DNA from: Candidatus Poribacteria bacterium | GTDB taxonomy: Bacteria; Poribacteria; WGA-4E; GCA-2687025 | NCBI GenBank assembly: GCA_963665845.2 | Contig: OY762492.1 | Coordinates: forward strand, 1,312,001 to 1,376,000 | Direction of reading: 5' to 3' | DNA length: 64,000 bases | In this document: positions 1 through 64,000 of the stretch, in pieces | How the letters are laid out: the number at the start of each line of letters is the position of its first letter | How positions within the stretch are numbered: position 1 is the first letter of the stretch | Notes under the pieces: generated by a model | What the model was told of the DNA's origin: nothing | Seen by the model: only the letters and a program-made list of their open reading frames with translations | Database searches by the model: none | Translations under genes and position numbers: made by a program

Positions 1-830
1 TGGACGACCCGCGCATGTTCGGCGAGATCGCCGCGGCGAACGCGTTGAGCGATATTTACGCGATGGGCGCCGTCCCGAAAACGGCTCTCAACATCGTCTA
101 CTGGGACAAGAACCTGCCGATAGAGATTCTGTCGGAGATTCTTCTCGGCGGATCGCTTCAGCTGGAACGCGCCGGCTGCGCTCTTGTCGGAGGACACTCG
201 GTCGAAGCGCCGGAGCTGATGTACGGCTTGGCGGTAACGGGCGTCGTTCATCCGAACCGTTTCAAGCGCAACCGCGGCGCGCGGGCGGGCGATCTTCTCG
301 TTTTGACAAAACCGCTCGGCGTCGGCGTCCTCACTACCGCCGCAAAGTTCAACATGATCAGCGAGGCGGAGCTGCAGCCCGCCATCGATTCGATGCGTCA
401 GCTGAACGACGCGGCAGGCGTCGTCCTTCAGAAATATGAAGGCAGAGCCGCGACCGACATTACAGGTTACGGTTTGGCGGGGCATGGTTATGAAATGGCG
501 GCGGCGAGCGGCGTCGCGCTGGAGTTTGACGCCGAACGGCTGCCCGTCTTGCCGTTGGCGCTGGAGCTGATTCGCAAGGGGGTCAAGACGCGCGCGCCGA
601 AGACGAACGCCGCCTATGTCGGCAAAAACTTGAAAACGGCGCGCGGCGTTTCAAAAGCGGCGCGTCAGCTGTTCTTAGAGGCGGAGACCTCCGGCGGCTT
701 GCTGATTGCATTTCCGCCGGAGCGGGCGGCGGCGGCGCTGGCGGCGCTGCATGAGCGCGGCTGCGTCCATGCGGCGGAGGTTGGGCGCGTTGTTGAGTCG
801 CCGGCAGGGGGCGTCTCGCTCCTGTCGTAG
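1..830 (+). CDS. selD: Selenide, water dikinase (selenophosphate synthetase), 5'-truncated by window edge
   Basis: Motifs (V)DDPxxFGxIAAANALSDIYAMG, GGHS, LTKPLGxG, TDITGYGLAGH, ETSGGLL; the frame is open to the window start. Confidence 0.95.
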   Translation, partial: DDPRMFGEIAAANALSDIYAMGAVPKTALNIVYWDKNLPIEILSEILLGGSLQLERAGCALVGGHSVEAPELMYGLAVTGVVHPNRFKRNRGARAGDLLVLTKPLGVGVLTTAAKFNMISEAELQPAIDSMRQLNDAAGVVLQKYEGRAATDITGYGLAGHGYEMAAASGVALEFDAERLPVLPLALELIRKGVKTRAPKTNAAYVGKNLKTARGVSKAARQLFLEAETSGGLLIAFPPERAAAALAALHERGCVHAAEVGRVVESPAGGVSLLS

Positions 831-837
831 ATTCGGC

Positions 838-1680
838 TCAACGCAAAAAGAACCGTACCCCTCCCGTAAATCCGACCTGAGCGTCGTTGTCTCCTTCAAA
901 GACGGTTCGAGACGCTTCCACATACGCGGCGGCAGGTTCCGAGAACCGATACTCCAAACGCGCATGGGGCGTCATCCAACGCGTCGCGGCGGTTCTATTC
1001 CTCCTATCGCGCTGATCGTCAAAACTTCGCAGCTCGCCGATGAGAATGCCCGCGGACGCCTTCAGGTCTTTGAGAATGCGGTAGGACGCCTCCGCATGAA
1101 AGCGGTTGATTGCAAAGAATCGATGGTCTTCGTTTTCATTCATGGTTGAGCGGTTCATATTCGCCGACAAGACCAGATCGGGAGTCGCAAACACGGAGCC
1201 GCCCAAGAGAAGCGCATACCCGTCTAAAGTCTGCGAATCTACAGAGTTCACGCCCGACAGATTGTCCGAAGCGAAGCGCATATTGTAGAACGAATAGCCT
1301 GCCCGCGCGTAGAGCTGGAGGCGGTCGATCGGTTCCGCATGCGCGCCGATTCCTGCGCTCAAGAAGGAATCGAGCGCGCTGGCGGTCAGGCGGCGTTCTT
1401 CTCCATTGTCATTCACAACGGCGCTCCGAAAATAACGATCCGCATACCCGCTTCCCCATGCGTGAAAATGCCGGCCAAACGTTTTTCCGCCCAGGAAGTT
1501 CAAGCCGTTGCCGTCATCGAGGTAGCTTGTATCCGTATGGGCGTATCCGATGCGGATATGATCGCGGTCGGGCGCCGACGCGAATTCATCCAGCGGATAA
1601 ATGAACAGATGATTCAGGGCGCGGGACGGCAGCGCCAGCGCCAATAGAAACAGAGCAGAAATGAACGCTCTCATGAACAT
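838..1680 (-). CDS. Putative outer-membrane beta-barrel protein
   Basis: Signal peptide (MRAFISALFLLALALPSRA), alternating amphipathic beta-strands, C-terminal aromatic strand VGFTGGVRFFLR. Start moved to ATG 1680 after an AAGGGA RBS. Confidence 0.6.
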   Translation of the reverse strand: MFMRAFISALFLLALALPSRALNHLFIYPLDEFASAPDRDHIRIGYAHTDTSYLDDGNGLNFLGGKTFGRHFHAWGSGYADRYFRSAVVNDNGEERRLTASALDSFLSAGIGAHAEPIDRLQLYARAGYSFYNMRFASDNLSGVNSVDSQTLDGYALLLGGSVFATPDLVLSANMNRSTMNENEDHRFFAINRFHAEASYRILKDLKASAGILIGELRSFDDQRDRRNRTAATRWMTPHARLEYRFSEPAAAYVEASRTVFEGDNDAQVGFTGGVRFFLR

Positions 1681-1753
1681 GGCAAGTTCCCTTCGCAACG
1701 AGTTCGATTCATGCTGTGTTGTTAAGATGCCATGAAGACGCAATGCCTGTCAA

Positions 1754-1855
1754 CTGACCTCGCCGTCATTCCCGCGTAAGCGGGAATCCAGAGGCGCCGC
1801 AGACGACGTCGGCGCTCGCCATCAGATTTGTCCCTATTAAAGACGTAAAGGTCAG
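1754..1855. repeat. MITE-like element with dRS3-like core
   Basis: Starts CTGACCT and ends TGTCCCTATTAAAGACGTAAAGGTCAG; contains ATTCCC-GCGTAAGC-GGGAAT at 1768-1787. Confidence 0.75.
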
Positions 1856-1858
1856 CTA

Positions 1859-2899
1859 TCAATTCAACGGGGCTTTTAGTTCGGTCATCAAAACCCAGGG
1901 ATCGTCTGCGGTTCGGCGGTACCGCACCGTTGCGTTCAGCTCGGCGCCTTTCCGGCTTGCGCGGTTGAACGGAACGGCGATGACGCGCGTTTCGCCCGCC
2001 TTTAGCCGTATGTCCTTTGCCGCTGGTTGAACGGGCTTGCCTCCCTCGTCCAGCGGGTGTTGATGCGTCTCCCGCGCGTCATGGAGAACGGCGCCGCCCG
2101 CCGCTGCGATCCGTATGCGCAGCTCAATTTCACGCAGAGGCGCCGCCGGGACGGGATGATCCGCCGTGTTCGTTAAATACAGCTGAACGCCCTCCTCCGT
2201 CGTTTCATAATCCAAAAACAGCGCCGACTGCAGAAACTCTTCGCTGCGCGATCCCAAGAACGCATGCGAAGCGGAGCGCTTGATTTCAGCGCTGTACTGG
2301 CTCGGCTTCCGCTGCGTTTCCGGCATGTGGCACCGCTGGCATGTCTCTCTAGACCCTTCCGCCCGATCCTTCACCTGATTGTGCGCCGCAACCTTCGGCT
2401 GTCCATGACAGCTGCCGCACAACTTGATCTGGCGCGTATAGTAGACGTTGGACGCTTTCGTTTTATGAAACGGGGACGGGTCGTTGTAGGGACCTTTCAT
2501 GGCGCCGTCCGCGTCCAGATGGCATGTGAGGCAGTCGACGCCTGTCTCTTTGCCTTCGGCGCGCAGCAGCGGCATCGGGTACGGGTTCTCCTTCGTCAGC
2601 TTCGCTCCCGCGCCTGTGATGAGTATCGGCTGCGGGGCGTGGCACGGGTCGCATGCTGTCGGCGCATCCTCATACTCGGCGCGCAGCTGTTGATACAGCT
2701 TGCTTTCCCACGCCTGCGCATGCCCCGACGCATCCCACTCCTCCCAGATCTGTTGATGGCAGTCGGCGCATTTTCCCTCCTCCATATGCGCGCGCATCTC
2801 GTTCGCGTCAGGATAGGTCTTCTGCGCATGAAGAACCCATGCGGCGGCAAAGGCGAACAGCGCAGCGAAAACAGCGGCGGCGGCAAGTCGGGGTTTCAT
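1859..2899 (-). CDS. Multiheme (penta-heme) c-type cytochrome, exported
   Basis: Five CxxCH motifs (CADCH, CDPCH, CLTCH, CGSCH, CQRCH) and an N-terminal signal/anchor starting MKPRLAAAA. Confidence 0.85.
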   Translation of the reverse strand: MKPRLAAAAVFAALFAFAAAWVLHAQKTYPDANEMRAHMEEGKCADCHQQIWEEWDASGHAQAWESKLYQQLRAEYEDAPTACDPCHAPQPILITGAGAKLTKENPYPMPLLRAEGKETGVDCLTCHLDADGAMKGPYNDPSPFHKTKASNVYYTRQIKLCGSCHGQPKVAAHNQVKDRAEGSRETCQRCHMPETQRKPSQYSAEIKRSASHAFLGSRSEEFLQSALFLDYETTEEGVQLYLTNTADHPVPAAPLREIELRIRIAAAGGAVLHDARETHQHPLDEGGKPVQPAAKDIRLKAGETRVIAVPFNRASRKGAELNATVRYRRTADDPWVLMTELKAPLN

Positions 2900-2906
2900 C
2901 CCAGAA

Positions 2907-2935
2907 AGTATAATCGACCGCGCCCCTCCTGTCAT
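2907..2935 (-). promoter_or_regulatory. Putative sigma70 promoter, possibly giving a leaderless mRNA for the cytochrome
   Basis: ATGACA-17 bp-TATACT, with the -10 box only 7 nt before the ATG at 2899 and no RBS. Confidence 0.4.
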
Positions 2936-2944
2936 CCCGCGCCC

Positions 2945-3075
2945 CTGACCTTACGTTTTTAGTTGGAACATGCCGGCGGGCGGATGCGGACGGGTTTTGC
3001 GGAGCTTCAGATTCTCTCCCTGTCCCCATTTTCACGGGGACATGTTCGCAGGGTCATGGCTTGCGCAGGAATGAA
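2945..3075. repeat. Partial MITE-like/palindromic repeat element
   Basis: Begins CTGACCTTACGTTTTTAGTTGGAACA (same terminus as other copies); includes a TGTCCCCATTTTCACGGGGACA hairpin. Confidence 0.65.
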
Positions 3076-3113
3076 AAGACTGGCGGGGGTTTGTCCGCAG
3101 ATAGAAGGCGTCG

Positions 3114-3917
3114 TCAGCGCCGCCTGCCGTATTTGACATCCAGCTCCCGAAGACGCGCCAAAGCCTTTTCCGTCGGCTCCTTAAATTCGCCCGACTCATA
3201 AAAATCGCGCGTCTTTGCGTTCAGGTTGCCGTAGAAACGGCGCGTGGATTCGTTAGAACTGCCGCGCCAAAGCTCCGCCGGAATGATCGAATCTTCGCTT
3301 AAATACGGGCGGTCGGCGAACCCGTAATAAATCTGCGCCGTTTTGCGTTCGCGCTGCGTGGGGCGGGTCGTCGCCGTGTGGAGCGCGCCGATGTTGAAAA
3401 GGATGCCCGTTCCCGCTTCGCCGTACAGATCGCGCTTTCCGCCGCGCTCCAGCTGCGGATCGTTTTCAAGGATCGGCTCATCGACCGATTCGGGCGAGAT
3501 GGAAAAGCAGTGCGTCGTCTCGTCCACATCCGTAAAATACAGCATCAGCTGCAGAAAACCGACGCGCAGCGGATGCTCCATCCAGTGTCGCGGCCCGTCC
3601 CTGTGCCACGCCTGATGAAACTCGCCCTCGTAAGCCGCCATGTTGCGCAGGCAGATCTCCGAAAAGCATGGGTTTGGACCCATCAGCTGCCACAGCGCCT
3701 CCATCACAACGGGATGCCGCACAATGCGGTCGAACGCCGGCGAGGTGAATAAGGCGTCGCAGTTGACCGTCTGATGATGCCCGATCCGGTACCAGTGTCC
3801 GTTGGCGCGGTCGCGTTCAAACAGCGCCGTGAACTCCTCCACCTCAGCGTCGGTCAAGATTTTTCCCAGCGACGCGTATCCGTTCTGTTTAAAGAAATGC
3901 ATCTGGACGTCGGTCAT
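3114..3917 (-). CDS. Phytanoyl-CoA dioxygenase (PhyH) family Fe(II)/2-oxoglutarate oxygenase
   Basis: F..NGY..L..IL N-terminus, WHRD (HxD) and distal His (GALHTA). Start overlaps the stop of the upstream gene (ATGA). Confidence 0.85.
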   Translation of the reverse strand: MTDVQMHFFKQNGYASLGKILTDAEVEEFTALFERDRANGHWYRIGHHQTVNCDALFTSPAFDRIVRHPVVMEALWQLMGPNPCFSEICLRNMAAYEGEFHQAWHRDGPRHWMEHPLRVGFLQLMLYFTDVDETTHCFSISPESVDEPILENDPQLERGGKRDLYGEAGTGILFNIGALHTATTRPTQRERKTAQIYYGFADRPYLSEDSIIPAELWRGSSNESTRRFYGNLNAKTRDFYESGEFKEPTEKALARLRELDVKYGRRR

Positions 3918-4801
3918 GGGGTCTCCTCTTCGTTTGGGAGAATGCGCTGCCGGAGACGCGCCATCTCCCGTTCCACTTCCATATTTTGGACTCTCTGATC
4001 AAGCCCGCCGTTCAACTCCACGCCTTCGCCAGGGATGAATTGCGCTCTCATCTCAGCGATCGCCGCGTTCACTTCGTTATGGTCGTCCGCGACTTCATGC
4101 TGGATCATTGATGCCGCTTTTTTAAATCCTTCCTGCTGCTTCGCCGCTTTGATTTCCGCAATTTGTATCCGATAATCTTCCGCTTTCATCTCCATTTGGT
4201 TCAGAGCCTCTGAGCAGTCGTTGATGTTTTGGTCAATCAGCGCGCATAATTCTTCGGCGTTGGCTTTTCGGACGAGAAGGCGCCGCGCGTCGTCTTCCAG
4301 ATCGTCCCGCAAAAACTGCATGGCTGCCATTTCGTAATCCACGATGTTTTGCTGATGCTGACCCAATTCATCCCGCATCTCTTTCAATTTGGTTTGAAAT
4401 TGTTCGATCATGTTGACGAGGCGGATGCGAGCTTTGGATAATTGAAGGATCGCCTTATGGTATTTTTTCCTTCTGCTCACCCGCTGATTTTCTCGATGAA
4501 CAGACACGATCCGATAGACCGCCAATATGAAAATGAGAAGAAACAGCGCCGCGGCGGCATACGCTGCAACCTCGGCGAACCATGGGGAAGCAGGATCCGA
4601 CGCGATCGGAATCACGTATCTGAAGACCGTATAGACCTCTATGATGAACGAGAGCGCCGCCGCAAAGATCCACAACTCGAAGCGCGACTTATGGATGAAT
4701 TGCTTGATGCGCCGAAAACTCCTCTGAATTCGATACCGCAGCGAACCAGGCTTATTGGTCCAATCTCTCGGCAGTAAAGGCGGGAAATGCGGCAATTTCA
4801 T
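3914..4801 (-). CDS. Two-TM protein with PspA/IM30-like coiled-coil domain (Zorya-associated)
   Basis: Two hydrophobic helices at aa ~43-100, PspA-like segment AAMQFLRDDLEDDARRLLVRK, C-terminal VEREMARLRQRI, N-terminal MKLPHF. Confidence 0.6.
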   Translation of the reverse strand: MKLPHFPPLLPRDWTNKPGSLRYRIQRSFRRIKQFIHKSRFELWIFAAALSFIIEVYTVFRYVIPIASDPASPWFAEVAAYAAAALFLLIFILAVYRIVSVHRENQRVSRRKKYHKAILQLSKARIRLVNMIEQFQTKLKEMRDELGQHQQNIVDYEMAAMQFLRDDLEDDARRLLVRKANAEELCALIDQNINDCSEALNQMEMKAEDYRIQIAEIKAAKQQEGFKKAASMIQHEVADDHNEVNAAIAEMRAQFIPGEGVELNGGLDQRVQNMEVEREMARLRQRILPNEEETP

Positions 4802-6027
4802 TCGGATAAATCTTTCGCAAGCTCCATGATGTTGCGCATCTGATTGACGAGCGGACCGTAATCCTGCGTAAACTGTTTGGCGATTTGAGAAAGCTGTTCA
4901 TGCAGCTCATTCATCGATCTGGTCAACGCCGCTTCCGTCGCCTTTTCGAGAGAATGCAACGCATCCGCGCGTTCTCTGATCATCGCATCGATCGAATCGC
5001 CCGCCTTAACCGCGCCGGACTGGAGCGCCGCATTCACCTCCTCTTGGCTCTGTAGTATCAACTCGCGCTGATCCTGCATCCCTGTGTTGATCTCATTCGC
5101 CGCTTCTGTAAACGCCTCGATGGCGCTCATCATCAGAGGCGTGGAGGCGTTTAGGTTTTCGGTTCCTTTCTGAATTGCATGCTGCGCAGGTTCAAGCATA
5201 TCGGCGGCTAGATTAGCCGATTCCACAATCTGCGCAGTTCCTCTCTCCATCTGCGTGACGATCGAATCGAGTCCTGTCAGCGCATGCTCTAGCCGCTCTG
5301 CAATCGTTGAAAACCGTTCGCTTCTTTCAACGACGCTTGTCAGCGTCTGTTCGCAAGCGTCAAGCGCCATGACAGCGCGTTCGATCTGCGCAGTTTGCTC
5401 CTGAATCATCTGCTGATGCTGCCGCTGCCACTCCAGCAAATTGTTGGTTGATTCCGCCAATTTGCGAAAACTTTCTCCGCACTGCCTGCTGATTTCGGCG
5501 TTGAATTTATCGATTGTGCCGGCGAGCGCTTTTTCAATCGCTTTGGCGCATTTTTCAGACACCTCCGCTTCAAACGCTTTTATGTCGCTGCGCATCACTT
5601 GGACTTCGGCGGTGAGCGTCGATACGCCCTCTTTCACCGTTGCGACAATCTCGGCCATACCCGCGTTCCCTTCCGCGAGGGATTCGGAGATCGATTTGAT
5701 CATGACGACCGCTTCCGGCGGTTTTTCATAGGCTTTGGCATGGACAATCTTGAGCAAAACCGCCGTACCCATTCCAAACACGGAGGTGATGAAGGCGAAG
5801 CGCAGCCCCGACAGCAGACTTTGGACGCTGCCCACAAGATTCGCGTTCGGCGCGGACGGGCTGATATTTAAGCCGAAGAGACCGACGCAGATGCCGACGA
5901 ACGTTCCAAGCACGCCCAGCATCGTCGCCAGATTCGGGAGCCGCTCCTTCTGCTCCAACCTTCGATTTGCCAATAGGACGATCAGAACGATCCCTGCGCA
6001 CCAGGCGATAGAAAACGTTAGGTTCAT
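4798..6027 (-). CDS. zorA: ZorA-like (MotA/TolQ/ExbB family) protein, copy 3, 409 aa
   Basis: Three TM helices with LGVLGTFVGI and GLRFAFITSVFG, a helical tail and the conserved tip F..DYGPL. Confidence 0.8.
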   Translation of the reverse strand: MNLTFSIAWCAGIVLIVLLANRRLEQKERLPNLATMLGVLGTFVGICVGLFGLNISPSAPNANLVGSVQSLLSGLRFAFITSVFGMGTAVLLKIVHAKAYEKPPEAVVMIKSISESLAEGNAGMAEIVATVKEGVSTLTAEVQVMRSDIKAFEAEVSEKCAKAIEKALAGTIDKFNAEISRQCGESFRKLAESTNNLLEWQRQHQQMIQEQTAQIERAVMALDACEQTLTSVVERSERFSTIAERLEHALTGLDSIVTQMERGTAQIVESANLAADMLEPAQHAIQKGTENLNASTPLMMSAIEAFTEAANEINTGMQDQRELILQSQEEVNAALQSGAVKAGDSIDAMIRERADALHSLEKATEAALTRSMNELHEQLSQIAKQFTQDYGPLVNQMRNIMELAKDLSE

Positions 6028-6061
6028 GTGCGATCCGTTATTGAAGTTGTCAGATTAAATT

Positions 6062-6853
6062 TCATTGACTGCGCCATTTTTCCAGATATTTTTTGATCTT
6101 TTCGACGACGCCCTCAATCTCTTTCAGTTTCTTTTCCGAGTTGATTCGGACGCGAAACTCCACGCGGCGCGATTTAGACGGGTCTTCATGATTGCCGCTC
6201 TGGGCAATCAGTTTTCCGCCGCTGTCCAGAAGCTTGCTGGACGATAAACCGTTGGCGGTCAGTTTGCTCAATATCCATGCTTGATCGTTCTGAACCGCCT
6301 CTTTTTCGAGTCCGATCACATATTCTAGGACGGAGCGGGTTCGATCCTGCGACAGCTCCATGTTGTTGATGTAGGCGATTCTGGACGTCTCGGCGCCTTC
6401 CCACTCGCTGGATGTATGCCCCTCAATTCGAATCTCTTCAATGTGTCCGCGGAATTTTGAATCGGATACAACCGCAATATACCGCGGAAAAAATTCGTCC
6501 ATGATGCGGAGAAATTTCTCTGGCAGTCTGGAGCTTCCCCTTTCAAAAAACTCTTCAGGGTTAAAGCGTATGTACAGCGTTTCTCGGTCAAGGCTGGCGT
6601 TCCATTTTTCCAGGTCCGCCTCAAATTCACTGTTTAGAGCCTTGTATAACTCATCCTGTAAATCGCGGTGAGATTCTGAAATATCCTTAACATCTTCAAC
6701 CAGCCCCTGAGCGTCCTTCGTTTTCTGCACCGCGTCCACCATGAAACTGATGGCGACAAAAAGAAAAATCACCATCAGCCCCGCCATCATGTCCGATATT
6801 GAAATCCATTGACCCTCGCGCTGATTGTCGGAGGCGCCTAAAAAGGTGCGCAT
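6062..6853 (-). CDS. zorB: ZorB-like (MotB/OmpA family) protein, copy 4
   Basis: GQWISISDMMAGLMVIFLF TM with conserved Asp; OmpA-like domain with IRIEGHTS, LSQDRTRSV, SRRVEFR. Confidence 0.88.
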   Translation of the reverse strand: MRTFLGASDNQREGQWISISDMMAGLMVIFLFVAISFMVDAVQKTKDAQGLVEDVKDISESHRDLQDELYKALNSEFEADLEKWNASLDRETLYIRFNPEEFFERGSSRLPEKFLRIMDEFFPRYIAVVSDSKFRGHIEEIRIEGHTSSEWEGAETSRIAYINNMELSQDRTRSVLEYVIGLEKEAVQNDQAWILSKLTANGLSSSKLLDSGGKLIAQSGNHEDPSKSRRVEFRVRINSEKKLKEIEGVVEKIKKYLEKWRSQ

Positions 6854-6909
6854 CGTTCAATCCCTAGTTTGCGTTAAAATGCCTGCTTGAAAATGCGTCT
6901 GCGCGTCGG

Positions 6910-7551
6910 TCATACGGCGTCCTCCCCGCTGGGTTGAAGGCGTTCTCGGAGACGCGTCATCTCCTGTTCCACCAGCTCATCCGGTTCGTTCGCCGGCGCC
7001 TTGTTCAGCTCGCGCTCCAGCCCCTTCTTCTCCGCTTTGATGTCCATCTCATGCGCGATGCCGCTGCGCCTGTTCTGCGTCTGCGCCGCCTCATGTTTCA
7101 GTATCCACATCTCATGCTGCCGTTTTAACCGTTCAATTTCAAACATATCTTCGTCGTTGCTCATCTTCATCGCCGCCGTCAACGTTTCAATGGAGCGTAT
7201 GTCGTCTTCGATTCGTTCGCATGCCTCCAGCGCCGTCAGTTTGAGTCGGAGATGTTTCTTCGCGTTCTGCTCTTCGTCTAGCAATAGGGCGTTTTCCGCC
7301 GCTTTTTGCGCCTGTTCCGCCTTCCGTTCGTTTTTTTTCAATTCCTCGCGCCAATGCGCTACCGTCTTGTTCGCCTCGCGGATAAATCTTCTCCGCTCCC
7401 CGATCTTTTTGACGCCGTTGACGATCGCCCCTAAGAATTTCTTGTCTGTTTTGGAGGAACGGCGCGGCGCCTGTTTCGGCCAAGGGGATGTCGCCATCCG
7501 TTTGCGCAAACCGGCAAAGTGTCGGTTTTGTCCAAAATCCGGCAGCTTCAT
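6910..7551 (-). CDS. Soluble PspA/IM30-like coiled-coil protein with ZorE-like N-terminal peptide
   Basis: N-terminus MKLPDFGQNRHFAGLRKRM resembles ZorE MKLPNFREHARLNLLRRAM; AAENALLLDEEQNAKKHLRLK and C-terminal VEQEMTRLRERL are PspA-like; ATGA-coupled to zorA. Confidence 0.6.
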   Translation of the reverse strand: MKLPDFGQNRHFAGLRKRMATSPWPKQAPRRSSKTDKKFLGAIVNGVKKIGERRRFIREANKTVAHWREELKKNERKAEQAQKAAENALLLDEEQNAKKHLRLKLTALEACERIEDDIRSIETLTAAMKMSNDEDMFEIERLKRQHEMWILKHEAAQTQNRRSGIAHEMDIKAEKKGLERELNKAPANEPDELVEQEMTRLRERLQPSGEDAV

Positions 7552-9053
7552 TCTAAATCCTTCGCCATCTGAACCACCTCGCGCAGCCTTTCGGTCAGCG
7601 GTCCGTAATCGTCCACAAACTTTTCCGACAGCTCCGCCAACTGACGACCCAGCGTGATCAGCGACTGCTTCAGCGCCGCCTCAAGACTTTTCTCCAGATT
7701 GTTCAACGCCCGCGCCCGCTCCATGAACAGCCGATCCACGCTCTCGCCGATCTTTTCAGCCGCCGCGGCGACCGCTTTATTCATGCCGGCGATGTTTTCA
7801 TCCACCTTCGGCAGCTCGCGGTTCGCCGAGGAGGCGGCGTCCGCAAACGCTTTCCATTCGTCCGTCAAACGGGAGGCGCCGTCGGTCAACGCTTTCAGCG
7901 CCGGCGCTAGTTCCCGCGCCGGCTCCTCCACCGCCGCCAGCGTTTCCTGCCGCGCGGACATATGCTGAATAACCGCCTCTAGACGCTCCGCGGTCTCGAC
8001 AAACAGACCGCTTTGCGCGACCAGTTTGCCCATCGCCCCTTGAATCTCCGAAAGCGCCTGCGAACCCGCCTCCAGCGCCTCTTGCGAGCGGCGGCTCCGT
8101 TCGTCTAGGTTTTTGCTGATTTCGTCCGCCGCCGTTTGAAACGCGCCTGACGCCTGCTTTAAACCGCTCTCTAGCTGTGGAATCGTTTGACCGGCTGTTT
8201 TGGCTGAATCGGCGACGGACCGAAACTCGCCGCCCAGATTGCCCGCCCCTTCCCGCAGCGCTTCCAGCGCCGACGCCAGCTGCGCCGCCGGCTCAACGAG
8301 GCGCGCGATGCGCTCCTCCCGCGTCTCCAGCTCCTCCAATGCGCCGTCCAGACGATCCGCGATGGACGCGAACGCGCCGCTGCGCTCCACAAACGCGCTC
8401 ATCGCCTCCTCCGACGCCTTCAGCGCCGCGATGGAGGCGTCCAGCTGCTTCGACTGCTCCTCCACCTGTTTTGCATGCGCCGTCTGCCATAGATGAAGAC
8501 GGCCGGCAGTGTCGTTCAGCTGACGAAAACTCTCGGCGCATTGGGCGTTGATCTCGGCGTTGAAACCCTCGACAAGGCTCTCCATCGCGGCGGTCAGCGC
8601 CGCCGCCGATTTATCGGCAACCTCCGCCTCAAAGGTTTTGAAATCGCCGCGCAGCTTCTCCGACTGGTCAATGAGGCGCGCGTTGCCGTCGTTGAGCGCC
8701 TGAACAAGCGCGTCCAGCCGCTCCGTCAACGGCTCCAGCGGATCGGACGCATCCTCGTCCGTTTGCTTCATTTTAAGAAAGACGGCGGTACCCATGCCGA
8801 ATACAGAGGTGATGAAGGCGAAGCGGAGACCGTTTAAAAGGCTGCTGGCGCCTTTCTCCAGCTGGGCGATGCCGCCCGTTTCGGACAGCTGAATCCCAAG
8901 CAGGCTCCAACAGACGCCGACGAAGGTGCCGAGAACGCCCAGCATCGTCGCCAGATGCGGCAGCCGCTCTTTTTCCACATTCGGTTTGCGGCTTAGCCAA
9001 AAGACCGCCGCGACGATGCCGACGCACCAGAGAGCGGGAAAAAGATAGTTCAT
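7548..9053 (-). CDS. zorA: ZorA-like protein, copy 2, 501 aa
   Basis: LATMLGVLGTFVGV and GLRFAFITSVFG TM motifs; long helical tail ending KFVDDYGPLTERLREVVQMAKDLE. Confidence 0.82.
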   Translation of the reverse strand: MNYLFPALWCVGIVAAVFWLSRKPNVEKERLPHLATMLGVLGTFVGVCWSLLGIQLSETGGIAQLEKGASSLLNGLRFAFITSVFGMGTAVFLKMKQTDEDASDPLEPLTERLDALVQALNDGNARLIDQSEKLRGDFKTFEAEVADKSAAALTAAMESLVEGFNAEINAQCAESFRQLNDTAGRLHLWQTAHAKQVEEQSKQLDASIAALKASEEAMSAFVERSGAFASIADRLDGALEELETREERIARLVEPAAQLASALEALREGAGNLGGEFRSVADSAKTAGQTIPQLESGLKQASGAFQTAADEISKNLDERSRRSQEALEAGSQALSEIQGAMGKLVAQSGLFVETAERLEAVIQHMSARQETLAAVEEPARELAPALKALTDGASRLTDEWKAFADAASSANRELPKVDENIAGMNKAVAAAAEKIGESVDRLFMERARALNNLEKSLEAALKQSLITLGRQLAELSEKFVDDYGPLTERLREVVQMAKDLE

Positions 9054-9062
9054 TCGCGCGTC

Positions 9063-9884
9063 TCAATCGGCGTCAAAGTTTCCCTGCGCCTCCTTGAATT
9101 CGTCATACAGCTCTTCGATCATCTCGATGCGTTTTTCGGCGCTGATGCGGACGCGGAACTCAACGCGCCGCGACCGCCGCTTGTCTTCGCCCTTGCCGCT
9201 TATTTTAATCAGATTTCCGTTCCTGTCCAACCGCTTGCTGAACGACAAGCCGTTCGCGGTCATGCGGTCTTGGATCCATTCCAGGTTGTCTCTCACGACG
9301 CGCTTTGGAATCTGCAGAACATATTGGAGCGTTGAACGGGTGCGGTCTTGGGACAGCTGCATGTTGAAAAAATACGCCTCATCGGGCGAGGCGCTTTCGT
9401 TCCATTCGCTGGAGGTATGCCCCTCAATGCGTATCTCTTCGATGTCGCCCCGATACTTCTCCTGGGCGAGAATATGCACATAGCGCGGGAAAAAGTCGTC
9501 CAGTATCGCGCGAAAACCAGCCGGCAGACGCGAGCTGCCCTGCCGAAAAAGCATGCCGGGGTCCTGAAACCGAATCGAAAGCGTGTCGGGATCGATCTCG
9601 GCGTTCCACTTTTGGAGATCGTTTGTCCGCTCAAATTCTTGGCGCAGGTCTTGCAGCAGCTCCTTCTGAAGATTGCGGTAGGTTTCCGCCGCCTCCTGGA
9701 CGCTGTCGCGCTGGCGTTCGGCTGTTTTCCGCTGCCTGTCCGCCTCCGCTTTTTTCTGCGCCGCGTCGATCATAAAACTGATTGCAATGAACAGAAAAAC
9801 CGCCATCAGCACGGTCATCATATCGGAGATGGAGAGCCACTGTCCCTCGTTTTGATCGGGGTTTCGGCGGAAGAGATTGCGCAT
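9063..9884 (-). CDS. zorB: ZorB-like protein, copy 3
   Basis: GQWLSISDMMTVLMAVFLF, IRIEGHTS, LSQDRTRS, SRRVEFR. Start is ATG 9884 or TTG 9890. Confidence 0.88.
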   Translation of the reverse strand: MRNLFRRNPDQNEGQWLSISDMMTVLMAVFLFIAISFMIDAAQKKAEADRQRKTAERQRDSVQEAAETYRNLQKELLQDLRQEFERTNDLQKWNAEIDPDTLSIRFQDPGMLFRQGSSRLPAGFRAILDDFFPRYVHILAQEKYRGDIEEIRIEGHTSSEWNESASPDEAYFFNMQLSQDRTRSTLQYVLQIPKRVVRDNLEWIQDRMTANGLSFSKRLDRNGNLIKISGKGEDKRRSRRVEFRVRISAEKRIEMIEELYDEFKEAQGNFDAD

Positions 9885-9899
9885 CGTCAAGACATCCCC

Positions 9900-10718
9900 C
9901 TAGCGTCCGGCGGATACTGGATTCCTCGCCATGTGACCATGTCCAGGCTGCTTTCGGTGGCACCAATGGCACAAAGCCTTCAGGTTGGTGCGGTCGTTGT
10001 TCGCCTTATTTCCGTCGATGTGGTGAACATGCAGACGTTGTCTCTGTACTCGGAAATTAATTAGGCATTGTTCACATACCCACCCGACAGACTCCCGGTA
10101 TTGGAGCGATATTTCATGCCAATCTTCTGGATATACGTTGGCAGGGGCTGTTTCGTTATTGTGCAGCGGGAGCCATGTGGTCGGCGTTTCCCGATACATC
10201 TCAAAAAACTCATCCAGCCTGAAATTACGATAGATTTCGTCCCAATCCCGTCCGTATTGGCGATAGCCTTTATACCGCAGCTTAGCGAGGCAGTTTTTAC
10301 AGACATTCAAGCGGACATGTTCGGTTTGGACGCCGGCGTACCCGTTGTTAACATTGATCTGGAAGATGCCGTCTGTCCGATTTGAGACGACATATCGATG
10401 CCCTCTACCGCCCTTGATCATGCCACTGAGCGTTCCGCAGTGCGCGATGTGAAATTTCGGTCTTGATCCTAAGGAGCTGACATCGCGGATATAGATCAGC
10501 ACCCTCTCTCCATTGATCGCGAGAGTGCCGTCAGATCCTATGACGAGATCATCGGGGTTCACCTCCAGGCCTTCGCGAGACGCGAGCGTTTTACGAAGCT
10601 CGTTCGGGTCCAGGGATTTCCATCCGGCCCCGCCTCGTTCCTGCTCCACATATTCGGCGCCCATCGCGCGGCGCAGGAGATTCAGACGCGCATGTTCACG
10701 GAAATTGGGCAGCTTCAT
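9900..10718 (-). CDS. zorE: HNH endonuclease, Zorya type II effector ZorE-like
   Basis: PKFHIAHCGTL, RYVV..R.DG.F and VCKNCL motifs; C-terminal CEQC...LHVHHIDGNKANN...NLKALCHWCH HNH; lies downstream of zorAB. Confidence 0.85.
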   Translation of the reverse strand: MKLPNFREHARLNLLRRAMGAEYVEQERGGAGWKSLDPNELRKTLASREGLEVNPDDLVIGSDGTLAINGERVLIYIRDVSSLGSRPKFHIAHCGTLSGMIKGGRGHRYVVSNRTDGIFQINVNNGYAGVQTEHVRLNVCKNCLAKLRYKGYRQYGRDWDEIYRNFRLDEFFEMYRETPTTWLPLHNNETAPANVYPEDWHEISLQYRESVGWVCEQCLINFRVQRQRLHVHHIDGNKANNDRTNLKALCHWCHRKQPGHGHMARNPVSAGR

Positions 10719-11425
10719 TATGCAATTCCTCCCTCTTCGACAATGCGGGTGATGCGCTTCTCGGCGTTGATGGCGATTCGGAATTCAAGGCGGCGCGACC
10801 GCATTTTGTCCTCGTTTCCGTTTTTCAGCAAGCGCGGTTTGCTTGATGAAAGCCCGTTGGCGGTCAGTCGGCTTAGCATCCACTGCCGCTCTCTGGGTAT
10901 CGGCGTACGCGAGATGCCCAGGACAAATTCCAACGCGGCGCGGGCGCGGTTTTGGGTCAGCTCCATGTTGCGGATATACGCCTCTTCAGAGGTTGCAGTT
11001 TTGCTCCAGTCGCTGGATGTGTGCGCTTCAATGCGTATTTCTTTGATGGCGTCCCGATACTTTTCGCGGGCGAGTATCCGTATGTAACGCGGGAAGAAAT
11101 CGTCCAGGATCGCGCGCAGCGGCGTTTGAAGCTTTGAGGCTTCTGCTTGAAAGAGCATGTCGGGCGTTTGAAAACGCACCGAAAGGGCGACGGCGTCCAG
11201 CTCGGCTTGCCACTCGTCCAGATCGTTTCTGAATTCATCGTAGAGATCTTTGTACAGACCTGCCTGAAGACGTTGATGGCCAACGGCAATCGCCTTGAGT
11301 CCATCTCGAACGCTCTCCGCTCTCTTTCTTTGGGTACGCTCACGGATCAGCGAGCCGATGAGGACGATAAGGATTGCGACAGCAAAAACCCCCATGCTTT
11401 CAACCGGCATATTCTCAAAAGGCAT
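10718..11425 (-). CDS. Degenerate ZorB paralog (copy 2) lacking the W.S.SD ion-binding motif
   Basis: OmpA-like domain close to 11501-12253 (DDFFPRYIRILA, LTANGLSSSK, SRRLEFR), but the TM is GVFAVAILIVLIGSLI with no Asp, and EGHT is replaced by EAHT. Confidence 0.8.
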   Translation of the reverse strand: MPFENMPVESMGVFAVAILIVLIGSLIRERTQRKRAESVRDGLKAIAVGHQRLQAGLYKDLYDEFRNDLDEWQAELDAVALSVRFQTPDMLFQAEASKLQTPLRAILDDFFPRYIRILAREKYRDAIKEIRIEAHTSSDWSKTATSEEAYIRNMELTQNRARAALEFVLGISRTPIPRERQWMLSRLTANGLSSSKPRLLKNGNEDKMRSRRLEFRIAINAEKRITRIVEEGGIA

Positions 11426-11500
11426 ACGGCGCCTTTCTACGAGTTTCGGATGCCGGCAAGGAGCCGACTCCTGTAAAAGCGCGAGCCAGGTTTGAGCGCG

Positions 11501-12253
11501 TCATTCAACGATTCCTCCCTCTTGGATAATGCGGACGATCTGTTCCTCGGCGTTCGTACGGACGCGAAACTCAACGCGCCGAGACTGTATTTTATCTTCT
11601 TCGTCGCCATTTTTGAAGCGGAGCTTGCTGGACGAAAGCCCGTTGGCGGTCAAATGCTTCTTGACCCAATCCCGCTCTTTCGGCATCGGAGATTTCTGGA
11701 TATTTAAGACGTGCTTTAACACGGCGCGCGTCCGATCCTGGGACAGTTTCATGTTTAGAATATATGCCTTATCCTGCGAAACGGACACATTCCACTCGCT
11801 GGACGTATGCCCTTCAATGCGTATCTCTTCGATGTCGTCCCGATATTTTTCCTGATCGTCCAGGGCGAGAATTCGAATATAGCGCGGGAAGAAATCGTCC
11901 AGGATGCCTTCAAACCGCTCCTGAAGATCTGCTTTTCCTATCTCAAAAAGAACGTCCGGCGCACGAAAACGCACCGAGAGCGTCGGCTTGTCGATGGTGG
12001 CGTCCCACTCGTCTAGATTGTCTTTGAACTCATCAAGCAGATCGTTGTACAGATCGTTCTGAAGACGCTGGTAGGTGACGGCGATCTCTTTGATGCTGTC
12101 TCTTTCCACCTCGATTTTGTTCTTTTTCTCCTGCGCGTCCAGCATGAAACTGAGCGCGACAAACAGGAAAATCACCATGAGACCGGCCATCATGTCGGAG
12201 ATGGAGATCCATTGTCCCTCGTCCTGCTGTTCGGGAAGCTGCTGGTCATTCAT
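11501..12253 (-). CDS. zorB: ZorB (MotB/OmpA family), copy 1
   Basis: GQWISISDMMAGLMVIFLF, IRIEGHTSSEW, LSQDRTRAV, SRRVEFRV; directly follows zorA. Confidence 0.9.
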   Translation of the reverse strand: MNDQQLPEQQDEGQWISISDMMAGLMVIFLFVALSFMLDAQEKKNKIEVERDSIKEIAVTYQRLQNDLYNDLLDEFKDNLDEWDATIDKPTLSVRFRAPDVLFEIGKADLQERFEGILDDFFPRYIRILALDDQEKYRDDIEEIRIEGHTSSEWNVSVSQDKAYILNMKLSQDRTRAVLKHVLNIQKSPMPKERDWVKKHLTANGLSSSKLRFKNGDEEDKIQSRRVEFRVRTNAEEQIVRIIQEGGIVE

Positions 12254-12287
12254 CGTTCAAACCTTCCATTTTCATCGCTTGAGCGGT

Positions 12288-14741
12288 TCAAGATCGGCTC
12301 CGAGAAGTCGCCGACGATCTTGGCGGGGAGGGGTCCTCTAAACCTTCCGCTATCCGCACAACTCTGCGCAGTTGCTCCGTAAGCGGCGTGTAATCTTGAA
12401 CAAACCTTGTCGAAAGCGACACCAGCTGACTCGCAAGTGAATTGAGCGCTTTGGTAAGCTCTTCGCCGAGCGCATTGTCCAGCTCCTCCGTCTGCTTCGC
12501 CATGTTTTCGCCTGCCGTTCTGACGAATTCCGCTATATGGTTGCTCATCTGCGTTGCGGATTCTGTGACGCGCCGGTTCATGGCATTGTGAGCTTGCTCA
12601 ATCCGTTGGCTTGTGTTGTTGACGCTGAGCAGAGCTTCGGCGGCGGCGCTTGAGATGGATCCGCTAGCGTTCTGGACGCTTTCGCTCATCTCGGCTTGAA
12701 CTCTCTGAAATTCCGTTATCAGCTCCATCTGGCTTTTCATGTTTTCAAGCGCATCCGCGGCGGCGCTGACAAATCCATTGACAGCGGCTTTGATCTGTTC
12801 ATTGACAGTCTCTTGGGTTTGCGCGATTTGATACCGCTGGTTCGCCATACTTGCGAACGCGCTGTCCGCGGCGTTTTTGAATCCGTCCGCGGTCGCTTCG
12901 ATTTGTGCGTTCACGTTCGTTTGCGTCTGTTCGATCTGCGTTCGCTGGTTTTCCATGCTCGTCAGCGCCGTTTGAGTCGATTTCTCAAATCCAGCCGCTG
13001 TTTGCTCAATGCGGCTTTGCTGCGTTTTCAGACCCTCAACCGACGCTTCAGCGGCGTCCTTGAATCCATCCGCCGCTTCTTGTATCTGCGCATTCACACC
13101 CTGCTGAAACGACTGCATCTGATTTCTCTGCTGACTCATGCTGTCAAGCGACGCCGCAACCGATTGTTGAAAATCTGCCGCCGTTTGCTTTACTCCTGCA
13201 TTGACGGCATCTTGATTTTCTTTAATTCGTTCGCGCTGCTTGTCCATACTCTCAACCGACGCATCAACCGATTTTTTGAATTCGTCTGCGGCATTCGTCA
13301 CCCCCGAGTTGACGATCTCTTGATTCTTTTCAATCAGTTCGCGCTGACCATCCATGCTCGCCAATGACGCATCAACCGAATTCTTGAAGCCAGCCGCTGT
13401 CTCCTGTATCTGCGCGCCAACCTGCTTCTGGTTTTCCGCCATCAACGTCTGCTGTTCCTCCAGGCTCGTTTTCAGTTGGGCGTTCACCTGTTCCTGATTC
13501 TTTTCCAGCTGACCAGCTTGATTCTTGATACTTTCCAACGCGGCGCCGGCGGATTCCGTAAACCCGTTCGCCGTTTCCTGTATCTGCGCGCCGACCTGCT
13601 TCTGGTTTTCAGCCATCAATGTCTGCTGTTCCTCCAGGCTGGTTTTCAGTTGGGCGTTCACCTGCGCCTGATTCTTTTCCAGCTGGTCAGCTTGATTCTC
13701 GATACTTTTCATTGCGGCGCCGGCGGATTCCGTAAATCCATTCGCCGTTGTCGTCAGCCCGCTTGTGATCTGCTCAATGTTCTGCTGTATCGATGGGAAG
13801 GCGCTTTCCGCCCGTTCGCCGAGATTCGCCAGCGCCGCAAGATGCGCGTTCATCGCCTCGTTGCGCGCGCTTAGATCGCCCAGCGCCTCGTCTAGCCGGT
13901 CGGCGACGCCCGCAAACGTCTCGCTCCGCTCAACGACGACTCCCATCGACTCCTTACAGCTCTCCAGCGCCTCCATCGACTGCCGCAGCTGCCCGACCAT
14001 CGCCTCCACCTGCTCCTTGTAGTTTTCCTGCCAAGTGAGCAGCTGCCCGACCGCTTCATTGAGCTGCTTGAAGTTGTCGCCGAACTGCTCATTGATTTTG
14101 GCGTTGAAATCGCGCATCACCTCCTCCAGCGCCTCAATGAGCGCCTTGGAGTTGTTCTCCGCCATCGATTCGGCAAACTCCCGAAATTCCTTGATGAGAT
14201 CGTCCTGCTTGTCGGAAAAGGTTGTGCGCATCTTCTGCATCTGCGTCAACAGGGTTGTGTCGCCTTCACCGGTCAGGGCGCGCTCCACCGCCCCGATCTT
14301 GTTTAAAAGCGTCGACTCGCCCTCTCCCGTGACCGCATTCGCGACCGCCGCCGTGTTTTCGTTGATTTCCTGAAAGCCGTTCTTCAGTAGATCGGCAAGC
14401 GTGTCAAGCGTGGCGCCTTCCGTCGCCTGTCCCTCTGTCTTGCCCCGCCCCGAGATCTTGCCCAGAAAGAATCCTCTCAGTACGACTGCAGTAAGAATTC
14501 CAGCTACGGAGGTGATGAACGCAGTACTGAGACCCTCCAGCAGACCAGGTATGCTGCCGTTGATGTCCGCTACGTCGAATCCCCGTAGCCCGTACAGGAT
14601 TCCTCCGAAGGTTCCGAGAATGCCTAAGACCGTCGCAAAGTTGGGAATGGACGCTCTGTGAGGATTCCCCCGCAGCCGAATCGCAAGGATGATTGAAACA
14701 ACGATGATGAACGCGCTATACGCCAGCGCTAAGTTCAGCAT
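12288..14741 (-). CDS. zorA: ZorA with very long repetitive helical tail, copy 1, 817 aa
   Basis: Three TMs (LGILGTFGGI, GLSTAFITSVAG), DFNAKINEQFGDNFKQLN..V..L..WQ motif and a ~700 aa Gln/Ala-rich tail. Confidence 0.9.
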   Translation of the reverse strand: MLNLALAYSAFIIVVSIILAIRLRGNPHRASIPNFATVLGILGTFGGILYGLRGFDVADINGSIPGLLEGLSTAFITSVAGILTAVVLRGFFLGKISGRGKTEGQATEGATLDTLADLLKNGFQEINENTAAVANAVTGEGESTLLNKIGAVERALTGEGDTTLLTQMQKMRTTFSDKQDDLIKEFREFAESMAENNSKALIEALEEVMRDFNAKINEQFGDNFKQLNEAVGQLLTWQENYKEQVEAMVGQLRQSMEALESCKESMGVVVERSETFAGVADRLDEALGDLSARNEAMNAHLAALANLGERAESAFPSIQQNIEQITSGLTTTANGFTESAGAAMKSIENQADQLEKNQAQVNAQLKTSLEEQQTLMAENQKQVGAQIQETANGFTESAGAALESIKNQAGQLEKNQEQVNAQLKTSLEEQQTLMAENQKQVGAQIQETAAGFKNSVDASLASMDGQRELIEKNQEIVNSGVTNAADEFKKSVDASVESMDKQRERIKENQDAVNAGVKQTAADFQQSVAASLDSMSQQRNQMQSFQQGVNAQIQEAADGFKDAAEASVEGLKTQQSRIEQTAAGFEKSTQTALTSMENQRTQIEQTQTNVNAQIEATADGFKNAADSAFASMANQRYQIAQTQETVNEQIKAAVNGFVSAAADALENMKSQMELITEFQRVQAEMSESVQNASGSISSAAAEALLSVNNTSQRIEQAHNAMNRRVTESATQMSNHIAEFVRTAGENMAKQTEELDNALGEELTKALNSLASQLVSLSTRFVQDYTPLTEQLRRVVRIAEGLEDPSPPRSSATSRSRS
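13403..13749. repeat. 174-bp (58 aa) near-perfect tandem repeat inside zorA
   Basis: CCTGTATCTGCGCGCC at 13403 and 13577; peptide TANGFTESAGAA...NAQLKTSLEEQQTLMAENQKQVGAQIQE occurs twice. Confidence 0.95.
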
Positions 14742-14774
14742 TGAAATCTTCTCCGAATGTAAGGTTAAGTTTAA

Positions 14775-14803
14775 AGTTTAGCGTTAAACGCTGTCGGCGT
14801 CAA
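14775..14803 (-). promoter_or_regulatory. sigma70 promoter of the Zorya operon with a palindromic candidate operator
   Basis: TTGACG-17 bp-TAAACT; palindrome AGCGTT-A-AACGCT at 14780-14792; GGAG RBS at 14751-14754. Confidence 0.7.
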
Positions 14804-14857
14804 GGGTAACGGGCTGATGTTGACGCAATGCGAACGCGGACGGTTTCCGCGCAGGAA

Positions 14858-17800
14858 TTACGAGGCGGGGGAGCGCGGCGCCTTCAAAACGACCCCCCAT
14901 TCGCCCAAAGCCCAGACCGCCGCGCCGTCTTCCGACACGGCTAAAAAGCGCAGGGCGTATTGGACAGGGGAGCGCAGTTTCTGCCATGTCTCTCCGCCGT
15001 CCGTTGTATGGAGAATGACGCCGTCGTTTCCGACCGCATACGCCTCCTTCTCCGACAGCGCCTCAACCCAGTTCAAGTCGCTTGAGAGACCGCTCTTCTG
15101 CTTTGTCCATGCGGCGCCGATGTCTTCCGTCCGCAGAATGATTCCGTATTGCCCGACCGCCCATCCGACGCGGGGCGACGCGGCGCAAACGCTGTTCAAG
15201 GAGTATGCCGTGCCGCTCTCCTGGTCTCGCCAGCGCGTTCCGCCGGAGGAGCTGTGCAGCATGATGCCGCGCGAACCCGCGATCCATCCGTAGCCGAACC
15301 GGTCGAGGTGAACGGAGCGCAGGTCGTATCCTTCGCCTTTCATCTGCCGTTCCCATTCGGGTCCGCCGTCTGGGTTATGGACGATGACGCCGCCCTGTCC
15401 GACCGCCCAGGTTTCGCCGAAGCCGGACATGAACCCGCCGTTGAGTCGGACGCGCCCCTGCAGCGGCTCCGATTCCAGCGGCGTCCATCCGAAGCCGTCT
15501 TCGGTGAAGAGATGCGACCCGGCGGCGTCCAACGCCCATCCGAAACCGCGCCCTTTGCTTGCCCAGTGCATGGCGATGATGCTGGGTCCGCCGCTTTTCT
15601 GCTCTGTCCATGTTTGTCCGCCGTCTGCCGTGTGGATAATCAGCCCGTCTTCGCCTGCCGCCCATCCTTCGTCTGTCGACAGAAACCGACCCGCGCCGAG
15701 AGCCTGCGGCGAGCTTTCAACGAGCGTATCCCATGACGCGCCGCCGTCCGTCGTTTTATAGAGCCGCCCGCCTTCTGCCGCCCAGCCTTGCGAGGGCGAC
15801 AGAAAATAGGTCGACGCAAAACGCTCCGTCCCGGCGGGCGACCAGCTCTGCCCTCCGTTCAGCGTGAAATAGGCGCGCCCCTGACGCTGCGCCGCCCATG
15901 CGGTCTGTTCATCCAAGACGCGCGCCTTCTGCATGCCGAGCAGGCGGCGCCTTCCTCCCGACTCCCAGGTCTCTCCGTCCCTTGTGATGAGCGTCTCTCC
16001 GCTGGATGAGATCGTCATTCCGTTCGTTGGGGTAAAGAAGAGTATTGCCGCCGGCGTCTGCGCAGGTTTTGCCTGTATCGCCCAGGTTTCGCCGCCGTCG
16101 CGCGTGTGGAGAATGAAGCCGCCTTCGCCTCTCTGCGGGGCGACCGCCCATCCATGCGTCGGCGAGACGAAAAAGAGCGTTCGGACCGCCGCGTTCGTCG
16201 CCGCGGTGTCCTTATGGAGCCATGTTTGTCCGCCGTCGTTGGTGCGCAGGATCGTCCCATGCCCTGCGCTGATCCAGGCATGCCGCGCGTCTAAAACGAA
16301 CAGGTCGGTGAAACGCTGGCGCGCCGAGGAGTTTTGATATTCCCATGTTTCGCCGCCGTCTTTGGTGGCGAGTATCGTTCCTTCGCCGCCGATCGCCCAG
16401 CCATGCATATCGTCCGCGAAGGCGACGCGGGTCAAGCGGTTCTGGACGCCCGATTCGCGCGGCTCCCAGGTCTTTCCGCCGTCGTTCGTCAAGGCGATCA
16501 TGCCGTTCAAGCCGACGGCGGCGCCGCGCGTCTCGTTGGCAAAGGCGACGTCCAGAAACTGGGTCGGCCATGCGCTGACGCGGACAACCTCCCAGCCCGC
16601 CTCCAGTTCGGGTACGCGCGGCGGCTCTTCGACGGTTGGGCGCGTCTGCGCGATCACATCGTCCAGCGTCCCCTGGTCAGGTTTGATGTCGGGCGTGTAG
16701 CGGATGACGATTCCGCCCTGTCCGACCGCGACGACGCCTTGGGAGGAGACGGCAAAATCGAGCAGATCGTTCTCGGAGCCGCTTTCGTTTTGAATCCATA
16801 TTTCGCCGCCGTTGACGGTGGTCAGAAGCATGCCGTCGTCCCCGATCGCCATCCCCCAATACTCGTTCAGGAAGAAGACGCGGTTTAGGTTCGTGAGCGT
16901 TCCGCTGGCTTGAAACGCCCATGTGTCGCCGCCGTCTTTAGTGTGCAGTATTTCGCCTTCCTGCCCGACGATCCATCCGACATTTTGGTTCACAAAATGC
17001 AAGCCGTAGAGTTCGTTGAAGGTGCCGCTGTCCTGCCGTTCCCAGGTCAGCCCGCCGTCCTGTGTGCGGTAGACGATGCCCGGCCATCCGACGATCCAGC
17101 CATGGTTTTGGTCAAGAAAGAAAACAGCGGTGAGCGTTTGAAACTCGAACGGCTTCTGGTTCGCCCAGTTGCGCCCGCCGTCCTTGGTGTAGATGATGGT
17201 GCCGAGATCGCCGACCGCCCAGCCGCGGTTCGCGTCTAAAAAGAAAACGCCGTTCAGTTGGAACCCCATGCCGCCTGTTTGGTAACGCCATGTTTTTCCG
17301 CCGTCTACGGTGTTCATGACGATGCCGCGTTCGCCGACCGCCCAGCCGCGCAGTTCGTCGATGAAGGCGACGCTTTTGAGCGTGTCGACCTGCCCCGTTT
17401 TCTGTTCCACCCATGTTTTTCCGCCGTCTTCGGAAGTGAGCAGCGTCCCGCCCGTTCCGACGGCGATGGCGCGTTCGTCCGACACAAATTCAACCGATTC
17501 AAGATGGTGCGCCATGACGGCTCCGCTGACCGTGTTCCAGGTTTTCCCGCCGTCTTCAGAGTGGAGAATGACGCCGTACCATCCGCATGCCCATGCTTCG
17601 TTTTTGGAGACGAATTGAATGTCGGTCAGGTTTGTTTGATAGCCGCTGTTGCGGAGCGTCCATGTGTCGCCGCCGTCGTCGGTTTGGGAGATATGTCCGC
17701 CGTTTGCGACGGCGGCGCCGTTTCGGTCGTCCCAGAAGTCGATGCCGTTGACCGAGAAGCGCACATGGTCGGTGAACGGGATTCGGCTGTCTTGGCGTTC

Positions 17801-18499
17801 CCAGCTGCCGCCGCCGTTGACTGTTTTGAAGATGGAGCCGTCCGTTCCGCAGATCCAGCCGACCCGCTCGTTGTAGAAATCGGCGCGGTGGTAGTTGTTG
17901 AGAAGCCGATCTTCCATGCCTTCGTGTCGGGTTGTGAGCGGCGCCCAGGACTGTCCCCCGTCCAGCGTTTTCAGCAGAACCTCCATGTCGCCCATGGCGT
18001 ATCCGATCTGTTTGGTGACGAATTCGGCGTCGTTGAGCGGGTATTCGGCGCCGCTGGGGACGCGCCCCCATTCTTCGCCTGCGGTTTCGCTGGCGTAGAT
18101 GTCCCATGTTTCGCCGACCGCATAGACCGTGTTTCGGTCGGTGTAATGGGCGCCGCGCAGGATCGCGCGCGTTGGAAAGTTTGCCCGTTTCCATTGCTTT
18201 CCGCCGTCGGTTGTGTAGACGGCGGTTCCGAGTTCGCCGACCGCGAATCCGCGCAGCTGGTCGTAAAAATGGATGTCGTACAGTTCTCGGTTGACGCCGC
18301 TGTCCTGCCGTTCCCAGGTCTGTCCGCCGTCGGAGGTGTGGGCGATCATGCCGCCGGAGCCGACGAACCATCCGCGTTGGGCGTCCACGAAGGAGAGGGC
18401 GCGGAAGTCGGTTTCCCAGTCCGCTTTTCGAACAACCTCGTGGCGCGCGCATCCGAGTATGCATACGGCGGCGGCAATCAAGGCGCAGTGTCTCAACAT
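14858..18499 (-). CDS. YCF48/BNR-repeat multi-beta-propeller lipoprotein, 1213 aa
   Basis: Lipobox-like ILGC and more than 20 repeats of GW.VG..G.I..T.DGG.TW. Confidence 0.9.
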   Translation of the reverse strand: MLRHCALIAAAVCILGCARHEVVRKADWETDFRALSFVDAQRGWFVGSGGMIAHTSDGGQTWERQDSGVNRELYDIHFYDQLRGFAVGELGTAVYTTDGGKQWKRANFPTRAILRGAHYTDRNTVYAVGETWDIYASETAGEEWGRVPSGAEYPLNDAEFVTKQIGYAMGDMEVLLKTLDGGQSWAPLTTRHEGMEDRLLNNYHRADFYNERVGWICGTDGSIFKTVNGGGSWERQDSRIPFTDHVRFSVNGIDFWDDRNGAAVANGGHISQTDDGGDTWTLRNSGYQTNLTDIQFVSKNEAWACGWYGVILHSEDGGKTWNTVSGAVMAHHLESVEFVSDERAIAVGTGGTLLTSEDGGKTWVEQKTGQVDTLKSVAFIDELRGWAVGERGIVMNTVDGGKTWRYQTGGMGFQLNGVFFLDANRGWAVGDLGTIIYTKDGGRNWANQKPFEFQTLTAVFFLDQNHGWIVGWPGIVYRTQDGGLTWERQDSGTFNELYGLHFVNQNVGWIVGQEGEILHTKDGGDTWAFQASGTLTNLNRVFFLNEYWGMAIGDDGMLLTTVNGGEIWIQNESGSENDLLDFAVSSQGVVAVGQGGIVIRYTPDIKPDQGTLDDVIAQTRPTVEEPPRVPELEAGWEVVRVSAWPTQFLDVAFANETRGAAVGLNGMIALTNDGGKTWEPRESGVQNRLTRVAFADDMHGWAIGGEGTILATKDGGETWEYQNSSARQRFTDLFVLDARHAWISAGHGTILRTNDGGQTWLHKDTAATNAAVRTLFFVSPTHGWAVAPQRGEGGFILHTRDGGETWAIQAKPAQTPAAILFFTPTNGMTISSSGETLITRDGETWESGGRRRLLGMQKARVLDEQTAWAAQRQGRAYFTLNGGQSWSPAGTERFASTYFLSPSQGWAAEGGRLYKTTDGGASWDTLVESSPQALGAGRFLSTDEGWAAGEDGLIIHTADGGQTWTEQKSGGPSIIAMHWASKGRGFGWALDAAGSHLFTEDGFGWTPLESEPLQGRVRLNGGFMSGFGETWAVGQGGVIVHNPDGGPEWERQMKGEGYDLRSVHLDRFGYGWIAGSRGIMLHSSSGGTRWRDQESGTAYSLNSVCAASPRVGWAVGQYGIILRTEDIGAAWTKQKSGLSSDLNWVEALSEKEAYAVGNDGVILHTTDGGETWQKLRSPVQYALRFLAVSEDGAAVWALGEWGVVLKAPRSPAS

Positions 18500-18591
18500 A
18501 GGGTGTCGCCTTCTAAGTTGAAGTGAGCAGCGTCCATGATCGGACGTCTTTTAATTAGCGCCTTTATGGACAGAAGGCAAGCGGCCGCCAT

Positions 18592-18860
18592 CCGACCTGA
18601 TATCTTTAGTTGGGACATGCCGGGGTAGTACGCTCATACGAGGATATTCGCGGCGCCGCGTCCGATTCCCCCTTGAAAGGGGTTAAGGGTGTTTAAAGCG
18701 CGGGCGTTGCGACTGTTAAGATTCCCGCTTACGCGGGAATGACAGGATGGGGGCTTGGAATGACGCCGTTTTCACGGGGGCAGGCTATGGGGGGCGCGGG
18801 AATGCATGTCCTCGCGGAAGCGGGGAACCCCGTTTTCACGGGGGCAGGCTATGGGGGCCG
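18592..18860. repeat. Composite intergenic palindromic repeat cluster
   Basis: TTTAGTTGGGACA terminus, CCCCCTTGAAAGGGG hairpin, dRS3-like core at 18721-18740, two CCGTTTTCACGGGGGCAGGCTATGGGGG copies. Confidence 0.75.
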
Positions 18861-18862
18861 CC

Positions 18863-19864
18863 CTACTCTTTGATAAAGTCGGAGCGCTTCCAGGTGGTGA
18901 AATCGCCGGCGCTCCATCGCGACAGCTCCACATAAAAAAGCGAGTCGGAAGACCGCGCCGCGTAATTCTCCTCCTCCTCCGTTTTCCGTCCGATTCGAAT
19001 AGTGCGCGTTTCCGTTTCGATTTCCTTCTCCGCCGTATCTTCAGACGCCTCCTCGTTGGACGCGCCCGTCTCAACGGCGATCTCTAGCGAGACGACCGCC
19101 GCGGGATTGCTGAACCCGTATTCAGGTTTCTCCTCTTTGCCGAGCGGCTTCGTCATGCGCATCGGCGACAGGCGGTTCAACAGCGTCGACATCTTCGCAT
19201 CGTCGAACGTTTCATTGGAGCGGAGACCTTTTAGGGTCCAAGCGTCTGCCTCCCCGCGTTCAAAGACGATCCGCCCCTCGTCGTTTTTGAGCGCGATTGT
19301 CTGTAAGGCGTCTTTGTCCACCTTAAAATACTCCGTATCGACCCAAGAGGACATATCGGTTCCCGCCTGCCAGCTGGACAGATCGTCCGCGATATAGGTT
19401 TCGTTCTCGCCCTCCAGGCGCGCATGCGCCGACCGCGCCCCAAACGCGGAGCCGATGTAGAGCGTCTTTGTTTTGCCGTCCGCTTCGATGGACGCTTTGC
19501 GTTCAAACTCGTTTTCCGCCACTTTCAACTGCTTATGGCTTTTCTTTGTGCGCGCGATGAGCTGTTTTTTGACGATCCCGGCAATCTTGTCTAAGAATTC
19601 GCCCGCTTTGCCGCTGTCGACGGGGAAGTTGTCCGCGTCCGGCAAGACCCACTCGCCGTTCTCTTTGGCGAATGCGACCGCATTGCCTTCGCTGTCCTCA
19701 ATCGTCACCCGCTCCGCCTTTTCCCGAATGCCAGGGAGAAGAGGCTCGCTCGCCGCCTCGGACGATCCGCCGCGCGGCCAGTAGACGACCGCGATCAACA
19801 GCGCCTGAACGAGAACGGCTCCGATGAGTATCTGAAAACGCCGCCCCTTGAGATAAAACCTCAT
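18863..19864 (-). CDS. DUF4340 family protein (Gld-like ABC cluster)
   Basis: N-terminal TM from MRFYLKGRR; typical position downstream of a GldG-like gene; ATGA coupling. Confidence 0.75.
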   Translation of the reverse strand: MRFYLKGRRFQILIGAVLVQALLIAVVYWPRGGSSEAASEPLLPGIREKAERVTIEDSEGNAVAFAKENGEWVLPDADNFPVDSGKAGEFLDKIAGIVKKQLIARTKKSHKQLKVAENEFERKASIEADGKTKTLYIGSAFGARSAHARLEGENETYIADDLSSWQAGTDMSSWVDTEYFKVDKDALQTIALKNDEGRIVFERGEADAWTLKGLRSNETFDDAKMSTLLNRLSPMRMTKPLGKEEKPEYGFSNPAAVVSLEIAVETGASNEEASEDTAEKEIETETRTIRIGRKTEEEENYAARSSDSLFYVELSRWSAGDFTTWKRSDFIKE

Positions 19865-22752
19865 GCCGACTCCTCCGCTTCCTTCGTCTCCAACGGCTCC
19901 AGCAGTATCGTCCGTTGTCTTCTCCGCCGTATCTGCCACATCAGCGCCAGCAGCCCCAAAGCCGCCAGCGCGGCAACATAATTGACAATCTCCCAAACCC
20001 GCTGCTCGCCTTCTGTCATGGGTTTCAGCAGGCGGGACTGGGCGCCGCGCGCGCGTATGTTGAGCAGGTCCAAATCCTCCACGGACCAATCGACCGCGTT
20101 TTGGATCAGCAGACGGTTTTCCTGCCGGCGCTCCTCGGAGGACATCGCGACGATCGGATCGTTGATAAAGTCGCTGCTGCCGATGACAACCAAGCGGGAC
20201 GACTCGGGCGACGACTCGATCATATTCGCCGGCGCGGGCGATTCCTCCTCTTCGTTCTGCCCGCCGTTTTCGTCTTCCGGCTCCTCCGTCAACAACGGCG
20301 ACGGCTTGTCCTTGAAATAACTCTCAAACGAACCTTTCACGGCGACCGCCAGCGTGTGCGATGTGAACTCCTGACCTGGATGAAACCCTAGATCCGGATA
20401 GGTCTGGAAATCAGGGTTGACGTTCGTCTCGGTCGTCGTCCATGCCTGATCGCTGGATTTCAGCAGCGCTTCCGTCTCCCGATTGGCATTTTTATCCTTG
20501 TCAAGCAGTATCGGGGATGTCCAGTGCAGCGTCACGGCAGACAGGTTGGCGGCGATCGGATGTCCGCCCGCCATGCCGCCCCGCCGTATGTCGATGAAAA
20601 ACGGGTATTTCCTCTTCACCACCTCCGATACGGTAAAATTGCCGACCTGCTTTGTTTGTTGGAAGGTGAGCGGCTCATTCTCCATGTCCATCACGGTGGA
20701 CGCGCCCACCTCTATTCCGTAATGGCTCAACAGCTCGCGCGCGCCGCCGACAACAGGTTTCAGCGCCGGGGCGCGTGTGAACTGGTCAGGCTCCATCAGA
20801 TGCGCGCCGGCCGCAATGACCGCCGAGCCGCCCCGCATCAGATACTGGTCAATGGCAAACAGCTCCTTCTCGCTCAAGTTTTGAGGCGCCGCAATCACCA
20901 GCGTGTCCACTTCGGCGGGAACCGAGCCGCCGGACAGGTCGATATTTTGAACCGTGTAATCGCTCTGGAGCTGTTCGGAAATGGATTGATAGGAGGCAAA
21001 CGGCTGCGTCATCTGTCCAAAAGCGTTCTGGGTCGGCGTTCGAGGCGGAACCCACACCCCGGCGACTTTCAGAAAACCGGGAGCCATGCGCTTGACAGCC
21101 GCCTCAACGGCTCTGCGTATGTCCGCTTCCAGATCGCTGCCGACGATAATGATCTCAAATTGGTCGTCCAGAGCGAGTATGAGCGAAAAGTAGTACGTGT
21201 CGGTCGAAAGAAAAGCGACAGGAGTCGGGCGCAAACCGTATTTTTGAAAAAGCGATTCTGACGTTTCGCCGCTGTTTGGATCGGTCGGGTCGACTGTTTT
21301 AAAGAGCAGTTTGCCGTTTGAATTGTCGGCGAGTTCGTTTCCGACCTGCTCAAACGGTTCCATCAGTTCGTCTCCGCCGGGAACCGTTTTTGGCGTGGCA
21401 TAGAGCGTCAACTCTGCCGGCTGCTGAAACGATTCCAGAGCCGTATCGATGCTTTGAAACCCGTATGCGGATTTCTTGACGGCGCGCGTCAGATCGTACT
21501 CTAGATTGCGGAGCCTCACCTCTATTCCGCCGTCCGCCAGCGGCTCTATTTGAGCGATGTCCCGAAATCCAAACACCTCATGCTGATCGCCGTAGCGAAC
21601 CAGGATGTTGAAGTAGATGTTTCGAACCGAGGTCTCCGTGCGCCCTTGATTCATCAGCGCCTCCGTTACGATGCCGTAGGCGTCGCGCGCCTCCTGCATC
21701 ATCTCCTCGTTGCCGCTTGGATCGACCGTTTCCGTCTCCACCATGCCCTTGCCGGCGATCGCATACTCGTTCAGCATATCCGCAATCTGCGAGCGGAGGC
21801 GGTCAAGGAGCGGGTGCGTCTGCTTGCTGATGTAGGCGCGCATCAGAAGCGGTTCCGACAGCCCGCCCAGCAGCTGTTTTGTCTGCTTAGAAAGGCTGTA
21901 TTGCCGCTGGCTTGTTAGGTCGACGCGCAGCCCGTAAAGCGGATACATCCAGATATTGAGCAGCGTTATGTTCGCAAGCAGCAGCCCTGTCGTCCACGCG
22001 GCGGCTCGTCGATGCGCCTTCGTTTGCCCGCCTCGGCTCCACCGCTTTGCGTCCAGCGAGACGGCGTTCAAGATCAGAAATCCAGCGGCGATGGAGAGAT
22101 AGTAGAGCAGGTCGCGCAGGTCTAGGACGCCGCGTTCAATCGATTCGAATCGGCTGCCGGCTCCGAGCGCGCGGAACAGATCGCCCGCGTCGCCCGCAAA
22201 ATTGGCGACGGCGCCGGTTCCAATCAGGTAGAAAAAACCGCCGACAATCGCCGTCATAATGAGCGCGACAAACGGGTTGTCGGTTCTAGAGGATAGAAAG
22301 AGGCCGATGGCGGCGTAGGCGCAGGTGAGCAGCAGCGCCGCCGCATATCCGCCGACGACAGGACCCCAGTCGAGGTCTCCCATGAAGGCGACCGTGATCG
22401 GAATCGGCAGCGTCAGCGCGAGCGCCAAACCGACCAGCCCCGTTGCCGCGAGAAACTTGCCCAGCGCCAGCTGATAGGACGGAACAGGGAGCGTCAACAG
22501 CGTTTCAAGGGTGCCGGAGCTTTGCTCCTCGCTCCACTGGCGCATCGTCAACGCCGCGACGAGAAAGATCAGCAGCAGCGGCATCGACCTGAACAGCGGT
22601 CGGACATCGGCGATTTCGCGCGCGAAGAAACGCTCCCGCCAGAAGAACAGAAACAGCAGCGCCGACAAAAAAACGCCGATAAAAATAAACGCGAGAGGCG
22701 AACCGAAGTAGCCGCTCATCTCTTTGCGCGCGATGGCTAACGTACGCTTCAT
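19861..22752 (-). CDS. ABC-2 permease fused to GldG-like auxiliary domain (GldF-GldG fusion)
   Basis: IARKEM..YFGSPLA, TMR.WSEE..SGTLETLLTLP, RVDLT..RQYSLS..T, IDQYLMRGG. Confidence 0.88.
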   Translation of the reverse strand: MKRTLAIARKEMSGYFGSPLAFIFIGVFLSALLFLFFWRERFFAREIADVRPLFRSMPLLLIFLVAALTMRQWSEEQSSGTLETLLTLPVPSYQLALGKFLAATGLVGLALALTLPIPITVAFMGDLDWGPVVGGYAAALLLTCAYAAIGLFLSSRTDNPFVALIMTAIVGGFFYLIGTGAVANFAGDAGDLFRALGAGSRFESIERGVLDLRDLLYYLSIAAGFLILNAVSLDAKRWSRGGQTKAHRRAAAWTTGLLLANITLLNIWMYPLYGLRVDLTSQRQYSLSKQTKQLLGGLSEPLLMRAYISKQTHPLLDRLRSQIADMLNEYAIAGKGMVETETVDPSGNEEMMQEARDAYGIVTEALMNQGRTETSVRNIYFNILVRYGDQHEVFGFRDIAQIEPLADGGIEVRLRNLEYDLTRAVKKSAYGFQSIDTALESFQQPAELTLYATPKTVPGGDELMEPFEQVGNELADNSNGKLLFKTVDPTDPNSGETSESLFQKYGLRPTPVAFLSTDTYYFSLILALDDQFEIIIVGSDLEADIRRAVEAAVKRMAPGFLKVAGVWVPPRTPTQNAFGQMTQPFASYQSISEQLQSDYTVQNIDLSGGSVPAEVDTLVIAAPQNLSEKELFAIDQYLMRGGSAVIAAGAHLMEPDQFTRAPALKPVVGGARELLSHYGIEVGASTVMDMENEPLTFQQTKQVGNFTVSEVVKRKYPFFIDIRRGGMAGGHPIAANLSAVTLHWTSPILLDKDKNANRETEALLKSSDQAWTTTETNVNPDFQTYPDLGFHPGQEFTSHTLAVAVKGSFESYFKDKPSPLLTEEPEDENGGQNEEEESPAPANMIESSPESSRLVVIGSSDFINDPIVAMSSEERRQENRLLIQNAVDWSVEDLDLLNIRARGAQSRLLKPMTEGEQRVWEIVNYVAALAALGLLALMWQIRRRRQRTILLEPLETKEAEESA

Positions 22753-22759
22753 TGGACTC

Positions 22760-23680
22760 CTACCCAGAGGTCGCTAATTCATTGAAAACCGATTCGAGCG
22801 TTCGGGCGTCCCGCTTGATTTCGCGCGCCGACCAGCCCTGTTCCTTGCTAAGTTGATAAAGCGCGGGGCAAAGATCCGTTTCAGGAGACGCCGCGATGCG
22901 GTATGACGGGTACCCGTCAGACGATTCAAACTCTTGGACCGATTCAACGCCGTCGATCCGATTCAGCTGCCGTTGGATGTTCTTGACCGGCGCCTGAAGG
23001 GTCAGGACAGCGTCCGGCGATTTTGCCAGCTCGGAGAGGCGCGCGTCCGCGCGCACTTCGCCGTTCATCAGGATGATGACGCGGTCGCACAGCGCTTCCA
23101 CTTCGGACAGGATATGCGTCGAAAACAGGACGGTGCTGCGCTCGGCGAGCCGCTTGATCAGGTTGCGTATCTCCACGATTTGGGTCGGGTCTAAGCCGAC
23201 GGTCGGTTCGTCAAAAATGAGCAGTTTGGGTCGGCTGAGGATCGCCTGCGCCAGTCCGACGCGCTGGCGGTAACCCTTGCTAAGATGCCCGATAGCGCGC
23301 GTCATCTGGTCTTCGATCTGCGTCGCGCGCGCCGCCTCAGAGATGCGGCGGAGCTGTTCCTCCGGCGGAATCATGCGCAGGTCGGCGATCATTTTCAGAT
23401 ACTCCTGCGTCGACAGCTCCTTATATAAAGGCGCGTTTTCGGGGAGATATCCGATCTGCGCCTGCGCTTCGAGCCGTTTTTCCGTTACATCCAAGCCGTT
23501 GACGCGCGCCGCGCCCGCGTCGGGCTGAAGATAGCCTGTCAGTATTTTGATGATGGTGGTTTTGCCGGCTCCGTTGGGTCCGAGGAGACCGACGATTTCG
23601 CCCTGCTCAATTTCAAACTCGACATTCCGCAAAGCGCGAACGCTGCCGTACGATTTGCCGAGGTTCGATACTTCAATCAT
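22760..23680 (-). CDS. ABC transporter ATP-binding protein (GldA-like)
   Basis: Walker A GPNGAGKT, signature LSKGYRQRVGLAQA, DEPTVGLDP. Confidence 0.93.
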   Translation of the reverse strand: MIEVSNLGKSYGSVRALRNVEFEIEQGEIVGLLGPNGAGKTTIIKILTGYLQPDAGAARVNGLDVTEKRLEAQAQIGYLPENAPLYKELSTQEYLKMIADLRMIPPEEQLRRISEAARATQIEDQMTRAIGHLSKGYRQRVGLAQAILSRPKLLIFDEPTVGLDPTQIVEIRNLIKRLAERSTVLFSTHILSEVEALCDRVIILMNGEVRADARLSELAKSPDAVLTLQAPVKNIQRQLNRIDGVESVQEFESSDGYPSYRIAASPETDLCPALYQLSKEQGWSAREIKRDARTLESVFNELATSG

Positions 23681-23749
23681 CTCCGTTTTCCGTTTGTATG
23701 TCCGCTTATATGATACACAATGCCGCCCGTTCTGTCATGCCGTCAAGGG

Positions 23750-24784
23750 CTATTTGCCGCCGGCGATTCGCGCAAACTCCTCCAGCTGCTCGCGGGTTCC
23801 AAGCGCGATGAGGCGGGCGCCCGGCTGCAGCGTGGTCGCCGGGTCGGGGCTGGCGTTATACTGCGGCGGCTGCCCCTGTTCGGGCAAGGCGCATGCCAGA
23901 ACCGTCACTCCCGTCCGCTTGCGCAGGTCGGTTTCCGCCAGCGTCATCCCTGTGAGAGGCGATTCGTCCGGCAGGTCGATCTGCTCCAGCAGCAGCTCCA
24001 GGTCGTCCGCATGCATCACCTCGTCTAAAAAGTCGGCGACGCTAGGGCGAATCAGGCGCGTCACCATCCGATGCGCGCCGATCCGGTAGGGCGACATCAC
24101 CTGATCAGCCCCCGCCTTGATCAGTTTCGGCTCGGACGTTTCTAAATTCGCCCTCGCCGCGATGATCAGGTTCGGGTTCAGCGTACGCGCTGTCAGGACG
24201 ATAAACACATTGTCGGCGTCCGAGCTGAGCGCCGCCACCAGAAACGCCGCCCGCTCAACGCCCGCTTCCCGCAGCGTTTCTTCATAAGTGGCGTCGCCTT
24301 CTAACGCGTTGTATCCTTCCGCGCCGGCGCGCTCCAGAGCGCCTTCGTCCGGGTCCACCACCACAAACGGCATGCCTTCCCGCTTCAGCTCGTCGGCGAC
24401 ATGTCCGCCGACGCGCCCAAATCCGCATAAGATTGCATGCCCCTGCAGTTTGTTGAGCATTCTACTTCTCCATTGATGTTTCCAGTGGGCGCGCCATTCT
24501 CCGTCATAAAACAGCTGCCCCGCGACGCCGACAAAATACGCCGCTGTCGCCGCCCCTGACACGATTAAAAACACGGTGAAAAGCATGCCCCACTGACTCA
24601 ACGGTTCCGGATTTCCGATATACAATCCGACCGTGCTGATCACCACCGTCGTCATATACAGCGCTTCCACTGCGCTCATGCCTTCGAGGAGATGGTATCC
24701 CGCCATTCCGATGAGGATCAGCGCCATAAGAGTCGCAAAGGCGGGGATCTCTCGGCGCAAAAACCGCTGTATTAGCCACAACAT
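23750..24784 (-). CDS. Potassium channel family protein (ion channel + TrkA-N/TrkA-C)
   Basis: Two TMs with pore helix (ALYMTTVVISTVG), GFGRVG RCK motif and C-terminal TrkA-C. Confidence 0.88.
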   Translation of the reverse strand: MLWLIQRFLRREIPAFATLMALILIGMAGYHLLEGMSAVEALYMTTVVISTVGLYIGNPEPLSQWGMLFTVFLIVSGAATAAYFVGVAGQLFYDGEWRAHWKHQWRSRMLNKLQGHAILCGFGRVGGHVADELKREGMPFVVVDPDEGALERAGAEGYNALEGDATYEETLREAGVERAAFLVAALSSDADNVFIVLTARTLNPNLIIAARANLETSEPKLIKAGADQVMSPYRIGAHRMVTRLIRPSVADFLDEVMHADDLELLLEQIDLPDESPLTGMTLAETDLRKRTGVTVLACALPEQGQPPQYNASPDPATTLQPGARLIALGTREQLEEFARIAGGK

Positions 24785-24862
24785 GGCGCGACCCGTTTCC
24801 GTTGTGTGAGAACGGAATGCGCCGAACGCTGCGGCGTCTTTTGAAAGCTCGCCATGGGCGCC

Positions 24863-26815
24863 TTACGGAGCCGCCGAGGGCGCGGAGATCGTTTCCGCTT
24901 TTAAGGCGTCGCGGAGACCCTGTATGCGCTTATCGCGCGGGTTTTTCTGTAGATACGCCGTATAAACGCTGACCGCCTCCGCCGCATTGCCGTTCGCAAG
25001 ATGCAGGTTGGCGAGCGCTTCCGCAAAGTCGGCGTTCATCGGGTCCAACTCCATCGCTTTGCCGTATTCCGCCGCGGCTTTTTCGGTCTCGTTCATGATC
25101 TCCGCGAGATGTCCAACAGCGTATCGCGCCAGGGCGTTTTGCGGGTTGCTCTGCGCGAGAGCCGCCAGCTCAACGCCCGCTTCCTCTCGGTACGATTCGG
25201 AGGCGCGGGCGCGCGACGCATGCCGCAGCGCGGTCATTCCGATGGAGGCGTTGACCGCCTGTTTTTCGGCGCGGGCGTCTCCATTTTTTACCGCCCGCTC
25301 CGCCGCTTTTGCCGCGGCGCGCGCGCCGATGTTGAACTGCTGCGACGCCTGCCGCCAGTAACCGTAACGCATCGCCGTTTTGCCGACATCAAAGTAGGTC
25401 GGCCAGTCGATCTTCTTGTCGATGATGTCCTGGTAGAGGTAGGCGCGTTTGCGGTTTCCCGCGCGGTAGTAAAGCGCTTCGGCGAGGCTCTGCGCCGCCT
25501 CTTCGTTGCGCGGGTTTGCGGCGACCGACCGCTCAAACGCCGCCACTTCAGCGGCTGCGTTTTTAAGATCGCGCTGGGCGAGACCGATCAAATAGAAGAT
25601 CTGGCTGTCCCTGCCCTCCGAAAGCCCGACGACGAAGCTCCATATGTCGATCGCCTTCTGGTAGTCGCCGACGCCGTACTCATACTCGCCCTGGGTGATG
25701 ACCTGATCAATGACGGCGCTATCGGCGCGGATAGCCTCTTCGAACAGCTTTTTCGCGCGCTCTTTCAGTCCAAGTTTCAGGTACACATCCGACAAGCCCT
25801 TGATGGCGGCGACGCGGCTGTCCCATGCGGAACCGACCGCCTCTTCCGCCATCCGCAGCGAACGGTGATAAAGAGCGCCCGATTTCTTGTACTCGGCGGT
25901 TGTGAACATCACGCCCGCCATGGAGAACATGGCGTCGTACATCGTTCCCTGATCGTCTAGGGTGATCTGTATCTCGTTCATGATCTCATCGGCGTTGTAT
26001 CCGAAGATCAGCTCTTCGGCGCTTTTAGACACCGCGTCTTCGGGCTGCTGCGATCTTGGGCGGTCGCGTTCTCGGCGCGCCTCCCGCCGTTCCGCCATCA
26101 CGTCCGCGTCGGTTCTCTCCCGCGATTCGATGTCGGGAACCTCCGCGCCCGCTTTCACCAGCTCCTCGGCGGCGAGGCGCACCACCGCTTCGGCGTCGGG
26201 GCGTTCGCCGAATTTGCGCACAATATCCTGCCGCTGCTGTATCGCCTCATCCTTTTTTCCGAGGCTGTCCAGAAGCCGCGCGCGTTTCTCAAGGGCGATG
26301 ACCGCGTTCTTGTCCTCTTCATGCAAGCGCGAAAATTCGCCGTAGGTCTCCTGCGCCTCGTCCAGTTTGCCCGCCTTTTCATAGGTTTGCGCGAGCATCA
26401 TCTGCGCGTTCCCGCCCTGCGCGGAGGAGGGAGCCGCCATCAACAAACTTCGGAACGACTCCGCCGCCGCGTCAAAATCGCCGCCCGCAAAATGAATCAG
26501 ACCGAGCTGATACTGCGCATCGAGACCGATCTCCTCTTCAGGAGCCGCTTCGATGACCGCCGCATAGATCTCCGCCGCCTTTTCGAGCTGTTCGAGATTC
26601 ACATGGTAGATGCTTGCGATCTTCATCTGCGCCTTGAGCGCGTCGGACGAGCCGGGATTTTTCGCCGCCGCCAGTTCGTACTGCTCAATCGCCAGCTCAT
26701 AGGAACCTTGCCGCTCAAGCGTCTCCCCCTGTTGATACGGGCCGCCTGAGCAAGCGGCTAAAGAAACCGCCAAAACTGCCGTCAACACAAGCTTCGTGAT
26801 GGATATGCGCCGCAT
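24863..26815 (-). CDS. TPR-repeat lipoprotein
   Basis: Lipobox LAAC after MRRISITKLV; many TPR-like helices. Confidence 0.8.
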   Translation of the reverse strand: MRRISITKLVLTAVLAVSLAACSGGPYQQGETLERQGSYELAIEQYELAAAKNPGSSDALKAQMKIASIYHVNLEQLEKAAEIYAAVIEAAPEEEIGLDAQYQLGLIHFAGGDFDAAAESFRSLLMAAPSSAQGGNAQMMLAQTYEKAGKLDEAQETYGEFSRLHEEDKNAVIALEKRARLLDSLGKKDEAIQQRQDIVRKFGERPDAEAVVRLAAEELVKAGAEVPDIESRERTDADVMAERREARRERDRPRSQQPEDAVSKSAEELIFGYNADEIMNEIQITLDDQGTMYDAMFSMAGVMFTTAEYKKSGALYHRSLRMAEEAVGSAWDSRVAAIKGLSDVYLKLGLKERAKKLFEEAIRADSAVIDQVITQGEYEYGVGDYQKAIDIWSFVVGLSEGRDSQIFYLIGLAQRDLKNAAAEVAAFERSVAANPRNEEAAQSLAEALYYRAGNRKRAYLYQDIIDKKIDWPTYFDVGKTAMRYGYWRQASQQFNIGARAAAKAAERAVKNGDARAEKQAVNASIGMTALRHASRARASESYREEAGVELAALAQSNPQNALARYAVGHLAEIMNETEKAAAEYGKAMELDPMNADFAEALANLHLANGNAAEAVSVYTAYLQKNPRDKRIQGLRDALKAETISAPSAAP

Positions 26816-26903
26816 GTCTTCAATCCTTTCCGTTCTCAACATCTCCGCCAATCACAGCATAACCGAATTTGCCCCTCGGCGCAACCGACGCCGCCAACCA
26901 ATC

Positions 26904-27040
26904 CGTTCCCCGCTTCCGCGAGGACATGCATTCCCGCGTAAGCGGGAATCCAGAGGCGCCGCCCACGCCTTAAACCCCCCTAGCCCCCCTTTTCAAGGGG
27001 GGAATCGGAGGCGCCCCTTTTCAAGGGGGAATCGGACGCG
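26904..27040. repeat. Composite palindromic repeat
   Basis: dRS3-like core at 26930-26949 plus two CCCCTTTTCAAGGGGG hairpins; may terminate rpoZ transcripts. Confidence 0.75.
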
Positions 27041-27046
27041 CCGCTG

Positions 27047-27487
27047 TCAATCCTCATATTCGCCGTCGTCGCTGATCGGGAACGGGCTGTCGTCCTCTTC
27101 GTCTTCGTCTTCATTGACGTTCAGGTTTTCGTACTCTTCAAAGAGCGCGGCAACCTCCTCGTCGGGCGCGTCATCGAAGATGAGATCGTCTTCGGCGAGA
27201 GCGGCTTGCGCCTGCACCCGCTCGTATTTCAGCTGTCCGTCCATCAGTTCGAGAAGCGCCTGCGTCGTCGGCTTCTTCGCGCCGCGGGCGATCTCGCCGA
27301 TCGGAAGGTCGCGGTCGTTCAGCTCGCGGGCGCGCTGCGCCGCGATGTTGACGACCAGATATTTGTTGATGTACCCGCCGCTCTCCTGGTTAGGGTCTTT
27401 CAGGTCGTCAATATAGATCTCTTGCGGCTTGCTGCCGGATCCGAGGCGCCGAGGCGCCTTGACGACTTTGGGGGTGTCCTCGCTCAT
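27047..27487 (-). CDS. rpoZ: RNA polymerase omega subunit with acidic tail
   Basis: NKYLVVNIAAQRAREL...KPTTQALLEL; follows gmk. Confidence 0.85.
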   Translation of the reverse strand: MSEDTPKVVKAPRRLGSGSKPQEIYIDDLKDPNQESGGYINKYLVVNIAAQRARELNDRDLPIGEIARGAKKPTTQALLELMDGQLKYERVQAQAALAEDDLIFDDAPDEEVAALFEEYENLNVNEDEDEEDDSPFPISDDGEYED

Positions 27488-27524
27488 ATCAAACGCTCCT
27501 TACATCGCTGCCTGTCCGATGAGT

Positions 27525-28172
27525 TCATTGTCCTGACGCCGCAAACGCCGCTTGGCGAACCGCCATCTTGCGCCTTTCTGCCTCCATAACCGCCTCCAGC
27601 GCCTTCACCGCTTCGTCCAGTTCGCCGTCCCTGTTCTCGATCACATAATCGTAAAACTTCGCCGCCTGTATCTCGTTCAAGGCTGCTTCGGCGCGCGTTT
27701 CCTGTTGCTCTTTAGAGTCGGTTCCGCGCTGTATCAAACGCCGATTCAGCTCCTCCATGCTGGGCGGAATCAGCAGTATCAGCGCGGCAAGCGGATATTT
27801 TGCCCGTATCTGCGCCCCGCCTCTTGGATCAATCACCAGCAGGAGATCGTCGCCGACCTTCTGCGCCTCCTGTATCGTTCGGTTCAAGGTGCCGTATCGA
27901 TGCGCGCCGTACATCGTCGTCCATTCCGCCAGTTCGCCGTTCCGTATGCATGCGTCGAATTCGGCGCCGCTCATGAAAAAGTAGTCGACGCCATGCTGTT
28001 CTCCCGGTCTTGGGGGTCGCGTCGTCGCCGAGACGGAGCAGCGGGCGGAGTTTTTTTGGGCGTAAGCGTCCGCCACCGACGTTTTGCCGCAGCCTGAAGG
28101 TCCCGACAAAACCGCCAACACGGGCGGAGACGCCAACAGCTCTCGATAAAATGATATACCGTTTGAACGCAT
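27525..28172 (-). CDS. gmk: Guanylate kinase
   Basis: LSGPSGCGKT, SVSATTRPPRPGEQHGVDYFF, YGT, PPSMEEL.RRL..RGT. Confidence 0.96.
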   Translation of the reverse strand: MRSNGISFYRELLASPPVLAVLSGPSGCGKTSVADAYAQKNSARCSVSATTRPPRPGEQHGVDYFFMSGAEFDACIRNGELAEWTTMYGAHRYGTLNRTIQEAQKVGDDLLLVIDPRGGAQIRAKYPLAALILLIPPSMEELNRRLIQRGTDSKEQQETRAEAALNEIQAAKFYDYVIENRDGELDEAVKALEAVMEAERRKMAVRQAAFAASGQ

Positions 28173-28214
28173 GCATCCTCGCTATGGCAAACGTCATCAG
28201 CCGCCTTAGTATGA

Positions 28215-28243
28215 AGTGTAGCGCGCGGGGGCGGCGGAGTCAA
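28215..28243 (-). promoter_or_regulatory. sigma70 promoter for gmk-rpoZ
   Basis: TTGACT-17 bp-TACACT. Confidence 0.6.
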
Positions 28244-28257
28244 ATTGAGCGGCGACC

Positions 28258-28362
28258 GTTGAACGAACAAGCCTTTGTTATTGGGAAAAGGCTTCGTCAA
28301 CCAGATCGTTCCCCGCTTCCGCGAGGACATGCATTCCCGCGCAAGCGGAAATCCAGAGGCGG
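28258..28362. repeat. Partial MITE-like repeat
   Basis: Internal segment shared with the 43158 and 46981 copies; dRS3-like core at 28333-28352. Confidence 0.7.
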
Positions 28363-28396
28363 CGCGCGGCGGTTTTGCGTCCGACCGACGCCCTGC

Positions 28397-29518
28397 TCAC
28401 TCTTCTGTTTTGTTTGCGTCCGTTTCTTCTCGAATCGCTAGAAGCGCCCTCGACCTTATTTCCAGCCATGTGAGCAGCCATGCGAACATGCCTAAGCTGA
28501 ACGGAAATATCGCGGCGGAGAGCAGCATATTGGTCGTAAGGTACTTTCCCCGATGCCGCTGTATCTCTGTGATCGCTACAGTATCGTCGAAGTCAGAGTA
28601 TCCGATCTTGTTGTCATCCTGGGTCTGACGCAGCAGATCCCGCGCCGTCTCCTGCGCGTCTTGCATCTCTCTTAGATACGATGTCATCCTCGTATAATTG
28701 TCCAGCCAGTTGTGCGCCGAACTTTGCCCGCCAAGCGTCCCGGCGCTTGATGCGCACATGCACCAGAGGATCAAAAATATGAGCGCCATCTTTCCGATAC
28801 CCTTGTCCTTTATAAGCCGTATCCCGCGGCTGTCCGACCTGGGCGTCTGGATTAAGTATCTGGTCAACACCCAGGAAGCAACCAAAAAACATGCAATCGA
28901 AATCGGCAGCGCAATCCGCATCGTCTCGCGCGTCGATTTTTTCTCCTGTTTAATGGCGTCGTCTACCATGGAATCCAGCCGCTTCTTTGCGTCCGGCCAT
29001 TTTTTCAGGTCGCCGTCCATGAGGGCGTTTTCCAGCTCCGCCCATGACGCGCTTTCGGGCAGATCATACAGCGCGCGAATGGTGGGGTATTCCGCGTCTT
29101 CTGGATGTTCCGCAACCCGCCGCCGCTCATACTCTGCCGCCTGCTTGAAACGGCGCATGAGCGCCGGACCGAAATGCAGCATATCTAGATTGTCTTTAAA
29201 AACGGCGCCGCGCTCTAAGACCCGTTCAAAATGCGCCTTCAGTTTTGCAGTTTGCGCCTCGCTTTTCTCGATGCCCAGGTCGAAGCGCATCGCGGAGGCG
29301 AGCGCGTCGGCGTTTTGCGGACCGATGTAGCGGGGTCGGATTTCATTTTTGCTTTGGACGAACCATTCGCCGTTCGGTTCATCCGCGTCGATCTTCGCTT
29401 TCAGGTCTAGGGCGAGATGAAAAGAATAGCAGTAACCCAGAATGATTCCCGCCGCGAGAACGATTTTGAACGCGCGGGCGAATATGCCGCGCAAGTTACG
29501 GCGCGTTCCATTTTTCAT
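28397..29518 (-). CDS. Hypothetical multi-TM protein (tandem paralog B)
   Basis: 373 aa ORF; N-terminal ~195 aa nearly identical to 29532-30629. Confidence 0.8.
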   Translation of the reverse strand: MKNGTRRNLRGIFARAFKIVLAAGIILGYCYSFHLALDLKAKIDADEPNGEWFVQSKNEIRPRYIGPQNADALASAMRFDLGIEKSEAQTAKLKAHFERVLERGAVFKDNLDMLHFGPALMRRFKQAAEYERRRVAEHPEDAEYPTIRALYDLPESASWAELENALMDGDLKKWPDAKKRLDSMVDDAIKQEKKSTRETMRIALPISIACFLVASWVLTRYLIQTPRSDSRGIRLIKDKGIGKMALIFLILWCMCASSAGTLGGQSSAHNWLDNYTRMTSYLREMQDAQETARDLLRQTQDDNKIGYSDFDDTVAITEIQRHRGKYLTTNMLLSAAIFPFSLGMFAWLLTWLEIRSRALLAIREETDANKTEE

Positions 29519-29531
29519 TCGTCAGGCTCCG

Positions 29532-30629
29532 TCAGCGTGTCCGCATTAGATTGAAGTACTGCCTCCACCCTATGCCCAGCCATTTCAACATGCCAAAGCT
29601 GATCGGGAGTATCGCGGCAAAGACCAGCGTACTGGTCGCAATGTACTTTCCCCGAGGCCGCCGCATTTCTGTTATCGCTACATGATAGTCGAAGTCAGAG
29701 TAACCGAACTTATTGTCTTCTCTGATCCGACGCAGCAGATCACGCGCTGTCTGCTTCGTTTCCTGCGGTTCCTGCGTCATTCTTAGAAACGTTTTCAGCA
29801 TCGTATAATCGTCCCGCCAGTTGTGCGCCAAATCCGGCCCGCCAACTATGAAGAGGCTGGATCCAAAAGCGCACCAGATGAGCAATACTACGAGCGCTAT
29901 CTTTGCTTTTCCCTTGCCCTGTATAAGCCGTATACCGCGGCTGTTGGATTTGAGCGCCTGGACGAGAGATTTGGCCAACGCCCAGGAACCCCACAATATA
30001 GGTATCAGCAAAGCCGGCAGCACAATCAGCAGCGTCTCGCGCGTCGATTCTTTCTCGCGTTTAATGGCATCGTCTACCCAGTCATCCAGCCGCTTCTTTG
30101 CGTCCGGCCATTTTTTCAGGCCTCCGTCCATGAGGGCGTTTTCCAGCTCCTCCCATGACGCGCTTTCGGGCAGATCATACAGCGCGCGAATGGAGGGGTA
30201 TTCCGCGTCTTCAGGATGCTCCGCAACCCGCCGCCGTTCATACTCTGCCGCCAGCTTGAAACGGCGCATGAGCGCATGACCGAAATGCAGCATATCCATG
30301 TTGTCTTGAAAGACGGCGCCGCGCTCTAAGACCCGCTCAAAATGCGCCTTCAGTTTTGCAGTTTGCGCCTCGCTTTTCTCGATGCCCAGGTCGAAGCGCA
30401 TCGCGGAGGCGAGCGCGTCGGCGTTTTGCGGACCGATGTAGCGCGGTCGGATTTCATTTTTGCTTTGGACGAACCATTCGCCGCTCGGTTCGTCCGCGTT
30501 GATCGTCGCTTTCATATCTAGGGCGAGATGAACGGCATAGCAATAACCCAGAACGATTCCCGCCGCGAGAACGATTTTGAGCGCGCGGGCGGATATGCCG
30601 CGCAATTTGCGGCGCGTTCCATTTTTCAT
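29532..30629 (-). CDS. Hypothetical multi-TM protein (tandem paralog A)
   Basis: 365 aa ORF with four hydrophobic segments; paralog of the adjacent gene. Confidence 0.8.
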   Translation of the reverse strand: MKNGTRRKLRGISARALKIVLAAGIVLGYCYAVHLALDMKATINADEPSGEWFVQSKNEIRPRYIGPQNADALASAMRFDLGIEKSEAQTAKLKAHFERVLERGAVFQDNMDMLHFGHALMRRFKLAAEYERRRVAEHPEDAEYPSIRALYDLPESASWEELENALMDGGLKKWPDAKKRLDDWVDDAIKREKESTRETLLIVLPALLIPILWGSWALAKSLVQALKSNSRGIRLIQGKGKAKIALVVLLIWCAFGSSLFIVGGPDLAHNWRDDYTMLKTFLRMTQEPQETKQTARDLLRRIREDNKFGYSDFDYHVAITEMRRPRGKYIATSTLVFAAILPISFGMLKWLGIGWRQYFNLMRTR

Positions 30630-31237
30630 TCGTCTGGCTCCGTCAGCGCGTCCGCCTGCCTGCGCAGCTGTTGCAGGTTTGTTGCCAGCTGTCGGAACGC
30701 GCCTTGAGCCGCCATCTGTGCTGACAGCGCCGATTCGGGCGCGGCCGTTTCGATCAGCCTGAACCGCTGAACATACCCCATCGCGCGTTCATACTGCGCC
30801 GGCAGCGACTCCAGCCGGTCGTAGAAATCGGCGGTTTGAAGCGTTTTCGGGTCGCGCATGTTCAGCTTGCCGGACGCCAGTTTCCATCGAGACGCGCTGA
30901 AGTCGGGGGTCAAACGTTCGGCGCGGGCAAAATCGCCGTCCGCGGCCGCCTCCGCCGCGGAAGACAATGCCGCCAGCGCCGCCGCGTTCGCGCTTATCTC
31001 CTGTTCAAGAGCCTCGTATGCCGCCTCAAACTGTGACATGCGCAGACGCTCCATAAAGACGTATCCGCCGAGAAACGGTCCGATCAAGACAGCCGCCGCT
31101 ATCAAGACAACGGGCAGGCGCCGTTTCAACCATCTGCGCAGGACGCTCCGCTCCACCGGCAGCGTCCTGTCCGCATACGAATCCACCCGCACCTCCGACA
31201 GCTCTTCGCCGCTGGCGTCTGTTTTTTTTGCCGTCAA
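30626..31237 (-). CDS. Hypothetical single-TM protein
   Basis: TM LPVVLIAAAVLIGPFLGGYVF; ATGA-coupled to the downstream gene. Confidence 0.6.
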   Translation of the reverse strand: MTAKKTDASGEELSEVRVDSYADRTLPVERSVLRRWLKRRLPVVLIAAAVLIGPFLGGYVFMERLRMSQFEAAYEALEQEISANAAALAALSSAAEAAADGDFARAERLTPDFSASRWKLASGKLNMRDPKTLQTADFYDRLESLPAQYERAMGYVQRFRLIETAAPESALSAQMAAQGAFRQLATNLQQLRRQADALTEPDE

Positions 31238-31268
31238 CTGCCCGCCTTTCCGTATTCCGTCGATATTC

Positions 31269-31297
31269 TTGTCAACCGTATCGCCTCATGCTATGTT
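31269..31297 (+). promoter_or_regulatory. sigma70 promoter for the lpoB-like operon
   Basis: TTGTCA-17 bp-TATGTT with an extended TG. Confidence 0.5.
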
Positions 31298-31344
31298 AAA
31301 GATACCTGTAAACAGCAGCGTTGTCATTGTTCAGGAGCATCCGA

Positions 31345-31962
31345 ATGAAACGATACGTCGCGCAGATCGCTTGTTTTTCGATGATCGTTATGCTGGCAGC
31401 CGCCGCTGGATGCGGTTCCGGCAAGAGAGTCACGCGCCTGGATCCGTCCGAAGTGGTGGACCTGTCGGGTCGGTGGAACGACACCGATTCGCAGCAGGTG
31501 GCGCAACAAATGATCATGGACTGCATCAACCATATCTGGATCACACAATTCACCAGCTCCAACGGCGGCAAAAAGCCGATCGTCATCGTCGGGTCGATTC
31601 GCAACCGCGGGATGGAGCATATTCCCGCCGCCACCTTCATCACGGACATTGAGCGGGCGTTCATCAATTCGGGCCGCGTTTCCGTTGTGGCGAGCGCCGA
31701 GGAGCGCAGCGAGCTGCGCGACGAACGGCTTGACCAGCGCGCCAACGCCAGCCTGGACACCATCAAAGAGATGGGTCGGGAGCTTGGAGCCGACTACATG
31801 ATGACGGGCGAAGTGAACACCATCGAAGACCGCGAGGGAGGCGAGCAGGTTCTGTTTTATCAGGTCGACCTGACGCTCACCAACATCGAGACGAACGAAA
31901 AGGTCTGGATTCACTCTGTAAAACCGAAGAAGTACATTCAGCGAAAACGAACCGTTCTATAA
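31345..31962 (+). CDS. LpoB-like (penicillin-binding protein activator family) lipoprotein
   Basis: Lipobox AAGC, DLSGRWNDTDS, I.N...EHI, GADYM..G.V, YQVDL.L..IETNEKVW; AGGAG RBS. Confidence 0.8.
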   Translation: MKRYVAQIACFSMIVMLAAAAGCGSGKRVTRLDPSEVVDLSGRWNDTDSQQVAQQMIMDCINHIWITQFTSSNGGKKPIVIVGSIRNRGMEHIPAATFITDIERAFINSGRVSVVASAEERSELRDERLDQRANASLDTIKEMGRELGADYMMTGEVNTIEDREGGEQVLFYQVDLTLTNIETNEKVWIHSVKPKKYIQRKRTVL

Positions 31963-33323
31963 TGAGGACGAACCTTGCGCTGCGTTTGGGGGCGTCTCTG
32001 TGCGCGCTTCTGCTCGCGGGATGCTCCCAATACAACATGGAGGCGCAGCGTCGGCAGATGGAGCAGGGGGCGTACGCCGAAGCGGTTGAGACGCTGAAAA
32101 AGGACCTGAAGCCTGTCCTTCCCGACCTGCTTGAGCTGGGGCTTGTCGCGCATTATGCGGACGATTACCAGACAAGCAACAACGCTTTTGAGATCGCCGA
32201 AGCGGTCTCGGAAGACCTTTACACGCGCCGCCTCTCCACGGAAGCGGCGGCGCTGGCGACGAACGACACCGTCCGTCCATACCCAGGCTCCCGCGTTGAG
32301 CGGCTGCTGATCCACTACTACCGCGCGTTGAATTACGTGTACGACGGCCATGTGGACGGCGCGCTTGTTGAGGCGAGGCGGGGGCTGCGGCTCATTCAAT
32401 ATTACGCGGACGAGGACGACGATTACGCCTTTGAAGCGGCGGCGTTCCATGCGTATTTTGCGGGCATGCTGTTTGAGTGGGCGGGGGAAACGAACGACGC
32501 CTTCATCTCCTACCGCGCGGCTGAACAGTACTACAGCGCCTACGCCGATTCCGGCGGCGTCAAAGCCCCGCCGGACATTGGACGGCGGCTTGTTCTTCTC
32601 GCGCGTCAATTGAACTTCGCGCAGGAAGCGGAGCTTTTTGAAAAAAAATACGGCGCGCCCGAACCGTCTAACGACGGAATGGGCGAGCTGATTATCCTGT
32701 ATGAGTCCGGCTTTGGACCGCATAAGGAGGAGATGAACGTTGTCATTCCGATACTGAAAGGGGACGCGTACGACGACGAGAAGCAGCGGGATAAACACCG
32801 CCGCCGAGCCGACGGGTACGCGGCTTCTATAACCGCTGGGGATGCGATCGACTATGTGGAGGATGAGCTGGATTATCTTTTGCGGATTGCGCTGCCGAGG
32901 CTGAAAAAGACGCCCCCTGCGCTGACAAGCGTTGAGGCGTCCGCCGCCGGCGTTCAAGCGAAGAGCGTTCTGGCGGAGGATATCAATAAAGCGTCGGATC
33001 GAACCTACCGCTCCGAGCTGCCGGGAATGGCGCTGCGGGCGATTCTTCGCGGCGTCGTGAAACATAAGGCGCATGGCGCCGCGAAAAAAAAGGGCGAAGG
33101 CGCTGAAATCGCCATGGAGCTGTTTAACTTCTTCTCTGAAAACGCCGACACGCGCTCCTGGCAAACGCTGCCGGCGACGGTGAACGTACTGCGAATGGAG
33201 CTGCCGCCGGGAACGCATCCGGTTCAGCTTCGTTTCGACGGCGGCGGGCGAACGCATACCATTCCAGATGTGGAGATACTCCCGAACAGGATCACCATTT
33301 TCAACTTCCGCACGTATGAATGA
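31962..33323 (+). CDS. COG3014-like lipoprotein (usual partner of the LpoB-like gene)
   Basis: Lipobox LAGC, PY.G...E.LL.HYY.ALNY, ALVEARR, ADTRSWQTLP. Confidence 0.8.
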   Translation: MRTNLALRLGASLCALLLAGCSQYNMEAQRRQMEQGAYAEAVETLKKDLKPVLPDLLELGLVAHYADDYQTSNNAFEIAEAVSEDLYTRRLSTEAAALATNDTVRPYPGSRVERLLIHYYRALNYVYDGHVDGALVEARRGLRLIQYYADEDDDYAFEAAAFHAYFAGMLFEWAGETNDAFISYRAAEQYYSAYADSGGVKAPPDIGRRLVLLARQLNFAQEAELFEKKYGAPEPSNDGMGELIILYESGFGPHKEEMNVVIPILKGDAYDDEKQRDKHRRRADGYAASITAGDAIDYVEDELDYLLRIALPRLKKTPPALTSVEASAAGVQAKSVLAEDINKASDRTYRSELPGMALRAILRGVVKHKAHGAAKKKGEGAEIAMELFNFFSENADTRSWQTLPATVNVLRMELPPGTHPVQLRFDGGGRTHTIPDVEILPNRITIFNFRTYE

Positions 33324-33649
33324 AACTTGCCGCGTTTCTTCATTCCAGCGCGGAGAGCGTCCCCGCTTTTGATAAACGGTTGGCGGAGCTGGCGCCTGAT
33401 CTGCCGGTTCGGCATGCGGCGTTGACGCATCTCGCAGGGATCGAGAATAAGCGGCTGCAGACGGAGGCGGCGCTGGCTGTCCATGAAGAGACGGAGGCGG
33501 GGGCTGTCGTCGTTCTGTGCGTCTGTCCGCGCCTCGCCGAGGCGGCGGAAGCGGCATGCCTCAATACGCTCCGCGCCGACATTGAGGACCCGACCGACGC
33601 GATCATGCAAGCCGCCGAGGCGTACCGAAAAGCGGTTGGAAACGCATGA
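33320..33649 (+). CDS. Small protein resembling the N-terminal half of Asp/Glu/hydantoin-racemase-like proteins
   Basis: AFLHSS..VPAFD..LAELAP...GAVVVLCVC; overlaps both neighbours by ATGA. Confidence 0.5.
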   Translation: MKLAAFLHSSAESVPAFDKRLAELAPDLPVRHAALTHLAGIENKRLQTEAALAVHEETEAGAVVVLCVCPRLAEAAEAACLNTLRADIEDPTDAIMQAAEAYRKAVGNA

Positions 33650-34524
33650 GCGCCGAAACCGTCGGGCTGATTGGAATCGGGCTTGCGGGTACGGCGATTG
33701 CGGAGCGCCTTCTCGCCGCCGGCTGCCGCGTTGAAGGGTACGACATCGACCCGAATCGTCTGTCCGCGCTGGAGAAGCTGGGCGGACGGCGCATTGCTCA
33801 TTTAAACCAACTAAGCGCCGAGACCGTATTTCTATCCCTGCCGGACGCTGAAACCGTTCAAGAAGCGCTTCTGGGAGAAGATGGCGTTTTTTCAGGCGCC
33901 GCGTCGGTTCGCGCCGTCGTTGACGCGACGACAGGCGACCCGCGCGCGAGCGTTCAGTTTGAAAAACGGCTGCGGAAGTTCGGCGCCGAGTATCTGGACG
34001 CGCCCATCTCTGGTTCAAGCGCGCAGATACGCGCCGGGGAGGCGGTGTTCATGGCGGGCGGACGGCGCCCGGCGTTTGAACGGCTGCGCCCGCTCCTGGA
34101 AAGCGCGCTGCCGCGCGTCGTCTATATCGGCGGGCCGGGTTTCGGAATGAAGGCGAAACTGGCGACGAACCTGCTGCTTGGGTTGAACAGAGCGGCGCTG
34201 GCGGAGGCGCTGCTGTTTGCCGAGTCGCAAGGTCTGGATCGGGGCGGTTTTTTAGAGCTGGCGAAAGCGACGCCCGCGCGCTCCGGCGCCATCGACGCGA
34301 AAGGCGAAAAGCTGGCGCGGGAAGATTTCACCCCGCAATCGCGCGCGTCGCAGCATCTGAAAGACCTGCGTCTGATTCTGGAATGCGCGGAGGAAACGAA
34401 CCTGCGGCTGCCGTTCGCCGATCAGCATGCGCGTCTGCTGGAGCGGCTCTGCGCGGACGGGATGGGCGGCTTAGACAGCGCCGCCGTTCTCCTCGCGATA
34501 CGAAACAGCGGCGCTAGCGAATAA
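33646..34524 (+). CDS. NAD(P)-dependent oxidoreductase, 3-hydroxyisobutyrate/2-hydroxy-3-oxopropionate reductase family
   Basis: GLIGIGLAG, YLDAPISGS, AKLATNLL, KDL.LI. Confidence 0.9.
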   Translation: MSAETVGLIGIGLAGTAIAERLLAAGCRVEGYDIDPNRLSALEKLGGRRIAHLNQLSAETVFLSLPDAETVQEALLGEDGVFSGAASVRAVVDATTGDPRASVQFEKRLRKFGAEYLDAPISGSSAQIRAGEAVFMAGGRRPAFERLRPLLESALPRVVYIGGPGFGMKAKLATNLLLGLNRAALAEALLFAESQGLDRGGFLELAKATPARSGAIDAKGEKLAREDFTPQSRASQHLKDLRLILECAEETNLRLPFADQHARLLERLCADGMGGLDSAAVLLAIRNSGASE

Positions 34525-34536
34525 AGAGGCGCCGCC

Positions 34537-35556
34537 TTAAAACGAAACGACCGCCTTCACCGCGCCTGACGACGGGTCTGTCCAGCCTTCAAACGCCTCA
34601 ATCATCTCCTCCGCCGAGGCGCGCCGGTTGATCCAGGCGCCGGCGTCGATCAACCCGCGCTCCATCTGCTGAACGACCGCCGCAAAGTCGGACGGCGCCG
34701 CGTTTCGAGACGCCATGAGCGTCAGCTCCTTGCGGTGAAATTCAGGATCGTCAAACGAGACGCGCGCCTGCGCCAAGCCGACCAGAACAAGCCGACCCCC
34801 GCTGGACGCATACGCAAAGCTTGCCTCCATCGATGCGGTGCTGCCGGTCGCGTCCATCACAAGCGCGGGAAGCGCGCCGCCTGTGATCTCCAATAAGCGC
34901 GTCGGCGCATCTTCTTCAGCCGCGCAGATCGTATGTTCAACCCCAAGCGTTTCTCGACAGAAACGGAGCCGGTCCGCGTTCAGATCCGCCGCGATGAGAC
35001 GCGCCCCCTCCAGCTTCGCCGCTGTCATGACGCTCAACCCGATCGGTCCCGCCCCGACAACGAGCGTCCATTCGCCCTCCGCCGGCTGCCCGCGCGACGC
35101 GGCATGCCGCCCGATGCAGAGCGTTTCGACCAGCGCCAGCTGATCAAAGCTGAGCGCGTCGGAGCGGTGCAGCTTGCGTATCGGAACCTCAATCAGTTCG
35201 CGCATTCCGCCGTCCACATGGACGCCCATGACGCAGAGCCGCTCGCAGCAGTTCGGCTTGCCCATTCGGCAGGCGGCGCATTCTCCGCAGTCCAGGTACG
35301 GCTCAACGGCGCATCGGTCGCCGGGGCGTATGCCGCGCGCGTTCTCTTCCGCCTCAACCACCTCCACGCCCAGCTCATGCCCCAGAATGCGCGGATAGGT
35401 GAAGAACGGCTGACGCCCGCGGTACGCATGCAGGTCGGTTCCGCAGACGCCGACGCTGCGCACTTTCACAAGCGCGTTTCCAGGTTGAGCGCGCGTCGGC
35501 GCGGGCGTCTCCGCGGAGGCAAAACGCCCCGGGCGCTCCAGTACGATCGTTTTCAT
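34537..35556 (-). CDS. Zn-dependent alcohol dehydrogenase (L-galactonate dehydrogenase/YjjN-like)
   Basis: GVCGTDLH, YPRILGHE, C..C..C.......C, GAGPIG, FHRKELTLMASRNA. Confidence 0.9.
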   Translation of the reverse strand: MKTIVLERPGRFASAETPAPTRAQPGNALVKVRSVGVCGTDLHAYRGRQPFFTYPRILGHELGVEVVEAEENARGIRPGDRCAVEPYLDCGECAACRMGKPNCCERLCVMGVHVDGGMRELIEVPIRKLHRSDALSFDQLALVETLCIGRHAASRGQPAEGEWTLVVGAGPIGLSVMTAAKLEGARLIAADLNADRLRFCRETLGVEHTICAAEEDAPTRLLEITGGALPALVMDATGSTASMEASFAYASSGGRLVLVGLAQARVSFDDPEFHRKELTLMASRNAAPSDFAAVVQQMERGLIDAGAWINRRASAEEMIEAFEGWTDPSSGAVKAVVSF

Positions 35557-36728
35557 CCCGCCTGCAAGCCTTCAATATGACGCCCTAGATGCGCCTCCAA
35601 GAGAGACGCATGCAGCTCCGCATGCGCATGAAGCGTCTCCATGAGCCTGTCCTTGAACCGATTCCGCGGATCTGCCAGAACGGAGCCGAAAGTTACATGC
35701 AAAACCTGCCGCCCGCCGTTCTCGTCCAGAAACGCTTTTTCCCGCTCCGTTTCGTTTAGGTCCGCGGGTTTGGGAACGCGCCGAAGGTCCGCGGAGATAT
35801 GGTAGGTGGCGCGGTCCGTCTCAAAGCGGGTCAAGGCGAACTCGGCAATCTCCCGAAACAGCGGCGCGTTCTGCCGCGCGGCGACGCGCAGCGCCTCCAG
35901 ATAGCTGGTTCCCGCCGTTTTCACATGCAGCAGATCGCCGCACACCCGCCCGATGATCGGATACAGGGCGAACTTGTCCGAACCGCTGTGGACGCTCAAC
36001 TTATACGGTCCACAGGCGCGCGCGAGCGCGGCATGCTTTCGCAGCGACGCTTCAAAGGTTTTGAGGCAGCCCTTGTAGTCGATTCCTTTTTCAAAACTGC
36101 CGACATAGCGCGGGGCGAGGCTCACAATCGGAACGCTGCGCCGTTTCAGCTCCAGCCCGATGAACAGATGCTCAAGCGGCGTTGTCGGCTCCTCCGTCTC
36201 ATCGACGGAGATTTCGATCTCATGTTCAGGAGCGGCCTCGGCGATCCAGCGCGCCGTCTCTTCAGCCTTGTCTAAGGCGCGCCCGTATTTTCGTACAGCC
36301 GCCGACAAACTCTCTTTCTCAAATGTCACGGCGAACTCGTCCAGCTCGCGCGTCGTTCCCAGATAAAGCGACTCGTACCTCTTGACCGCTTCAGGCGCAG
36401 GCGGCTTGTCAACCTCCTCGGACGGGTCGATTGTAAAAAAGGTGTAGCCCGCCTTCGCCCATTGAAACACATCCTCGCGCGTTTTCAGATGGTCGGCGTC
36501 CGCGCCCCATGCGCCGTTCCAACCCTCGCTTTGGACGGCTTCCCGCGCGGCGGAGAGCGTCTCTTCAGGGGTACGGCGCGTTCTGGCGATCTCGCGGGCG
36601 GACTGCTGCGCAAACACAGGCGCATACGGACCCTTCCGCGCGGCGCGCACATGCCCAGGACCCGCCAAACCGAGCCGGTCGCCAAAGCCGAACGAAGGCT
36701 TTAACCCTAACAGAGACGGACCGCTCAT
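35553..36728 (-). CDS. uxaE: Tagaturonate/fructuronate epimerase
   Basis: SFGFGDRLGLA, AQQS.RE..RT, GADADHLK, SVHSGSDKF, HVKTAGTSYLEAL; start ATG 36728. Confidence 0.9.
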   Translation of the reverse strand: MSGPSLLGLKPSFGFGDRLGLAGPGHVRAARKGPYAPVFAQQSAREIARTRRTPEETLSAAREAVQSEGWNGAWGADADHLKTREDVFQWAKAGYTFFTIDPSEEVDKPPAPEAVKRYESLYLGTTRELDEFAVTFEKESLSAAVRKYGRALDKAEETARWIAEAAPEHEIEISVDETEEPTTPLEHLFIGLELKRRSVPIVSLAPRYVGSFEKGIDYKGCLKTFEASLRKHAALARACGPYKLSVHSGSDKFALYPIIGRVCGDLLHVKTAGTSYLEALRVAARQNAPLFREIAEFALTRFETDRATYHISADLRRVPKPADLNETEREKAFLDENGGRQVLHVTFGSVLADPRNRFKDRLMETLHAHAELHASLLEAHLGRHIEGLQAG

Positions 36729-38113
36729 CGGTTCAGCTCTATCTGCAGCGCATACGCATGCTCGCAGGGCGGTTTCGGCGGCGCCGTCGCCGACAGCGTT
36801 TCCCCCTCCCGCGTCCATTTTAAAGAGCCGTTCAAGCCGACCATTTGAACGTCTAGGACGCGCGCGCTGCGCGGAAGATGAGGAACCTGAAAGACGCCTT
36901 CGCTCGGCCAGCGCAGAAAATGCGCGTATAGAAACCTGTCTTTTTTAACAAACCGAACCGCGTTCTCTTCATCGCCGTACACGCGCCACGGGCGCGTCCC
37001 GTAAAGCGCTCCGCCGTTGACGCGCATCCACGCGCCAATTTCCGCCAGGATGCGCTCCGTCGCTTCATCCAGCGTTCCGTCCGCTTTCGGCGGCACATTC
37101 AGCAGCAGGTTGCCGTTCTTGCTGACGATGTCGATCAGCTCATGGATGATGTGGACCGTATCGCGGTATTTTACCCCCGCCGCATACCCCCATGGCCCGA
37201 TCGATGTGTCTGTTTGCCAGGGGCTGCGCAGAATGCGGTCGGCTCGGCTGCGTTCCATATCGCGCGTCGCGACGCCGTCCATCCAGACGCCGTGATGGTC
37301 ATGCTTTTTGACGCACATGACCGAGTCCAGTTTGCCATGCCGTTCGATGCTGCGGTTGTAATGGTACGCCATCACCTCGCGCCCCGCCGCTCCGCCGTCG
37401 TCCCCTTGAAACGGGATGGCGCCGTCCAGATACAGCAGGTCGATCTCATGCTGGTCAATCAGGTCTTTGATGCGGTCCGCCCATTCGCGCCGCCAACTGG
37501 GAGGAGCGTTTACGGGATGGCGCAGGTCGGTGTCGTCATGCTTTTCAAAGTAAAACTCTTCATAGGCAGGGTCGGCTCCGTCGTAGGGAACGCCCTTGAG
37601 CGGACCTTTTGTGTCGGCGTTTTTGTTGACGTTGAACCAGCTGTAGGCGCGTTCCAGATGCGTCGTCGCGCCGAACCGCATGTTCGTTTTGAGAGTCGCT
37701 TCGCGCCACATTTTCATGATGTCCATTTTGGGACCCATGTTGACCGAGTTCCAGCGGTGATGTTTGGAGTTCCACAGGTCGAAGTTGTCATGGTGAACGG
37801 CGCAGGGGGTGAAATACCGCGCGCCTGCCTCTTCAAAGAGGCGGACGAGGCGGTCGGGGTCGAACCGCTCCGCTTTCCAGAGCGGTATGAGGTCTTTGTA
37901 TCCGAATTTGGAGGGATGCCCGTAGGCTTCGAGATGCCGCTGGTAATTCGCATGCCCCTGGATATACATATTTCGGGCATGCCACTCACCGCGTTCAACG
38001 ACCGAATACACCCCCCAGTGCAGATAGATGCCGAATTTGGCGTCGCGGAACCATTTCGGCGCCCGGTAGCGTCGGAGCGATTCCCATGCGGGCTGGAACG
38101 GTTGGGGCTGCAT
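36725..38113 (-). CDS. Alpha-L-fucosidase (GH29)
   Basis: PKWFRDAKFGIYLHWG, HHDNFDLWNS, DIVSKNGNLLLNVPP; start MQPQ at 38113 after an AAGGAG RBS. Confidence 0.92.
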   Translation of the reverse strand: MQPQPFQPAWESLRRYRAPKWFRDAKFGIYLHWGVYSVVERGEWHARNMYIQGHANYQRHLEAYGHPSKFGYKDLIPLWKAERFDPDRLVRLFEEAGARYFTPCAVHHDNFDLWNSKHHRWNSVNMGPKMDIMKMWREATLKTNMRFGATTHLERAYSWFNVNKNADTKGPLKGVPYDGADPAYEEFYFEKHDDTDLRHPVNAPPSWRREWADRIKDLIDQHEIDLLYLDGAIPFQGDDGGAAGREVMAYHYNRSIERHGKLDSVMCVKKHDHHGVWMDGVATRDMERSRADRILRSPWQTDTSIGPWGYAAGVKYRDTVHIIHELIDIVSKNGNLLLNVPPKADGTLDEATERILAEIGAWMRVNGGALYGTRPWRVYGDEENAVRFVKKDRFLYAHFLRWPSEGVFQVPHLPRSARVLDVQMVGLNGSLKWTREGETLSATAPPKPPCEHAYALQIELNR

Positions 38114-38143
38114 GTTGAGGTCTCCTTGCGCGGTTTCTCGGTG

Positions 38144-38152
38144 AGTATACCA
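38144..38152 (-). promoter_or_regulatory. Extended -10 promoter for the fucosidase-uxaE operon
   Basis: TGgTATACT about 30 nt upstream of the start codon. Confidence 0.45.
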
Positions 38153-38196
38153 TACTTTTTGGGGCGGCGCATCTCGTTCCGTATGGCGGCAGTCTC

Positions 38197-38346
38197 TGGA
38201 AAAAAGCGTCGTTAACCAGACCGTTCCCCGCTTTCCCGAGGACATGCATTCCCGCCCTTGCGGTAAAACGTGCGGGAATCTAGAGGCGCCGCAGAAGACG
38301 TCCGCGTCCGCCCGCCGATATGTCCCAACTAAAGACGGAAGGTCAA
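38197..38346. repeat. Partial MITE-like element
   Basis: Ends TGTCCCAACTAAAGACGGAAGGTCA; dRS3-like core with an expanded loop. Confidence 0.7.
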
Positions 38347-38431
38347 AGCCCTTCCGTTTGACCTGCGCGGAAATCCCATGTAACATACTGCATGCTTTCT
38401 TGGCGACCCATGCAGTCTGGAGACGCGCATT

Positions 38432-39619
38432 ATGGCGAAGGGACGTATCGGCGTGATGACCGGCGGAGGCGACACCACCGCGCTCAACGCCACCCTGAAA
38501 GGCATCGCTCTCGAAGTTGAAAAAGCGGGATGCGAAACGATCGGCATTCAATGGGGATGGGCGGGCATGCTCAGCGGCGGAACCGCCGTTAAACTTCCCG
38601 CGTCCGCCATCGACGAAAACAGAGGCGGAACGATCATCCGAAGCTCCCGAACCAACCTGCGCAAAGTGAAAAACGGAATGGAGCAGGCGGTCCAGCGCAT
38701 CGCCGACCTGAAACTGGACGGGTTCGTCGCCATCGGCGGAGACGACACGCTCACCGTCGGAACCGCCCTCGGCGACGCCGCCCATGCAACGCCGGTCAAC
38801 TGCGTCACCAAAACGATCGACAACGATGTCGGCGCCAACGCCCCCGCCGACCAGCCGCTCAACCTTGAACGGATCAAAAATTACTACTGCCCAGGCTTCA
38901 TCGCCGCCGCTCAATGGCTCGGCGTACAGACCGCCGCCCTGCGCACCACCGCCTACTCTCATGGGCGCGTCATGGTTCTGGAAACGATGGGCAGAACGGC
39001 GGGCTGGCTCGCGCTCTCGACCGCCTACGGCCATCCGGACGCCATCGTCCTGCCTGAAGTGAAAACAGACATCAGCAAGCTGACGGAGATCGCCGCCGAG
39101 GCATATGAACGGCAGAAGAGCGCCATCATCGTCATCGCCGAGGGCGCCGAGTTTGAAGGCGCCGAGCGGAGCGGCGGCGGCGAGGTGGACGCCTTCGGAC
39201 ATAAAAAACTGGAAGGCAGCACCGCATGGGCGGCGGAGCGGATCAAGGAAAGCATGGAGGGCGTCGTCGTCAACCATGTCATCCCCGCCTATCTGCAGCG
39301 GTGCGGCGCGCCCCACCCGCTCGACAGGGACATGGCGGTCCAGCTCGGACGCGAAGCCGCCAAAGCGGCGCTGGACGGACGGCGCGGCGTCGTCGCCTGC
39401 CCGATGCGTTCCGGCGGCGGGCTTCAAACGCAAACGCTTCAGATCGACGAAGTGTTGATACGCGACAGCGGCGGCACGATCGTTCCGCGCGTCGTGGACG
39501 AACGGCTTTACGACGCCGAACGGCTGCGCATCAACGACGCGGGATGGGAGTATTTCCGCCCGCTTCTGGGCGCGCCTGACGCGCCGTACGAAAGCGCCGT
39601 TTTAGAACCCGTCTCATGA
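38432..39619 (+). CDS. pfkA: 6-phosphofructokinase family protein
   Basis: MTGGGD...LNA, GGTII.SSR, IGGDDT, KTIDND, ETMGR.AGWLA. Confidence 0.88.
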   Translation: MAKGRIGVMTGGGDTTALNATLKGIALEVEKAGCETIGIQWGWAGMLSGGTAVKLPASAIDENRGGTIIRSSRTNLRKVKNGMEQAVQRIADLKLDGFVAIGGDDTLTVGTALGDAAHATPVNCVTKTIDNDVGANAPADQPLNLERIKNYYCPGFIAAAQWLGVQTAALRTTAYSHGRVMVLETMGRTAGWLALSTAYGHPDAIVLPEVKTDISKLTEIAAEAYERQKSAIIVIAEGAEFEGAERSGGGEVDAFGHKKLEGSTAWAAERIKESMEGVVVNHVIPAYLQRCGAPHPLDRDMAVQLGREAAKAALDGRRGVVACPMRSGGGLQTQTLQIDEVLIRDSGGTIVPRVVDERLYDAERLRINDAGWEYFRPLLGAPDAPYESAVLEPVS

Positions 39620-39657
39620 CGTCTTATTACGGCAAATGAAGACGGACGGCGAACGCT

Positions 39658-41859
39658 ATGGAAACCTTTGAAGCGACCATCGAAGACATCACGTACCATA
39701 ACCCTGAAAACGGGTATTTCGTCGGGCGGATGTCGGCGAAGGGTCAGGCGAGGTTCACCGCCGTTGGAACGCTTTTGAATGCGCAGCAGGGCGCTCGCCT
39801 CACCATTGAGGGCGGCTGGACGGAGCATCCGACCTACGGACGTCAGTTCAAGTTTGAAACGGCGCGTCTGGTTGAACAGACGCCGCTGGACGCCTTGCGC
39901 TCCTATCTCGCTTCAGGGGCGATCCCCGGCGTAGGGCCGGCCATCGCCGACGCGATCCTGACCCGTTTTGGCGATCAGACGCAGGAGATACTCTCCAACC
40001 ATCCGAAGCGGCTTACAGAAGTTCCCGGCGTCGCCGCCGCTTCAGCCGAAAAGATCGCCGCCGCTTGGAAAGAGAATCAGAACATGCTTGCCGCGGCGCT
40101 GCTGATGCATACGATCGGGTTGAGCGAGCGGGTCATGGCAGCCGTATATAAAAGGTACGGCGACGAAGCGGAGGCGATTATCCGCGACAACCCGTATCGG
40201 CTTGTGGAGGACAACCTGGGCGTCTCTTTCGCCGCCGCGGATTCGATCGCTCAACGGCTCGGCTTTGAACGCGAGTCGCCGCAGCGGATCGCCGCGGGAG
40301 TGGAACATGCGCTGACCGACATCGCGCGGGACGGGCATGTGTACGCGGATCGGGAAGAGACGCAACGGCGCGCCTCCAAACTTCTCGGCGCCGCGCTGGA
40401 GAGCATGGACGAACCGTTGAAACAGCTTGAGCAGCGAAAGCGGGTCGTCGTAGAGGAAGCGAAGGAGGGAGAAGAAGCGGACGGGCGAATCTATCTGCGT
40501 TTTTTATACGACGCCGAGGCGCGCGTCGCGCGTCAAATGCGCGCGCTGACGAAGGCGTCCAAAGCGCCTGAACGGAAAAAGGCGGTACAAAGAGCGCTCG
40601 CCAAAATCGAAAAACAGCTCGGCATTCAATTCTCGGAAAAGCAGCGGGAAGCCGTCCATGCCGCCGCCGTTCACCCGATACTCATTTTAACAGGCGGACC
40701 CGGAACTGGGAAAACAACCGTCGTCCGCGCCGTCTTGAGCCTGTATCAAGCGCTCAAAATGGAGGTTGAGATGTGCGCGCCGACGGGGCGCGCCGCCAAA
40801 CGACTCTCCGAAGTAACGGGCGCGCCAGCCAGCACCATTCACCGCCTGCTGCGCTACTCCCCCTCCGACGGCGGCTTTTACCACCACGCCGACAATCCGC
40901 TCAAACTGGACGCGCTCATTGTGGACGAAACCTCCATGATCGACATTCTGCTCATGAAAGACCTGCTGGACGCCGTACCCGCCGGCGCCAAGCTTGTTTT
41001 TGTGGGCGATGTGGACCAGCTGCCTTCCGTCGGGCCGGGGAATGTGCTAAAGGACGTCATACGATCCGAAGCGGCGCATGTGGTGGAGCTGGACCAGATC
41101 TTCCGCCAGGCGCAAGGGAGCCTCATCGTGACGAACGCGCACCGCGTCAACCGAGGCGAAGAGCCTGAATTCGGCGGCGAGGAGAGCCGCGACTGCTTCT
41201 TTGTACAGGCGGACGACCTGGACGAGGCGGAAGATCTCCTTGTTGAATTTTGCCAGACGCGCCTGCCTGACAAATTCGGCTTCGACCCCGCCGTTGACAT
41301 CCAAGCCATCGCGCCGATGCGCAGAGGGAAGCTCAGTACCGAAACGCTGAACGAAAAGCTGCAAAAGGCGCTGAACGGGGACGGCGCGCGGGTCTCCATC
41401 GGCGGCGGGCGGTTCCATATCGGCGACAAGGTGATGCAGATACGCAACAACTACGATAAAGAGGTGTTCAACGGCGACATCGGCTTCATCAACCGATACA
41501 ACCGCGGCAAGCGGACGCTGTCGGTGCGTTACCCCGAACGGCTTGTGGAATACCGCGCCTCCGAGCTGCAGGAGTTGACGCATGCGTACGCCGTCACGGT
41601 TCACAAGTCGCAGGGGTGCCAGTTTCCGGCGGTCGCGCTGGCGCTCCATACGCGCCACTATGTGCTGCTTCAGCGCAACCTGCTTTACACGGCGATCACG
41701 CGGGCGCAGCGTCTGCTGCTGATGGTCGGGTCGGCAAAGGCGCTGCGCATCGCCGTGGAGCGCGCCGAGGTGACGCGGCGCAACACGCGCCTCGCTGAAC
41801 GCATCCAGGAGACGCCCGTCTTCGGCAAGGGGGGCGCGGCGTTCAAGATCAAGCCGTAG
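39658..41859 (+). CDS. recD2: ATP-dependent RecD-like DNA helicase
   Basis: HhH region, LTGGPGTGKT, APTGRAAKR, VDE.SM, GDVDQLPSVGPG, AYAVTVHKSQG. Confidence 0.95.
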   Translation: METFEATIEDITYHNPENGYFVGRMSAKGQARFTAVGTLLNAQQGARLTIEGGWTEHPTYGRQFKFETARLVEQTPLDALRSYLASGAIPGVGPAIADAILTRFGDQTQEILSNHPKRLTEVPGVAAASAEKIAAAWKENQNMLAAALLMHTIGLSERVMAAVYKRYGDEAEAIIRDNPYRLVEDNLGVSFAAADSIAQRLGFERESPQRIAAGVEHALTDIARDGHVYADREETQRRASKLLGAALESMDEPLKQLEQRKRVVVEEAKEGEEADGRIYLRFLYDAEARVARQMRALTKASKAPERKKAVQRALAKIEKQLGIQFSEKQREAVHAAAVHPILILTGGPGTGKTTVVRAVLSLYQALKMEVEMCAPTGRAAKRLSEVTGAPASTIHRLLRYSPSDGGFYHHADNPLKLDALIVDETSMIDILLMKDLLDAVPAGAKLVFVGDVDQLPSVGPGNVLKDVIRSEAAHVVELDQIFRQAQGSLIVTNAHRVNRGEEPEFGGEESRDCFFVQADDLDEAEDLLVEFCQTRLPDKFGFDPAVDIQAIAPMRRGKLSTETLNEKLQKALNGDGARVSIGGGRFHIGDKVMQIRNNYDKEVFNGDIGFINRYNRGKRTLSVRYPERLVEYRASELQELTHAYAVTVHKSQGCQFPAVALALHTRHYVLLQRNLLYTAITRAQRLLLMVGSAKALRIAVERAEVTRRNTRLAERIQETPVFGKGGAAFKIKP

Positions 41860-42040
41860 CCGCTTCGCCAAGCGGCATATCCCAAGAATGCGGCAAGGGC
41901 GTACCTGAACGTTGCGCTCCCGCGTCCGATTCCCCCCTTGAAAAGGGGGCTAGGGGGGTTTAAAGGACGGGCGCGGCGGCTGCGAAGCCTAAGATTCCCG
42001 TCCTTGCGGTAAGGTCAACCCGAAACATTGCGTCCCCGCG
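41860..42040. repeat. Composite repeat; left copy of a direct repeat also found at 43082-43159
   Basis: CGCCAAGCGG.ATATCCC...AATGCGGCAAGG...TTGCG..CCCGCGTCCGATTCCCC shared with 43082-43159; CCCCTTGAAAAGGGGG hairpin. Confidence 0.7.
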
Positions 42041-42096
42041 CGAAATCTGTTATACATAAGCAAGGTTCGCCATTCATGCTGCAAGGAGGATTCGCC

Positions 42097-43041
42097 ATGA
42101 CCCGAAAGCATTGGCTCGCCGCGTCAGCGGTCATCGTTCTGATTGCGGTTGCGCTTGCCGCGCTCTTTTGGGGTAAAAGCGATTCAAGCGTCTCTGAATC
42201 GCCGGACGGGCAGACAGCGCAGGAAGGCGCCTTGACGCCTGAAATGCAAACGCCCGTGTATGTTCCGCCGACGGAAACGCTTGAGGAAACGAAAGACGCA
42301 AAAGTGGACGCTGTCAAAACACAGACCGCGGTACTTCTCCCATCGAAGTACCAGTTCCAGTCGGCTGAGGATGCCCTGAACTACTACGCAAAGATGGTCG
42401 GGGACGAGGCGGAACGGATGAAAAACGACCCGTCAATCACGCCGCCGGAGCCTCACTATAAGGAAGACGGGACCATGATGTATGACGACAAGCATGTGTC
42501 ATGGGAGGATTCATGGTACGGCGGCGTCGCGACATCGACCGTCTTCCATAAAATCTTCCTGAACGATGAAAATCCTGAACTGGAAAAGGCGCTTATTCCG
42601 TTCCTCAACGACTGGGAGCCGCATGACTGGAGTCCGCCGCATCTGATGGTTCGGGCGGGCAAGTGGCCGGCGGCTGCGCTGCGCGACGATGTCATGCTGC
42701 CGAACGGTCAGATAATTGATTTGAATTCGATGCTTGACAAGCGCGTTGTCATCAAATACCGCATCAAGTCGGAGCTGAGCGGCGAAGGGCGGCGATTCCT
42801 CCTGAAATTTGAAAAGCGGGAGGAGGAGATACAGACGCTTCTCGCTTCAGGCAGCGTCTCTGCGACCGAATCAGCCGCTTTACAGAACGAGCTGACCGAC
42901 ATTCAGACGGAGATTGCAGAAGCCCTCGAACCTTATGAGCATGTCAGAACCTATGCAAAATTCAACGGAGACGACGAATTCGCATTGGAGGAGGTCGTCT
43001 TTGATCTGGGCGTCATTGACGAGGATTTGAGCGCAAAATAG
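42097..43041 (+). CDS. Hypothetical exported/anchored protein
   Basis: AAGGAGG RBS, N-terminal TM MTRKHWLAASAVIVLIAVALAALFW, acidic body. Confidence 0.75.
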   Translation: MTRKHWLAASAVIVLIAVALAALFWGKSDSSVSESPDGQTAQEGALTPEMQTPVYVPPTETLEETKDAKVDAVKTQTAVLLPSKYQFQSAEDALNYYAKMVGDEAERMKNDPSITPPEPHYKEDGTMMYDDKHVSWEDSWYGGVATSTVFHKIFLNDENPELEKALIPFLNDWEPHDWSPPHLMVRAGKWPAAALRDDVMLPNGQIIDLNSMLDKRVVIKYRIKSELSGEGRRFLLKFEKREEEIQTLLASGSVSATESAALQNELTDIQTEIAEALEPYEHVRTYAKFNGDDEFALEEVVFDLGVIDEDLSAK

Positions 43042-43157
43042 CCTTGGCGCAAACGAGAATCCAGAAGCCCGCAAAAGCCGACCGCCTCCGCCAAGCGGAA
43101 TATCCCGACCAATGCGGCAAGGTCAAACCTAAACATTGCGCCCCGCGTCCGATTCCC

Positions 43158-43346
43158 CTGACCTCACGTCTTAAGTTGGGACATGTCGGCATGCGAACGC
43201 GGACGTCTTCTGAGGCGCCTCTAGATTCCCGCTTACGCGGGAATGCATGCCCTCGCGGAAGCGGGGACGGTTTGGTTGGCGAAGCCTTTTTCCCATGAAT
43301 AAAGGCTTTGTTCGTTCAAGTGTCCCAACTTTCTGCATGAGGTCAG
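43158..43346. mobile_element. Complete MITE-like element with 26-bp imperfect terminal inverted repeats
   Basis: Left end CTGACCTCACGTCTTAAGTTGGGACA; right end (reverse complement) CTGACCTCATGCAGAAAGTTGGGACA; dRS3-like core at 43225-43244; no transposase. Confidence 0.7.
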
Positions 43347-43364
43347 TGAACTAGGATTATCGGA

Positions 43365-44093
43365 TCAAAAATCGCGCGAAACGCCGGACGGGTTCAACTC
43401 GATCACCGCTTCTCGAATCAATACGCGCGGGGGCATTTTCAATAGAAACGCGATCGTTTCGGCGATGTCCTCCGGAGTGAGAATGTCCGCCGGGTCTTCT
43501 TCAGGGTTGTTTCCGGCGCGCATGACGGTCGCCACCGGCCCTGGACAGACGGCGCACGCCAGTATGTTTTGCTGGGCGCCCGCCCGCGACAGCGACTCGC
43601 TCAAACCGCACAGGGCAAACTTGGAAGCGGCGTAGGCGGGGTTGCCGGCGGCGGCCCGTTTTCCCGCCACAGAGGAGATGTTGATGATGCGCCCCCCTCC
43701 GTTTTCCGCCATCTGATTCCACAGCGCCTTCGTCAGAAGATACGGCGCGCGCACATTGACCGCCATCGTCAAATCCCACACTTCCTGCGGCAGCTTATGG
43801 ATCGGATGATGAATGGCGACGCCCGCGTTGTTGACAAGTATATCGACCCGTCCGTATGTTTTGAGCGCCGTTTGGACGAGCGCGTCCAGGTCGGCGGGGT
43901 TCGCGGCGTCCGTTTTGAGATAGGCCGCGTCGGCGCCTTTTTGCGCCGCCTCTCCGCAGACGTTCTGCAGCTGCTCTTCAGTCCGAGCGGCGAGCATGAG
44001 GCGGACGCCTTCGTCGGCGAGGCGCAGCGCGACCGCTCGTCCGATGCCTCTCCCTGCTCCCGTGATGAGCGCCGTTTTGCCTTTTAGATTCAT
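43365..44093 (-). CDS. Short-chain dehydrogenase/reductase
   Basis: TGAGRGIG, VNNAG, YAASK; start MNLKGK after AAGGAG. Confidence 0.93.
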   Translation of the reverse strand: MNLKGKTALITGAGRGIGRAVALRLADEGVRLMLAARTEEQLQNVCGEAAQKGADAAYLKTDAANPADLDALVQTALKTYGRVDILVNNAGVAIHHPIHKLPQEVWDLTMAVNVRAPYLLTKALWNQMAENGGGRIINISSVAGKRAAAGNPAYAASKFALCGLSESLSRAGAQQNILACAVCPGPVATVMRAGNNPEEDPADILTPEDIAETIAFLLKMPPRVLIREAVIELNPSGVSRDF

Positions 44094-44151
44094 GCGCGTC
44101 TCCTTTGGCGTTACATTATACATGAGCGTATGCTGGACGCAAGCGGCGTTA

Positions 44152-44221
44152 CTGACTTTAAGGCTTTAGTCTGTTGGACTCTAGATTTCCGCTTACGCGG
44201 GAATGACGATAATGAGGTCAG
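44152..44221. repeat. Mini MITE-like copy
   Basis: CTGACT...TGAGGTCAG ends enclosing ATTTCC-GCTTACGC-GGGAAT. Confidence 0.6.
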
Positions 44222-44224
44222 GCG

Positions 44225-45106
44225 TTAGCGGCGTCTGGAGTAGGCTCTCGAACGGCGCCGCCGGCGAGAAGGAGCGCCGCCGCTGACTTGAACGGGCAGC
44301 CGTACCATCAGGTCGGCCATGGCGGCGAGGTCCAGCGCGTTATGTTTTACGGCGGCTGCCATTTCATGCGTCTCGCCCGTTTGCACATAGTTTTGATACG
44401 CGGCGGGTATGAGGCTGCCGGGTATGTCGCCCCGCCGCTTGCGCCCGCAGACCCGCTCCTCTAAGGTGACCAGCTTGCAGTTCGGCAGGAAGTCCCCCCA
44501 GACGCGCCGGCACACATGAAGTATGTCCAGGTTCGGAACGGGCGGCGGCGCGGGCAGCCCATGACGTTCGCATCGTTTGCGGATGAACGGGACGTCAAAG
44601 CTGGCGCCGTTAAAAGTAACCAGCCCTGAAACGGAGCGCAGCGCCTCAACATAAAGCGACAGAATGGCGCGCTCCTCGCCGTAATGCCGCGCAAAGTACT
44701 GGCGTATGGAGAATTTGCCGTCTCTCCAAACCATCGCGCCGATTAAAAAAAGAGGGCGGTTCGACAAGCCGGTCGTTTCGATGTCCATGAACATGACATT
44801 CAACGCGTCTTCGGGGCGGACGCCTTTCTGTTGAAGGGCGGCGCGCGCCGCGTCGCTGGTTTCATAGCCGCGCGCGAGAGTCGTAAGCGAGGCGTCCAGC
44901 TCCGCCGCATCCGATTCGATCAGATACGCCGTCTCCCCCTCTTCAGATTCCGCGACAATGCCGGGCGGCAGATTGTAGTTGTCCGGCTCGGCGGCGCGCT
45001 GGCGTTCTTGCGGGGCGTTCGGGCTGCGCCTGCGTTTCGGCGCGTCTTGAAGCGGGCGCCGATTCAGCATTTCCATGCGTTTCCACAGGTCGCTTTTCTT
45101 CATCAT
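44225..45106 (-). CDS. YprB-like RNase H superfamily protein
   Basis: FMDIETTGL, VTFNGASFDVPF, L..LE..VCG..R.GDIPG..IP, HNALDL. Confidence 0.85.
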   Translation of the reverse strand: MMKKSDLWKRMEMLNRRPLQDAPKRRRSPNAPQERQRAAEPDNYNLPPGIVAESEEGETAYLIESDAAELDASLTTLARGYETSDAARAALQQKGVRPEDALNVMFMDIETTGLSNRPLFLIGAMVWRDGKFSIRQYFARHYGEERAILSLYVEALRSVSGLVTFNGASFDVPFIRKRCERHGLPAPPPVPNLDILHVCRRVWGDFLPNCKLVTLEERVCGRKRRGDIPGSLIPAAYQNYVQTGETHEMAAAVKHNALDLAAMADLMVRLPVQVSGGAPSRRRRRSRAYSRRR

Positions 45107-46905
45107 TGCCAGGGGCGGTTGTAGCTCGGGTCATGGACATAACGCTTCAAGCCGACGCGAACGCGCTGGCGCGACATCGGCGCCATTTTTAACCGAAAAC
45201 AGGGTCCGTCCACCTGCGTTTGCGCGCCGTTTGTTTCCGCAGTTGTGAAGGCATGCTCTCCGAAGGCTCCCGCTTGGACGATCATTTCCCGCTCCTCCAT
45301 CGCGTTTATGTTGACGAATTCAATCTCCGCCTCGTTGCGGGAAGCGCGCAGAACCGCCGCCGCCGCATCCGGCGGAAGACCAGGACGCCGCCGCTCCGCG
45401 TCAAAATACCGTACCGTCGCATGGAGCAGCCCGCCATGGTAGACCGCGCCGACCGATCCGAGGCTCAACTGCGCGATCGGTTCGCAGACGACAGGGTTGA
45501 TGTCCTGCCAATGATGGACGTCCCATTCGTTCGGGTCGCCGTCGTCGTTGCGCATGACGTCAAGTCGGCGCGCGATCTCTCGGCATGCGGCGTCCATCAT
45601 GAGTTCGGGCGCGTCGTCGTTCTGTCCCTGCGACAGCGCCAGCCACGGACCCGGCTGCGCCTGCGCACCCTTGCCGAAGCCTGTTCTACGGGCGTACGAT
45701 TCGGGCTGCGCCGCGGCCGCGTCCAAGCGCGCCTTGTCCTGATCGCTGTGCGTCAACGCAAAGCAATGCATCGGATAACGCGCGTCGGGGTTGATGTAGT
45801 TGAACCATCCGACCTGTCCATGCCGGTTGGGCGTCTTGAAGGCGCCGTCCTCCTCCCGTCCAAGCTCCCACAGCATATCCCACTGCGAGCGGTGCAGGTC
45901 TAGATAACTCTCGTCGCCGGTCAGCAGCAGCGCGTTCGCCCCCGCGATGAGCGTCGATTCTAAAATGATCCTCGCGCCGTGCGGCCACCGCCAGCCGTAA
46001 TATCCGCCCCACCAGTTTCCGCTCATGCGTTCGCCGATGACGCCGTTCGGTCCGATGTTGTCGGGCATGATTCCGCCGTTGGCGCGCGTCCGTTCGGTCC
46101 ACGCTTCGATGTAGTCCAGAACCCACCGCTTATACTTCGGATCGCCCGTGTAAAGATAGGCGCTCGCGACGAGGCTTGTGGCGTTCAGGTTGAGCGGAAT
46201 GTCGCCGGGAACCATGCGTTCGTTCATTCGGCTGAGTATCTGCTCAAAGACGGCGTCGTCGTTCCAGTCCGCTTTGGCGTACGGGTCGTCGGGGTCTAGC
46301 CCTGGGACATCTTCATAGGGCGAGAGGTAGTTGGCGAGAACCCATCGGTGCGTTGACCAGTCTTCGGCGGTCATATGGAACTGCGGCCCCTTGCTTCCGT
46401 TGATGGGCGAACGTATCATACGCCGTTCGGGGTCCCAGTTTTGCGCTTCGTCGTCTTCGCCGATGTACATATTGGCGAAGCGGAGGGCGCGCCGCCGGTC
46501 AATATGGACATTCGGATCGGCAAGCCCAAACCCGTAGATATACTGGGAACTTTCGCCATGATGCATCCAGTCGTAATAGGCGTCGAATTCGCGGTGGACC
46601 TGCCCGTATTCGGTGAATTGCCACGTGATAGCGCTCCATAGCCGCCTCGAAAGCCGATGCGCATTTTCGGAGCCGCCGAGGGCGTAGAAGAGCGGAAATG
46701 ACCAAAAACTTTCATAAGCGTCGTCGGAGCCGTCCATGCCCGGCCACTCCTCGCGCCAGACAAGCGTTCCGTCGGGGCGGGTATACCTTTTAACAAACGC
46801 TTCGGCGGCGTCGTTCATTTGGCTGATGAGTTCTCTTTGGAGAAGCGCCCAGCGCGGCGGCGGTTCTCTATGCGTTGTTTGGACGAGAGGCGGCGTGTTC
46901 GACAT
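45103..46905 (-). CDS. Conserved hypothetical Trp/Tyr-rich protein (possible alpha/alpha-barrel enzyme)
   Basis: 600 aa ORF with normal codon style; GMDGSDDAYE and YDWMHHGE motifs; function not recognised. Confidence 0.75.
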   Translation of the reverse strand: MSNTPPLVQTTHREPPPRWALLQRELISQMNDAAEAFVKRYTRPDGTLVWREEWPGMDGSDDAYESFWSFPLFYALGGSENAHRLSRRLWSAITWQFTEYGQVHREFDAYYDWMHHGESSQYIYGFGLADPNVHIDRRRALRFANMYIGEDDEAQNWDPERRMIRSPINGSKGPQFHMTAEDWSTHRWVLANYLSPYEDVPGLDPDDPYAKADWNDDAVFEQILSRMNERMVPGDIPLNLNATSLVASAYLYTGDPKYKRWVLDYIEAWTERTRANGGIMPDNIGPNGVIGERMSGNWWGGYYGWRWPHGARIILESTLIAGANALLLTGDESYLDLHRSQWDMLWELGREEDGAFKTPNRHGQVGWFNYINPDARYPMHCFALTHSDQDKARLDAAAAQPESYARRTGFGKGAQAQPGPWLALSQGQNDDAPELMMDAACREIARRLDVMRNDDGDPNEWDVHHWQDINPVVCEPIAQLSLGSVGAVYHGGLLHATVRYFDAERRRPGLPPDAAAAVLRASRNEAEIEFVNINAMEEREMIVQAGAFGEHAFTTAETNGAQTQVDGPCFRLKMAPMSRQRVRVGLKRYVHDPSYNRPWQ

Positions 46906-46980
46906 GGCGGTTCAGCTCCGTTCTGAAGCGGCTTTACCGCCACCATACCCGACGCGCCGCTTTAAATCAACCGTCAGAAA

Positions 46981-47146
46981 CTGACCTAATGCCTAAAGTT
47001 GGGACGTTTGAACGACCAAAGCCTTTATTCATGTGAAAAGATCTCGCCAACCAGACCGTCATTCCCGCGCAAGCGGGAATCCAGAGGCGTCCAGAAACCG
47101 TCCGCGTTTACCCGCCGACATGTTCCAACTTAAGACGTAAGTTCAG
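46981..47146. mobile_element. Complete MITE-like element, inverted relative to the 43158 copy
   Basis: CTGACCTAATGCCTAAAGTTGGGAC ... TGTTCCAACTTAAGACGTAAGTTCAG; core at 47061-47080. Confidence 0.7.
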
Positions 47147-47154
47147 TCAGGAAT

Positions 47155-47541
47155 TCATTGGACAGCGGCGCGCAGCTCCTTTAAAAAGTCGCTCATCTCG
47201 TCGTTGGAGGGGGTTGTCTTGCCCTTCTTATACGTCTCAACAAAATCTTTCAGCGTTTCAGCGAGCGCGTCCAGGTCCATGCGGTCGTCGTCGATGGCCT
47301 GGCGCGCCTCGTCAAAAGCCTCGTTGATCTGCTCTTCGGAAATATCGTCGGGCCGCATGTCCAGCGCGGATTGTTGAACCTTGTTGAGCGAGCCTTTATA
47401 CAGATACTCCTGCACGAAGCCGTCCCAGCCGCCTGTTCTCCATAACCCGAATCCAACAACGGCGACCGTTGCCCCTAGGAGAACTAAAACAACGGCTAAA
47501 CAGCCGCGCCCTGTTTTCGGCGTCTTTTCTTCATCGCTCAT
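47155..47541 (-). CDS. Hypothetical small membrane-anchored protein
   Basis: GRGCLAVVLVLLG TM followed by a helical domain. Confidence 0.7.
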   Translation of the reverse strand: MSDEEKTPKTGRGCLAVVLVLLGATVAVVGFGLWRTGGWDGFVQEYLYKGSLNKVQQSALDMRPDDISEEQINEAFDEARQAIDDDRMDLDALAETLKDFVETYKKGKTTPSNDEMSDFLKELRAAVQ

Positions 47542-47584
47542 CGGCGCCCGCCCCTCAAATTTGAATCGCGCGGCATGTCCATCC

Positions 47585-47613
47585 TTGACAAGCTCCGCCT
47601 TAAGTCTTATGAT
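47585..47613 (+). promoter_or_regulatory. sigma70 promoter for yacG-yqeK-rsfS
   Basis: TTGACA-17 bp-TATGAT. Confidence 0.7.
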
Positions 47614-47648
47614 AACTCAAGACGCGTCTGCAGCGAAAGGAAATCGTT

Positions 47649-47861
47649 ATGAGCGCCGACTCAAACCGCTTTGCAATGCCGTGCCGAATGTGCGGCCGTC
47701 CGTTTCTGTATGTGAAAGGCGAGCCGCTGCCGAAGTATTTTCCGTTTTGCCGGCGGCGATGCAAAATGGCGGATCTCGATAACTGGCTCAGCGAGCGGTA
47801 TGTTCTCAGCTCCGAAGGCGAACTTGCCGAAGCGAACGAAGACGGAGACGACGATTCATAA
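47649..47861 (+). CDS. yacG: DNA gyrase inhibitor YacG
   Basis: CRMC...YFPFCRRRCKMADLDNWLSERY. Confidence 0.85.
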   Translation: MSADSNRFAMPCRMCGRPFLYVKGEPLPKYFPFCRRRCKMADLDNWLSERYVLSSEGELAEANEDGDDDS

Positions 47862-47862
47862 G

Positions 47863-48441
47863 ATGATCCAAAAAGTGCGCCGCTATCTTGAATCGCGCCT
47901 GACGCCGAACCGCCTCCGTCATGTAGAGGGCGTTGTGAAAACGTCGCTTGAGCTGGCGCGGCGGCACGGCTTGAACCTGGAACATGCGGAGCAAGCGGCG
48001 CTTCTCCATGACTCTCAAAAGTGGCGCGCGAAGGAGGATCAACTGGCGGCGTGCGAACGCTGGGGCGTTCATTTAGACGCAAACGACCGCGCGCATCCGC
48101 CTGTCTGGCATGCGTTTGCGGGCGCGGCGTTTGCGCGGAAACGTTTTGGGGCATGCGAGGAGGTGTGTCAGGCGGCGCGGAGACATACAACCGGATGGAC
48201 AGATATGTCGGCGTTGGATATGGCGCTGTACGCGGCAGATTTTTGCGAGCCGGGGCGCCTGTATCCGCAGGCGGTTGAGGTGTACCGCGAAGCGATGCGC
48301 GACCTGGAGCGGGGGGTTTTGCTGGCGATGCGTTACCGCCTGCAGTTTCTGCTGGAGCGCGGCGCCTCGATTCATCCGCGGACGGTGGAGGCGCGCAACC
48401 AGCTGTTAAGGCGTTTGGAGGATTCAAGTGGAAGCGGTTGA
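47863..48441 (+). CDS. yqeK: HD-domain Ap4A hydrolase YqeK
   Basis: R.RH..GV, AALLHD..K, WHAF.GA, HTTG, ADF.EPGR; adjacent to rsfS. Confidence 0.88.
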   Translation: MIQKVRRYLESRLTPNRLRHVEGVVKTSLELARRHGLNLEHAEQAALLHDSQKWRAKEDQLAACERWGVHLDANDRAHPPVWHAFAGAAFARKRFGACEEVCQAARRHTTGWTDMSALDMALYAADFCEPGRLYPQAVEVYREAMRDLERGVLLAMRYRLQFLLERGASIHPRTVEARNQLLRRLEDSSGSG

Positions 48442-48841
48442 AGCGGCGAATGTGGCGGCGGAAGCGGCGTTGAGCCGAAAAGCGGCGAATGTGGCGGTCC
48501 TAGACCTGCGCGGCATCGCGTCGTTCACCGACTATTTTGTGATCTGCACCGGTACCTCGGACACGCACGCGGAGGGCGTCGCCGAGGCGGTTCAGGAGAA
48601 GATGAAGGCTGCCGGCTGCCGGCTGATGCGCCGCGAAGGCAGGCGCAAAAGCGACTGGACGCTCCTAGACTATGTCGATGTGATCGTCCATATCTTTGTG
48701 GGCGAGGTGCGGGAGCAGTACGGACTCGAACGGCTATGGGCGGACGCTCCCGCCGAACGCCTCACCGGCGAAGGAGTCGAAATCGACGCGGAATGGGAAG
48801 ACGCGGAAGAGGCGGCAGCGTTCACGGCGCGCGATTTTTAA
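48428..48841 (+). CDS. rsfS: Ribosome silencing factor
   Basis: DYFVICTGTS, W.LLDY.DVIVHIF, YGLERLW.DA. Confidence 0.95.
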   Translation: MEAVEAANVAAEAALSRKAANVAVLDLRGIASFTDYFVICTGTSDTHAEGVAEAVQEKMKAAGCRLMRREGRRKSDWTLLDYVDVIVHIFVGEVREQYGLERLWADAPAERLTGEGVEIDAEWEDAEEAAAFTARDF

Positions 48842-48898
48842 CGCGGGAAGTCTCTACAGGCGATGACATTCTTTTTTCCGCGGCGGTCCGCCGATCCA

Positions 48899-48932
48899 GA
48901 CCGTCATTCCCGCGCAAGCGGGAATCCAGAGT
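48899..48932. repeat. dRS3-like palindrome between convergent genes
   Basis: GTCATTCCCGCGCAAGCGGGAATCCAG. Confidence 0.8.
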
Positions 48933-48988
48933 TTTTCCAGACAGCGTCCGCATTCCAAAAGAGACAGCCTTAACCGCGCGCCCGATCG

Positions 48989-49975
48989 CTATTCTCTTTC
49001 CCCGTCTCCCCGAACAATCTCCCGCACCACATAGATCGGCTTCTGCTGCGCCTCATAGTAAGCGCGCGTCATCATTTCGCCTAAAAGCCCCAGCGTGATC
49101 AACTGCCCGCCGAAAAAGATGAGCAGGATTCCCAGCATCAACATCGGCATCCGCTGCAGCAGCGAATAATGTTCAGGCTTCAGGAACTTCCCGACCGTGA
49201 GCCAAGCGCAGATGAGAAAGCCGGCGGAGCCGCTCAACAACCCAAACTTGCCGAATATCTGTATCGGGCGAGTCGAGTAATTCATCAAAAACAGCACCGT
49301 CGCGAGGTCAAGCAGCACCCTTGTCGCGCGCGACAGCCCGTATTTGGATTTCCCCCACGTTCGCGGGCGGTGATTCACCTCTATCTCGGTCATATTCGCC
49401 CCGATCCAGTGGGCGAGGGCGGGGATGAACCTGTGCATCTCTCCGTAGAGGCGGATGTTCTCAACCACCTCTTTTCGATACGCTTTCAGCGTGCAGCCGT
49501 AGTCGCTCAACTGCGCCCCTGTGAGTCGGCGTATGAGTCGGTTGGCGGCGATGGACGGCAGGCGCCGAAGCAGAAACCCGTCCCGTCTTTTTTTCCGCCA
49601 TCCGCTGACAAGGTCGTACCCTTCGTCCAGCTTCTCCAGCAGCCTTGGAATGTCGGCGGGATCGTTCTGCAGGTCGGCGTCCAGCGCGACGACCACATCT
49701 CCCGTCGCGTGTTGAAACCCGGCGCTCAGCGCCGCCGTCTGTCCAAAGTTCCGCCTAAAAAGGATCGCCGCGGCGTTCGGTGTCGATTCGGCGAGTTCGC
49801 GCAGAATGTCGGCGGAGCCGTCGCTGGAGCCGTCGTCAATGTAAAGGATCTCGCTCTTGAGCGGAATCTTTTCCAGAGCCGCTTGTATCTGGGCATGCAG
49901 CTCGCGCAGATTTTCCCGTTCGTTATAGACGGGCGCGATGACGCTGATGCCGGGCGCGGCGCTCTTACCGTTCAT
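48989..49975 (-). CDS. Glycosyltransferase family 2 (ArnC/DPM-synthase-like)
   Basis: P.YNE..NL, DDGS.DGS, RRNFGQTAA, DADLQNDP, two C-terminal TMs. Confidence 0.92.
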   Translation of the reverse strand: MNGKSAAPGISVIAPVYNERENLRELHAQIQAALEKIPLKSEILYIDDGSSDGSADILRELAESTPNAAAILFRRNFGQTAALSAGFQHATGDVVVALDADLQNDPADIPRLLEKLDEGYDLVSGWRKKRRDGFLLRRLPSIAANRLIRRLTGAQLSDYGCTLKAYRKEVVENIRLYGEMHRFIPALAHWIGANMTEIEVNHRPRTWGKSKYGLSRATRVLLDLATVLFLMNYSTRPIQIFGKFGLLSGSAGFLICAWLTVGKFLKPEHYSLLQRMPMLMLGILLIFFGGQLITLGLLGEMMTRAYYEAQQKPIYVVREIVRGDGERE

Positions 49976-50733
49976 TCGGCGCTGGGCTTTTCGGGCGGCC
50001 ATAGGATGCGCGAGCAGGACGGGCAGGTTTGGTTGTCAGGTTTCGTTTGCGCTTCCAAAATCGTTTGCGGCGGTATGTTCATGGAGCATTCGCTGCATGC
50101 GTAGACGACAGCGCCGCCGCGCTCTTTTTCGTCCGAAATGATGACCTTGGCGATCATGGATACGTTGCGCGCTTTTCGCCATCGGGAGTATTGCTTCAAG
50201 ATCGGGGCGGGCGTTTTTTTTGCCTGCCGCCCCCGCTCCTCCTTTTTTTCTTGAATGCGCTTCTCCAGCTCTTTTGCCTGATGCGCAAGCTCCGTTCGTT
50301 TTTCTACATACTCCTTCTCAAAGCGGGCGCGCTCTTTTTCGCCGTTCTCCATCGTCTCTTTCGCTTCGTCCATCTGCAGCATGAACTGAATCGTCTCCTC
50401 TTCAAGCAGACTGACAGCGTTGCCTGTCGTCCGTATCTGCCGTTCAAAGCCGGTGTATTCGACCGCGTCCGCCGCCGCCAGCAGCCGTTTCTGATATTCT
50501 GCAAGGTTCGCTTGCTCCGCTTCCAGCTGCGATTCAGACTTGGAATGGTCTAGATAAGCGCGTTTATGGGCGTCTTTCAGCTCTTCGAGCCGCTGGTCGG
50601 CGTCGGCGCGCTGCGCCGCCAGCGCCTTGGCTTTCTCGCCAAGAGACCGCCGCCGCTTAAACAGCTCCAGCAAGGCGTCGTCCATTTTTTGAAGGTCGTA
50701 AAGGGCGGCAAAAGCCTCGTGTTGATCAGTCAT
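49972..50733 (-). CDS. Coiled-coil protein with C4 zinc ribbon (COG1579-like)
   Basis: L.DLQ.MD N-terminus, CSEC...CPSC.RIL. Confidence 0.85.
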   Translation of the reverse strand: MTDQHEAFAALYDLQKMDDALLELFKRRRSLGEKAKALAAQRADADQRLEELKDAHKRAYLDHSKSESQLEAEQANLAEYQKRLLAAADAVEYTGFERQIRTTGNAVSLLEEETIQFMLQMDEAKETMENGEKERARFEKEYVEKRTELAHQAKELEKRIQEKKEERGRQAKKTPAPILKQYSRWRKARNVSMIAKVIISDEKERGGAVVYACSECSMNIPPQTILEAQTKPDNQTCPSCSRILWPPEKPSAE

Positions 50734-51640
50734 TTTCCCCCTCGGCGAGCGTTTCATTCGTTTGAGTTTGAAGTTGATACCGGCGATTCAGCCGCCTGCC
50801 CATGAAGGACGCCAGCAGGACGCCGAATTCGTACAGCCCGATCAGCGGCGTCGCCATCATGAGCATCGGGACGATGTCGCCGGGCGTGAGAACCGCCGCG
50901 GCGACGATCAATCCGAAGTAGGCGACGCGCCGTTTTTCGCGGTAGGTGTTCGCGCGGACGATGTCCAGATGCGTCAGGAACGCCATCACCAGCGGCAGCT
51001 CAAAGGCGGCGCCGAAAGCGACCGTCAAGAGAAACAGAAAGCCTGTGTACTTGTCGAATGTCCAATAGTTTTCAGGCTTAAGGACGATTCCAGATGAACG
51101 CCACAGGTTCGCCGACAGCTCCAAGAACAGCGGCGCGGCGATAAAGAAGGCAAACAAGGTACCAAGGATGAAGAAGACGGTCATCAGAAGCGCGAGCCGC
51201 GCGGCGACGCCTCTTTCGGCTTTTCGCAGCGCGGGGACGACAAACGCCCAGATCTGGTAGATCACATACGGAGACGCCGCGATGCCGCCCGCCATGATGC
51301 AGAGCCTGAAAAGCGTTGTGAACGGCTCTAGGGGGCTGTGAAAGATGGGGGTGAAGGGCGTTTGCGCGGAGGCTCCCGCCCGCAGCCATATTTCGGCGTA
51401 AACGGCGGCGCTGGACTGCAGCCCCAGATCGCCCGCCCAGCCGACGATGTCGGCGATGCCGTTCTGAATGCGTATCGCCTGCGGTTTCAGAAGCAGGTTG
51501 TAAAGATGATTCCGAAACGGGAAGGCAAGCGCGACGCCGACGCCGACCGCAATGAGTATGCGTATCAGGCGGCTTCGGAGCTCGTCTAGATGCTCCAGAA
51601 ACGTCATTGAGGCTTCGGCGTTTGCGCGTTTGAGGCGCAC
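50726..51640 (-). CDS. tatC: Twin-arginine translocase subunit TatC
   Basis: MTFLEHLDELRSRL, YQIWAFV.PAL, FELPLV, LTPGD, LYE.G. Confidence 0.95.
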   Translation of the reverse strand: MRLKRANAEASMTFLEHLDELRSRLIRILIAVGVGVALAFPFRNHLYNLLLKPQAIRIQNGIADIVGWAGDLGLQSSAAVYAEIWLRAGASAQTPFTPIFHSPLEPFTTLFRLCIMAGGIAASPYVIYQIWAFVVPALRKAERGVAARLALLMTVFFILGTLFAFFIAAPLFLELSANLWRSSGIVLKPENYWTFDKYTGFLFLLTVAFGAAFELPLVMAFLTHLDIVRANTYREKRRVAYFGLIVAAAVLTPGDIVPMLMMATPLIGLYEFGVLLASFMGRRLNRRYQLQTQTNETLAEGEND

Positions 51641-51663
51641 GCATGCTCTCCCGCGTCGTGTAT

Positions 51664-51885
51664 TTAGGAGGCGGCGGTCTGTTTAGGCGGTTTGTCGGTC
51701 GAGTCGGCAGGCTCCTCTTTGAGCGCCGTTTCGACATCGGTCTGCACCTTTTTGCCGACCTTTTTGAATTCTTGGATGGCTTCTCCAAACGACTTTGCCA
51801 TTTCGGGCAGCCGCTTGCTGCCGAAAATGAGCAGCCCAAGCGCCAGTATGAGAGTGATTTCGAGAGGTCCGAGGTTGCCGAACAT
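51664..51885 (-). CDS. tatA: Twin-arginine translocase TatA/E
   Basis: LLIFGSKRLPEMAKSFGEAIQEFKK. Confidence 0.93.
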   Translation of the reverse strand: MFGNLGPLEITLILALGLLIFGSKRLPEMAKSFGEAIQEFKKVGKKVQTDVETALKEEPADSTDKPPKQTAAS

Positions 51886-51989
51886 GGCCTTTCTCCTTGG
51901 ATAGAAAGCGTTTGCCATTAAGTATAACGCAGGCTTCCGCGCTTCGCAAGGTCGGTTCTTCTGATTTGGGCGGCGGCCCGCAGATCCAG

Positions 51990-52255
51990 ATCGTCATTCC
52001 CGCGCAAGCGAGAATCTTAAAGCCCCGCGGAAGACGCGCCCGCGGAAACCCCCAGCCCCCTTTTTAAGGGGATTCTAGGAAGCCGCGTCCAGGGCGTCCC
52101 CCGCTTTCGCGAGGACATGCATTCCCGCGCCAGCGGAAATCTTAAAGCGCCGCTGAAGACGCGCCCGCGGAAAACCCCCCAGCCCCCTTTTTAAGGGATT
52201 CTAGGAAGCCGCGCCACTCGTCGTCATTTCCGCGCAAGCGGGAATCCAGAGTTTT
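51990..52255. repeat. Tandem cluster of three dRS3-like cores with a duplicated ~73-bp hairpin unit
   Basis: Cores at 51996, 52121 and 52226; GAAGACGCGCCCGCGGAAA..CCCCCAGCCCCCTTTTTAAGGG.ATTCTAGGAAGCCGCG occurs twice. Confidence 0.8.
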
Positions 52256-52300
52256 CCCAGAGAACCTCCGCATTCCAAACGGAACCCTCTAAAATCAAAA

Positions 52301-53542
52301 TCATCGCCTAATAGAGACTGCCGCCTGTAGAAGCTGCGCAGTCCCATCAACGGCGTCTCTGCGGCGGCGCGCCCTGCCGGCGACGCGGCATTCTCCACAT
52401 GAAGCGCGTTGCCGAATGGATGCCAAGTGAGGCGCGCGCCGTCTTTGAAGCCGAGGGCGGACGCCGCTTGAACGAAACTCTTCCGCAAGCCGCCCGCGCT
52501 GGAATCGCCGCATCGCTTCATACAACGCCTCCTGGCGAGCGTTGAGCCTAAGAGCGCAGCCAGCGACGCGCCCCTGCCTGCCTCTGATGCCGAAGGACGC
52601 GTCGGCGAAGAATTCTTGAGTCTCGCCCGGTACATCCGAGACCTGCGGTAGAGGCGGAAGCGCGCGCCGCGCCGCGCTCGGCGAGATCGGCTGCCGAAAG
52701 GACTCCTCATCCATCTCCATCGCCCAGTCAGGGGCAAGAGACATGGGCTGGTTCGGATAGATGGTGTCAGCGTCCGTTGCCCCTCTGTTATGGTCTGCGA
52801 AGGGTCCGAAGTTGACCCATGCGTTCTGCGCTCGCGTCTCCGCCGTCAAGGCAGGCTGCGCTTTCTCAGAGTACATCTGCATATGGTGTATCCATGCGTT
52901 CTCCTCGCCGCGAGGACCGAACATGGCGCCCTCTGGAGCGTGGCCGAAGGCGTCATGCACGATGCGAAAGACCTCCGTATTGTTCAGCCTCTTTCCCTTG
53001 ATTAAGAACGGCGAGTCTTCGAACAGCAGATTCCCGGCGGAGAAGTCCTTAGCCCCTTCCCTCTCACTCCCCCATCCGAGCGAGGTCGGAAAGTACTTCA
53101 ACGACCGATTGAGCAGCAGGCTATCGATCGACTCCCGCGGCTTCTCATAGACGCCTTCCTCGAATTCGTATCCAGCATCCAAGAGCGTCTGCAGCTGCGC
53201 GTTGTTCTCCCGTATGAAAGCGCGGTACGCGCCGATCGTCTCGGGGTCGTCCGGGGAGTGCGGAGCCGTATCTTGCCAGTCCGCAAGCCGTCGCGCGCGG
53301 TCCTCGTTGACTCGCGCATAACGCGCCTGCTCCCTCGGCTCAAGCCCGTAACGCTCCATGTACGCGGCTTTGATGCGCCGAAGCTCCATGTTCGGACCCG
53401 GACTCAACCGCTCCAGTCCGGGCAACTTCCGCTGCGAAAGTTTCGAGGCGCCGCCTGACATTGCGATCTCCTCTCCTGCCTCGTATGGATTCTCTATCTC
53501 CATCGCACAATCGGAGGGCAAGAACCTTCGGATGATCCGCAT
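52301..53542 (-). CDS. Hypothetical protein with a phage-type HDxxGH...GEENAW domain; possibly degraded
   Basis: FRIVHDAFGH, GPRGEENAW..H..MYS, ETRAQNAWVNFGP; both termini look frameshifted. Confidence 0.6.
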   Translation of the reverse strand: MRIIRRFLPSDCAMEIENPYEAGEEIAMSGGASKLSQRKLPGLERLSPGPNMELRRIKAAYMERYGLEPREQARYARVNEDRARRLADWQDTAPHSPDDPETIGAYRAFIRENNAQLQTLLDAGYEFEEGVYEKPRESIDSLLLNRSLKYFPTSLGWGSEREGAKDFSAGNLLFEDSPFLIKGKRLNNTEVFRIVHDAFGHAPEGAMFGPRGEENAWIHHMQMYSEKAQPALTAETRAQNAWVNFGPFADHNRGATDADTIYPNQPMSLAPDWAMEMDEESFRQPISPSAARRALPPLPQVSDVPGETQEFFADASFGIRGRQGRVAGCALRLNARQEALYEAMRRFQRGRLAEEFRSSGVRPRLQRRRAPHLASIRQRASCGECRVAGRARRRRDAVDGTAQLLQAAVSIRR

Positions 53543-53661
53543 AAACCATGTCCATAATCCATGCCCCAGACCGTTTCAGCTCGTCAATGAGCCAGCCGTT
53601 CCGTCAGAGTATTCGCTTCATGGACTACTCCCATTCGCATCGTTTCTTTCGCCGCCCCACT

Positions 53662-53690
53662 ATTATAACCGCATCAAGAGGAAAGCGCAA
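53662..53690 (-). promoter_or_regulatory. sigma70 promoter upstream of the 52301-53621 region
   Basis: TTGCGC-17 bp-TATAAT. Confidence 0.5.
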
Positions 53691-53774
53691 ACGCATTTTG
53701 ATGAGATTCAGCCTTAATTTAGATCAATTAAACGAATCAGGATTTTATTTATGGAAAGGCGGCGCCAATCGGAT

Positions 53775-53904
53775 CGTCCCCCGCTTCCCTGGTCCCCGTT
53801 TTCACAGGACCAGGGAAGCGGGGAATGACCTGGTTGATGACGCTTTTTTCCCATGAATAGAGCGATCGTCCGTTCAAATGTCCCAACTTTAGGCATGAGG
53901 TCAA
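53775..53904. repeat. Partial MITE-like element with a long hairpin
   Basis: CCCCGCTTCCCTGGTCC...GGACCAGGGAAGCGGGG hairpin; ends TGTCCCAACTTTAGGCATGAGGTCA. Confidence 0.75.
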
Positions 53905-54011
53905 GGCGTTCAGGTTGCTAATCAGCGCGCCGCGCGCTAAAATAAGCTGCGTCCGGATGCGGCGCGTCTGCCTGTATCAGGGTTTTTCATAGGCGGTGTT
54001 TTAGTTTGAGA

Positions 54012-56375
54012 ATGTTGTTGCCGTTTCGGATTGGCGTCGCCCTCTCTTTGCTTTGTTTCGTTGCGCCGGCGTTTGGTCTCCGCGCCGAAGAGGACCCAGA
54101 AGAGGATCTATACGCGGCGCGGTGCGTCTTCTATTCGGACGGGCGCATCGTCCGTTTTGACCGCATGCCGATTGTGGCGCGTCTTGGAAAAACGCCGCCG
54201 GGCGTGAACGCGGAGCGGTTTGAAAAGGCGTTTCATCAAGCGGCAACGATCTGGGAAGAAGCGTCCGGCGGGATCATCCGCTTTCGATATGCGGACGAGT
54301 CGGAGGAGCATGTGGACCTGCCTGTCGCTTGGATCACGCATCTTCCTGGGCGCGGACGGGAGCGTCATCTTGGCAGGGCGGTTCTCTCGCGTTTGACCGG
54401 AAACCCGAACGGGTTTCAGGTCGAAATGGAGATTGGCGTCTACGACCGGCATACGGGGCGCGAGCTGACTGACCAGGAGGCGCTGACCGTCTGCCTGCAT
54501 GAATTAGGGCATGCGGTCGGGCTTTGGGGTCACAGCGACCGGCAAGAAGACATTATGTCGCCCGCATCTGCCGCCACCGCCCCGACGGAACGCGACATCG
54601 CCACTTTGCGCGCCATTTATCAAATGCCGGTGAACGCGCCGCTGCATGAGCCGGCGATGCGGGAACTGCGCGCCGAGATCGACGAACGCCCGGACGATGC
54701 CGAGCCGCGTTTTCTTCTAGGGTCGGTCGCGCTGGACGCGGAGCGGTTCGACGAGGCGGTCGAGGCGCTGCAAGCGGGGTTGAACATCGACCGATTTCAC
54801 ATGGCGGCGGCTGAAAAACTTGTCCTGGCGTATCTCGGCGCGGAGCGGTATGAGGAAGCGGCGCAGCGGCTTTACGATGGGCCGCTTTTCAGCGCGGAGC
54901 TGTATAACAACGCCGGCATTGTGTTCGCCGAAAAAGGCGCCCCTGAAGACGCCGTCAGGGCGTTTCAACAGGCTCTCGATCTGAAACCGACGATGGAAGC
55001 GGCGCGGCGAAATCTGGCGCGGGTTCACGCGCGCATCGGAATGGAGAAGATCGAAGCGGAGGAGACAAAAGCGGCGCACGACGCCTTTCGGCAGGCTTGG
55101 GAGCTGGACAAGCGCCCCGTCTACGGGCTTCAGCTGGGGTCGACTCTGATCCAGATAGAGCGGCATCTGGAAGCGGCGCGCGTCTATAAACAGATTCTGA
55201 AAGAGCATCCCGACAACCAGGACGCGCGGGTCAGCCTAGCCGCAGTGTACAACAATCTGGGCGTGGAAGCCATCGAAAAAAAGCGGTGGGAACGGGCGAT
55301 CCGATACTTTGATCAAGCCTCCGAAGCGGACCCCGATTTTGAAATGAGCGTTCAAAATCGGCTTGCGGCGGTCTGGCAATGGGCGTCGTCTCTAGAAACG
55401 GCGAACCCGGCAAAGGCGGTGCGCCTCTACCAAGAATATCTCTCGGCGGCGCCAGACGACTGGGCGGCTTACGCGCAGATCGGCATCATCTACAGCCGGG
55501 CGCAGGCGCACGATAAAGCGGCGGCGGCGTACCAAGAGGCGCTGCGCCTAAACCCCGAACGGGAAACGGTTCGGCGCAACCTTGCCATCGTCTATTACAA
55601 ACGCGCGCATCAGCTCCTGGAAGCGGGGCTGAACGAGGAGGCGGCAGCCTCTTTTTTACAATCGATAGAAACGGACGCGAGCCTTGACGGTCCCTACCAG
55701 GGGCTGGCGGCGGCTTATGTGAAGTCGGACCAATGGACGGAGGCGGCAACTGCCCTAGAAGAAGCGCTGCGCCGTAAACCGGACGATGAATGGACGCGCA
55801 AATGGCTTTTTGCCGCGGCGGTTGAGCTCGGAAATGCGGCTGTTGAACAGGAAGATTTTGAACGCGCTGTGCGGGAGTTTGAACGCGCGCCCCTTGAAAT
55901 GCGCGACGCGCGCGTCAGCGGCATGCTCGGTTTTCTTTATACAAAATTGGAGCGGTACGACCGCGCGGTCGATTCGCTTGGACGCGCGTTGCTGGCAAAT
56001 CCAACCGATGAATCGTTTCAGAACAATTTAAAGTTCAACCGGAAAGCGGTCAAAGAGATTTTGAAGCGCGACAAGTCGTTCCGATGGCGCAGCGTATGGA
56101 TACGTTCGGAGGCGTACCGGCTCGCCTCTTTGATCGGAACGAAGACGAAGAAGGGCGATCTGGAGAAGTTTGACCGGTTCCTGCGGATAGAGCTGGAGGC
56201 GGAGGAGAAAGACGCCGAAGACGCCGCTTTGACGGTGGAAGCGATACAGGCTTGCGCGTTGTTTGCCGCTAAGAAGGGGCGCGCGTCTTATCCGAGCTTA
56301 GCGCGCAGAATCGCTGTTAAAGCGCTGCAGTATGATCCCAGACATGAGGGGTTGACGCAGTTTTTAGGAGAGTAG
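54012..56375 (+). CDS. Secreted matrixin-like (M10/metzincin) metalloprotease with TPR array
   Basis: Signal peptide, HELGHAVGLWGHS plus DIM Met-turn, followed by many TPRs. Confidence 0.85.
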   Translation: MLLPFRIGVALSLLCFVAPAFGLRAEEDPEEDLYAARCVFYSDGRIVRFDRMPIVARLGKTPPGVNAERFEKAFHQAATIWEEASGGIIRFRYADESEEHVDLPVAWITHLPGRGRERHLGRAVLSRLTGNPNGFQVEMEIGVYDRHTGRELTDQEALTVCLHELGHAVGLWGHSDRQEDIMSPASAATAPTERDIATLRAIYQMPVNAPLHEPAMRELRAEIDERPDDAEPRFLLGSVALDAERFDEAVEALQAGLNIDRFHMAAAEKLVLAYLGAERYEEAAQRLYDGPLFSAELYNNAGIVFAEKGAPEDAVRAFQQALDLKPTMEAARRNLARVHARIGMEKIEAEETKAAHDAFRQAWELDKRPVYGLQLGSTLIQIERHLEAARVYKQILKEHPDNQDARVSLAAVYNNLGVEAIEKKRWERAIRYFDQASEADPDFEMSVQNRLAAVWQWASSLETANPAKAVRLYQEYLSAAPDDWAAYAQIGIIYSRAQAHDKAAAAYQEALRLNPERETVRRNLAIVYYKRAHQLLEAGLNEEAAASFLQSIETDASLDGPYQGLAAAYVKSDQWTEAATALEEALRRKPDDEWTRKWLFAAAVELGNAAVEQEDFERAVREFERAPLEMRDARVSGMLGFLYTKLERYDRAVDSLGRALLANPTDESFQNNLKFNRKAVKEILKRDKSFRWRSVWIRSEAYRLASLIGTKTKKGDLEKFDRFLRIELEAEEKDAEDAALTVEAIQACALFAAKKGRASYPSLARRIAVKALQYDPRHEGLTQFLGE

Positions 56376-56447
56376 GCGCATTTCTGCATGTTCCAAACGC
56401 CCATGCCTCTCTTGTCAAGGGTGTTGTATAAGCGCCCATCCTACCCG

Positions 56448-56478
56448 CCGTCATTCCCGCGCAAGCGGGAATCCAGAG
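56448..56478. repeat. dRS3-like palindrome
   Basis: GTCATTCCCGCGCAAGCGGGAATCCAG. Confidence 0.8.
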
Positions 56479-56603
56479 TCCCTGTAGAAACTGTCCGCGT
56501 TCGCTAGGCGGAATATCCCAACAAAGAAAGGCATGTCCGCGCTCCACTTGGCAAACGCGCCGTTTTCCAGTACGATAGCCTCATCAAAACGCAGGAAACA
56601 GAC

Positions 56604-58034
56604 ATGAGCGGCGAACGCCCCAACATCATCTTCATCATCACTGACCAGCAGCGATACGACACGATCAACGCGCTCGGCTATCCGTATATGGACACGCCAA
56701 ATATGGACAGGCTCGTCCATGAGGGCGTCTCCTTCTCCGACTGCCATGTTGCCGCCCCGTCATGCGCTCCGTCGCGCGCGTCGCTCTTCACGGGACTCTA
56801 TCCGCACACGACCGGCATTCTCAAAAACGCGGACCGATGGCGCTCCTCATGGATCGAATCGCTTGCGGACAGCGGCTATCGATGCGTCAACATCGGCAAA
56901 ATGCACACCTACCCTTACGACGCGCCGCTCGGTTTCCATGAGCGGTATGTCGTCGAGAACAAAGACCGGTATCTTGAGGAGCGCTGGTATTTTGACGAAT
57001 GGGACAAGGGGCTGCGGGCGCGCGGGCTTGTGAAGCAGCAGCGGGAGCAATACCGCCAACGCGCCGACTACAACGAACGGCTCGGCGCCTTTGAGTGGGA
57101 GCTGCCCGAAGAGACGCATTCCGATATGTTTGTCGGCGGCATGGCGGAATGGTGGATACGGACGAAGCCGAAGCAGGAGCCGCTGTTTCTGCAGATCGGC
57201 TTCCCAGGGCCGCACCCGCCTTACGACCCGTCGCCGAAATACGCCGAGCCGTATATGTCCAAACAGCTGCCGCTCATGGAGATAATGCAGGAGGAGCTGG
57301 ACAGCCAGCCGCCGCCGTTTCAGGCGATGCGCGTCCACAACTGCGAGGTGGATCATGACTCGGTCGTTCACCAAATGAACCCGTCCGAAGAAGCGCGGCA
57401 TATGCAGCGGGCGTACTATCTCGCCAATGTGACGATGATCGATGAAAAGGTCGGCGCCATTATGAACGCGCTGGAAGAGGGCGGCTATCTGGAGAACGCG
57501 GTTGTGGTCTTCACCTCCGACCACGGGGACTGCCTGACCGATCATGGACATAGCCAGAAATGGACGATGTACGATCTCATCACGCGCGTTCCGCTGCTCG
57601 TTTGGGGGAAGGGGCGATTTGAAGGCGGACGGGAGATCGACGGCTTATGTCAACAGATGGACATCGGACCGGCGCTGCTGGAGCTGGCGGGCGTTACACC
57701 GCCTGAACATATGGAGGCGGAGTCGCTGCTGCCCGCTCTGCAAGGAGATGATTGGCGTCCGCGCGAGATCGTCTATGCAGAACACGGGCGGGACGGAATC
57801 CTACAAGAAACCGAGTTCATGACGATGGCGCGGACAGACGAATGGAAGCTCGTACATTTTTTGGATGAACCGTTTGGGCAGCTGTTCAACCTGAAAAATG
57901 ACCCCGACGAGACGCGCAACCTGTGGGACGACCCGAACAGCCAAGACGCAAAACGGGAGCTGCTGGACGCGCTCTTGCATTGGCGGATGCGCAGCGGTTA
58001 TCAGACGCGCCGATTGTTTGAGGACGCGCGATGA
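56604..58034 (+). CDS. Sulfatase family protein (Cys-type)
   Basis: RPNIIFIITDQQR, CAPSRASLFTG, GKMH, PHPPY, SDHGD. Confidence 0.95.
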   Translation: MSGERPNIIFIITDQQRYDTINALGYPYMDTPNMDRLVHEGVSFSDCHVAAPSCAPSRASLFTGLYPHTTGILKNADRWRSSWIESLADSGYRCVNIGKMHTYPYDAPLGFHERYVVENKDRYLEERWYFDEWDKGLRARGLVKQQREQYRQRADYNERLGAFEWELPEETHSDMFVGGMAEWWIRTKPKQEPLFLQIGFPGPHPPYDPSPKYAEPYMSKQLPLMEIMQEELDSQPPPFQAMRVHNCEVDHDSVVHQMNPSEEARHMQRAYYLANVTMIDEKVGAIMNALEEGGYLENAVVVFTSDHGDCLTDHGHSQKWTMYDLITRVPLLVWGKGRFEGGREIDGLCQQMDIGPALLELAGVTPPEHMEAESLLPALQGDDWRPREIVYAEHGRDGILQETEFMTMARTDEWKLVHFLDEPFGQLFNLKNDPDETRNLWDDPNSQDAKRELLDALLHWRMRSGYQTRRLFEDAR

Positions 58035-58062
58035 CCAGCGAAAAAAACGCCGCCACACTCGC

Positions 58063-58174
58063 TGTCATTCCCGCGCCCTTTTTCCGTCATTCCCGCGCAA
58101 GCGGGAATCTAGAGGCGCCGAAGACGACATCCGCGTTCCCATGCCGTCATGTCCCAACTAAAGACGCAAGGTTG
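58063..58174. repeat. Partial MITE-like element
   Basis: Core at 58089-58108; ends TGTCCCAACTAAAGACGCAAGGT. Confidence 0.75.
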
Positions 58175-58239
58175 GATGGCAGTAGTTGATGATTACGTTC
58201 GTTTTGATTACCATAGGAACGCAAATTGAGGAGAGGCGT

Positions 58240-59337
58240 ATGAAAAGTTCAATTGCGCGCGCGGCGACATTCATTCTGATTATGGCGGCGTCTTTGTGGT
58301 TCGCGGGATGCGGAGGATCATCCGACGAGAAGCCGTCGACAGAAAATCAGGTTTCCGATTCCGAGAACGAAAAGATCGCTGACAGCGCCGACAGTTTTTA
58401 TCCGCCCGGCGGCCCGATTGAGGTGGAGAAGGACGATCCCATGGGCGACTTTACGGCGACCGACATTAACGGCAACCGCGTCGCGCTCTCCGATTACAAG
58501 GGCAAGGTCGTGCTGCTTGATTTTTGGGCGTCATGGTGTTCGCCCTGTGAACGAGAGATTCCGAACATGAAGAAGGTGTATGATAAATACCGCGACAAAG
58601 GCTTTGAGATCATCGGCGTCAGCCTAGACCATGATCAGGAAAGTCTGAACGAATTTCTTCGAGCCAACGATGTCGACTGGGTGCAGATTTTCACGGGCCA
58701 TGGCTGGGAAACGCCGATTGCTGTCCACTATTCCGTCAAGGCGATTCCGGAGCCATGGCTGATTGGAAAAGACGGTCGGCTGATTACGAAGGAGGCTCGC
58801 GGGGAATATCTTGAGTCGCTTGTGAAACAGGCGTTGAAGGAGGATGAGGCATTACGTCTTGCGACTGAAAAAGAGGCTCAACGTCAGGCCTTCGAAAAAG
58901 AGACGGAGCCCCAGAGCATCCAGTTTGAGAATGCGCTTGCCGCATATGGTAGAGCTGGAAAAGATGCGGAGACAAATGCTTCCTCACTACAAGTAAGATT
59001 GGGCAGACTGGAACGCATCGCCTCGATAGAAGTTGGGCGATACATTGCCGGTCAAACTTACGATGTTGGTAAAATCAGAAGCGGACTGCGCGCGCTCACC
59101 GCTGACCGAACCAAACTCGCAAGCAGCCTCAGCAATGCTGATAAAGAATTCGATAAATTAGACAATGTCCTCGATACTATAAAAATCATCAACCAGAAAA
59201 TTGCATTGGCCCGACAAAACTGGTCTGAACTGCAACAAAAACACTGGAAAAACATGTCGGAAGGACGAAAACTCATAGCCCTCGCCGATGATGAAATTAA
59301 CGCCGCATACGAAATCATAAAAATACTCGAGGAGTAA
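58240..59337 (+). CDS. TlpA/ResA-like thioredoxin lipoprotein with C-terminal helical extension
   Basis: Lipobox FAGC, DFWASWCSPC, GAGGAG RBS; ~150 aa AT-richer coiled-coil tail. Confidence 0.85.
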   Translation: MKSSIARAATFILIMAASLWFAGCGGSSDEKPSTENQVSDSENEKIADSADSFYPPGGPIEVEKDDPMGDFTATDINGNRVALSDYKGKVVLLDFWASWCSPCEREIPNMKKVYDKYRDKGFEIIGVSLDHDQESLNEFLRANDVDWVQIFTGHGWETPIAVHYSVKAIPEPWLIGKDGRLITKEARGEYLESLVKQALKEDEALRLATEKEAQRQAFEKETEPQSIQFENALAAYGRAGKDAETNASSLQVRLGRLERIASIEVGRYIAGQTYDVGKIRSGLRALTADRTKLASSLSNADKEFDKLDNVLDTIKIINQKIALARQNWSELQQKHWKNMSEGRKLIALADDEINAAYEIIKILEE

Positions 59338-59426
59338 ATCCGAAATCATTTTGCTGGACGGGTCGCTTCTGGCGGCGGCGGCTGAAAGCGGCTCCATACT
59401 GCTCTGGGACGCTGCGAAGACTCTCC

Positions 59427-60317
59427 CTAACGGCGGCGTCGGCGAGACAGATACGCCGACAGCGCCACATCAAACGGCGTCTGCGTGTCCATGAGAACAT
59501 AGTCGATGGCGTGCGCGCCGCACCCAGAGCGGTAGGCGTTGATGAAAGCGTCCGCCGCCTCTCGATACGCCGCGCGCAGGCGCGTACCATGCGCGGGCAG
59601 CTCGTCGCCTGTCTCCAGATCTTTGAAGACAAGCGGCTCGTTGTAAGGCAGCGTCAATTCGGCGTTGTCTAAAATATGAAAGACGACCGCCTCATGCTTC
59701 TGACGGCGCAGCAGCCGAAGCGCCTTCAGGGCGGTCTCCGGCTCATCCAGCAGGTCCGACATCAAGATGATCAACCCGCGGCGGACAAGGCGGCGCGACA
59801 GCTCGCTCAACGAACGGCCGACGCCGGTGTCTGTCCCTGGCTCAATCGACTCTAAGGCGGAAACGATCGCCTTGAGATGCAGCGCGTCGCCGCGGGGAGG
59901 GATGTAGGTTTTGAGCCTGCCGTCAAAAACGGCAAGCCCCGCCGAATCGCGCTGGCGCAGCATTAAATGCGTCAACGAAGCCGCGAGGCAGCAGGCGTAC
60001 TCCAGCTTGCTCATGGCGGCGTCGGCGCCCTGAAAGGTCATGGAGCGGCTCGCGTCCAGAACCAGATACCCGCGAAGGTTCGTATCCTCCTCAAACTTTT
60101 TCACATAGTATCGGTCCGACTTCGCATAGACGCGCCAGTCGATGTTGCGTATATCGTCGCCGGGCATATACTGGCGGTGTTCCGAGAACTCCACATTGAA
60201 GCCTTGATAGGGGCTTCGATGCATTCCCGCCATATGCCCTTCAACGACAAGGCGCGCCGCCAGCTCTAAGTTGCCGAGGCGCGCCAGCGCTTCCGGCTGA
60301 AGATACTCATGCTTCAT
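59427..60317 (-). CDS. DUF58 domain protein
   Basis: G.HRSP..G..VEF.EHR.Y.PGDD.R.IDW, LDAS.SM, SDL. Confidence 0.92.
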   Translation of the reverse strand: MKHEYLQPEALARLGNLELAARLVVEGHMAGMHRSPYQGFNVEFSEHRQYMPGDDIRNIDWRVYAKSDRYYVKKFEEDTNLRGYLVLDASRSMTFQGADAAMSKLEYACCLAASLTHLMLRQRDSAGLAVFDGRLKTYIPPRGDALHLKAIVSALESIEPGTDTGVGRSLSELSRRLVRRGLIILMSDLLDEPETALKALRLLRRQKHEAVVFHILDNAELTLPYNEPLVFKDLETGDELPAHGTRLRAAYREAADAFINAYRSGCGAHAIDYVLMDTQTPFDVALSAYLSRRRRR

Positions 60318-60321
60318 TCCG

Positions 60322-61521
60322 TTACGAATCGTCTCCCTCTGAAACGCGGCGAAGCGGCTGAATGTCGAACGCCTCGTCCAGCGCCTGCGTGTTGACGGAG
60401 CGGGCGTCTTTCGGCTGCTGCGGATGCGCCTTTGTGGTGGAGCCTTCAAAGTTGCTTCGAAGCTGCTGGTTCATCTCGGCGACCGTCGTTCGACCGAGAC
60501 CCACTCCGCCCATCGTTTGCGGAATGCGGGGGGTGTGCTGGAAGCCCGCGGCGATGACCGTGACGCGAACGCGCCCCTCCATCTCCTCGTCCGTTGTGTA
60601 ACCGAGCAGGATATGCTCCGAGTTGGACGCTTGCTCAATGACTCCAACCGACAGGTCCAGCTCAACGATCTCAAAATCGGGGCCGGCGGTCACATTCACC
60701 AGAACATGCGCGGCTCCAGAGATGCTTTGCTGTTCAATGAGCGGGCTGGTGATCGCGTTGCGCGCCGCTTTTTCCGCCCTGTCGTCGCCATGCCCCTCGC
60801 CGATGCCCATCAGCGCGGTGCCGGAGTCTTTCATGGCGGTCTGCACATCAGCGAAGTCTAGGTTCAGGTCGCCCGTCTCCATGACCAGCTCCGAGATGGT
60901 TTTCACGCCAGCCGCCAGGACGCCGTCCGCGGCGCGTTTCGCTTCCGGGACGGTCGGCTTGCCTTCGATCTCCAGCAGCTTTTGATTCGGGACCACGATC
61001 ACCGCGTCCGCCGATTCTTCGAGCGTTTTGATTCCGCTGTCGGCGATACGGGCGCGCATGGGTCCTTCCACTTTGAAGGGGCGCGTCACGACGCCGATGG
61101 TGAGCGCCTCCAATTCGCGCGCCATTTGAGCGATGAGCGGCGCGGCGCCGGTGCCGGTGCCGCCGCCCATGCCGGCGGCGACGAACACCATGTCGGCGTT
61201 GGAGACCACCTCTTCCAAGGCTTCTCGGCTTTCTTCCGCCGCCTTCGCTCCGATTTCTGGATTTGCCCCCGCCCCCAGTCCGCTTGTCAGCTCCGGACCG
61301 ATCGCAAGCCTGCGGGCGCGCTTGTCAACCTTCCGCTTCAGATGGTCTATGTCGGTGTTGACCGCATAAAACGCCACCTCTGAGGAAAGGTCTTCCATCA
61401 TGCGGTTGACAGCGTTGCTTCCTCCCCCGCCGACTCCGATCACCTTTATTTTTGCCCGGTAACCCTCCGAGGTTTCAAACTCCTGATCCTCGTCGTCAAA
61501 TGTCAATCCTGATTCTAACAT
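60322..61521 (-). CDS. ftsZ: Cell division protein FtsZ
   Basis: IKVIGVGGGGSNAV, GMGGGTGTG, NLDFADV. Confidence 0.97.
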   Translation of the reverse strand: MLESGLTFDDEDQEFETSEGYRAKIKVIGVGGGGSNAVNRMMEDLSSEVAFYAVNTDIDHLKRKVDKRARRLAIGPELTSGLGAGANPEIGAKAAEESREALEEVVSNADMVFVAAGMGGGTGTGAAPLIAQMARELEALTIGVVTRPFKVEGPMRARIADSGIKTLEESADAVIVVPNQKLLEIEGKPTVPEAKRAADGVLAAGVKTISELVMETGDLNLDFADVQTAMKDSGTALMGIGEGHGDDRAEKAARNAITSPLIEQQSISGAAHVLVNVTAGPDFEIVELDLSVGVIEQASNSEHILLGYTTDEEMEGRVRVTVIAAGFQHTPRIPQTMGGVGLGRTTVAEMNQQLRSNFEGSTTKAHPQQPKDARSVNTQALDEAFDIQPLRRVSEGDDS

Positions 61522-61620
61522 CGCACATTTCCAATCCTGTTGCGCATACTCTGTTCCACACGCGAATGCCGACGCTTAACTATACCGCAGTTGCCGAAAG
61601 ATGCAACCTCCAGACAGCGC

Positions 61621-62883
61621 TCAATAGTCGTCTTCAGGGTACGGGTCTTGGCGCATGCGGCTGCGCACCCAGTCGAACATACCCCCGAACCAGTTTCTCG
61701 CCCGGTACACCCGCGAGATGCGCCGCTCGCTCGCCCCATGCAGCGAGAGACCGATGGCGGCGGAGTAGGCGGGGCTGACCGCGTTATACGCCATCTGTCC
61801 GCGCTGAATCGGACTCCGCGCCTGAACCGGCACATTCATGACTTCGCTGAACAGGGCGGCGATGCCCTCAATCTGCGCGACGCCGCCGGTCAAGAAAACG
61901 CCCCGGTCAAGCGGACACTGGCACATCGCCAGTTTCGAATTCACATGGCAGATAATCTGCTGCAAGACCGCGCGGACGACTCCGCTCGCCTTCTGGCGCG
62001 GTATCTGAATGGGTCTGCCCGAATCGTCCTTAACCAGCGCTGTCTCATGCGGGTCAGCCACCAGGCTCTCCATCGCGCATACCTGTCCGTTCTGCAAACG
62101 CCGCGCGCCGGTTGTGGAGATGCCGAACTGACGCGCCAGCTCCTGGGCGATGTCTAAACCGCCGGCGTTCACCATACCCGTATAACTCAAGCAGCCTTCA
62201 TGAAACACCGCAATATCGGCGGAGCTTTCCCCGATGTCCACGAGCGCGCAGCCATGCGACATCTCATCCTTTGTCAATACGGCGAGGCCGGACGCGTACG
62301 ATTCAAGCGCCATGCCTTCGACCGAATAACCAGCCCCCTCAACGCACTCCTCCCATGTTTGCGCATGCTGGGTCGACATCGTCACCACATGGGCGCGCGC
62401 GCCTAGATTGCTTCCGTTCATTCCGACAGGGTCTTCAACCCTGTCCATGTCATCGACGCGAAACGACTGCGGGCGGAGAAGCAGCAGTTCGCGCGGCGGC
62501 GTCACCTGAACGCGCGATTGCGCAAGCGCCTGGTTCAAAACGCGCTCATGGTCGGCTTGAGTCACCACCCCCCCGCCGGCTTTCAGCGAGATGACGCCGG
62601 ATACGTTCTGGCTCTGTATGTGGTCGCCTGTGATGCCGACCACCGCCGAATTGACATGAACGCCGGCGATGGAGCTGGCGTTTTCGACCGCTTCCCGGAT
62701 CGATTCGGAGGCGGCTTGGGCGTTGAACGATCCGACGCCGGCTTTGCGAATGCCTTTCGATTCGCTCGCCCCGACGCCTAGAACCTCAATGCCGTCCATA
62801 TCGTCAGGGCCAATTCCGCCGATGACGCACGTTACCTGACTCGCGCCGATGTCAAGACCCACAACTGTTTCATACTTGGTCAT
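61621..62883 (-). CDS. ftsA: Cell division protein FtsA
   Basis: VGLDIGAS, DPVGM.G, LVDIG, LTGG.A, Y..AIGL; lies between ftsQ and ftsZ. Confidence 0.92.
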   Translation of the reverse strand: MTKYETVVGLDIGASQVTCVIGGIGPDDMDGIEVLGVGASESKGIRKAGVGSFNAQAASESIREAVENASSIAGVHVNSAVVGITGDHIQSQNVSGVISLKAGGGVVTQADHERVLNQALAQSRVQVTPPRELLLLRPQSFRVDDMDRVEDPVGMNGSNLGARAHVVTMSTQHAQTWEECVEGAGYSVEGMALESYASGLAVLTKDEMSHGCALVDIGESSADIAVFHEGCLSYTGMVNAGGLDIAQELARQFGISTTGARRLQNGQVCAMESLVADPHETALVKDDSGRPIQIPRQKASGVVRAVLQQIICHVNSKLAMCQCPLDRGVFLTGGVAQIEGIAALFSEVMNVPVQARSPIQRGQMAYNAVSPAYSAAIGLSLHGASERRISRVYRARNWFGGMFDWVRSRMRQDPYPEDDY

Positions 62884-62896
62884 CTCAATTTCCCTG

Positions 62897-63892
62897 TCAT
62901 GGTATTGCGTAAATTGGAATGTCTTCAGAAAAACGCGCGTCAATCTCTTCCACAACCGCCGCTCCGTCCAGGATGTCTCCCGACGAACTCAACGAACTTT
63001 GATATTCTGCCGCCCGATGGGTCTCCATAACCATCCGTATGCTTCTCAAGCTGGTCGAATAGTCCGATTCGACCAGCAGAGCGCGCAGCATGCGCGACCC
63101 GTTTGGCGCGTACGAAACCGCGATGCGCTTCGGATCCCGCGCGTCCACGCTCCGCGCCCTGAAACTGGAATCGTCGTAACCCTCCTCCTGCCGCTTTTCA
63201 TGAATCACCTGATCCATAATGGCGACCTGAAGCCCCAGCCGAAGCGCGTCGTTCAATATCGGGCGCCCGTCCGCGTCCATCTCAACCGAGTCCACCGCCA
63301 GCTCCACAAGCCCCTCTTTAGCGAGACGCTTGAGCGGAACGTCGCGCAGCAGATCCAAACGAAACGGGCGGTCTAACACGACCTGATCGTCGTCCACGCA
63401 GTACACCTTCCCGCCCGTTTGAAACCAGGCGGTCGGCTTGCGTTCATCAAGCGAAATGGAAACAAGGCCGTTCGGCACTTCAACGCGAATAGCGGCGGGT
63501 TCAATATCGGAATAGGAGTTCGTTAAGGCGGCGGCTAAATCGTTTTTGTCCACATCGTCCATGGTCGTTTTGCCGATTTCAAGACCGGCGATTTCGACAA
63601 TCTCGTCTTTGGAAAAACGTTCGGCGCCGTCCACTTCAACTTCTTTCAAAAGGTACAGCTCCGTTCCCCAGACGGCTTTCTTTTGACGTTGGTTCCACTC
63701 CATATAAAACGCGCCCGCAAGCACGAGAGTCAACGCCGCTATAAAGTAAAAACGAGAGACTTTGCGTTTACGTTCCACCCATCCGCGCACCGAAGCCGGC
63801 GCGCGCGCGGTTTGACGCGCTGCCGGGCGCGCGGGGCGCTCTCGCCGGCGCCTTCTGGATCGGCTGGATGATCGACTAAATCGGTTATTCAT
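62897..63892 (-). CDS. ftsQ: FtsQ/DivIB-like POTRA protein
   Basis: Single TM, POTRA (VEVDG......EI...AGL), ERKP.A, C-terminal IDARF; position in the dcw cluster. Confidence 0.7.
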   Translation of the reverse strand: MNNRFSRSSSRSRRRRRERPARPAARQTARAPASVRGWVERKRKVSRFYFIAALTLVLAGAFYMEWNQRQKKAVWGTELYLLKEVEVDGAERFSKDEIVEIAGLEIGKTTMDDVDKNDLAAALTNSYSDIEPAAIRVEVPNGLVSISLDERKPTAWFQTGGKVYCVDDDQVVLDRPFRLDLLRDVPLKRLAKEGLVELAVDSVEMDADGRPILNDALRLGLQVAIMDQVIHEKRQEEGYDDSSFRARSVDARDPKRIAVSYAPNGSRMLRALLVESDYSTSLRSIRMVMETHRAAEYQSSLSSSGDILDGAAVVEEIDARFSEDIPIYAIP

Positions 63893-64000
63893 CTATCGCC
63901 TCCGCGTGTTCGTTCAGCATTTTCATTTCCAATTGAAGCCATACGCCTGTTTCTTCGTGAACCCGACGGCGCACCTCCTCCACGAGACGGCGCACATCGG
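63885..64000 (-). CDS. murB: UDP-N-acetylmuramate dehydrogenase, C-terminal fragment
   Basis: Translates DVRRLVEEVRRRVHEETGVWLQLEMKML...*, typical of the MurB C-terminus; upstream of ftsQ. Confidence 0.7.
   Translation of the reverse strand, partial: DVRRLVEEVRRRVHEETGVWLQLEMKMLNEHAEAIDE

Follow-up and report, generated by a model that had tools for sequence, protein, structure and literature searches.

What does one operon do with three Zorya motors, two of them followed by a PspA-like gene in place of a nuclease gene? The question is raised by the window, a stretch of 64,000 nucleotides from a Candidatus Poribacteria contig, in which ten open reading frames (ORFs) follow one another on the minus strand as three modules. 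The third genes of modules 2 and 3 are called X2 and X3; sequencing runs that carry similar labels are always written as runs. The features are as follows, in the direction of transcription.

14775..14803, minus strand: sigma70-like promoter site, TTGACG-17-TAAACT, 9 of 12 consensus positions
3914..14741, minus strand: Zorya operon, ten ORFs, zorA1-zorB1-zorB1'-zorE, zorB2-zorA2-X2, zorB3-zorA3-X3
12288..14741, minus strand: zorA1, 817 aa, type II (PADLOC ZorA2, E 3e-102)
12336..12485, minus strand: ZorA1 tail tip, F..DY.PLT motif kept, candidate docking site
11501..12253, minus strand: zorB1, 250 aa, with transmembrane (TM) Asp20, His149, Ser151 and Arg225
10718..11425, minus strand: zorB1', 235 aa, atypical B1 paralogue, peptidoglycan-binding H/S/R kept
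9900..10718, minus strand: zorE, 272 aa, HNH nuclease (PADLOC ZorE2, E 4e-80)
10656..10718, minus strand: ZorE N-terminal leader, 21 codons, high-scoring by leader PSSM and HMM
9063..9890, minus strand: zorB2, 275 aa (273 from ATG), TM Asp, His, Ser and Arg kept
7548..9053, minus strand: zorA2, 501 aa, type II (PADLOC ZorA2 model)
7551..7700, minus strand: ZorA2 tail tip, motif kept
6910..7551, minus strand: X2, 213 aa, ZorE leader, linker and PspA/Vipp1-like helices 1-5, no TM segment
7489..7551, minus strand: ZorE-type leader on X2
6891..6972, minus strand: junction repeat copy 1, X2 3' end and, at about 6885-6913, a remnant phyH start
6062..6853, minus strand: zorB3, 263 aa, TM Asp, His, Ser and Arg kept, 51% identical to B2
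4798..6027, minus strand: zorA3, 409 aa, type II (PADLOC ZorA2 model)
4804..4953, minus strand: ZorA3 tail tip, motif kept
3914..4801, minus strand: X3, 295 aa, PspA-like body behind an eroded leader (MKLPxF) and two predicted TM helices
3895..3976, minus strand: junction repeat copy 2, X3 3' end with the true phyH start
3114..3917, minus strand: phyH-family dioxygenase (Pfam PF05721), overlapping the last X gene

A preliminary description of this DNA had seen a tightly packed run of ten minus-strand genes with the extra modules in B-A order, and the ORF map bears out both the run and its order. From zorA1 to X3 the intergenic gaps are 34, 75, -1, 9, 9, -4, 56, 34 and -4 nt, so that three overlaps lie within the operon, and X3 overlaps the downstream phyH gene by 4 nt. 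The transcript probably runs past X3 into phyH, which is probably a host gene reached by read-through; it is a fixed downstream neighbour, found in the same position in the locus of a relative (L032) and in record 23 of run X6. The block is also AT-richer, as had been noted: its GC content is 0.548 against 0.597 ± 0.013 elsewhere in the genome, and none of 362 equal-size genome windows is as low. The claim of one recognisable promoter stood in part. The promoter-like site and the segment from it down to the zorA1 ATG are kept in L032, where the upstream DNA and gene differ, but the score is modest and the excess over shuffled sequence is weak (10 sites against 5.2 ± 2.5). The locus is not an assembly artefact, because the contigs of a second sample tile the 2500-15500 region without differences; a single Logan contig from sequencing run X2, possibly the source of the same DNA, also spans 2500-15500 in one piece with no difference. 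Among 35 flanking ORFs compared with Pfam, no integrase and no other defence gene was recognised; the surrounding genes are housekeeping genes, which counts against a defence reading.

By sequence comparison, Zorya II is the best match of every motor gene. The best PADLOC match is the ZorA2 model for the three A proteins (E 9e-46 to 3e-102) and the ZorB2 model for the four B proteins (E 4e-65 to 1e-92), which, with the ZorE2 match, agrees with the earlier count of three ZorA, four ZorB and one HNH nuclease. Clustering with MotAB, ExbBD or TolQR had been named as grounds for abandoning the Zorya assignment, and these identities were rejected: the type II ZorB model reaches E 1e-53 to 1e-72 with the B proteins against 1e-3 to 1e-7 for MotB models, and Pfam MotA_ExbB matches the motor genes at 4e-5 to 0.01. 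In common with Zorya II (S. kujiense ZorA5B2, PDB 8VVI; E. coli ATCC 8739; PMC11890865), the locus has a long-tailed ZorA with a TM core and a conserved tip (8vvi_F, E 1e-23), ZorB with the TM Asp and peptidoglycan-binding H/S/R (8vvi_A, E 1e-46), the ZorE HNH residues, and module 1 in A-B-E order. Unlike Zorya II, it has a single run with three ZorA and four ZorB, an extra atypical ZorB among them, and modules 2 and 3 are ordered B-A with a PspA-like protein, not a nuclease, as the third gene product. The NCBIfam equivalog cut-offs, which belong to models for close E. coli-like members, were missed, which separates these proteins from the reference Zorya II members (best scores 174.8 of 700 bits for NF041792, 242.4 of 400 for NF041787 and 164.8 of 600 for NF041791). 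Zorya I (ZorABCD; PMC11946911) and III (ZorF/ZorG; PMC8565338) share with it the motor family and the plan of one core with exchangeable cytosolic partners, but none of the ten operon proteins matched the PADLOC models of ZorC, ZorD, ZorF or ZorG, and type I loci within this phylum differ from it in ZorA tip and effector N-terminus.

Motor residues are largely conserved. B1, B2 and B3 retain the equivalents of E. coli ZorB D24, H141, S143 and R215; R230 is kept in none of the four B proteins, which counts against the explanation preferred below. B1' is without the W.S.SDMM motif, and its Glu9 aligns to the column of the TM Asp. A quick tree of ZorB groups B1' with B1 and makes B3 sister to B2 (SH-aLRT 95). 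L032 lacks the zorB1' gene; record 23 of run X6 has it, differing at 69 places in about 950 nt. In ZorA1 the tail is long and includes 58 aa duplicated in tandem (residues 332-447), and ZorE retains 10 of the 12 E. coli residues mutated in print, E99 and H235 being changed.

The PspA family takes its name from phage shock and is known for stress repair. X2 and X3, earlier described as two related coiled-coil proteins of PspA/ESCRT-III-like type, are 28% identical over 155 aa (pairwise E 1e-7), and profile and structural comparisons identify them as divergent PspA/Vipp1 (ESCRT-III-like) homologues. The X profile matches Vipp1 (6ZVR) with E 2.7e-6 from residue 21 on, which we take to lie just past helix 0, and gives 97.9% in hhalign against the host PspA family; among the Foldseek matches listed for X2, ranks 1-17 are all Vipp1/PspA (best E 1.6e-3). 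A helix 1-2/3 hairpin, helix 4 and a C-terminal helix 5 were found by profile, hhalign and models, and for X2 by Foldseek also. As in PspA/IM30/Vipp1 (6ZVR, 4WHE, 7ABK; PF04012), helices 1-5 are collinear, with the A..A....E..AR hairpin turn and the VE.E[LM]..LR C-terminal helix. Unlike that family, X2 and X3 sit in a Zorya operon and below the Pfam cut-off: PF04012 hits neither protein, and their homologues reach at most 16.2 bits against a gathering score of 33.9. PADLOC gave nothing better than E 0.009 for X2 and X3, and the wide VIA fold search, which placed chemoreceptor and SMC hairpins level with PspA (Z 12-13), gave no PspA-specific signal. The Pfam shortfall and the VIA tie count against the explanation preferred below. 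The X body groups with the host family's own PspA (support 86), the sister grouping of X2 and X3 has a support of 22, and the host genome retains a separate ordinary pspA (C1:2641856-2642503). The amphipathic helix 0 of PspA was found in neither X protein. The N-terminus is of ZorE type, and the helix-0 position is taken by the ZorE leader in X2, and in X3 by a leader remnant and two predicted TM helices (residues 41-59 and 78-96).

That X2 bears a ZorE leader at the PspA helix-0 position, as its profile scores indicate, is new here; this shared leader, which the preliminary description had missed, is the best mechanistic clue in the operon. With a PSSM made from 19 of 28 ZorE starts, all of other genera, X2 scores 27.7 and ZorE 27.3, against 7.4 for the next of 85,129 ORF starts; with an HMM from all 28, ZorE reaches 27.4 bits and X2 24.0, so X2 ranks first by PSSM and second by HMM. 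X2 is a naturally occurring fusion in which precisely the first 20 residues of ZorE are retained. Four X2 proteins share 82% identity in the leader and 50% in the linker that follows. Two results count against docking through this leader: X3 keeps just its first six residues (HMM rank 87, PSSM rank 1473), of which the distant X3 homologue P0008 retains more, and the ZorE proteins of E. coli, Vibrio and P. putida do not score with the leader model (0.8-3.6 bits). In Psychrobacter and Burkholderia the same leader is paired with the same ZorA tip. Another 25 zorB loci, examined for further leader-bearing effectors, gave only genes of ZorE or ZorC type, apart from a single unassigned gene.

The presumed partner of the leader is the ZorA tail tip. 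The F..DY motif, present in A1, A2 and A3, occurs in 18 of the 28 ZorE loci and in none of 20 readable ZorC-type loci; in eight more of the 28 the motif is an FV.NY variant, and the ZorE of each of these loci has a short leader. Descent cannot be separated from this co-variation: with one exception (L063), the short-leader group forms a single clade, and to that extent the co-variation counts against the pairing. The ZorA2 tip (residues 440-501) has a dN/dS of 0.10, against 0.27 for the whole of zorA2. ZorAB II brings ZorE to the membrane upon infection (PMC11890865), and in type I deletion of the ZorA tail tip abolishes ZorD co-localisation (PMC11946911). The E. coli ZorE, however, needs no ZorAB to bind bilayers of PE/cardiolipin, and its signal was no stronger when ZorAB was co-synthesised (PMC11329788), which counts against docking. 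The proposal that each motor has its own effector had to be loosened: since the three tail tips resemble one another, as do the leaders of ZorE and X2, an effector may just as plausibly be recruited by another module's motor as by its own. The gene stoichiometry, three ZorA for four ZorB with B1' atypical, bears on the same proposal.

Module 2 is kept within the genus under purifying selection. Compared with L032, a single genome pair that supplies all the dN/dS values of this text, zorB2 has 0.15, zorA2 0.27 and X2 0.35, with 0.10 in the X2 leader (from 21 codons) and 0.39 in the X2 PspA body; the values elsewhere are 0.23 for B1, 0.38 for ZorE and 0.09 for phyH. The X proteins diverge fast, with 66% identity against 93% for phyH. 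Lack of homologous neighbourhoods and relaxed selection, which would have spoken for decaying duplicates, were thus replaced by a conserved neighbourhood and purifying selection. Two single-contig observations show an intact module 2 beside a module 1 that appears damaged: a 1-nt deletion frameshifts zorA1 in L032, and 489 nt stand in place of zorE in run X6 record 23. The range is narrow, a second point that the preliminary description had missed: one genus among the 176 genomes searched. A single-protein query detected X3 in 1 of the 176 genomes of the phylum, and its full-length homologues are 81, 80 and 40% identical. X2 had no match among 72,556 plasmids; a metagenome scan with the X2 alignment gave 336 pattern matches, none confirmed, and one with B2 gave three plain zorB-zorE loci. 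The impression that the variant is undescribed agrees with the main texts of the papers searched.

The explanation that we prefer, with a little less than even confidence, is that a Zorya II operon had its motors duplicated in one Poribacteria lineage, that the extra pairs each have a PspA/Vipp1 gene, and that the ZorE leader of X2 likely docks on the ZorA tip, whereby an activated motor recruits a predicted membrane-remodelling polymer as well as a nickase. It starts from what is directly observed, namely the gene content, homologies, B1, B2 and B3 motor residues, X2 leader, tips, selection and variable third module, and from published Zorya work on peptidoglycan sensing, ion-driven rotation and tail-dependent effector recruitment on infection. 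Phage infection would activate the ZorAB motor through such sensing and rotation, and the X2 leader would bind the conserved tail tip. Soluble X2 would reach the membrane via the motor, in place of helix 0, and polymerise there; X3, already anchored by its two predicted TM helices, would polymerise likewise. The most likely outcome would be a membrane sealed or constricted around the injection site while ZorE nicks DNA, and the motors may share effectors. A bolder and more doubtful extension takes the leader of about 20 residues as a portable address for the ZorA II tail tip and Zorya effectors as plug-and-play: this lineage would have used it to connect additional phage-sensing motors with ESCRT-III-like proteins, and so have gained, beside the canonical nickase arm, a ZorB-ZorA-PspA-like arm without a nuclease by which the membrane is closed or severed where the phage injects. 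The fusion of the first 20 ZorE residues, beside an equally constrained ZorA tip, points to a candidate ZorAB II-ZorE interface, open to peptide tests in any Zorya II system with such a leader type. Were the leader portable, other payloads could be coupled to ZorAB, and if the explanation is true a phage-sensing rotary motor would be linked to bacterial ESCRT-III proteins, a link not found in the literature searched.

The X2 leader sits at the helix-0 position and is predicted helical at residues 10-21, so it might act as a membrane-binding helix. Because the leader on a PspA body would stand in for helix 0, X2 and X3 would find the membrane themselves, as a co-expressed repair of phage or motor damage without tail recruitment. 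The net charge of the X2 leaders (+3 to +4), the loss of most of the leader in X3, which has TM helices, and the bilayer binding by E. coli ZorE alone fit this idea. It is nonetheless unlikely: the hydrophobic moment of the leader is ordinary (0.44 against a background of 0.47 ± 0.15; host PspA 0.59), ZorE leaders have an average charge of +0.5, the invariant L3-P4 and F6 resemble sequence-specific contacts, the ZorA2 tip is constrained like the leader, and leader type tracks tip type. Docking might also serve regulation, X2 and X3 binding the tip as decoys that keep ZorE off idle motors or as polymers that concentrate it, with extra motors that broaden sensing and ZorE as the sole effector. 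Competition for the tips is expected, given the motif common to all three and the ZorE leader on X2. PspA is, moreover, a transcriptional and protein-binding regulator. Over-active ZorE harms host DNA (PMC11890865). Module 2 remains, however, where zorE seems swapped or zorA1 is frameshifted, and the whole PspA body is under purifying selection, and we consider a purely regulatory role distinctly unlikely.

Modules 2 and 3 may instead have been domesticated for envelope stress, the motor responding to wall or membrane deformation however it arises (in the host animal, for instance) and calling PspA-like repair with no phage role. This would suit a fixed chromosomal site beside phyH among housekeeping genes, an X body that groups with the host family's own PspA, and a module 1 that looks damaged in two relatives; it is made quite improbable by the single run with zorE behind one promoter-like site, the fast divergence of the X proteins, the strain-variable gene content and low GC, as in defence loci, and the host's retention of its own pspA. 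Highly improbable is the view of the extra modules as decaying duplicates and of the X genes as accidental fusions of a zorE start to pspA, although the narrow range, the atypical B1', the eroded X3 leader and a phyH remnant that shows local rearrangement speak for it. All ten frames are open, B3 keeps its motor residues at 51% identity to B2, X3 has full-length homologues, and the dN/dS of module 2 is as low as that of B1 and ZorE; for module 2, decay is already largely refuted.

The two copies of the junction repeat are identical at 63 of 82 nt. A recent tandem duplication of module 2 into module 3 was rejected, since B3 is 51% identical to B2 and zorB2 87.5% identical to its L032 copy. Runs X5 and X6 contain joints across module 3, whose presence varies at the repeat at the phyH junction.

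The operon is a real, selected and lineage-restricted new variant of Zorya II, and its main interest is a natural fusion that places a ZorE leader, the N-terminus of about 20 residues, on the PspA-like protein X2. All ten ORFs were found in the order of the preliminary description:

12288–14741, minus strand, zorA1 ORF
11501–12253, minus strand, zorB1 ORF
10718–11425, minus strand, zorB1' ORF
9900–10718, minus strand, zorE ORF
9063–9890, minus strand, zorB2 ORF
7548–9053, minus strand, zorA2 ORF
6910–7551, minus strand, X2 ORF
6062–6853, minus strand, zorB3 ORF
4798–6027, minus strand, zorA3 ORF
3914–4801, minus strand, X3 ORF

Three junctions overlap within this run, in agreement with that description, and X3 overlaps the next gene, phyH, which encodes a PhyH-family dioxygenase. 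The block is also AT-richer than its surroundings, as had been noticed (54.8% GC against 59.7 ± 1.3%; none of 362 genome windows was as low). The single promoter stands in part: the site at 14803–14775 is weak alone (9/12), yet is conserved in the related Poribacteria locus L032 with a different upstream gene. The promoter scan returned 10 sites, against 5.2 ± 2.5 in shuffles. A Logan contig from sequencing run X2, a possible source of this DNA, spans 2500–15500 unbroken with no differences, and contigs from a second sample (run X4) tile the operon stretch identically. The Pfam-named ORFs among the 35 flanking ORFs are housekeeping genes. Just upstream, a Gld-like ABC cluster (18863–23680) is followed by the gene of a 1213-aa secreted protein with many YCF48/BNR repeats (14858–18499). 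Positions 2934–3000 are a start or end point for many unrelated contigs, which suggests that a short repeated element lies between the multiheme cytochrome gene and phyH.

PADLOC bore out the assignment of the motor and nuclease genes, with ZorA2 for all three A proteins, ZorB2 for all four B proteins and ZorE2 for the HNH nuclease. The NCBIfam ranking agrees with these type II calls, the equivalog cut-off being reached by none of the proteins, and its MotB models score far below the Zorya models, which favors ZorAB over MotAB. The nearest solved relatives of B1 and A2, the two queries run, are type II chains of 8VVI. Among the residues mutated in E. coli, taken from PMC11890865 and bioRxiv 10.64898/2026.05.12.724681, D24, H141, S143 and R215 are retained in B1, B2 and B3; ZorE keeps 10 of 12. 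R230 of E. coli ZorB is kept in none of the four B proteins, and in B1' the Asp column is occupied by Glu, the surrounding motif being absent; as a speculation, B1' might pair with another ZorB in a mixed dimer and so tune motor 1. A quick ZorB tree of 44 proteins sets the six sequences of this genome and L032 together on one side of a branch (support 82), within the group associated with ZorE; it makes B2 and B3 sisters (95) and joins B1' with B1 (90). These groupings are provisional because of long branches; by them, the expansion of motor genes looks local to this lineage. Within the ZorA1 tail, 174 nt (58 aa) have recently been duplicated in tandem, with 91% identity (13395–13749); weaker repeats lie beyond, and the length of the tail varies among strains.

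The relation of X2 and X3 to PspA, already proposed, was upheld by a 12-sequence X profile, which retrieved Vipp1/PspA structures first (6ZVR, E 2.7e-6) and aligned with the ordinary PspA family of this genome at 97.9%. As single queries, both barely match any family (X3 to PspA, E 0.04). The predicted X2 model (pLDDT 76) has helices at 10–21, 34–90, 94–162, 165–183 and 191–205, and its first 16 rows among the Foldseek matches listed are Vipp1 or PspA, none reaching E 0.001; the wide fold search with VIA was non-specific. A language-model atlas placed them in PspA-type clusters (X2 0.92, X3 only 0.82), and X3 has two predicted TM helices N-terminal to the PspA body. Across 176 genomes of the phylum, the genes other than X that the profile matched best are PspA-like and come from the same family; the X tree did not separate a single from a separate origin of X2 and X3. 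The profile match begins at Vipp1 residue 21, which we take to be past helix 0, and, unlike Vipp1/PspA, X2 has a ZorE N-terminus at the helix-0 position. Helix 0 is membrane-binding, according to PMC4556811.

The ZorE start pattern M.LP..F....L..L...[ML]G is common to all 28 ZorE of other genera among the loci listed (30 loci from among 69 matching genomes, with G000 and G001 left out), in 19 long and 9 short versions. A PSSM from the 19 long leaders, run over 85,129 possible ORF starts, ranked X2 first (27.7) and ZorE second (27.3), the third scoring 7.4; with an HMM from all 28 leaders, ZorE was first and X2 second of the genome's ORF starts. Homologues of X2 score similarly. The X3 leader is reduced to MKLPxF (HMM rank 87), and P0008, a 40% homologue of X3, retains more of it (16.1 bits). 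When this genome is compared with L032, dN/dS is 0.10 for the X2 leader (21 codons) against 0.39 for the PspA body, and the final 62 residues of ZorA2 likewise give 0.10, against 0.32 for its mid-tail.

The leader version goes along with the tip of the ZorA tail. The tip motif F..DY is present in 18 of the 28 ZorE loci; long-leader loci have it in 17 of 19 cases, the others being one F..EY and one unreadable, and 8 of 9 short-leader loci have the variant FV.NY. F..DY is absent from all 20 readable ZorC-type loci (21 loci, one masked; the third gene, scanned in 10 of the 21, was ZorC in all 10). This co-occurrence is a lead and not a proof, because shared descent can yield the same pattern. In the five of 12 plasmid matches fetched, Psychrobacter and Burkholderia have the same leader with the same tip as here, whereas E. 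coli, Vibrio and P. putida Zorya II have a leader of another type and differing tips.

Within the phylum, the Zorya II loci L049–L051 and L053–L057 combine a shortened ZorE leader with an FV.NY tip containing extra residues; judged from sequence, they may form a natural orthogonal pair, suited to swap experiments. L022, L024, L068–L085 and L087, widespread in the phylum, have a type II-scoring ZorB but a ZorC-like third gene with the common start MNSA..LLQF. At L023:9157-10341, a 394-aa third gene follows zorAB, and only its N-terminal ZorE domain (residues 89–184) was matched. At L086:1547-5770, zorA and zorB form a pair in which ZorB is long (330 aa) and the tip motif is absent; neither ZorE nor ZorC lies behind it, the next ORF having 609 aa.

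According to PMC11890865, ZorA5B2 depends on the ZorB Asp, on peptidoglycan binding and on the tail, and it recruits ZorE to the membrane solely upon infection; in type I, tail-tip deletion abolishes ZorD co-localization (PMC11946911). We suggest that the leader would be an address binding the type II ZorA tip, which the duplicated motors would have retained and the PspA copies acquired; with this address, activation of a motor would draw an ESCRT-III-like protein to the site of injection, and the protein would constrict the membrane there or seal it as ZorE nicks the DNA. To this mechanism as a whole we give slightly less than even chances. Its main rival takes the leader as a lipid anchor, since ZorE of E. 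coli binds to bilayers of PE and cardiolipin on its own (PMC11329788); however, the hydrophobic moment of the leader is ordinary and the E. coli ZorE leader is of a different type.

Alternatively, the X proteins could regulate ZorE as decoys or scaffolds, or the modules could have been domesticated for envelope stress. Module 2, which is under purifying selection, is unlikely to be decaying. The earlier idea that each motor has a private effector is not favored over shared use of effectors. Three types of Zorya are known (PMC11946911 and PMC8565338). In the openly readable literature searched, neither PspA-like partners nor repeated motors turned up for any Zorya; the single work listed that brings Zorya and PspA together concerns another system. 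Within that scope the variant is undescribed, as had been supposed.

L032 and locus L021 of G001, a genome of the same genus, share the layout zorA1-zorB1-zorE-zorB2-zorA2-X2-phyH; in L032, zorA1 lacks one nucleotide, which may be an error of assembly. In record 23 of run X6, which comes from another study, B1 and B1' are followed by a 489-nt stretch replacing zorE, then by B2, A2 and X2, and immediately afterwards by the X3-end/phyH junction; the same skip occurs in run X5. The window contains an 82-nt repeat (63 positions identical) that runs over the 3' ends of both X genes and the start of phyH, and a phyH remnant is left after X2. Module 3 was therefore gained or lost by recombination at the X-end/phyH junction. 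The spacer before zorB3 (6862–6895) resembles the zorA1-zorB1 spacer of L032 (L032:6040-6110) and has a short stretch in common with the start of phyH, a possible microhomology at the module junction. Downstream of phyH, L032:11523-17687 is a run of paralogous outer-membrane beta-barrel-like genes, which is missing at the corresponding place in the window.

In large protein collections, X2 occurs in three other clusters and X3 has three relatives. One X2 homologue and one X3 homologue are each on contigs of 88,715 bases, which suggests that the three-module form may exist elsewhere. Among 176 genomes searched, 67 gave a ZorB2 match, and 2 of these carry zorB copies in a cluster; a third apparent case was ruled out as one split gene. 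At L024:8184-12310, zorB lies in two halves about 3.2 kb apart, probably split by an insertion.

Follow-up and report, generated by a model that had tools for sequence, protein, structure and literature searches.

PspA-fold proteins as third genes of additional zorB-zorA modules in a variant type II Zorya locus

What might PspA-like proteins do when they are encoded directly behind the motor genes of an anti-phage system? The question is raised by a Zorya locus in a window of 64,000 nucleotides (the whole stretch of DNA that was analysed; all coordinates are positions in it), in which the zorA, zorB, zorE, X and phyH genes lie on the minus strand. An earlier note took the two proteins, here called X1 and X2, for PspA/IM30-like paralogs and candidate Zorya effectors, which could seal the membrane at the phage injection site, offset an ion leak through ZorAB or, in the form with two transmembrane helices, depolarise the cell as an abortive effector.

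A type II Zorya locus with two additional modules

The locus consists of a canonical zorA-zorB-zorE set with an extra zorB inserted, followed by two modules ordered zorB-zorA-X, giving three zorA, four zorB and one zorE. In module 1, zorA1 (12288..14741) encodes a type II ZorA of 817 aa with a long coiled-coil tail (PADLOC ZorA2, E 2.9e-102), zorB1 (11501..12253) a type II ZorB with the transmembrane Asp motif SISD (PADLOC ZorB2, E 1.3e-92, and alignment) and zorE (9900..10718) an HNH nuclease of 272 aa (PADLOC ZorE2, E 4.2e-80; Pfam HNH over its cut-off). The extra zorB2 (10718..11425) encodes a transmembrane helix without the conserved Asp and is absent from the locus in a second genome, G001. 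Module 2 is opened by zorB3 (9063..9890, with its start at 9890 TTG or 9884 ATG), which is 87% identical to its G001 ortholog, and continues with zorA2 (7548..9053, 501 aa) and X1 (6910..7551, 213 aa). Module 3 contains zorB4 (6062..6853), zorA3 (4798..6027, 409 aa) and X2 (3914..4801, 295 aa). In the alignment the Asp motif is intact in zorB1, zorB3 and zorB4.

The gene calls of the earlier note hold. Both X open reading frames are real (7551-6910 and 4801-3914), each begins at an ATGA overlap with the TGA stop of a zorA (7551-7548 and 4801-4798), and the best PADLOC model for the ZorA upstream of X2 and of X1 is ZorA2 (E 9e-46 and 2.8e-58), which makes both type II. The ZorA proteins have a MotA-like transmembrane part and a long tail, and the ZorB proteins a peptidoglycan-binding domain and transmembrane Asp, the features by which Zorya II is recognised, with all ZorA and ZorB here scoring under the NCBIfam equivalog cut-offs.

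We conclude that the locus is a new variant of Zorya type II. It shares with the known ZorA2-ZorB2-ZorE system, as described in PMC11890865 and in PADLOC (PDLC00637/641/643), a long-tailed type II ZorA, a ZorB with a transmembrane Asp and an OmpA-like domain, one intact ZorE and a third gene bearing the N-terminal signature of ZorE. It differs in its tandem array of three zorA and four zorB, in the zorB-zorA-X order of two modules and in that the third gene of these modules encodes a PspA-fold protein without a nuclease domain. The module order and the ZorE-type N-terminus of X go beyond what the earlier note had described.

The locus is bounded by a gene for a PhyH-family dioxygenase (3114..3917, Pfam PhyH), which is ATGA-coupled to X2 here and overlaps X1 by 4 bases in G001. 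It is 93% identical between the two genomes with a dN/dS of 0.10, and is probably the host gene flanking the insertion. G001 and contigs from two runs, "X5" and "X6", have the locus at the same position next to phyH. A Pfam scan of 22 flanking ORFs found no further defence genes. The assembly was also considered: a single contig of run "X2", which may be the source of this DNA, covers 2900-15000 with 0 differences, and run "X4" tiles the stretch in five overlapping identical pieces, so the contigs of these runs lend no support to a misassembly.

Fold, origin and distribution of X1 and X2

Single sequences fail to reveal the family. X1 has no Pfam match at E<=1, X2 matches PF04012 at E 0.86 (9.6 bits) and TIGR02977 at E 0.048, and scans of both against Pfam, NCBIfam, PADLOC and PHROGs gave nothing significant. 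Neither reaches the PF04012 gathering score of 33.9 bits, nor do two orthologs, P0004 (16.2 bits) and P0006 (14.4 bits). The two proteins align with each other as the earlier note had found (43/154 identical, pair E 2e-7, with the segments it quoted present in the translations). A profile built from 16 X sequences alone has 32 matches in the PDB, of which the top 10 are all PspA/Vipp1 (best E 1.2e-5; 4 sequences at E<0.001). X scores 29-44 bits in profile comparisons with L003-type host PspA proteins, which themselves pass the PF04012 cut-off, against at most 7.2 bits for coiled-coil controls from ZorA; these controls rule out a generic coiled coil as the explanation of X.

Structure prediction points the same way. 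The X1 model has the alpha0-alpha5 topology, with predicted helices at residues 10-21, 34-90, 94-162, 172-183 and 192-205, and in the models of both proteins the alpha1-alpha2/3 hairpin is followed by alpha4 and alpha5. The pLDDT of the hairpin is over 90 in X1 and 80-87 in X2; alpha4 and alpha5 are of low confidence. In Foldseek the Vipp1/PspA fold stands on top: the first 16 listed rows for X1 are Vipp1/PspA (4WHE, rmsd 1.5 A over 115 columns) and the top 7 for X2 are Vipp1 (4WHE, 1.7 A over 111 columns), none of the X2 rows at E<=0.001. The first ESM Atlas match for X1 bears PF04012 (score 0.92). From profile and predicted structure together, X1 and X2 are divergent PspA/ESCRT-III-fold proteins, as the earlier note had proposed.

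In common with PspA/Vipp1/IM30 (PF04012; PDB 4WHE, 6ZVR and 7ABK; PMC8281802), X has the helical hairpin (rmsd 1.5-1.7 A), alpha4 and a terminal alpha5 that retains the motif VE.E[ML].RLR, together with the hinge motif A..AL...E..AR..L..K. Unlike these proteins it stays under the Pfam cut-off and is encoded in a Zorya operon, and its alpha4-alpha5 stretch is shorter than in L003-type PspA. The amphipathic, membrane-binding alpha0 of PspA is lacking in both proteins, being replaced by a ZorE leader in X1 and by an amphipathic helix and two transmembrane helices in X2. The X1 N-terminus is weakly amphipathic (its highest hydrophobic moment is 0.48, whereas three host PspA proteins reach 0.69-0.89), and X1 is soluble as the earlier note stated, with no hydrophobic segment (maximum 19-residue hydropathy 0.19). 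In X2 a basic amphipathic helix (residues 24-34, moment 0.95) is separated from the hairpin by the two transmembrane segments that the earlier note had recognised (residues 41-59 and 78-96, hydropathy 1.72 and 2.54; 4681-4625 and 4570-4514), which lie N-terminal to the hairpin.

The host genome contains three ordinary PspA genes. In two unrooted trees X joins one of three host PspA lineages, the L003 type, with support values of 95/92 and 96/92, and X is likely to be derived from a host PspA lineage. The X1 and X2 families lie on one side of a branch in 22% of the bootstrap trees of the first tree, and they are joined at 88/87 in the second with L003, L161 and L155 left out; on these sequences a single origin is likely. 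In G001 the order zorB-zorA-X1 is conserved, X1 being present and X2 absent. X1 is 66% identical to its G001 counterpart with a dN/dS of 0.36 at a dS of 0.65, close to ZorE (0.43) and host PspA (0.42), a substitution pattern that places it under purifying selection. The leader is the best-kept part of the protein (16/18 identical).

Clustered at 90%, intact orthologs number four for X1 and three plus one distant relative for X2, and P0006, 40% identical to X2, begins with a ZorE-like N-terminus. The range of X is a single genus (2/61 and 2/151 genomes), Poribacteria by the labels of its relatives. Module copy number differs between strains, and the modules are absent from the remaining 6 of 8 family genomes searched. 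A metagenome scan with the X alignment gave 0/591 candidates, and a scan of genome contigs with ZorE gave one locus. Two other genomes have related loci without X: a ZorB locus with an EH-signature neighbour, which is type I-like (G002), and a zorA-zorB-zorE-like locus (G005).

The ZorE-type leader and the ZorA tail tip

The ZorE leader (10718-10656 in zorE) was defined here, and not taken from a curated family, as the pattern M[KN]LP[DN]F-x8-L[RK]-x2-M at the start of a protein. X1 matches it over residues 1-19 (7495..7551), with M-K-L-P-D-F followed by L15, R16 and M19 in the ZorE register; X2 has residues 1-6 (MKLPxF, 4801-4784) and no match beyond residue 6. M[KN]LPxF follows 7 of 131,545 ATG codons in six frames, three of the seven being zorE, X1 and X2. 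Scored with a matrix built solely from 28 ZorE, X1 ranks second of 106,102 candidate starts in the genome, behind ZorE, at 13 bits, which is under all 28 leave-one-out ZorE scores (18.6-57). At the 12 pattern-free positions X1 matches ZorE no better than random (p 0.48; orthologs 0.16-0.64). The PADLOC ZorE models match residues 1-30 of neither X1 nor X2, a test of little power since the same residues of ZorE itself scored only E 0.027. The leader sits in the alpha0 slot of PspA, because the similarity to PspA begins at profile position 31 and Vipp1 residue 21 when the profile is aligned with Vipp1.

A scan for the leader pattern found 126 loci. Half of these (63) are ZorE behind zorB, and in 30, which were set aside, the match (MKFPNF) lies inside an unrelated gene. 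Among 23 other matches, 13 stand at the start of ORFs with unrelated bodies and agree with ZorE at the pattern-free positions as well (p<0.01 each); 19 were long enough to score, six of these not being significant at p<0.01. The leader opens unrelated phage and plasmid proteins, among them products of small early phage genes such as DUF3846 and plasmid HD phosphohydrolase fusions, and it therefore looks portable. Outside the genus, none of the 126 loci has a PspA body or a position after zorA. A looser viral pattern revealed no additional carriers and two junk matches, 12 and 30 aa long, and none of 50,697 annotated phage records matches the phage leader. A search of the 8 family genomes with alignment A5, which contains X1 and is circular for it, brought up no additional gene with a leader at E<0.001. 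Since the search motifs themselves determined which columns of alignments A4 and A5 are conserved, the case for the leader leans instead on the ZorE-trained matrix and on the scores at the pattern-free positions.

A candidate partner of the leader is the C-terminal tip of the ZorA tail, where F..DYxPL occurs in 24/24 ZorA proteins selected by their membrane part. In type I Zorya, deletion of the tail tip is reported to abolish co-localisation of ZorD (PMC11946911). The tip of zorA2 is 55/61 identical to that of G001, the rest of the tail 237/340. On a tip profile zorA1 (about 12339-12518) scores 86.8 bits, zorA2 (7551-7733) 81.6 bits and the diverged zorA3 (4801-4986) 46.0 bits, and the module with the diverged tip is the one with the degenerate leader, that of X2. 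Across 32 loci or pairs, tip and leader similarity correlate weakly (rho 0.18), a value confounded by kinship.

Possible roles of X1 and X2

ZorAB II has been reported to bring ZorE to the membrane upon infection (PMC11890865). The leader, the translational coupling, the gene order in G001 and the purifying selection strengthen the earlier proposal that X is a candidate Zorya partner. Of its three suggested functions, sealing of the membrane belongs to the reading we favour, to which we give somewhat less than an even chance, in which X1 and X2 are PspA cargo recruited by ZorA. The leader, whole in X1 and partial in X2, the third genes of the extra type II zorB-zorA modules, would dock onto the ZorA tail at its conserved tip, as seems likely, and the phage-activated motor would recruit X, which would polymerise where infection occurs and there remodel or seal the inner membrane, with benefit for defence. 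X2 would be anchored by its own transmembrane helices; X1, lacking an amphipathic alpha0, could get to the bilayer only with the help of the motor, X2 or a host PspA. PspA polymers remodel membranes via alpha0, and PspA without it is reported to lose membrane tubulation (PMC12358876), which, with the weakly amphipathic N-terminus of X1, weakens the cargo reading. Also against it are the limits of the leader match in X1 and X2, the weak correlation of tips and leaders, the lack of a PspA body or a place after zorA among the 126 leader loci outside the genus, the presence of X1 without X2 in G001, the range of one genus and, from the helix rise, a tail of 400 residues that would place the tip tens of nanometres off the membrane.

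The missing alpha0 of X1 would suit a regulator or scaffold, whose leader docks on ZorA and whose PspA body forms a multivalent polymer that clusters or sleeves ZorA tails, or blocks docking sites so that host-nicking ZorE waits for infection. The lumen of Vipp1 rings is lined by alpha0 helices (PMC8281802), and X leaders would therefore point inward as an array. ZorE is reported to damage host DNA (PMC11890865), three ZorA share one ZorE here, and PspA as a tether dampens CBASS (PMC11153139); that defence system employs ordinary host PspA as a covalent tether, whereas the Zorya locus carries its own divergent PspA copies dedicated to it. Yet every X has a complete motor pair with an intact Asp motif, more than a decoy needs, and X2 has acquired transmembrane helices and lost most of its leader. 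We regard this explanation as rather unlikely. A domesticated envelope-stress unit, in which zorB-zorA-X no longer acts against phages and the motor senses wall-membrane damage, is less probable again. Membrane sensors do recruit PspA and LiaH (PMC7619361), and the motor would bring a PspA-family protein to damaged membrane as PspBC or LiaI do. The sensor would here be a wall-anchored 5:2 ion motor of a defence system, and X adjoins no PspB, PspC or LiaI; the constant position beside phyH and the lack of other defence genes in the Pfam scan of flanking ORFs would suit such a unit. Against it, the modules still adjoin a complete zorA-zorB-zorE set, differ in copy number between strains, are missing from most family genomes searched and would come on top of three ordinary PspA genes.

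Inert or decaying chimeras, in which recombination during tandem expansion joined the start of a zorE to a copy of pspA and the leader is a leftover, would account for the divergence of the leader in X1 and its near loss in X2, and zorB2 shows that degenerate duplicates arise in the locus. The selection on X1, its well-kept leader, the intact orthologs of both genes and the ZorE-like N-terminus of P0006 make this very unlikely. We give marginally less credence to an abortive effector in which the X2 transmembrane helices become a pore when the PspA body, a polymer-forming scaffold, assembles. Foldseek lists a pore-forming toxin for X2, at the level of generic helices and below 7 Vipp1 rows (rank 8, E 0.039, TM-score 0.21), and X1, which is more widespread than X2, lacks transmembrane segments. 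The reports on Zorya disfavour depolarisation for the whole system (PMC11890865, PMC11946911), with none observed for Zorya I and II in the former, in tests that had no PspA-type partner. Least credible is compensation for a leak from carrying three or four motors. PspA helps to maintain the proton-motive force (PMC11237479), but the solved ZorAB complexes are described as closed at rest, with no open ion path (PMC11890865), and the ZorE-type leader would be left unexplained.

Although ZorE recruitment by ZorAB has been published (PMC11890865), no binding element is named in the published Zorya work drawn on here. The locus is a natural domain-swap experiment that points to a candidate pair, the ZorE leader of 20 residues and the conserved end of the ZorA tail. 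We tentatively suggest, with less confidence than for the recruited cargo, that residues 1-20 of ZorE serve as a portable tag that addresses a protein to the ZorA tip, that in this lineage the cargo was swapped from a nuclease to a bacterial ESCRT-III, giving a membrane-remodelling defence triggered by a rotary motor at phage entry, and that phages and plasmids carry the tag as decoys which jam Zorya II. The PspA swap is confined to one uncultured genus, which limits its generality; the leader idea reaches beyond it, to known Zorya II systems. If true, Zorya would have a non-nuclease, ESCRT-III-type cargo, ESCRT-III membrane remodelling would be tied to a system devoted to phage defence, and a small set of proteins from phages and plasmids would become candidate inhibitors of Zorya II.

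Gene order and variation of the Zorya locus

Type II models are the best scorers for all three ZorA and all four ZorB proteins of the locus and the HNH gene is ZorE; the locus therefore comprises a canonical zorA-zorB-zorE unit that contains one extra zorB and, behind it, two modules of the form zorB-zorA-X. All genes are on the minus strand. The first is zorA1 (14741-12288), followed by zorB1, zorB2 (10718-11425) and zorE (10718-9900). The first module consists of zorB3, zorA2 (9053-7548) and X1 (7551-6910), the second of zorB4, zorA3 (6027-4798) and X2 (4801-3914), and phyH after X2 ends the run. In type II Zorya the third gene encodes the HNH protein ZorE, whereas in the two added modules it encodes a PspA-fold protein. 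X1 and X2 lie directly after zorA2 and zorA3, with the ATGA overlaps described in the earlier note. Zorya genes outside this locus were not found in the window's genome.

The SISD motif is kept in zorB1, zorB3 and zorB4 and lost in zorB2. An aspartate is needed for defence by type II Zorya, according to part of a published study (PMC11890865), and is presumably that of the SISD motif. The zorB2 product is a duplicate that retains the periplasmic domain, has a transmembrane helix without the conserved aspartate, and is absent from a second genome of the genus (G001); it is possibly a non-conducting or regulatory subunit.

GC content is 0.50-0.58 in most 1-kb bins of the locus, against 0.597 contig-wide. 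Positions 2900-15000 are matched with 0 differences by one contig of the assembly of sequencing run X2, which may be the window's own source, and are tiled by contigs of run X4. The gene immediately upstream of zorA1, also on the minus strand (14858-18499), encodes a 1213-aa YCF48/BNR-repeat beta-propeller protein; in G001 this position is occupied by another gene. Genes are flanked at about 1755-1860 and at 2940-3070 by a short, repeated, palindrome-like element, of which G001 contains several copies; numerous loose read ends lie at 2945-3000.

In G001 the order is zorA1-zorB1-zorE-zorB3-zorA2-X1-phyH, and the same X1-phyH junction is found on contigs of runs X5 and X6, so the second zorB-zorA-X module is a variable addition. 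The zorA1 of G001 is split over two frames (C24 18052-20195, loci L009/L010, break near 19190), owing either to a genuine frameshift or to misassembly of the repetitive tail.

Fold and origin of X1 and X2

The PspA/IM30-like identity proposed earlier is upheld by profile and structure searches. The alignment of X1 with X2 (43/154, E 2e-7) and the contrast between a soluble X1 and an X2 with two transmembrane helices are also confirmed. Single-sequence scans of both proteins (Pfam, NCBIfam) made no PspA call. With a profile of 16 X sequences, annotated PspA excluded, the top 10 of 32 PDB matches are PspA/Vipp1 (best E 1.2e-5). For X1, the predicted model (mean pLDDT 77.6, >90 in the hairpin) shows five helices arranged as in PspA and superposes on E. 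coli PspA 1-144 at 1.5 A over 115 columns. The X2 model (pLDDT 70) does so at 1.7 A over 111 columns. In Foldseek, Vipp1/PspA entries came out on top for both, taking the first 16 listed rows for X1, 2 of them at E<=0.001, and, as Vipp1, the top 7 for X2, none at E<=0.001. The ESM Atlas agrees with a PspA fold for X1 (0.92) and gives a lead for X2 (0.82). PspA/Vipp1 proteins have a hairpin, alpha4, alpha5 and a membrane-binding alpha0 at residues 1-22 (PMC8281802, in part), whereas X1 and X2 are predicted to have the hairpin, alpha4 and alpha5 and to lack a normal alpha0.

Three ordinary PspA genes occur elsewhere in the window's genome. One of them, at locus L003, is the best match of all eight X proteins tested (pairwise E 1.8e-5 to 3e-11), and a branch separates X proteins together with L003-type PspA from the remaining sequences, supported at 95/92 in a 24-row and 96/92 in a 21-row tree. 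The X proteins were likely derived from the host L003-type lineage; the claim goes no further because both trees are unrooted and long-branched, with rows from this bacterial family only and outside PspAs absent. The L003 gene (974-2091; G000:C1 about 2641400-2642500) follows, in a coupled arrangement, a gene with a bifunctional-nuclease domain (PF02577), as does its counterpart in G001 (L014).

X1 forms 4 clusters at 90% identity, its own included, and X2 forms 3, with one further relative at 40%. Matches to X were found in 2/61 and 2/151 genomes, some of them incomplete, in both cases the window's own and G001. The dN/dS of X1 is 0.36 at dS 0.65.

The ZorE-type leader and the ZorA tail tip

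ZorE homologs of many samples start with MKLP[DN]F, followed by a helix ending L-R-x-x-M-G. A 20-position matrix of this leader was trained on 28 of 32 distant ZorE, the 9 closest matches being left out and P0041, P0055, P0056 and P0057 excluded because of their variant starts. When the genome's 106,102 candidate starts are scored with this matrix, zorE comes out on top (42.2 bits), X1 is second (13.0) and third place has 5.0; no host PspA N-terminus exceeds -14 bits. M[KN]LPxF is found at 7 of 131,545 ATG codons, three of them in this locus. The leader is the best-conserved stretch of X1 (16/18); in ZorE it is kept at 16/20, followed by a variable stretch at 14/43. Against this, X1 fits at core positions only (remaining positions p 0.48) and scores below every true ZorE, and the match in X2 is limited to six residues. 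Short ZorE forms of 170-204 aa, in closed frames behind zorA-zorB (L016, L022, L024, L025, L028, L031, L032, L035, L049, L092), are not long enough for the whole HNH part.

All 24 distinct ZorA, chosen by the membrane part alone, share one C-terminal motif on tails of varying length. This tip is kept in ZorA1 (86.8 bits) and ZorA2 (81.6) and has drifted in ZorA3 (46.0), the partner of X2 with its degenerate leader. An internal stretch, ZorA2 151-175, is equally conserved, so the tip is not the sole candidate site. A zorA-zorB-zorE-like locus in another searched genome (L149:6164-9341, G005) has a ZorA tip (DYGKL) and third-gene start off consensus, and the C-terminal half of its third gene has no Pfam match.

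A DNA pattern derived from the leaders of ZorE and X1 picked out 120 loci in metagenomes, sampled from about 290, and 6 in viral sequences. These 126 include 63 ZorE behind zorB, 7 cut or short genes behind zorB, 3 ZorE at contig edges, 30 instances of one unrelated internal match and 23 others. Thirteen of 19 scorable others, all at ORF starts, also match ZorE at pattern-free positions (p<0.01); these are a handful of lineages rather than 13 events, and none of the others has a PspA body or follows zorA. In phage or phage-like DNA the leader is fused to unrelated bodies, which are DUF3846, Zn-finger-like or of unknown kind. Near-identical DUF3846 bodies open with the leader in L086, L136 (685-1089), L137 (2643-2936) and L139; small bodies carry it in L135 (5001-5414), adjoining an ArdC anti-restriction gene, and in L021, L034 and L111. 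Judged by sequence, these eight are candidate Zorya II decoys. The leader also opens HD nucleotide phosphohydrolases behind a DUF3991-TOPRIM gene in plasmid-type DNA (L033:1147-2145, L068:28-1002, L108, and L168:6001-6996 on plasmid NZ_CP136863.1) and a small Cys-rich protein (L121). Methylocella plasmids contain weaker matches.

Possible functions and standing

According to part of PMC11890865, ZorAB II sends ZorE to the membrane on infection only, and cell depolarisation was not seen with Zorya. In type I Zorya, deletion of the tail tip abolishes ZorD co-localisation (PMC11946911, in part), and the ZorE mutants of 10.64898/2026.05.12.724681 (in part) map to residue 90 or further on, outside the leader. 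PspA without alpha0 still forms rods and does not tubulate membranes (PMC12358876, in part). We tentatively propose that the leader would bind the ZorA tip, that the ZorAB motor would recruit the X proteins, and that X would polymerise and act on the membrane; as one reading this has an appreciable, less than even, chance of being correct.

X may instead be a regulator or scaffold, which is unlikely but well worth considering, or zorB-zorA-X may be a stress unit outside defence, a distinctly doubtful reading. That X is an inert chimera we consider improbable. An abortive pore is slightly more improbable still, and compensation of an ion leak is the least probable of these.

A PspA-type Zorya partner, a ZorE docking leader or a leader mimic did not appear among the papers listed by full-text literature searches, which covered few subscription papers. 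The main text of a PSP survey (PMC11237479) contains none of the terms MotA, defense and Poribacteria, and states that >98% of PspA homologs show little architectural variation. On the sequence evidence, the locus is a previously undescribed Zorya II variant carrying predicted PspA-fold cargo, which is real, unusual and testable, and so far restricted to one genus.

Follow-up and report, generated by a model that had tools for sequence, protein, structure and literature searches.

A ZorE-type N-terminal peptide on a PspA-like protein in a type II Zorya operon with three motor sets

Analysis of the window, i.e. the whole 64,000-nucleotide stretch of DNA, revealed one type II Zorya operon, which encodes three ZorA and four ZorB proteins and in which the peptide MKLPxF opens three genes (Table 1). 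ZorA2 and ZorB2 were the best PADLOC profiles for all three ZorA and all four ZorB proteins. The ZorA proteins all match the type II profile (MotA-like, with a long cytoplasmic tail) but fall under the NCBIfam equivalog cut-off. The SISDMM Asp and an OmpA domain were found in zorB1, zorB2 and zorB3; zorB′ is without the Asp helix, shares 67.5% DNA identity with zorB1 over 604 nt, and is missing from the same-genus genome (locus L021). Module 1 has the zorA-zorB-zorE arrangement and HNH ZorE of known Zorya type II (ZorA2-ZorB2-ZorE; E. coli ATCC 8739; S. kujiense ZorAB, PDB 8VVI; PMC11890865). Unlike that system, this operon carries three motor sets, an extra Asp-less ZorB, and modules 2 and 3 in the order zorB-zorA-PspA-like. 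HNH ZorE is the soluble partner in module 1 only, and the PADLOC ZorE profile had no match in the module 2 or module 3 partner. An assembly artefact was ruled out, since the paralogues are just 24–54% identical; it is further contradicted by a two-module version present in genome G001, and the stretch is unbroken in two read assemblies, possibly its source. No RNA holder was found listed for the operon.

Table 1. Features of the Zorya operon, with positions in the window.
Feature	Position	Strand	Evidence
zorA1, type II ZorA, 817 aa, long repeat-expanded tail	12288..14741	(-)	PADLOC ZorA2 E=3e-102; internal DNA repeats
ZorA1 tail tip (L..EL.K.L.SL..QL..LS..F..DY.PLT..LR.VV), candidate docking site	12336..12527	(-)	80.9 bits, tip profile; tip alignment
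zorB1, type II ZorB, conserved Asp (SISDMM)	11501..12253	(-)	PADLOC ZorB2 E=1e-92
zorB′, additional ZorB copy, Asp-less N-terminal membrane helix	10718..11425	(-)	PADLOC match begins at profile position 44
zorE, short-type ZorE, HNH nuclease domain, 272 aa	9900..10718	(-)	PADLOC ZorE2 E=4e-80 from residue 1; Pfam HNH; structure model
ZorE N-terminal tag, residues 1–20	10659..10718	(-)	conserved columns in 40 homologues; helix 10–18 then low-confidence stretch
zorB2, type II ZorB	9063..9884	(-)	PADLOC ZorB2 E=2e-84
zorA2, type II ZorA, 501 aa; canonical tip 7551–7742	7548..9053	(-)	PADLOC ZorA2 E=3e-58; tip 76.3 bits
psp1, 213 aa: tag, linker, amphipathic helix (~37–48), PspA/IM30-like coiled-coil body	6910..7551	(-)	hhalign, Atlas, PDB
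psp1 N-terminal tag, residues 1–19, in register with ZorE tag	7495..7551	(-)	pN/pS vs G001 orthologue
zorB3, type II ZorB	6062..6853	(-)	PADLOC ZorB2 E=2e-83
zorA3, type II ZorA, 409 aa; diverged tip 4804–4995	4798..6027	(-)	PADLOC ZorA2 E=9e-46; tip 40.1 bits
psp2, psp1 paralogue, 295 aa, hydrophobic insertion, residual tag MKLPHF (4784–4801)	3914..4801	(-)	alignment; hydropathy; weak PspA matches

The three starts were as the original prediction had quoted them: MKLPNFREHARLNLLRRAM at 9900–10718, MKLPDFGQNRHFAGLRKRM at 6910–7551 and MKLPHF at 3914–4801. A six-frame search of the 3.98-Mb genome gave four exact matches to MKLP.F: the three starts above and one more in a 9-codon frame. Our analysis showed that MKLPxF is the start of a 19–20-residue motif, MKLP[DN]F-x5-[LF]-x2-L[RK]-x2-M, conserved across short-type ZorE. 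Forty ZorE homologues were picked by whole-protein search, so their conservation is not selected by the motif; L3 was kept in 39 of them, P4 in 34, F6 in 36, L/F12 in 38, M19 in 39 and G20 in 36. The ZorE structure model has a helix at residues 10–18, with pLDDT 69–76 over residues 1–20 and 46–56 over residues 21–60, which lie between the tag and the confident core. The tag profile had no match among solved structures.

It had also been predicted that the bodies behind the peptide are exchangeable, and this was borne out by the tag recurring on at least four unrelated bodies, mostly next to Zorya II genes. Among 126 distinct motif matches with at least 800 nt upstream, 118 lie within Zorya II operons; 117 begin the gene directly after a type II zorB, and one is a PspA-like gene after zorA. 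Behind the motif lie, among others, complete ZorE, ZorE without HNH, a proline-rich membrane protein with one helix and low-complexity proteins of 85–95 aa. There is no ZorE core in three proline-rich one-helix proteins and three proteins of 85–95 aa, and a fourth proline-rich tagged case came from the zorB-selected search (L302/L377). Five tagged plasmid-type HD phosphohydrolases have no zorAB nearby. They are 52–69% identical, yet the tag is kept, while their syntenic relatives are without the motif. No strong ZorB2 match was found in the three tagged-HD host genomes tested, and none at E<=1e-30 in 58 genomes of the genus, where the control failed too and the result is hence weak; in the family, the tag was found in 1 of 201 genomes. 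Many of the database motif matches are truncated or frameshifted ZorE calls. L051, a 30-codon frame that lies opposite a larger gene, was rejected as a chance match, and P0057, P0061 and P0179 as repeat artefacts. A phage origin of the small tagged proteins was unsupported: none of 10 had a PHROG match, there was no phage record, and viral contigs gave no hit to the strict motif and one to the relaxed motif, itself a zorABE locus; no usable loci were obtained. The tag is a real, portable and self-contained module formed by the initial 19–30 residues of short-type ZorE.

The closest relative of psp1 is a PspA paralogue encoded by its own genome (hhalign 96.5%, E=7e-10); this donor-like paralogue is without the tag and reaches 33.6 bits against a PF04012 cut-off of 33.9. 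Remote PspA homology of psp1 was also found in Atlas PspA clusters (0.92) and PDB PspA/Vipp1 entries (E ~0.007), and neither psp1 nor psp2 reaches the curated Pfam cut-off for PF04012. By these comparisons both are remote PspA/IM30 relatives below that cut-off, with a predicted remodelling role. They share the coiled-coil body and C-terminal VE.EM.RLR motif of PspA/Vipp1 (IM30; PF04012; PDB 4WHE, 8QBW, 6ZVR), but psp1 has a ZorE tag before its amphipathic helix and a Zorya operon context, and psp2 has an integral membrane insertion. No psp1 relatives were found in viral or metagenome contigs, and among 176 genomes of the phylum the tagged form is confined to this genus.

A tag profile made from 39 outside ZorE N-termini and nothing else gave the psp1 tag 11 bits, which places it third among 20,702 ORFs at a genome-wide E of 0.37; the match is significant only because of its exact N-terminal position inside the operon (single-sequence p 1.8e-5). 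Tag scores were 39.4 bits for ZorE, 18.0 for psp1 and 1.0 for psp2; the psp1 tag is thus degenerate (11–18 bits) and is without G20. Compared with the G001 orthologue, it has 2 non-synonymous changes in 42 sites versus 69 in 332 in the body (tag pN 0.05 and pS 0.32, body pN 0.21; Fisher p=0.011). This codon comparison indicates that the psp1 tag is under purifying selection and is the most constrained psp1 region tested.

ZorE (HNH) and the PspA-like bodies are unrelated, as originally claimed, but the two PspA-like proteins are paralogues of each other (28% identity over 155 aa), which makes this a single graft followed by duplication. The psp2 tag is down to residues 1–6, so the window contains a single graft rather than two, and psp2 probably no longer has a working tag. 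Hydropathy placed one or two membrane helices in a hydrophobic insertion at about residues 43–100 of psp2. The claim that the ZorA tip is conserved in all three proteins stood for zorA1 and zorA2 (81 and 76 bits) but not for zorA3 (40 bits), the tip profile being built without rows from the window. Both the tag and the ZorA tip have diverged in module 3.

According to the accessible text of earlier reports, ZorAB directs ZorE to the membrane upon infection and the cytoplasmic rod of ZorA is required (PMC11890865); in type I, a large tail-tip deletion abolishes ZorD co-localisation, and low-confidence N-terminal helices of ZorC are essential (PMC11946911). That text names the effector contact surface in neither paper, and in the type II structure it describes the ZorA tail tip is not resolved. 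Recruitment via the ZorA tail, which had been called established, fits the type I tip deletion and the ZorAB-dependent recruitment of ZorE but was overstated for type II, where these portions give no contact surface. Type I resembles the present case in tail-tip-dependent recruitment and the ZorC helices but differs in effectors and tip sequence, and the accessible part of its report describes no transferable tag. E. coli ZorE can also function synergistically with Druantia III when ZorAB is absent (10.64898/2026.05.12.724681). Neither the tag nor a PspA-type partner of Zorya was described in any paper that our literature search found.

Among zorB-selected loci, the tag was found in 16 of the 20 that have the canonical tip type versus 2 of 33 with other tips, counts in which kin share labels and some loci repeat profile training rows. 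E. coli-like, Bacteroidota and ZorC-type loci each combine a tip and an N-terminal peptide of their own; in E. coli, ZorE opens with the variant MKLSIDISEL, unlike the MKLPxF of short-type ZorE here, and the ZorA tip is different. Much of this co-occurrence is due to shared ancestry. In mirror-tree analysis with ZorB controlled for, the partial r between the tag window and the tip was 0.58, and conserved ZorE core windows reached 0.70, 0.63, 0.58 and 0.57; when the ZorE body was controlled for as well, the tag-tip value was 0.37, the same as for one ZorB window. As the correlations stand, the signal is not specific to the tag. A complex prediction with four ZorA1 tip copies and ZorE 1–32, run without controls, gave a score of 0.20 (mark 0.32) and no verdict; as four copies replaced the native pentamer, it counts neither way.

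We consider it somewhat probable that the tag docks on the ZorA tip, bringing the fused protein to the ZorAB motor. The conserved transferable module, the tag-tip co-occurrence and the joint divergence of tag and tip in module 3 speak for this idea of the original prediction; its choice of the ZorA tip is still a proposal, given an unspecific mirror-tree signal, and the five tagged HD proteins without nearby zorAB, the degenerate psp1 tag and the ZorAB-independent bilayer binding and Druantia III synergy of E. coli ZorE count against it. We infer from sequence that the initial 19–30 residues of short-type ZorE would bind the cytoplasmic tail of type II ZorA, likeliest at the conserved tip, and would carry the fused protein to the phage-activated motor. 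In this genus the tag was grafted before a PspA/ESCRT-III-like body from a housekeeping paralogue and paired with duplicated ZorAB, so that the second motor would recruit a predicted membrane-remodelling polymer instead of a nuclease; this polymer would seal or disrupt the membrane at the entry site, with a presumed anti-phage effect. The third, species-specific module is a tandem duplicate whose PspA acquired a membrane anchor, its tag and ZorA tip diverging likely from a relaxed need for docking.

The main rival is that the motif does no sequence-specific docking but is a lipid-binding amphipathic anchor, which keeps proteins close to ZorAB at the inner membrane (e.g. at cardiolipin-rich poles). 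Even when ZorAB is absent, E. coli ZorE binds bilayers of PE and cardiolipin (10.1101/2024.01.14.575553), tag residues 9–19 are moderately amphipathic (mean moment 0.39), and an anchor would also serve plasmid HD proteins whose hosts have no zorAB. However, residues 1–20 carry a net charge of −2 to +4 (at most 1 in 65 of 82), L3, P4, F6 and M19 are almost invariant, the tag is present on proteins that already own a membrane helix, and psp1 retains a stronger amphipathic helix behind its tag (moment 0.57, similar to 0.59 for the first helix of the genome's PspA paralogue); we regard the anchor as unlikely. Some other protein contact (self-oligomerisation, ZorE auto-inhibition, membrane-proximal ZorA, the ZorB N-terminus or a host factor) appears rather doubtful. 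It would suit a co-variation signal that does not single out the tip, and mobile elements without zorAB that also encode tagged proteins. But auto-inhibition is unable to explain a tag kept on non-nuclease bodies, the accessible part of PMC11890865 describes E. coli ZorE as a monomer in solution, and the ZorA tail is variable apart from its conserved tip, with no co-variation between the tag and the coil immediately upstream of the tip (r=0.03).

It is quite improbable that the motif has no protein-level role and is a zorE 5′-end leftover, with genes that entered the effector slot by recombination retaining the previous start, ribosome-binding context or translational coupling. M-K at psp1 and psp2 is constrained by the ATGA overlap, psp2 retains six residues only, and the truncated or frameshifted calls noted above would agree with it. 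Against this, the original prediction's own refuting case of a translational-coupling remnant fails: the tag is kept in homologues found by whole-protein search, it is under selection on a PspA body, and the gene upstream varies (zorB, zorA or a toprim gene). Synonymous sites between the psp1 and ZorE tags are near saturation (pS 0.8–1.1), yet the family's conserved residues are kept, pN is low between psp1 orthologues, and the diverged HD proteins still carry the tag. These substitution patterns largely refute a leftover for psp1; psp2 alone may fit it.

If the tag does dock on ZorA, a short natural peptide moving among unrelated payloads would give a defined fragment for testing the ZorAB-to-effector signal handover. 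Non-nuclease Zorya outputs, including a first PspA/ESCRT-III-like partner, would follow, as would a phage-triggered membrane recruitment tag usable in the laboratory and candidate counter-defence through mimicry on plasmids. More tentatively, and with some doubt, Zorya II may be a plug-and-play platform, in which a 20–30-residue tag docks any payload (a nuclease, an ESCRT-III-like remodeller, a proline-rich protein anchored in the membrane or no more than a peptide) on the ZorA tail as it rotates, and tags of plasmids or other mobile elements (HD fusions or small free proteins) could be anti-Zorya decoys that block or hijack the motor. The tagged HD proteins share body and synteny with plasmid HD phosphohydrolases of the toprim-HD-UvrD cassette (PHROG 318; YfbR-like); the 30-aa ZorE-type tag is carried by a Beijerinckiaceae subset, whereas the Methylosinus copy is without it.

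The operon comprises ten minus-strand genes in the order zorA1, zorB1, zorB', zorE, zorB2, zorA2, psp1, zorB3, zorA3 and psp2, where psp1 and psp2 encode PspA-like paralogues, the latter with a hydrophobic insertion. Type II was the best PADLOC profile for every ZorA and ZorB gene, and ZorE matched PADLOC ZorE2 from residue 1; its closest named relative is labelled Candidatus Poribacteria. The whole genome contains four strong ZorB2 matches, all inside this operon, and the stretch is unbroken in two public read assemblies (a possible source of the genome). The operon of a same-genus genome (G001) reads zorA1-zorB1-zorE-zorB2-zorA2-psp1, without zorB' and the third module (zorB3-zorA3-psp2), and in G001 a PhyH gene comes after psp1. 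One contig, from a different study, runs straight from 3976 to 6981; as it was matched at 85% likeness, it is a weak hint that some relative may lack module 3. The additional ZorB copy encoded by zorB' has a membrane helix without the ion-conducting Asp and might act as a regulatory subunit or a non-conducting one. Tandem repeats within zorA1, 91% over 181 nt, make the tail of ZorA1 longer; the G001 assembly has the orthologue as two separate ORFs.

Coordinates of the features in the window and at loci found by searches
Feature	Position	Strand	Remark
Ycf48/BNR-repeat protein, 1213 aa	14858-18499	(-)	flanks operon upstream
zorA1 internal tandem repeats	13137-13749		
zorB'	10718-11425	(-)	missing from G001
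psp1, 213 aa	6910-7551	(-)	
psp2, 295 aa	3914-4801	(-)	
PhyH dioxygenase	3114-3917	(-)	flanks operon downstream, overlaps psp2 stop
Zorya II-like locus L032 (G005)	7164-11343		interrupts flagellin gene array
Tagged protein, L196	3853-4134	(+)	CxxC-CxxC motif at end
Small tagged protein, L203	1708	(+)	

The original prediction was that ZorE and both PspA-like proteins share an N-terminal MKLPxF peptide (the tag), and the three starts are exactly as it gave them. A six-frame genome scan found exact MKLP.F four times, three of them at these starts. The consensus of 40 ZorE homologues from a whole-protein search is MKLPNF-x5-LN-x-LR-x2-MG, with L3 (39/40), F6 (36/40), M19 (39/40) and G20 (36/40) conserved. 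The shared peptide held for psp1, which follows this consensus in register over 19 residues, and shrank to six residues in psp2. Against a profile of 39 outside ZorE N-termini, psp1 scored no more than 11 bits, which ranked it third among 20,702 ORFs (E=0.37), and psp2 scored 5 bits. With the tag profile from 79 loci, excluding the window and PspA rows, ZorE scored 39 bits, psp1 18 and psp2 1; the corresponding profile of the ZorA C-terminal tip gave 81, 76 and 40 bits for ZorA1, ZorA2 and ZorA3.

Neither psp1 nor psp2 reaches Pfam PF04012. psp1 aligns with an untagged PspA paralogue encoded elsewhere in the genome (hhalign 96.5%) and matches Atlas PspA clusters (0.92), 21-45% of whose members carry PF04012; PDB PspA/Vipp1 chains match it weakly. 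The tag is present in three homologues (P0043-P0045). The amphipathic helix of psp1 (residues ~37-48) is retained, so the tag was an addition ahead of that usual membrane-binding helix, not a substitute for it.

The idea of a transferable module was borne out, and more widely than first seen. The DNA motif pattern found 77 loci in genome contigs and at least 120 in metagenomes (at least 199 matches, at least 173 distinct). Among the matches listed, 126 distinct ones had at least 800 nt upstream (47 with less were excluded), and 117 of these lie directly 3' of a type II zorB: 54 full ZorE, 42 HNH-less or broken ZorE, 9 cut by contig ends, 6 unclassified, 3 proline-rich one-helix proteins and 3 proteins of 85-95 aa. 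The remaining nine, among the same matches, were one PspA-like gene after zorA, five HD phosphohydrolases, two small proteins without zorAB nearby (L196, L203) and one chance match. The tag profile matched 256 of 1.84 billion proteins; the best 150 comprise 98 with a ZorE-type body, 26 of at most 70 aa and 26 longer ones without that body, which include five HD proteins, three artefacts of repeats, many that look truncated and a few distinct small proteins without context.

At L063, L073, L084 and L377, three of them labelled Alphaproteobacteria/Rickettsiales, the Zorya II effector slot is occupied by a tagged protein rich in proline and glycine and lacks a nuclease; in the first three loci this protein has a single predicted membrane helix. 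The slot at L065, L078 and L121 holds a tagged low-complexity protein of 85-95 aa whose C-terminus has a conserved motif. A large lineage (L050, L054, L075 and ~40 more) consists of HNH-less ZorE, 154-199 aa long and encoded directly 3' of zorB, some inserted amid housekeeping genes. L032 carries a divergent 394-aa ZorE-like protein.

The tip is strongly conserved among tag-bearing loci. Among 55 loci chosen by zorB (53 scorable), 20 have this tip type and 16 of those carry the tag, versus 2 of the 33 with other tips. Some of these loci duplicate rows used to train the profile, and an operon passes to descendants as a unit. The four tag-less loci with this tip carry recognisable tag variants; in E. 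coli-like, Bacteroidota and ZorC-type loci, both the tip and the N-terminal peptide are particular to the group. In a mirror-tree of 69 dereplicated loci, the tag window correlated with the tip at partial r=0.58 given ZorB, about equal to or below four ZorE core windows (0.57-0.70), a signal not specific to the tag. With ZorB and the ZorE body both controlled for, the tag window kept 0.37 (ZorB windows 0.02-0.37); the coil preceding the tip reached 0.03 when the body was controlled for. ZorB2-like genes occur in 60 of 176 phylum genomes, and in many of them a type II-like ZorB is paired with ZorC/ZorD-like genes (L329-L376), with another type of ZorA tip and with a conserved N-terminus, 'NSAKKLLQF.F', possibly a second tag class.

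We somewhat favour the tag as a recruitment tag, with the ZorA tail tip as its likely partner. Phage entry would activate ZorAB, for which the type I (PMC11946911) and type II (PMC11890865) Zorya papers give background; the activated tail may then capture tag-bearing proteins, module 1 (with zorE) delivering a nickase and module 2 (with psp1) a PspA-like membrane remodeller. Module 3 likely uses a membrane anchor in place of docking. The ZorE model, with helix 10-18 followed by ~40 low-confidence residues, is consistent with a tethered N-terminus. That the tag is a non-functional 5' remnant is quite improbable overall, and plausible for psp2; between psp1 and its G001 orthologue, tag codons 2-19 show pN 0.05 and pS 0.32 against 0.21 and 0.46 in body codons 41-180 (non-synonymous contrast, Fisher p=0.011). 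A lipid anchor is improbable; in its favour, ZorE binds PE and cardiolipin bilayers (10.1101/2024.01.14.575553). The ZorE mutants of 10.64898/2026.05.12.724681 begin at H90, leaving the N-terminus untouched. Some other protein contact mediated by the tag is rather unlikely, and tagged proteins do occur away from zorAB. Neither the tag nor a PspA-type Zorya partner appears in any title or abstract found in the largely open-access literature searched; published supplements could already hold predicted ZorA-ZorE models.

Tagged HD proteins sit in plasmid-type toprim-HD-UvrD cassettes without zorAB nearby (L068, L074, L091, L100, L189, L259), and the syntenic L260 HD has no tag. Among the 30 plasmid matches listed out of 90 records, three had an alignment beginning at residue 1, and these three plasmids are absent from the 13 with a ZorB match; the three tagged-HD genomes examined gave no strong ZorB2 match. 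The Methylosinus copy has the HD domain from the very start, where its Methylocapsa counterpart carries 30 aa of tag. For two of the HD tags, the closest counterpart is the ZorE tag at a Zorya II locus from Beijerinckiaceae (14-15 of 24 free positions). One might speculate that the tagged HD proteins are anti-Zorya decoys. Separately, 10.64898/2026.06.18.732992 mentions an anti-Zorya type I gene. At L196 the HD gene is untagged and a free 93-aa tagged protein lies nearby in the same cassette type. This protein, the L203 protein and P0133, P0099, P0170, P0088, P0103 and P0092, small or low-complexity and starting with or containing the tag, are encoded at a distance from zorAB or come without known context.
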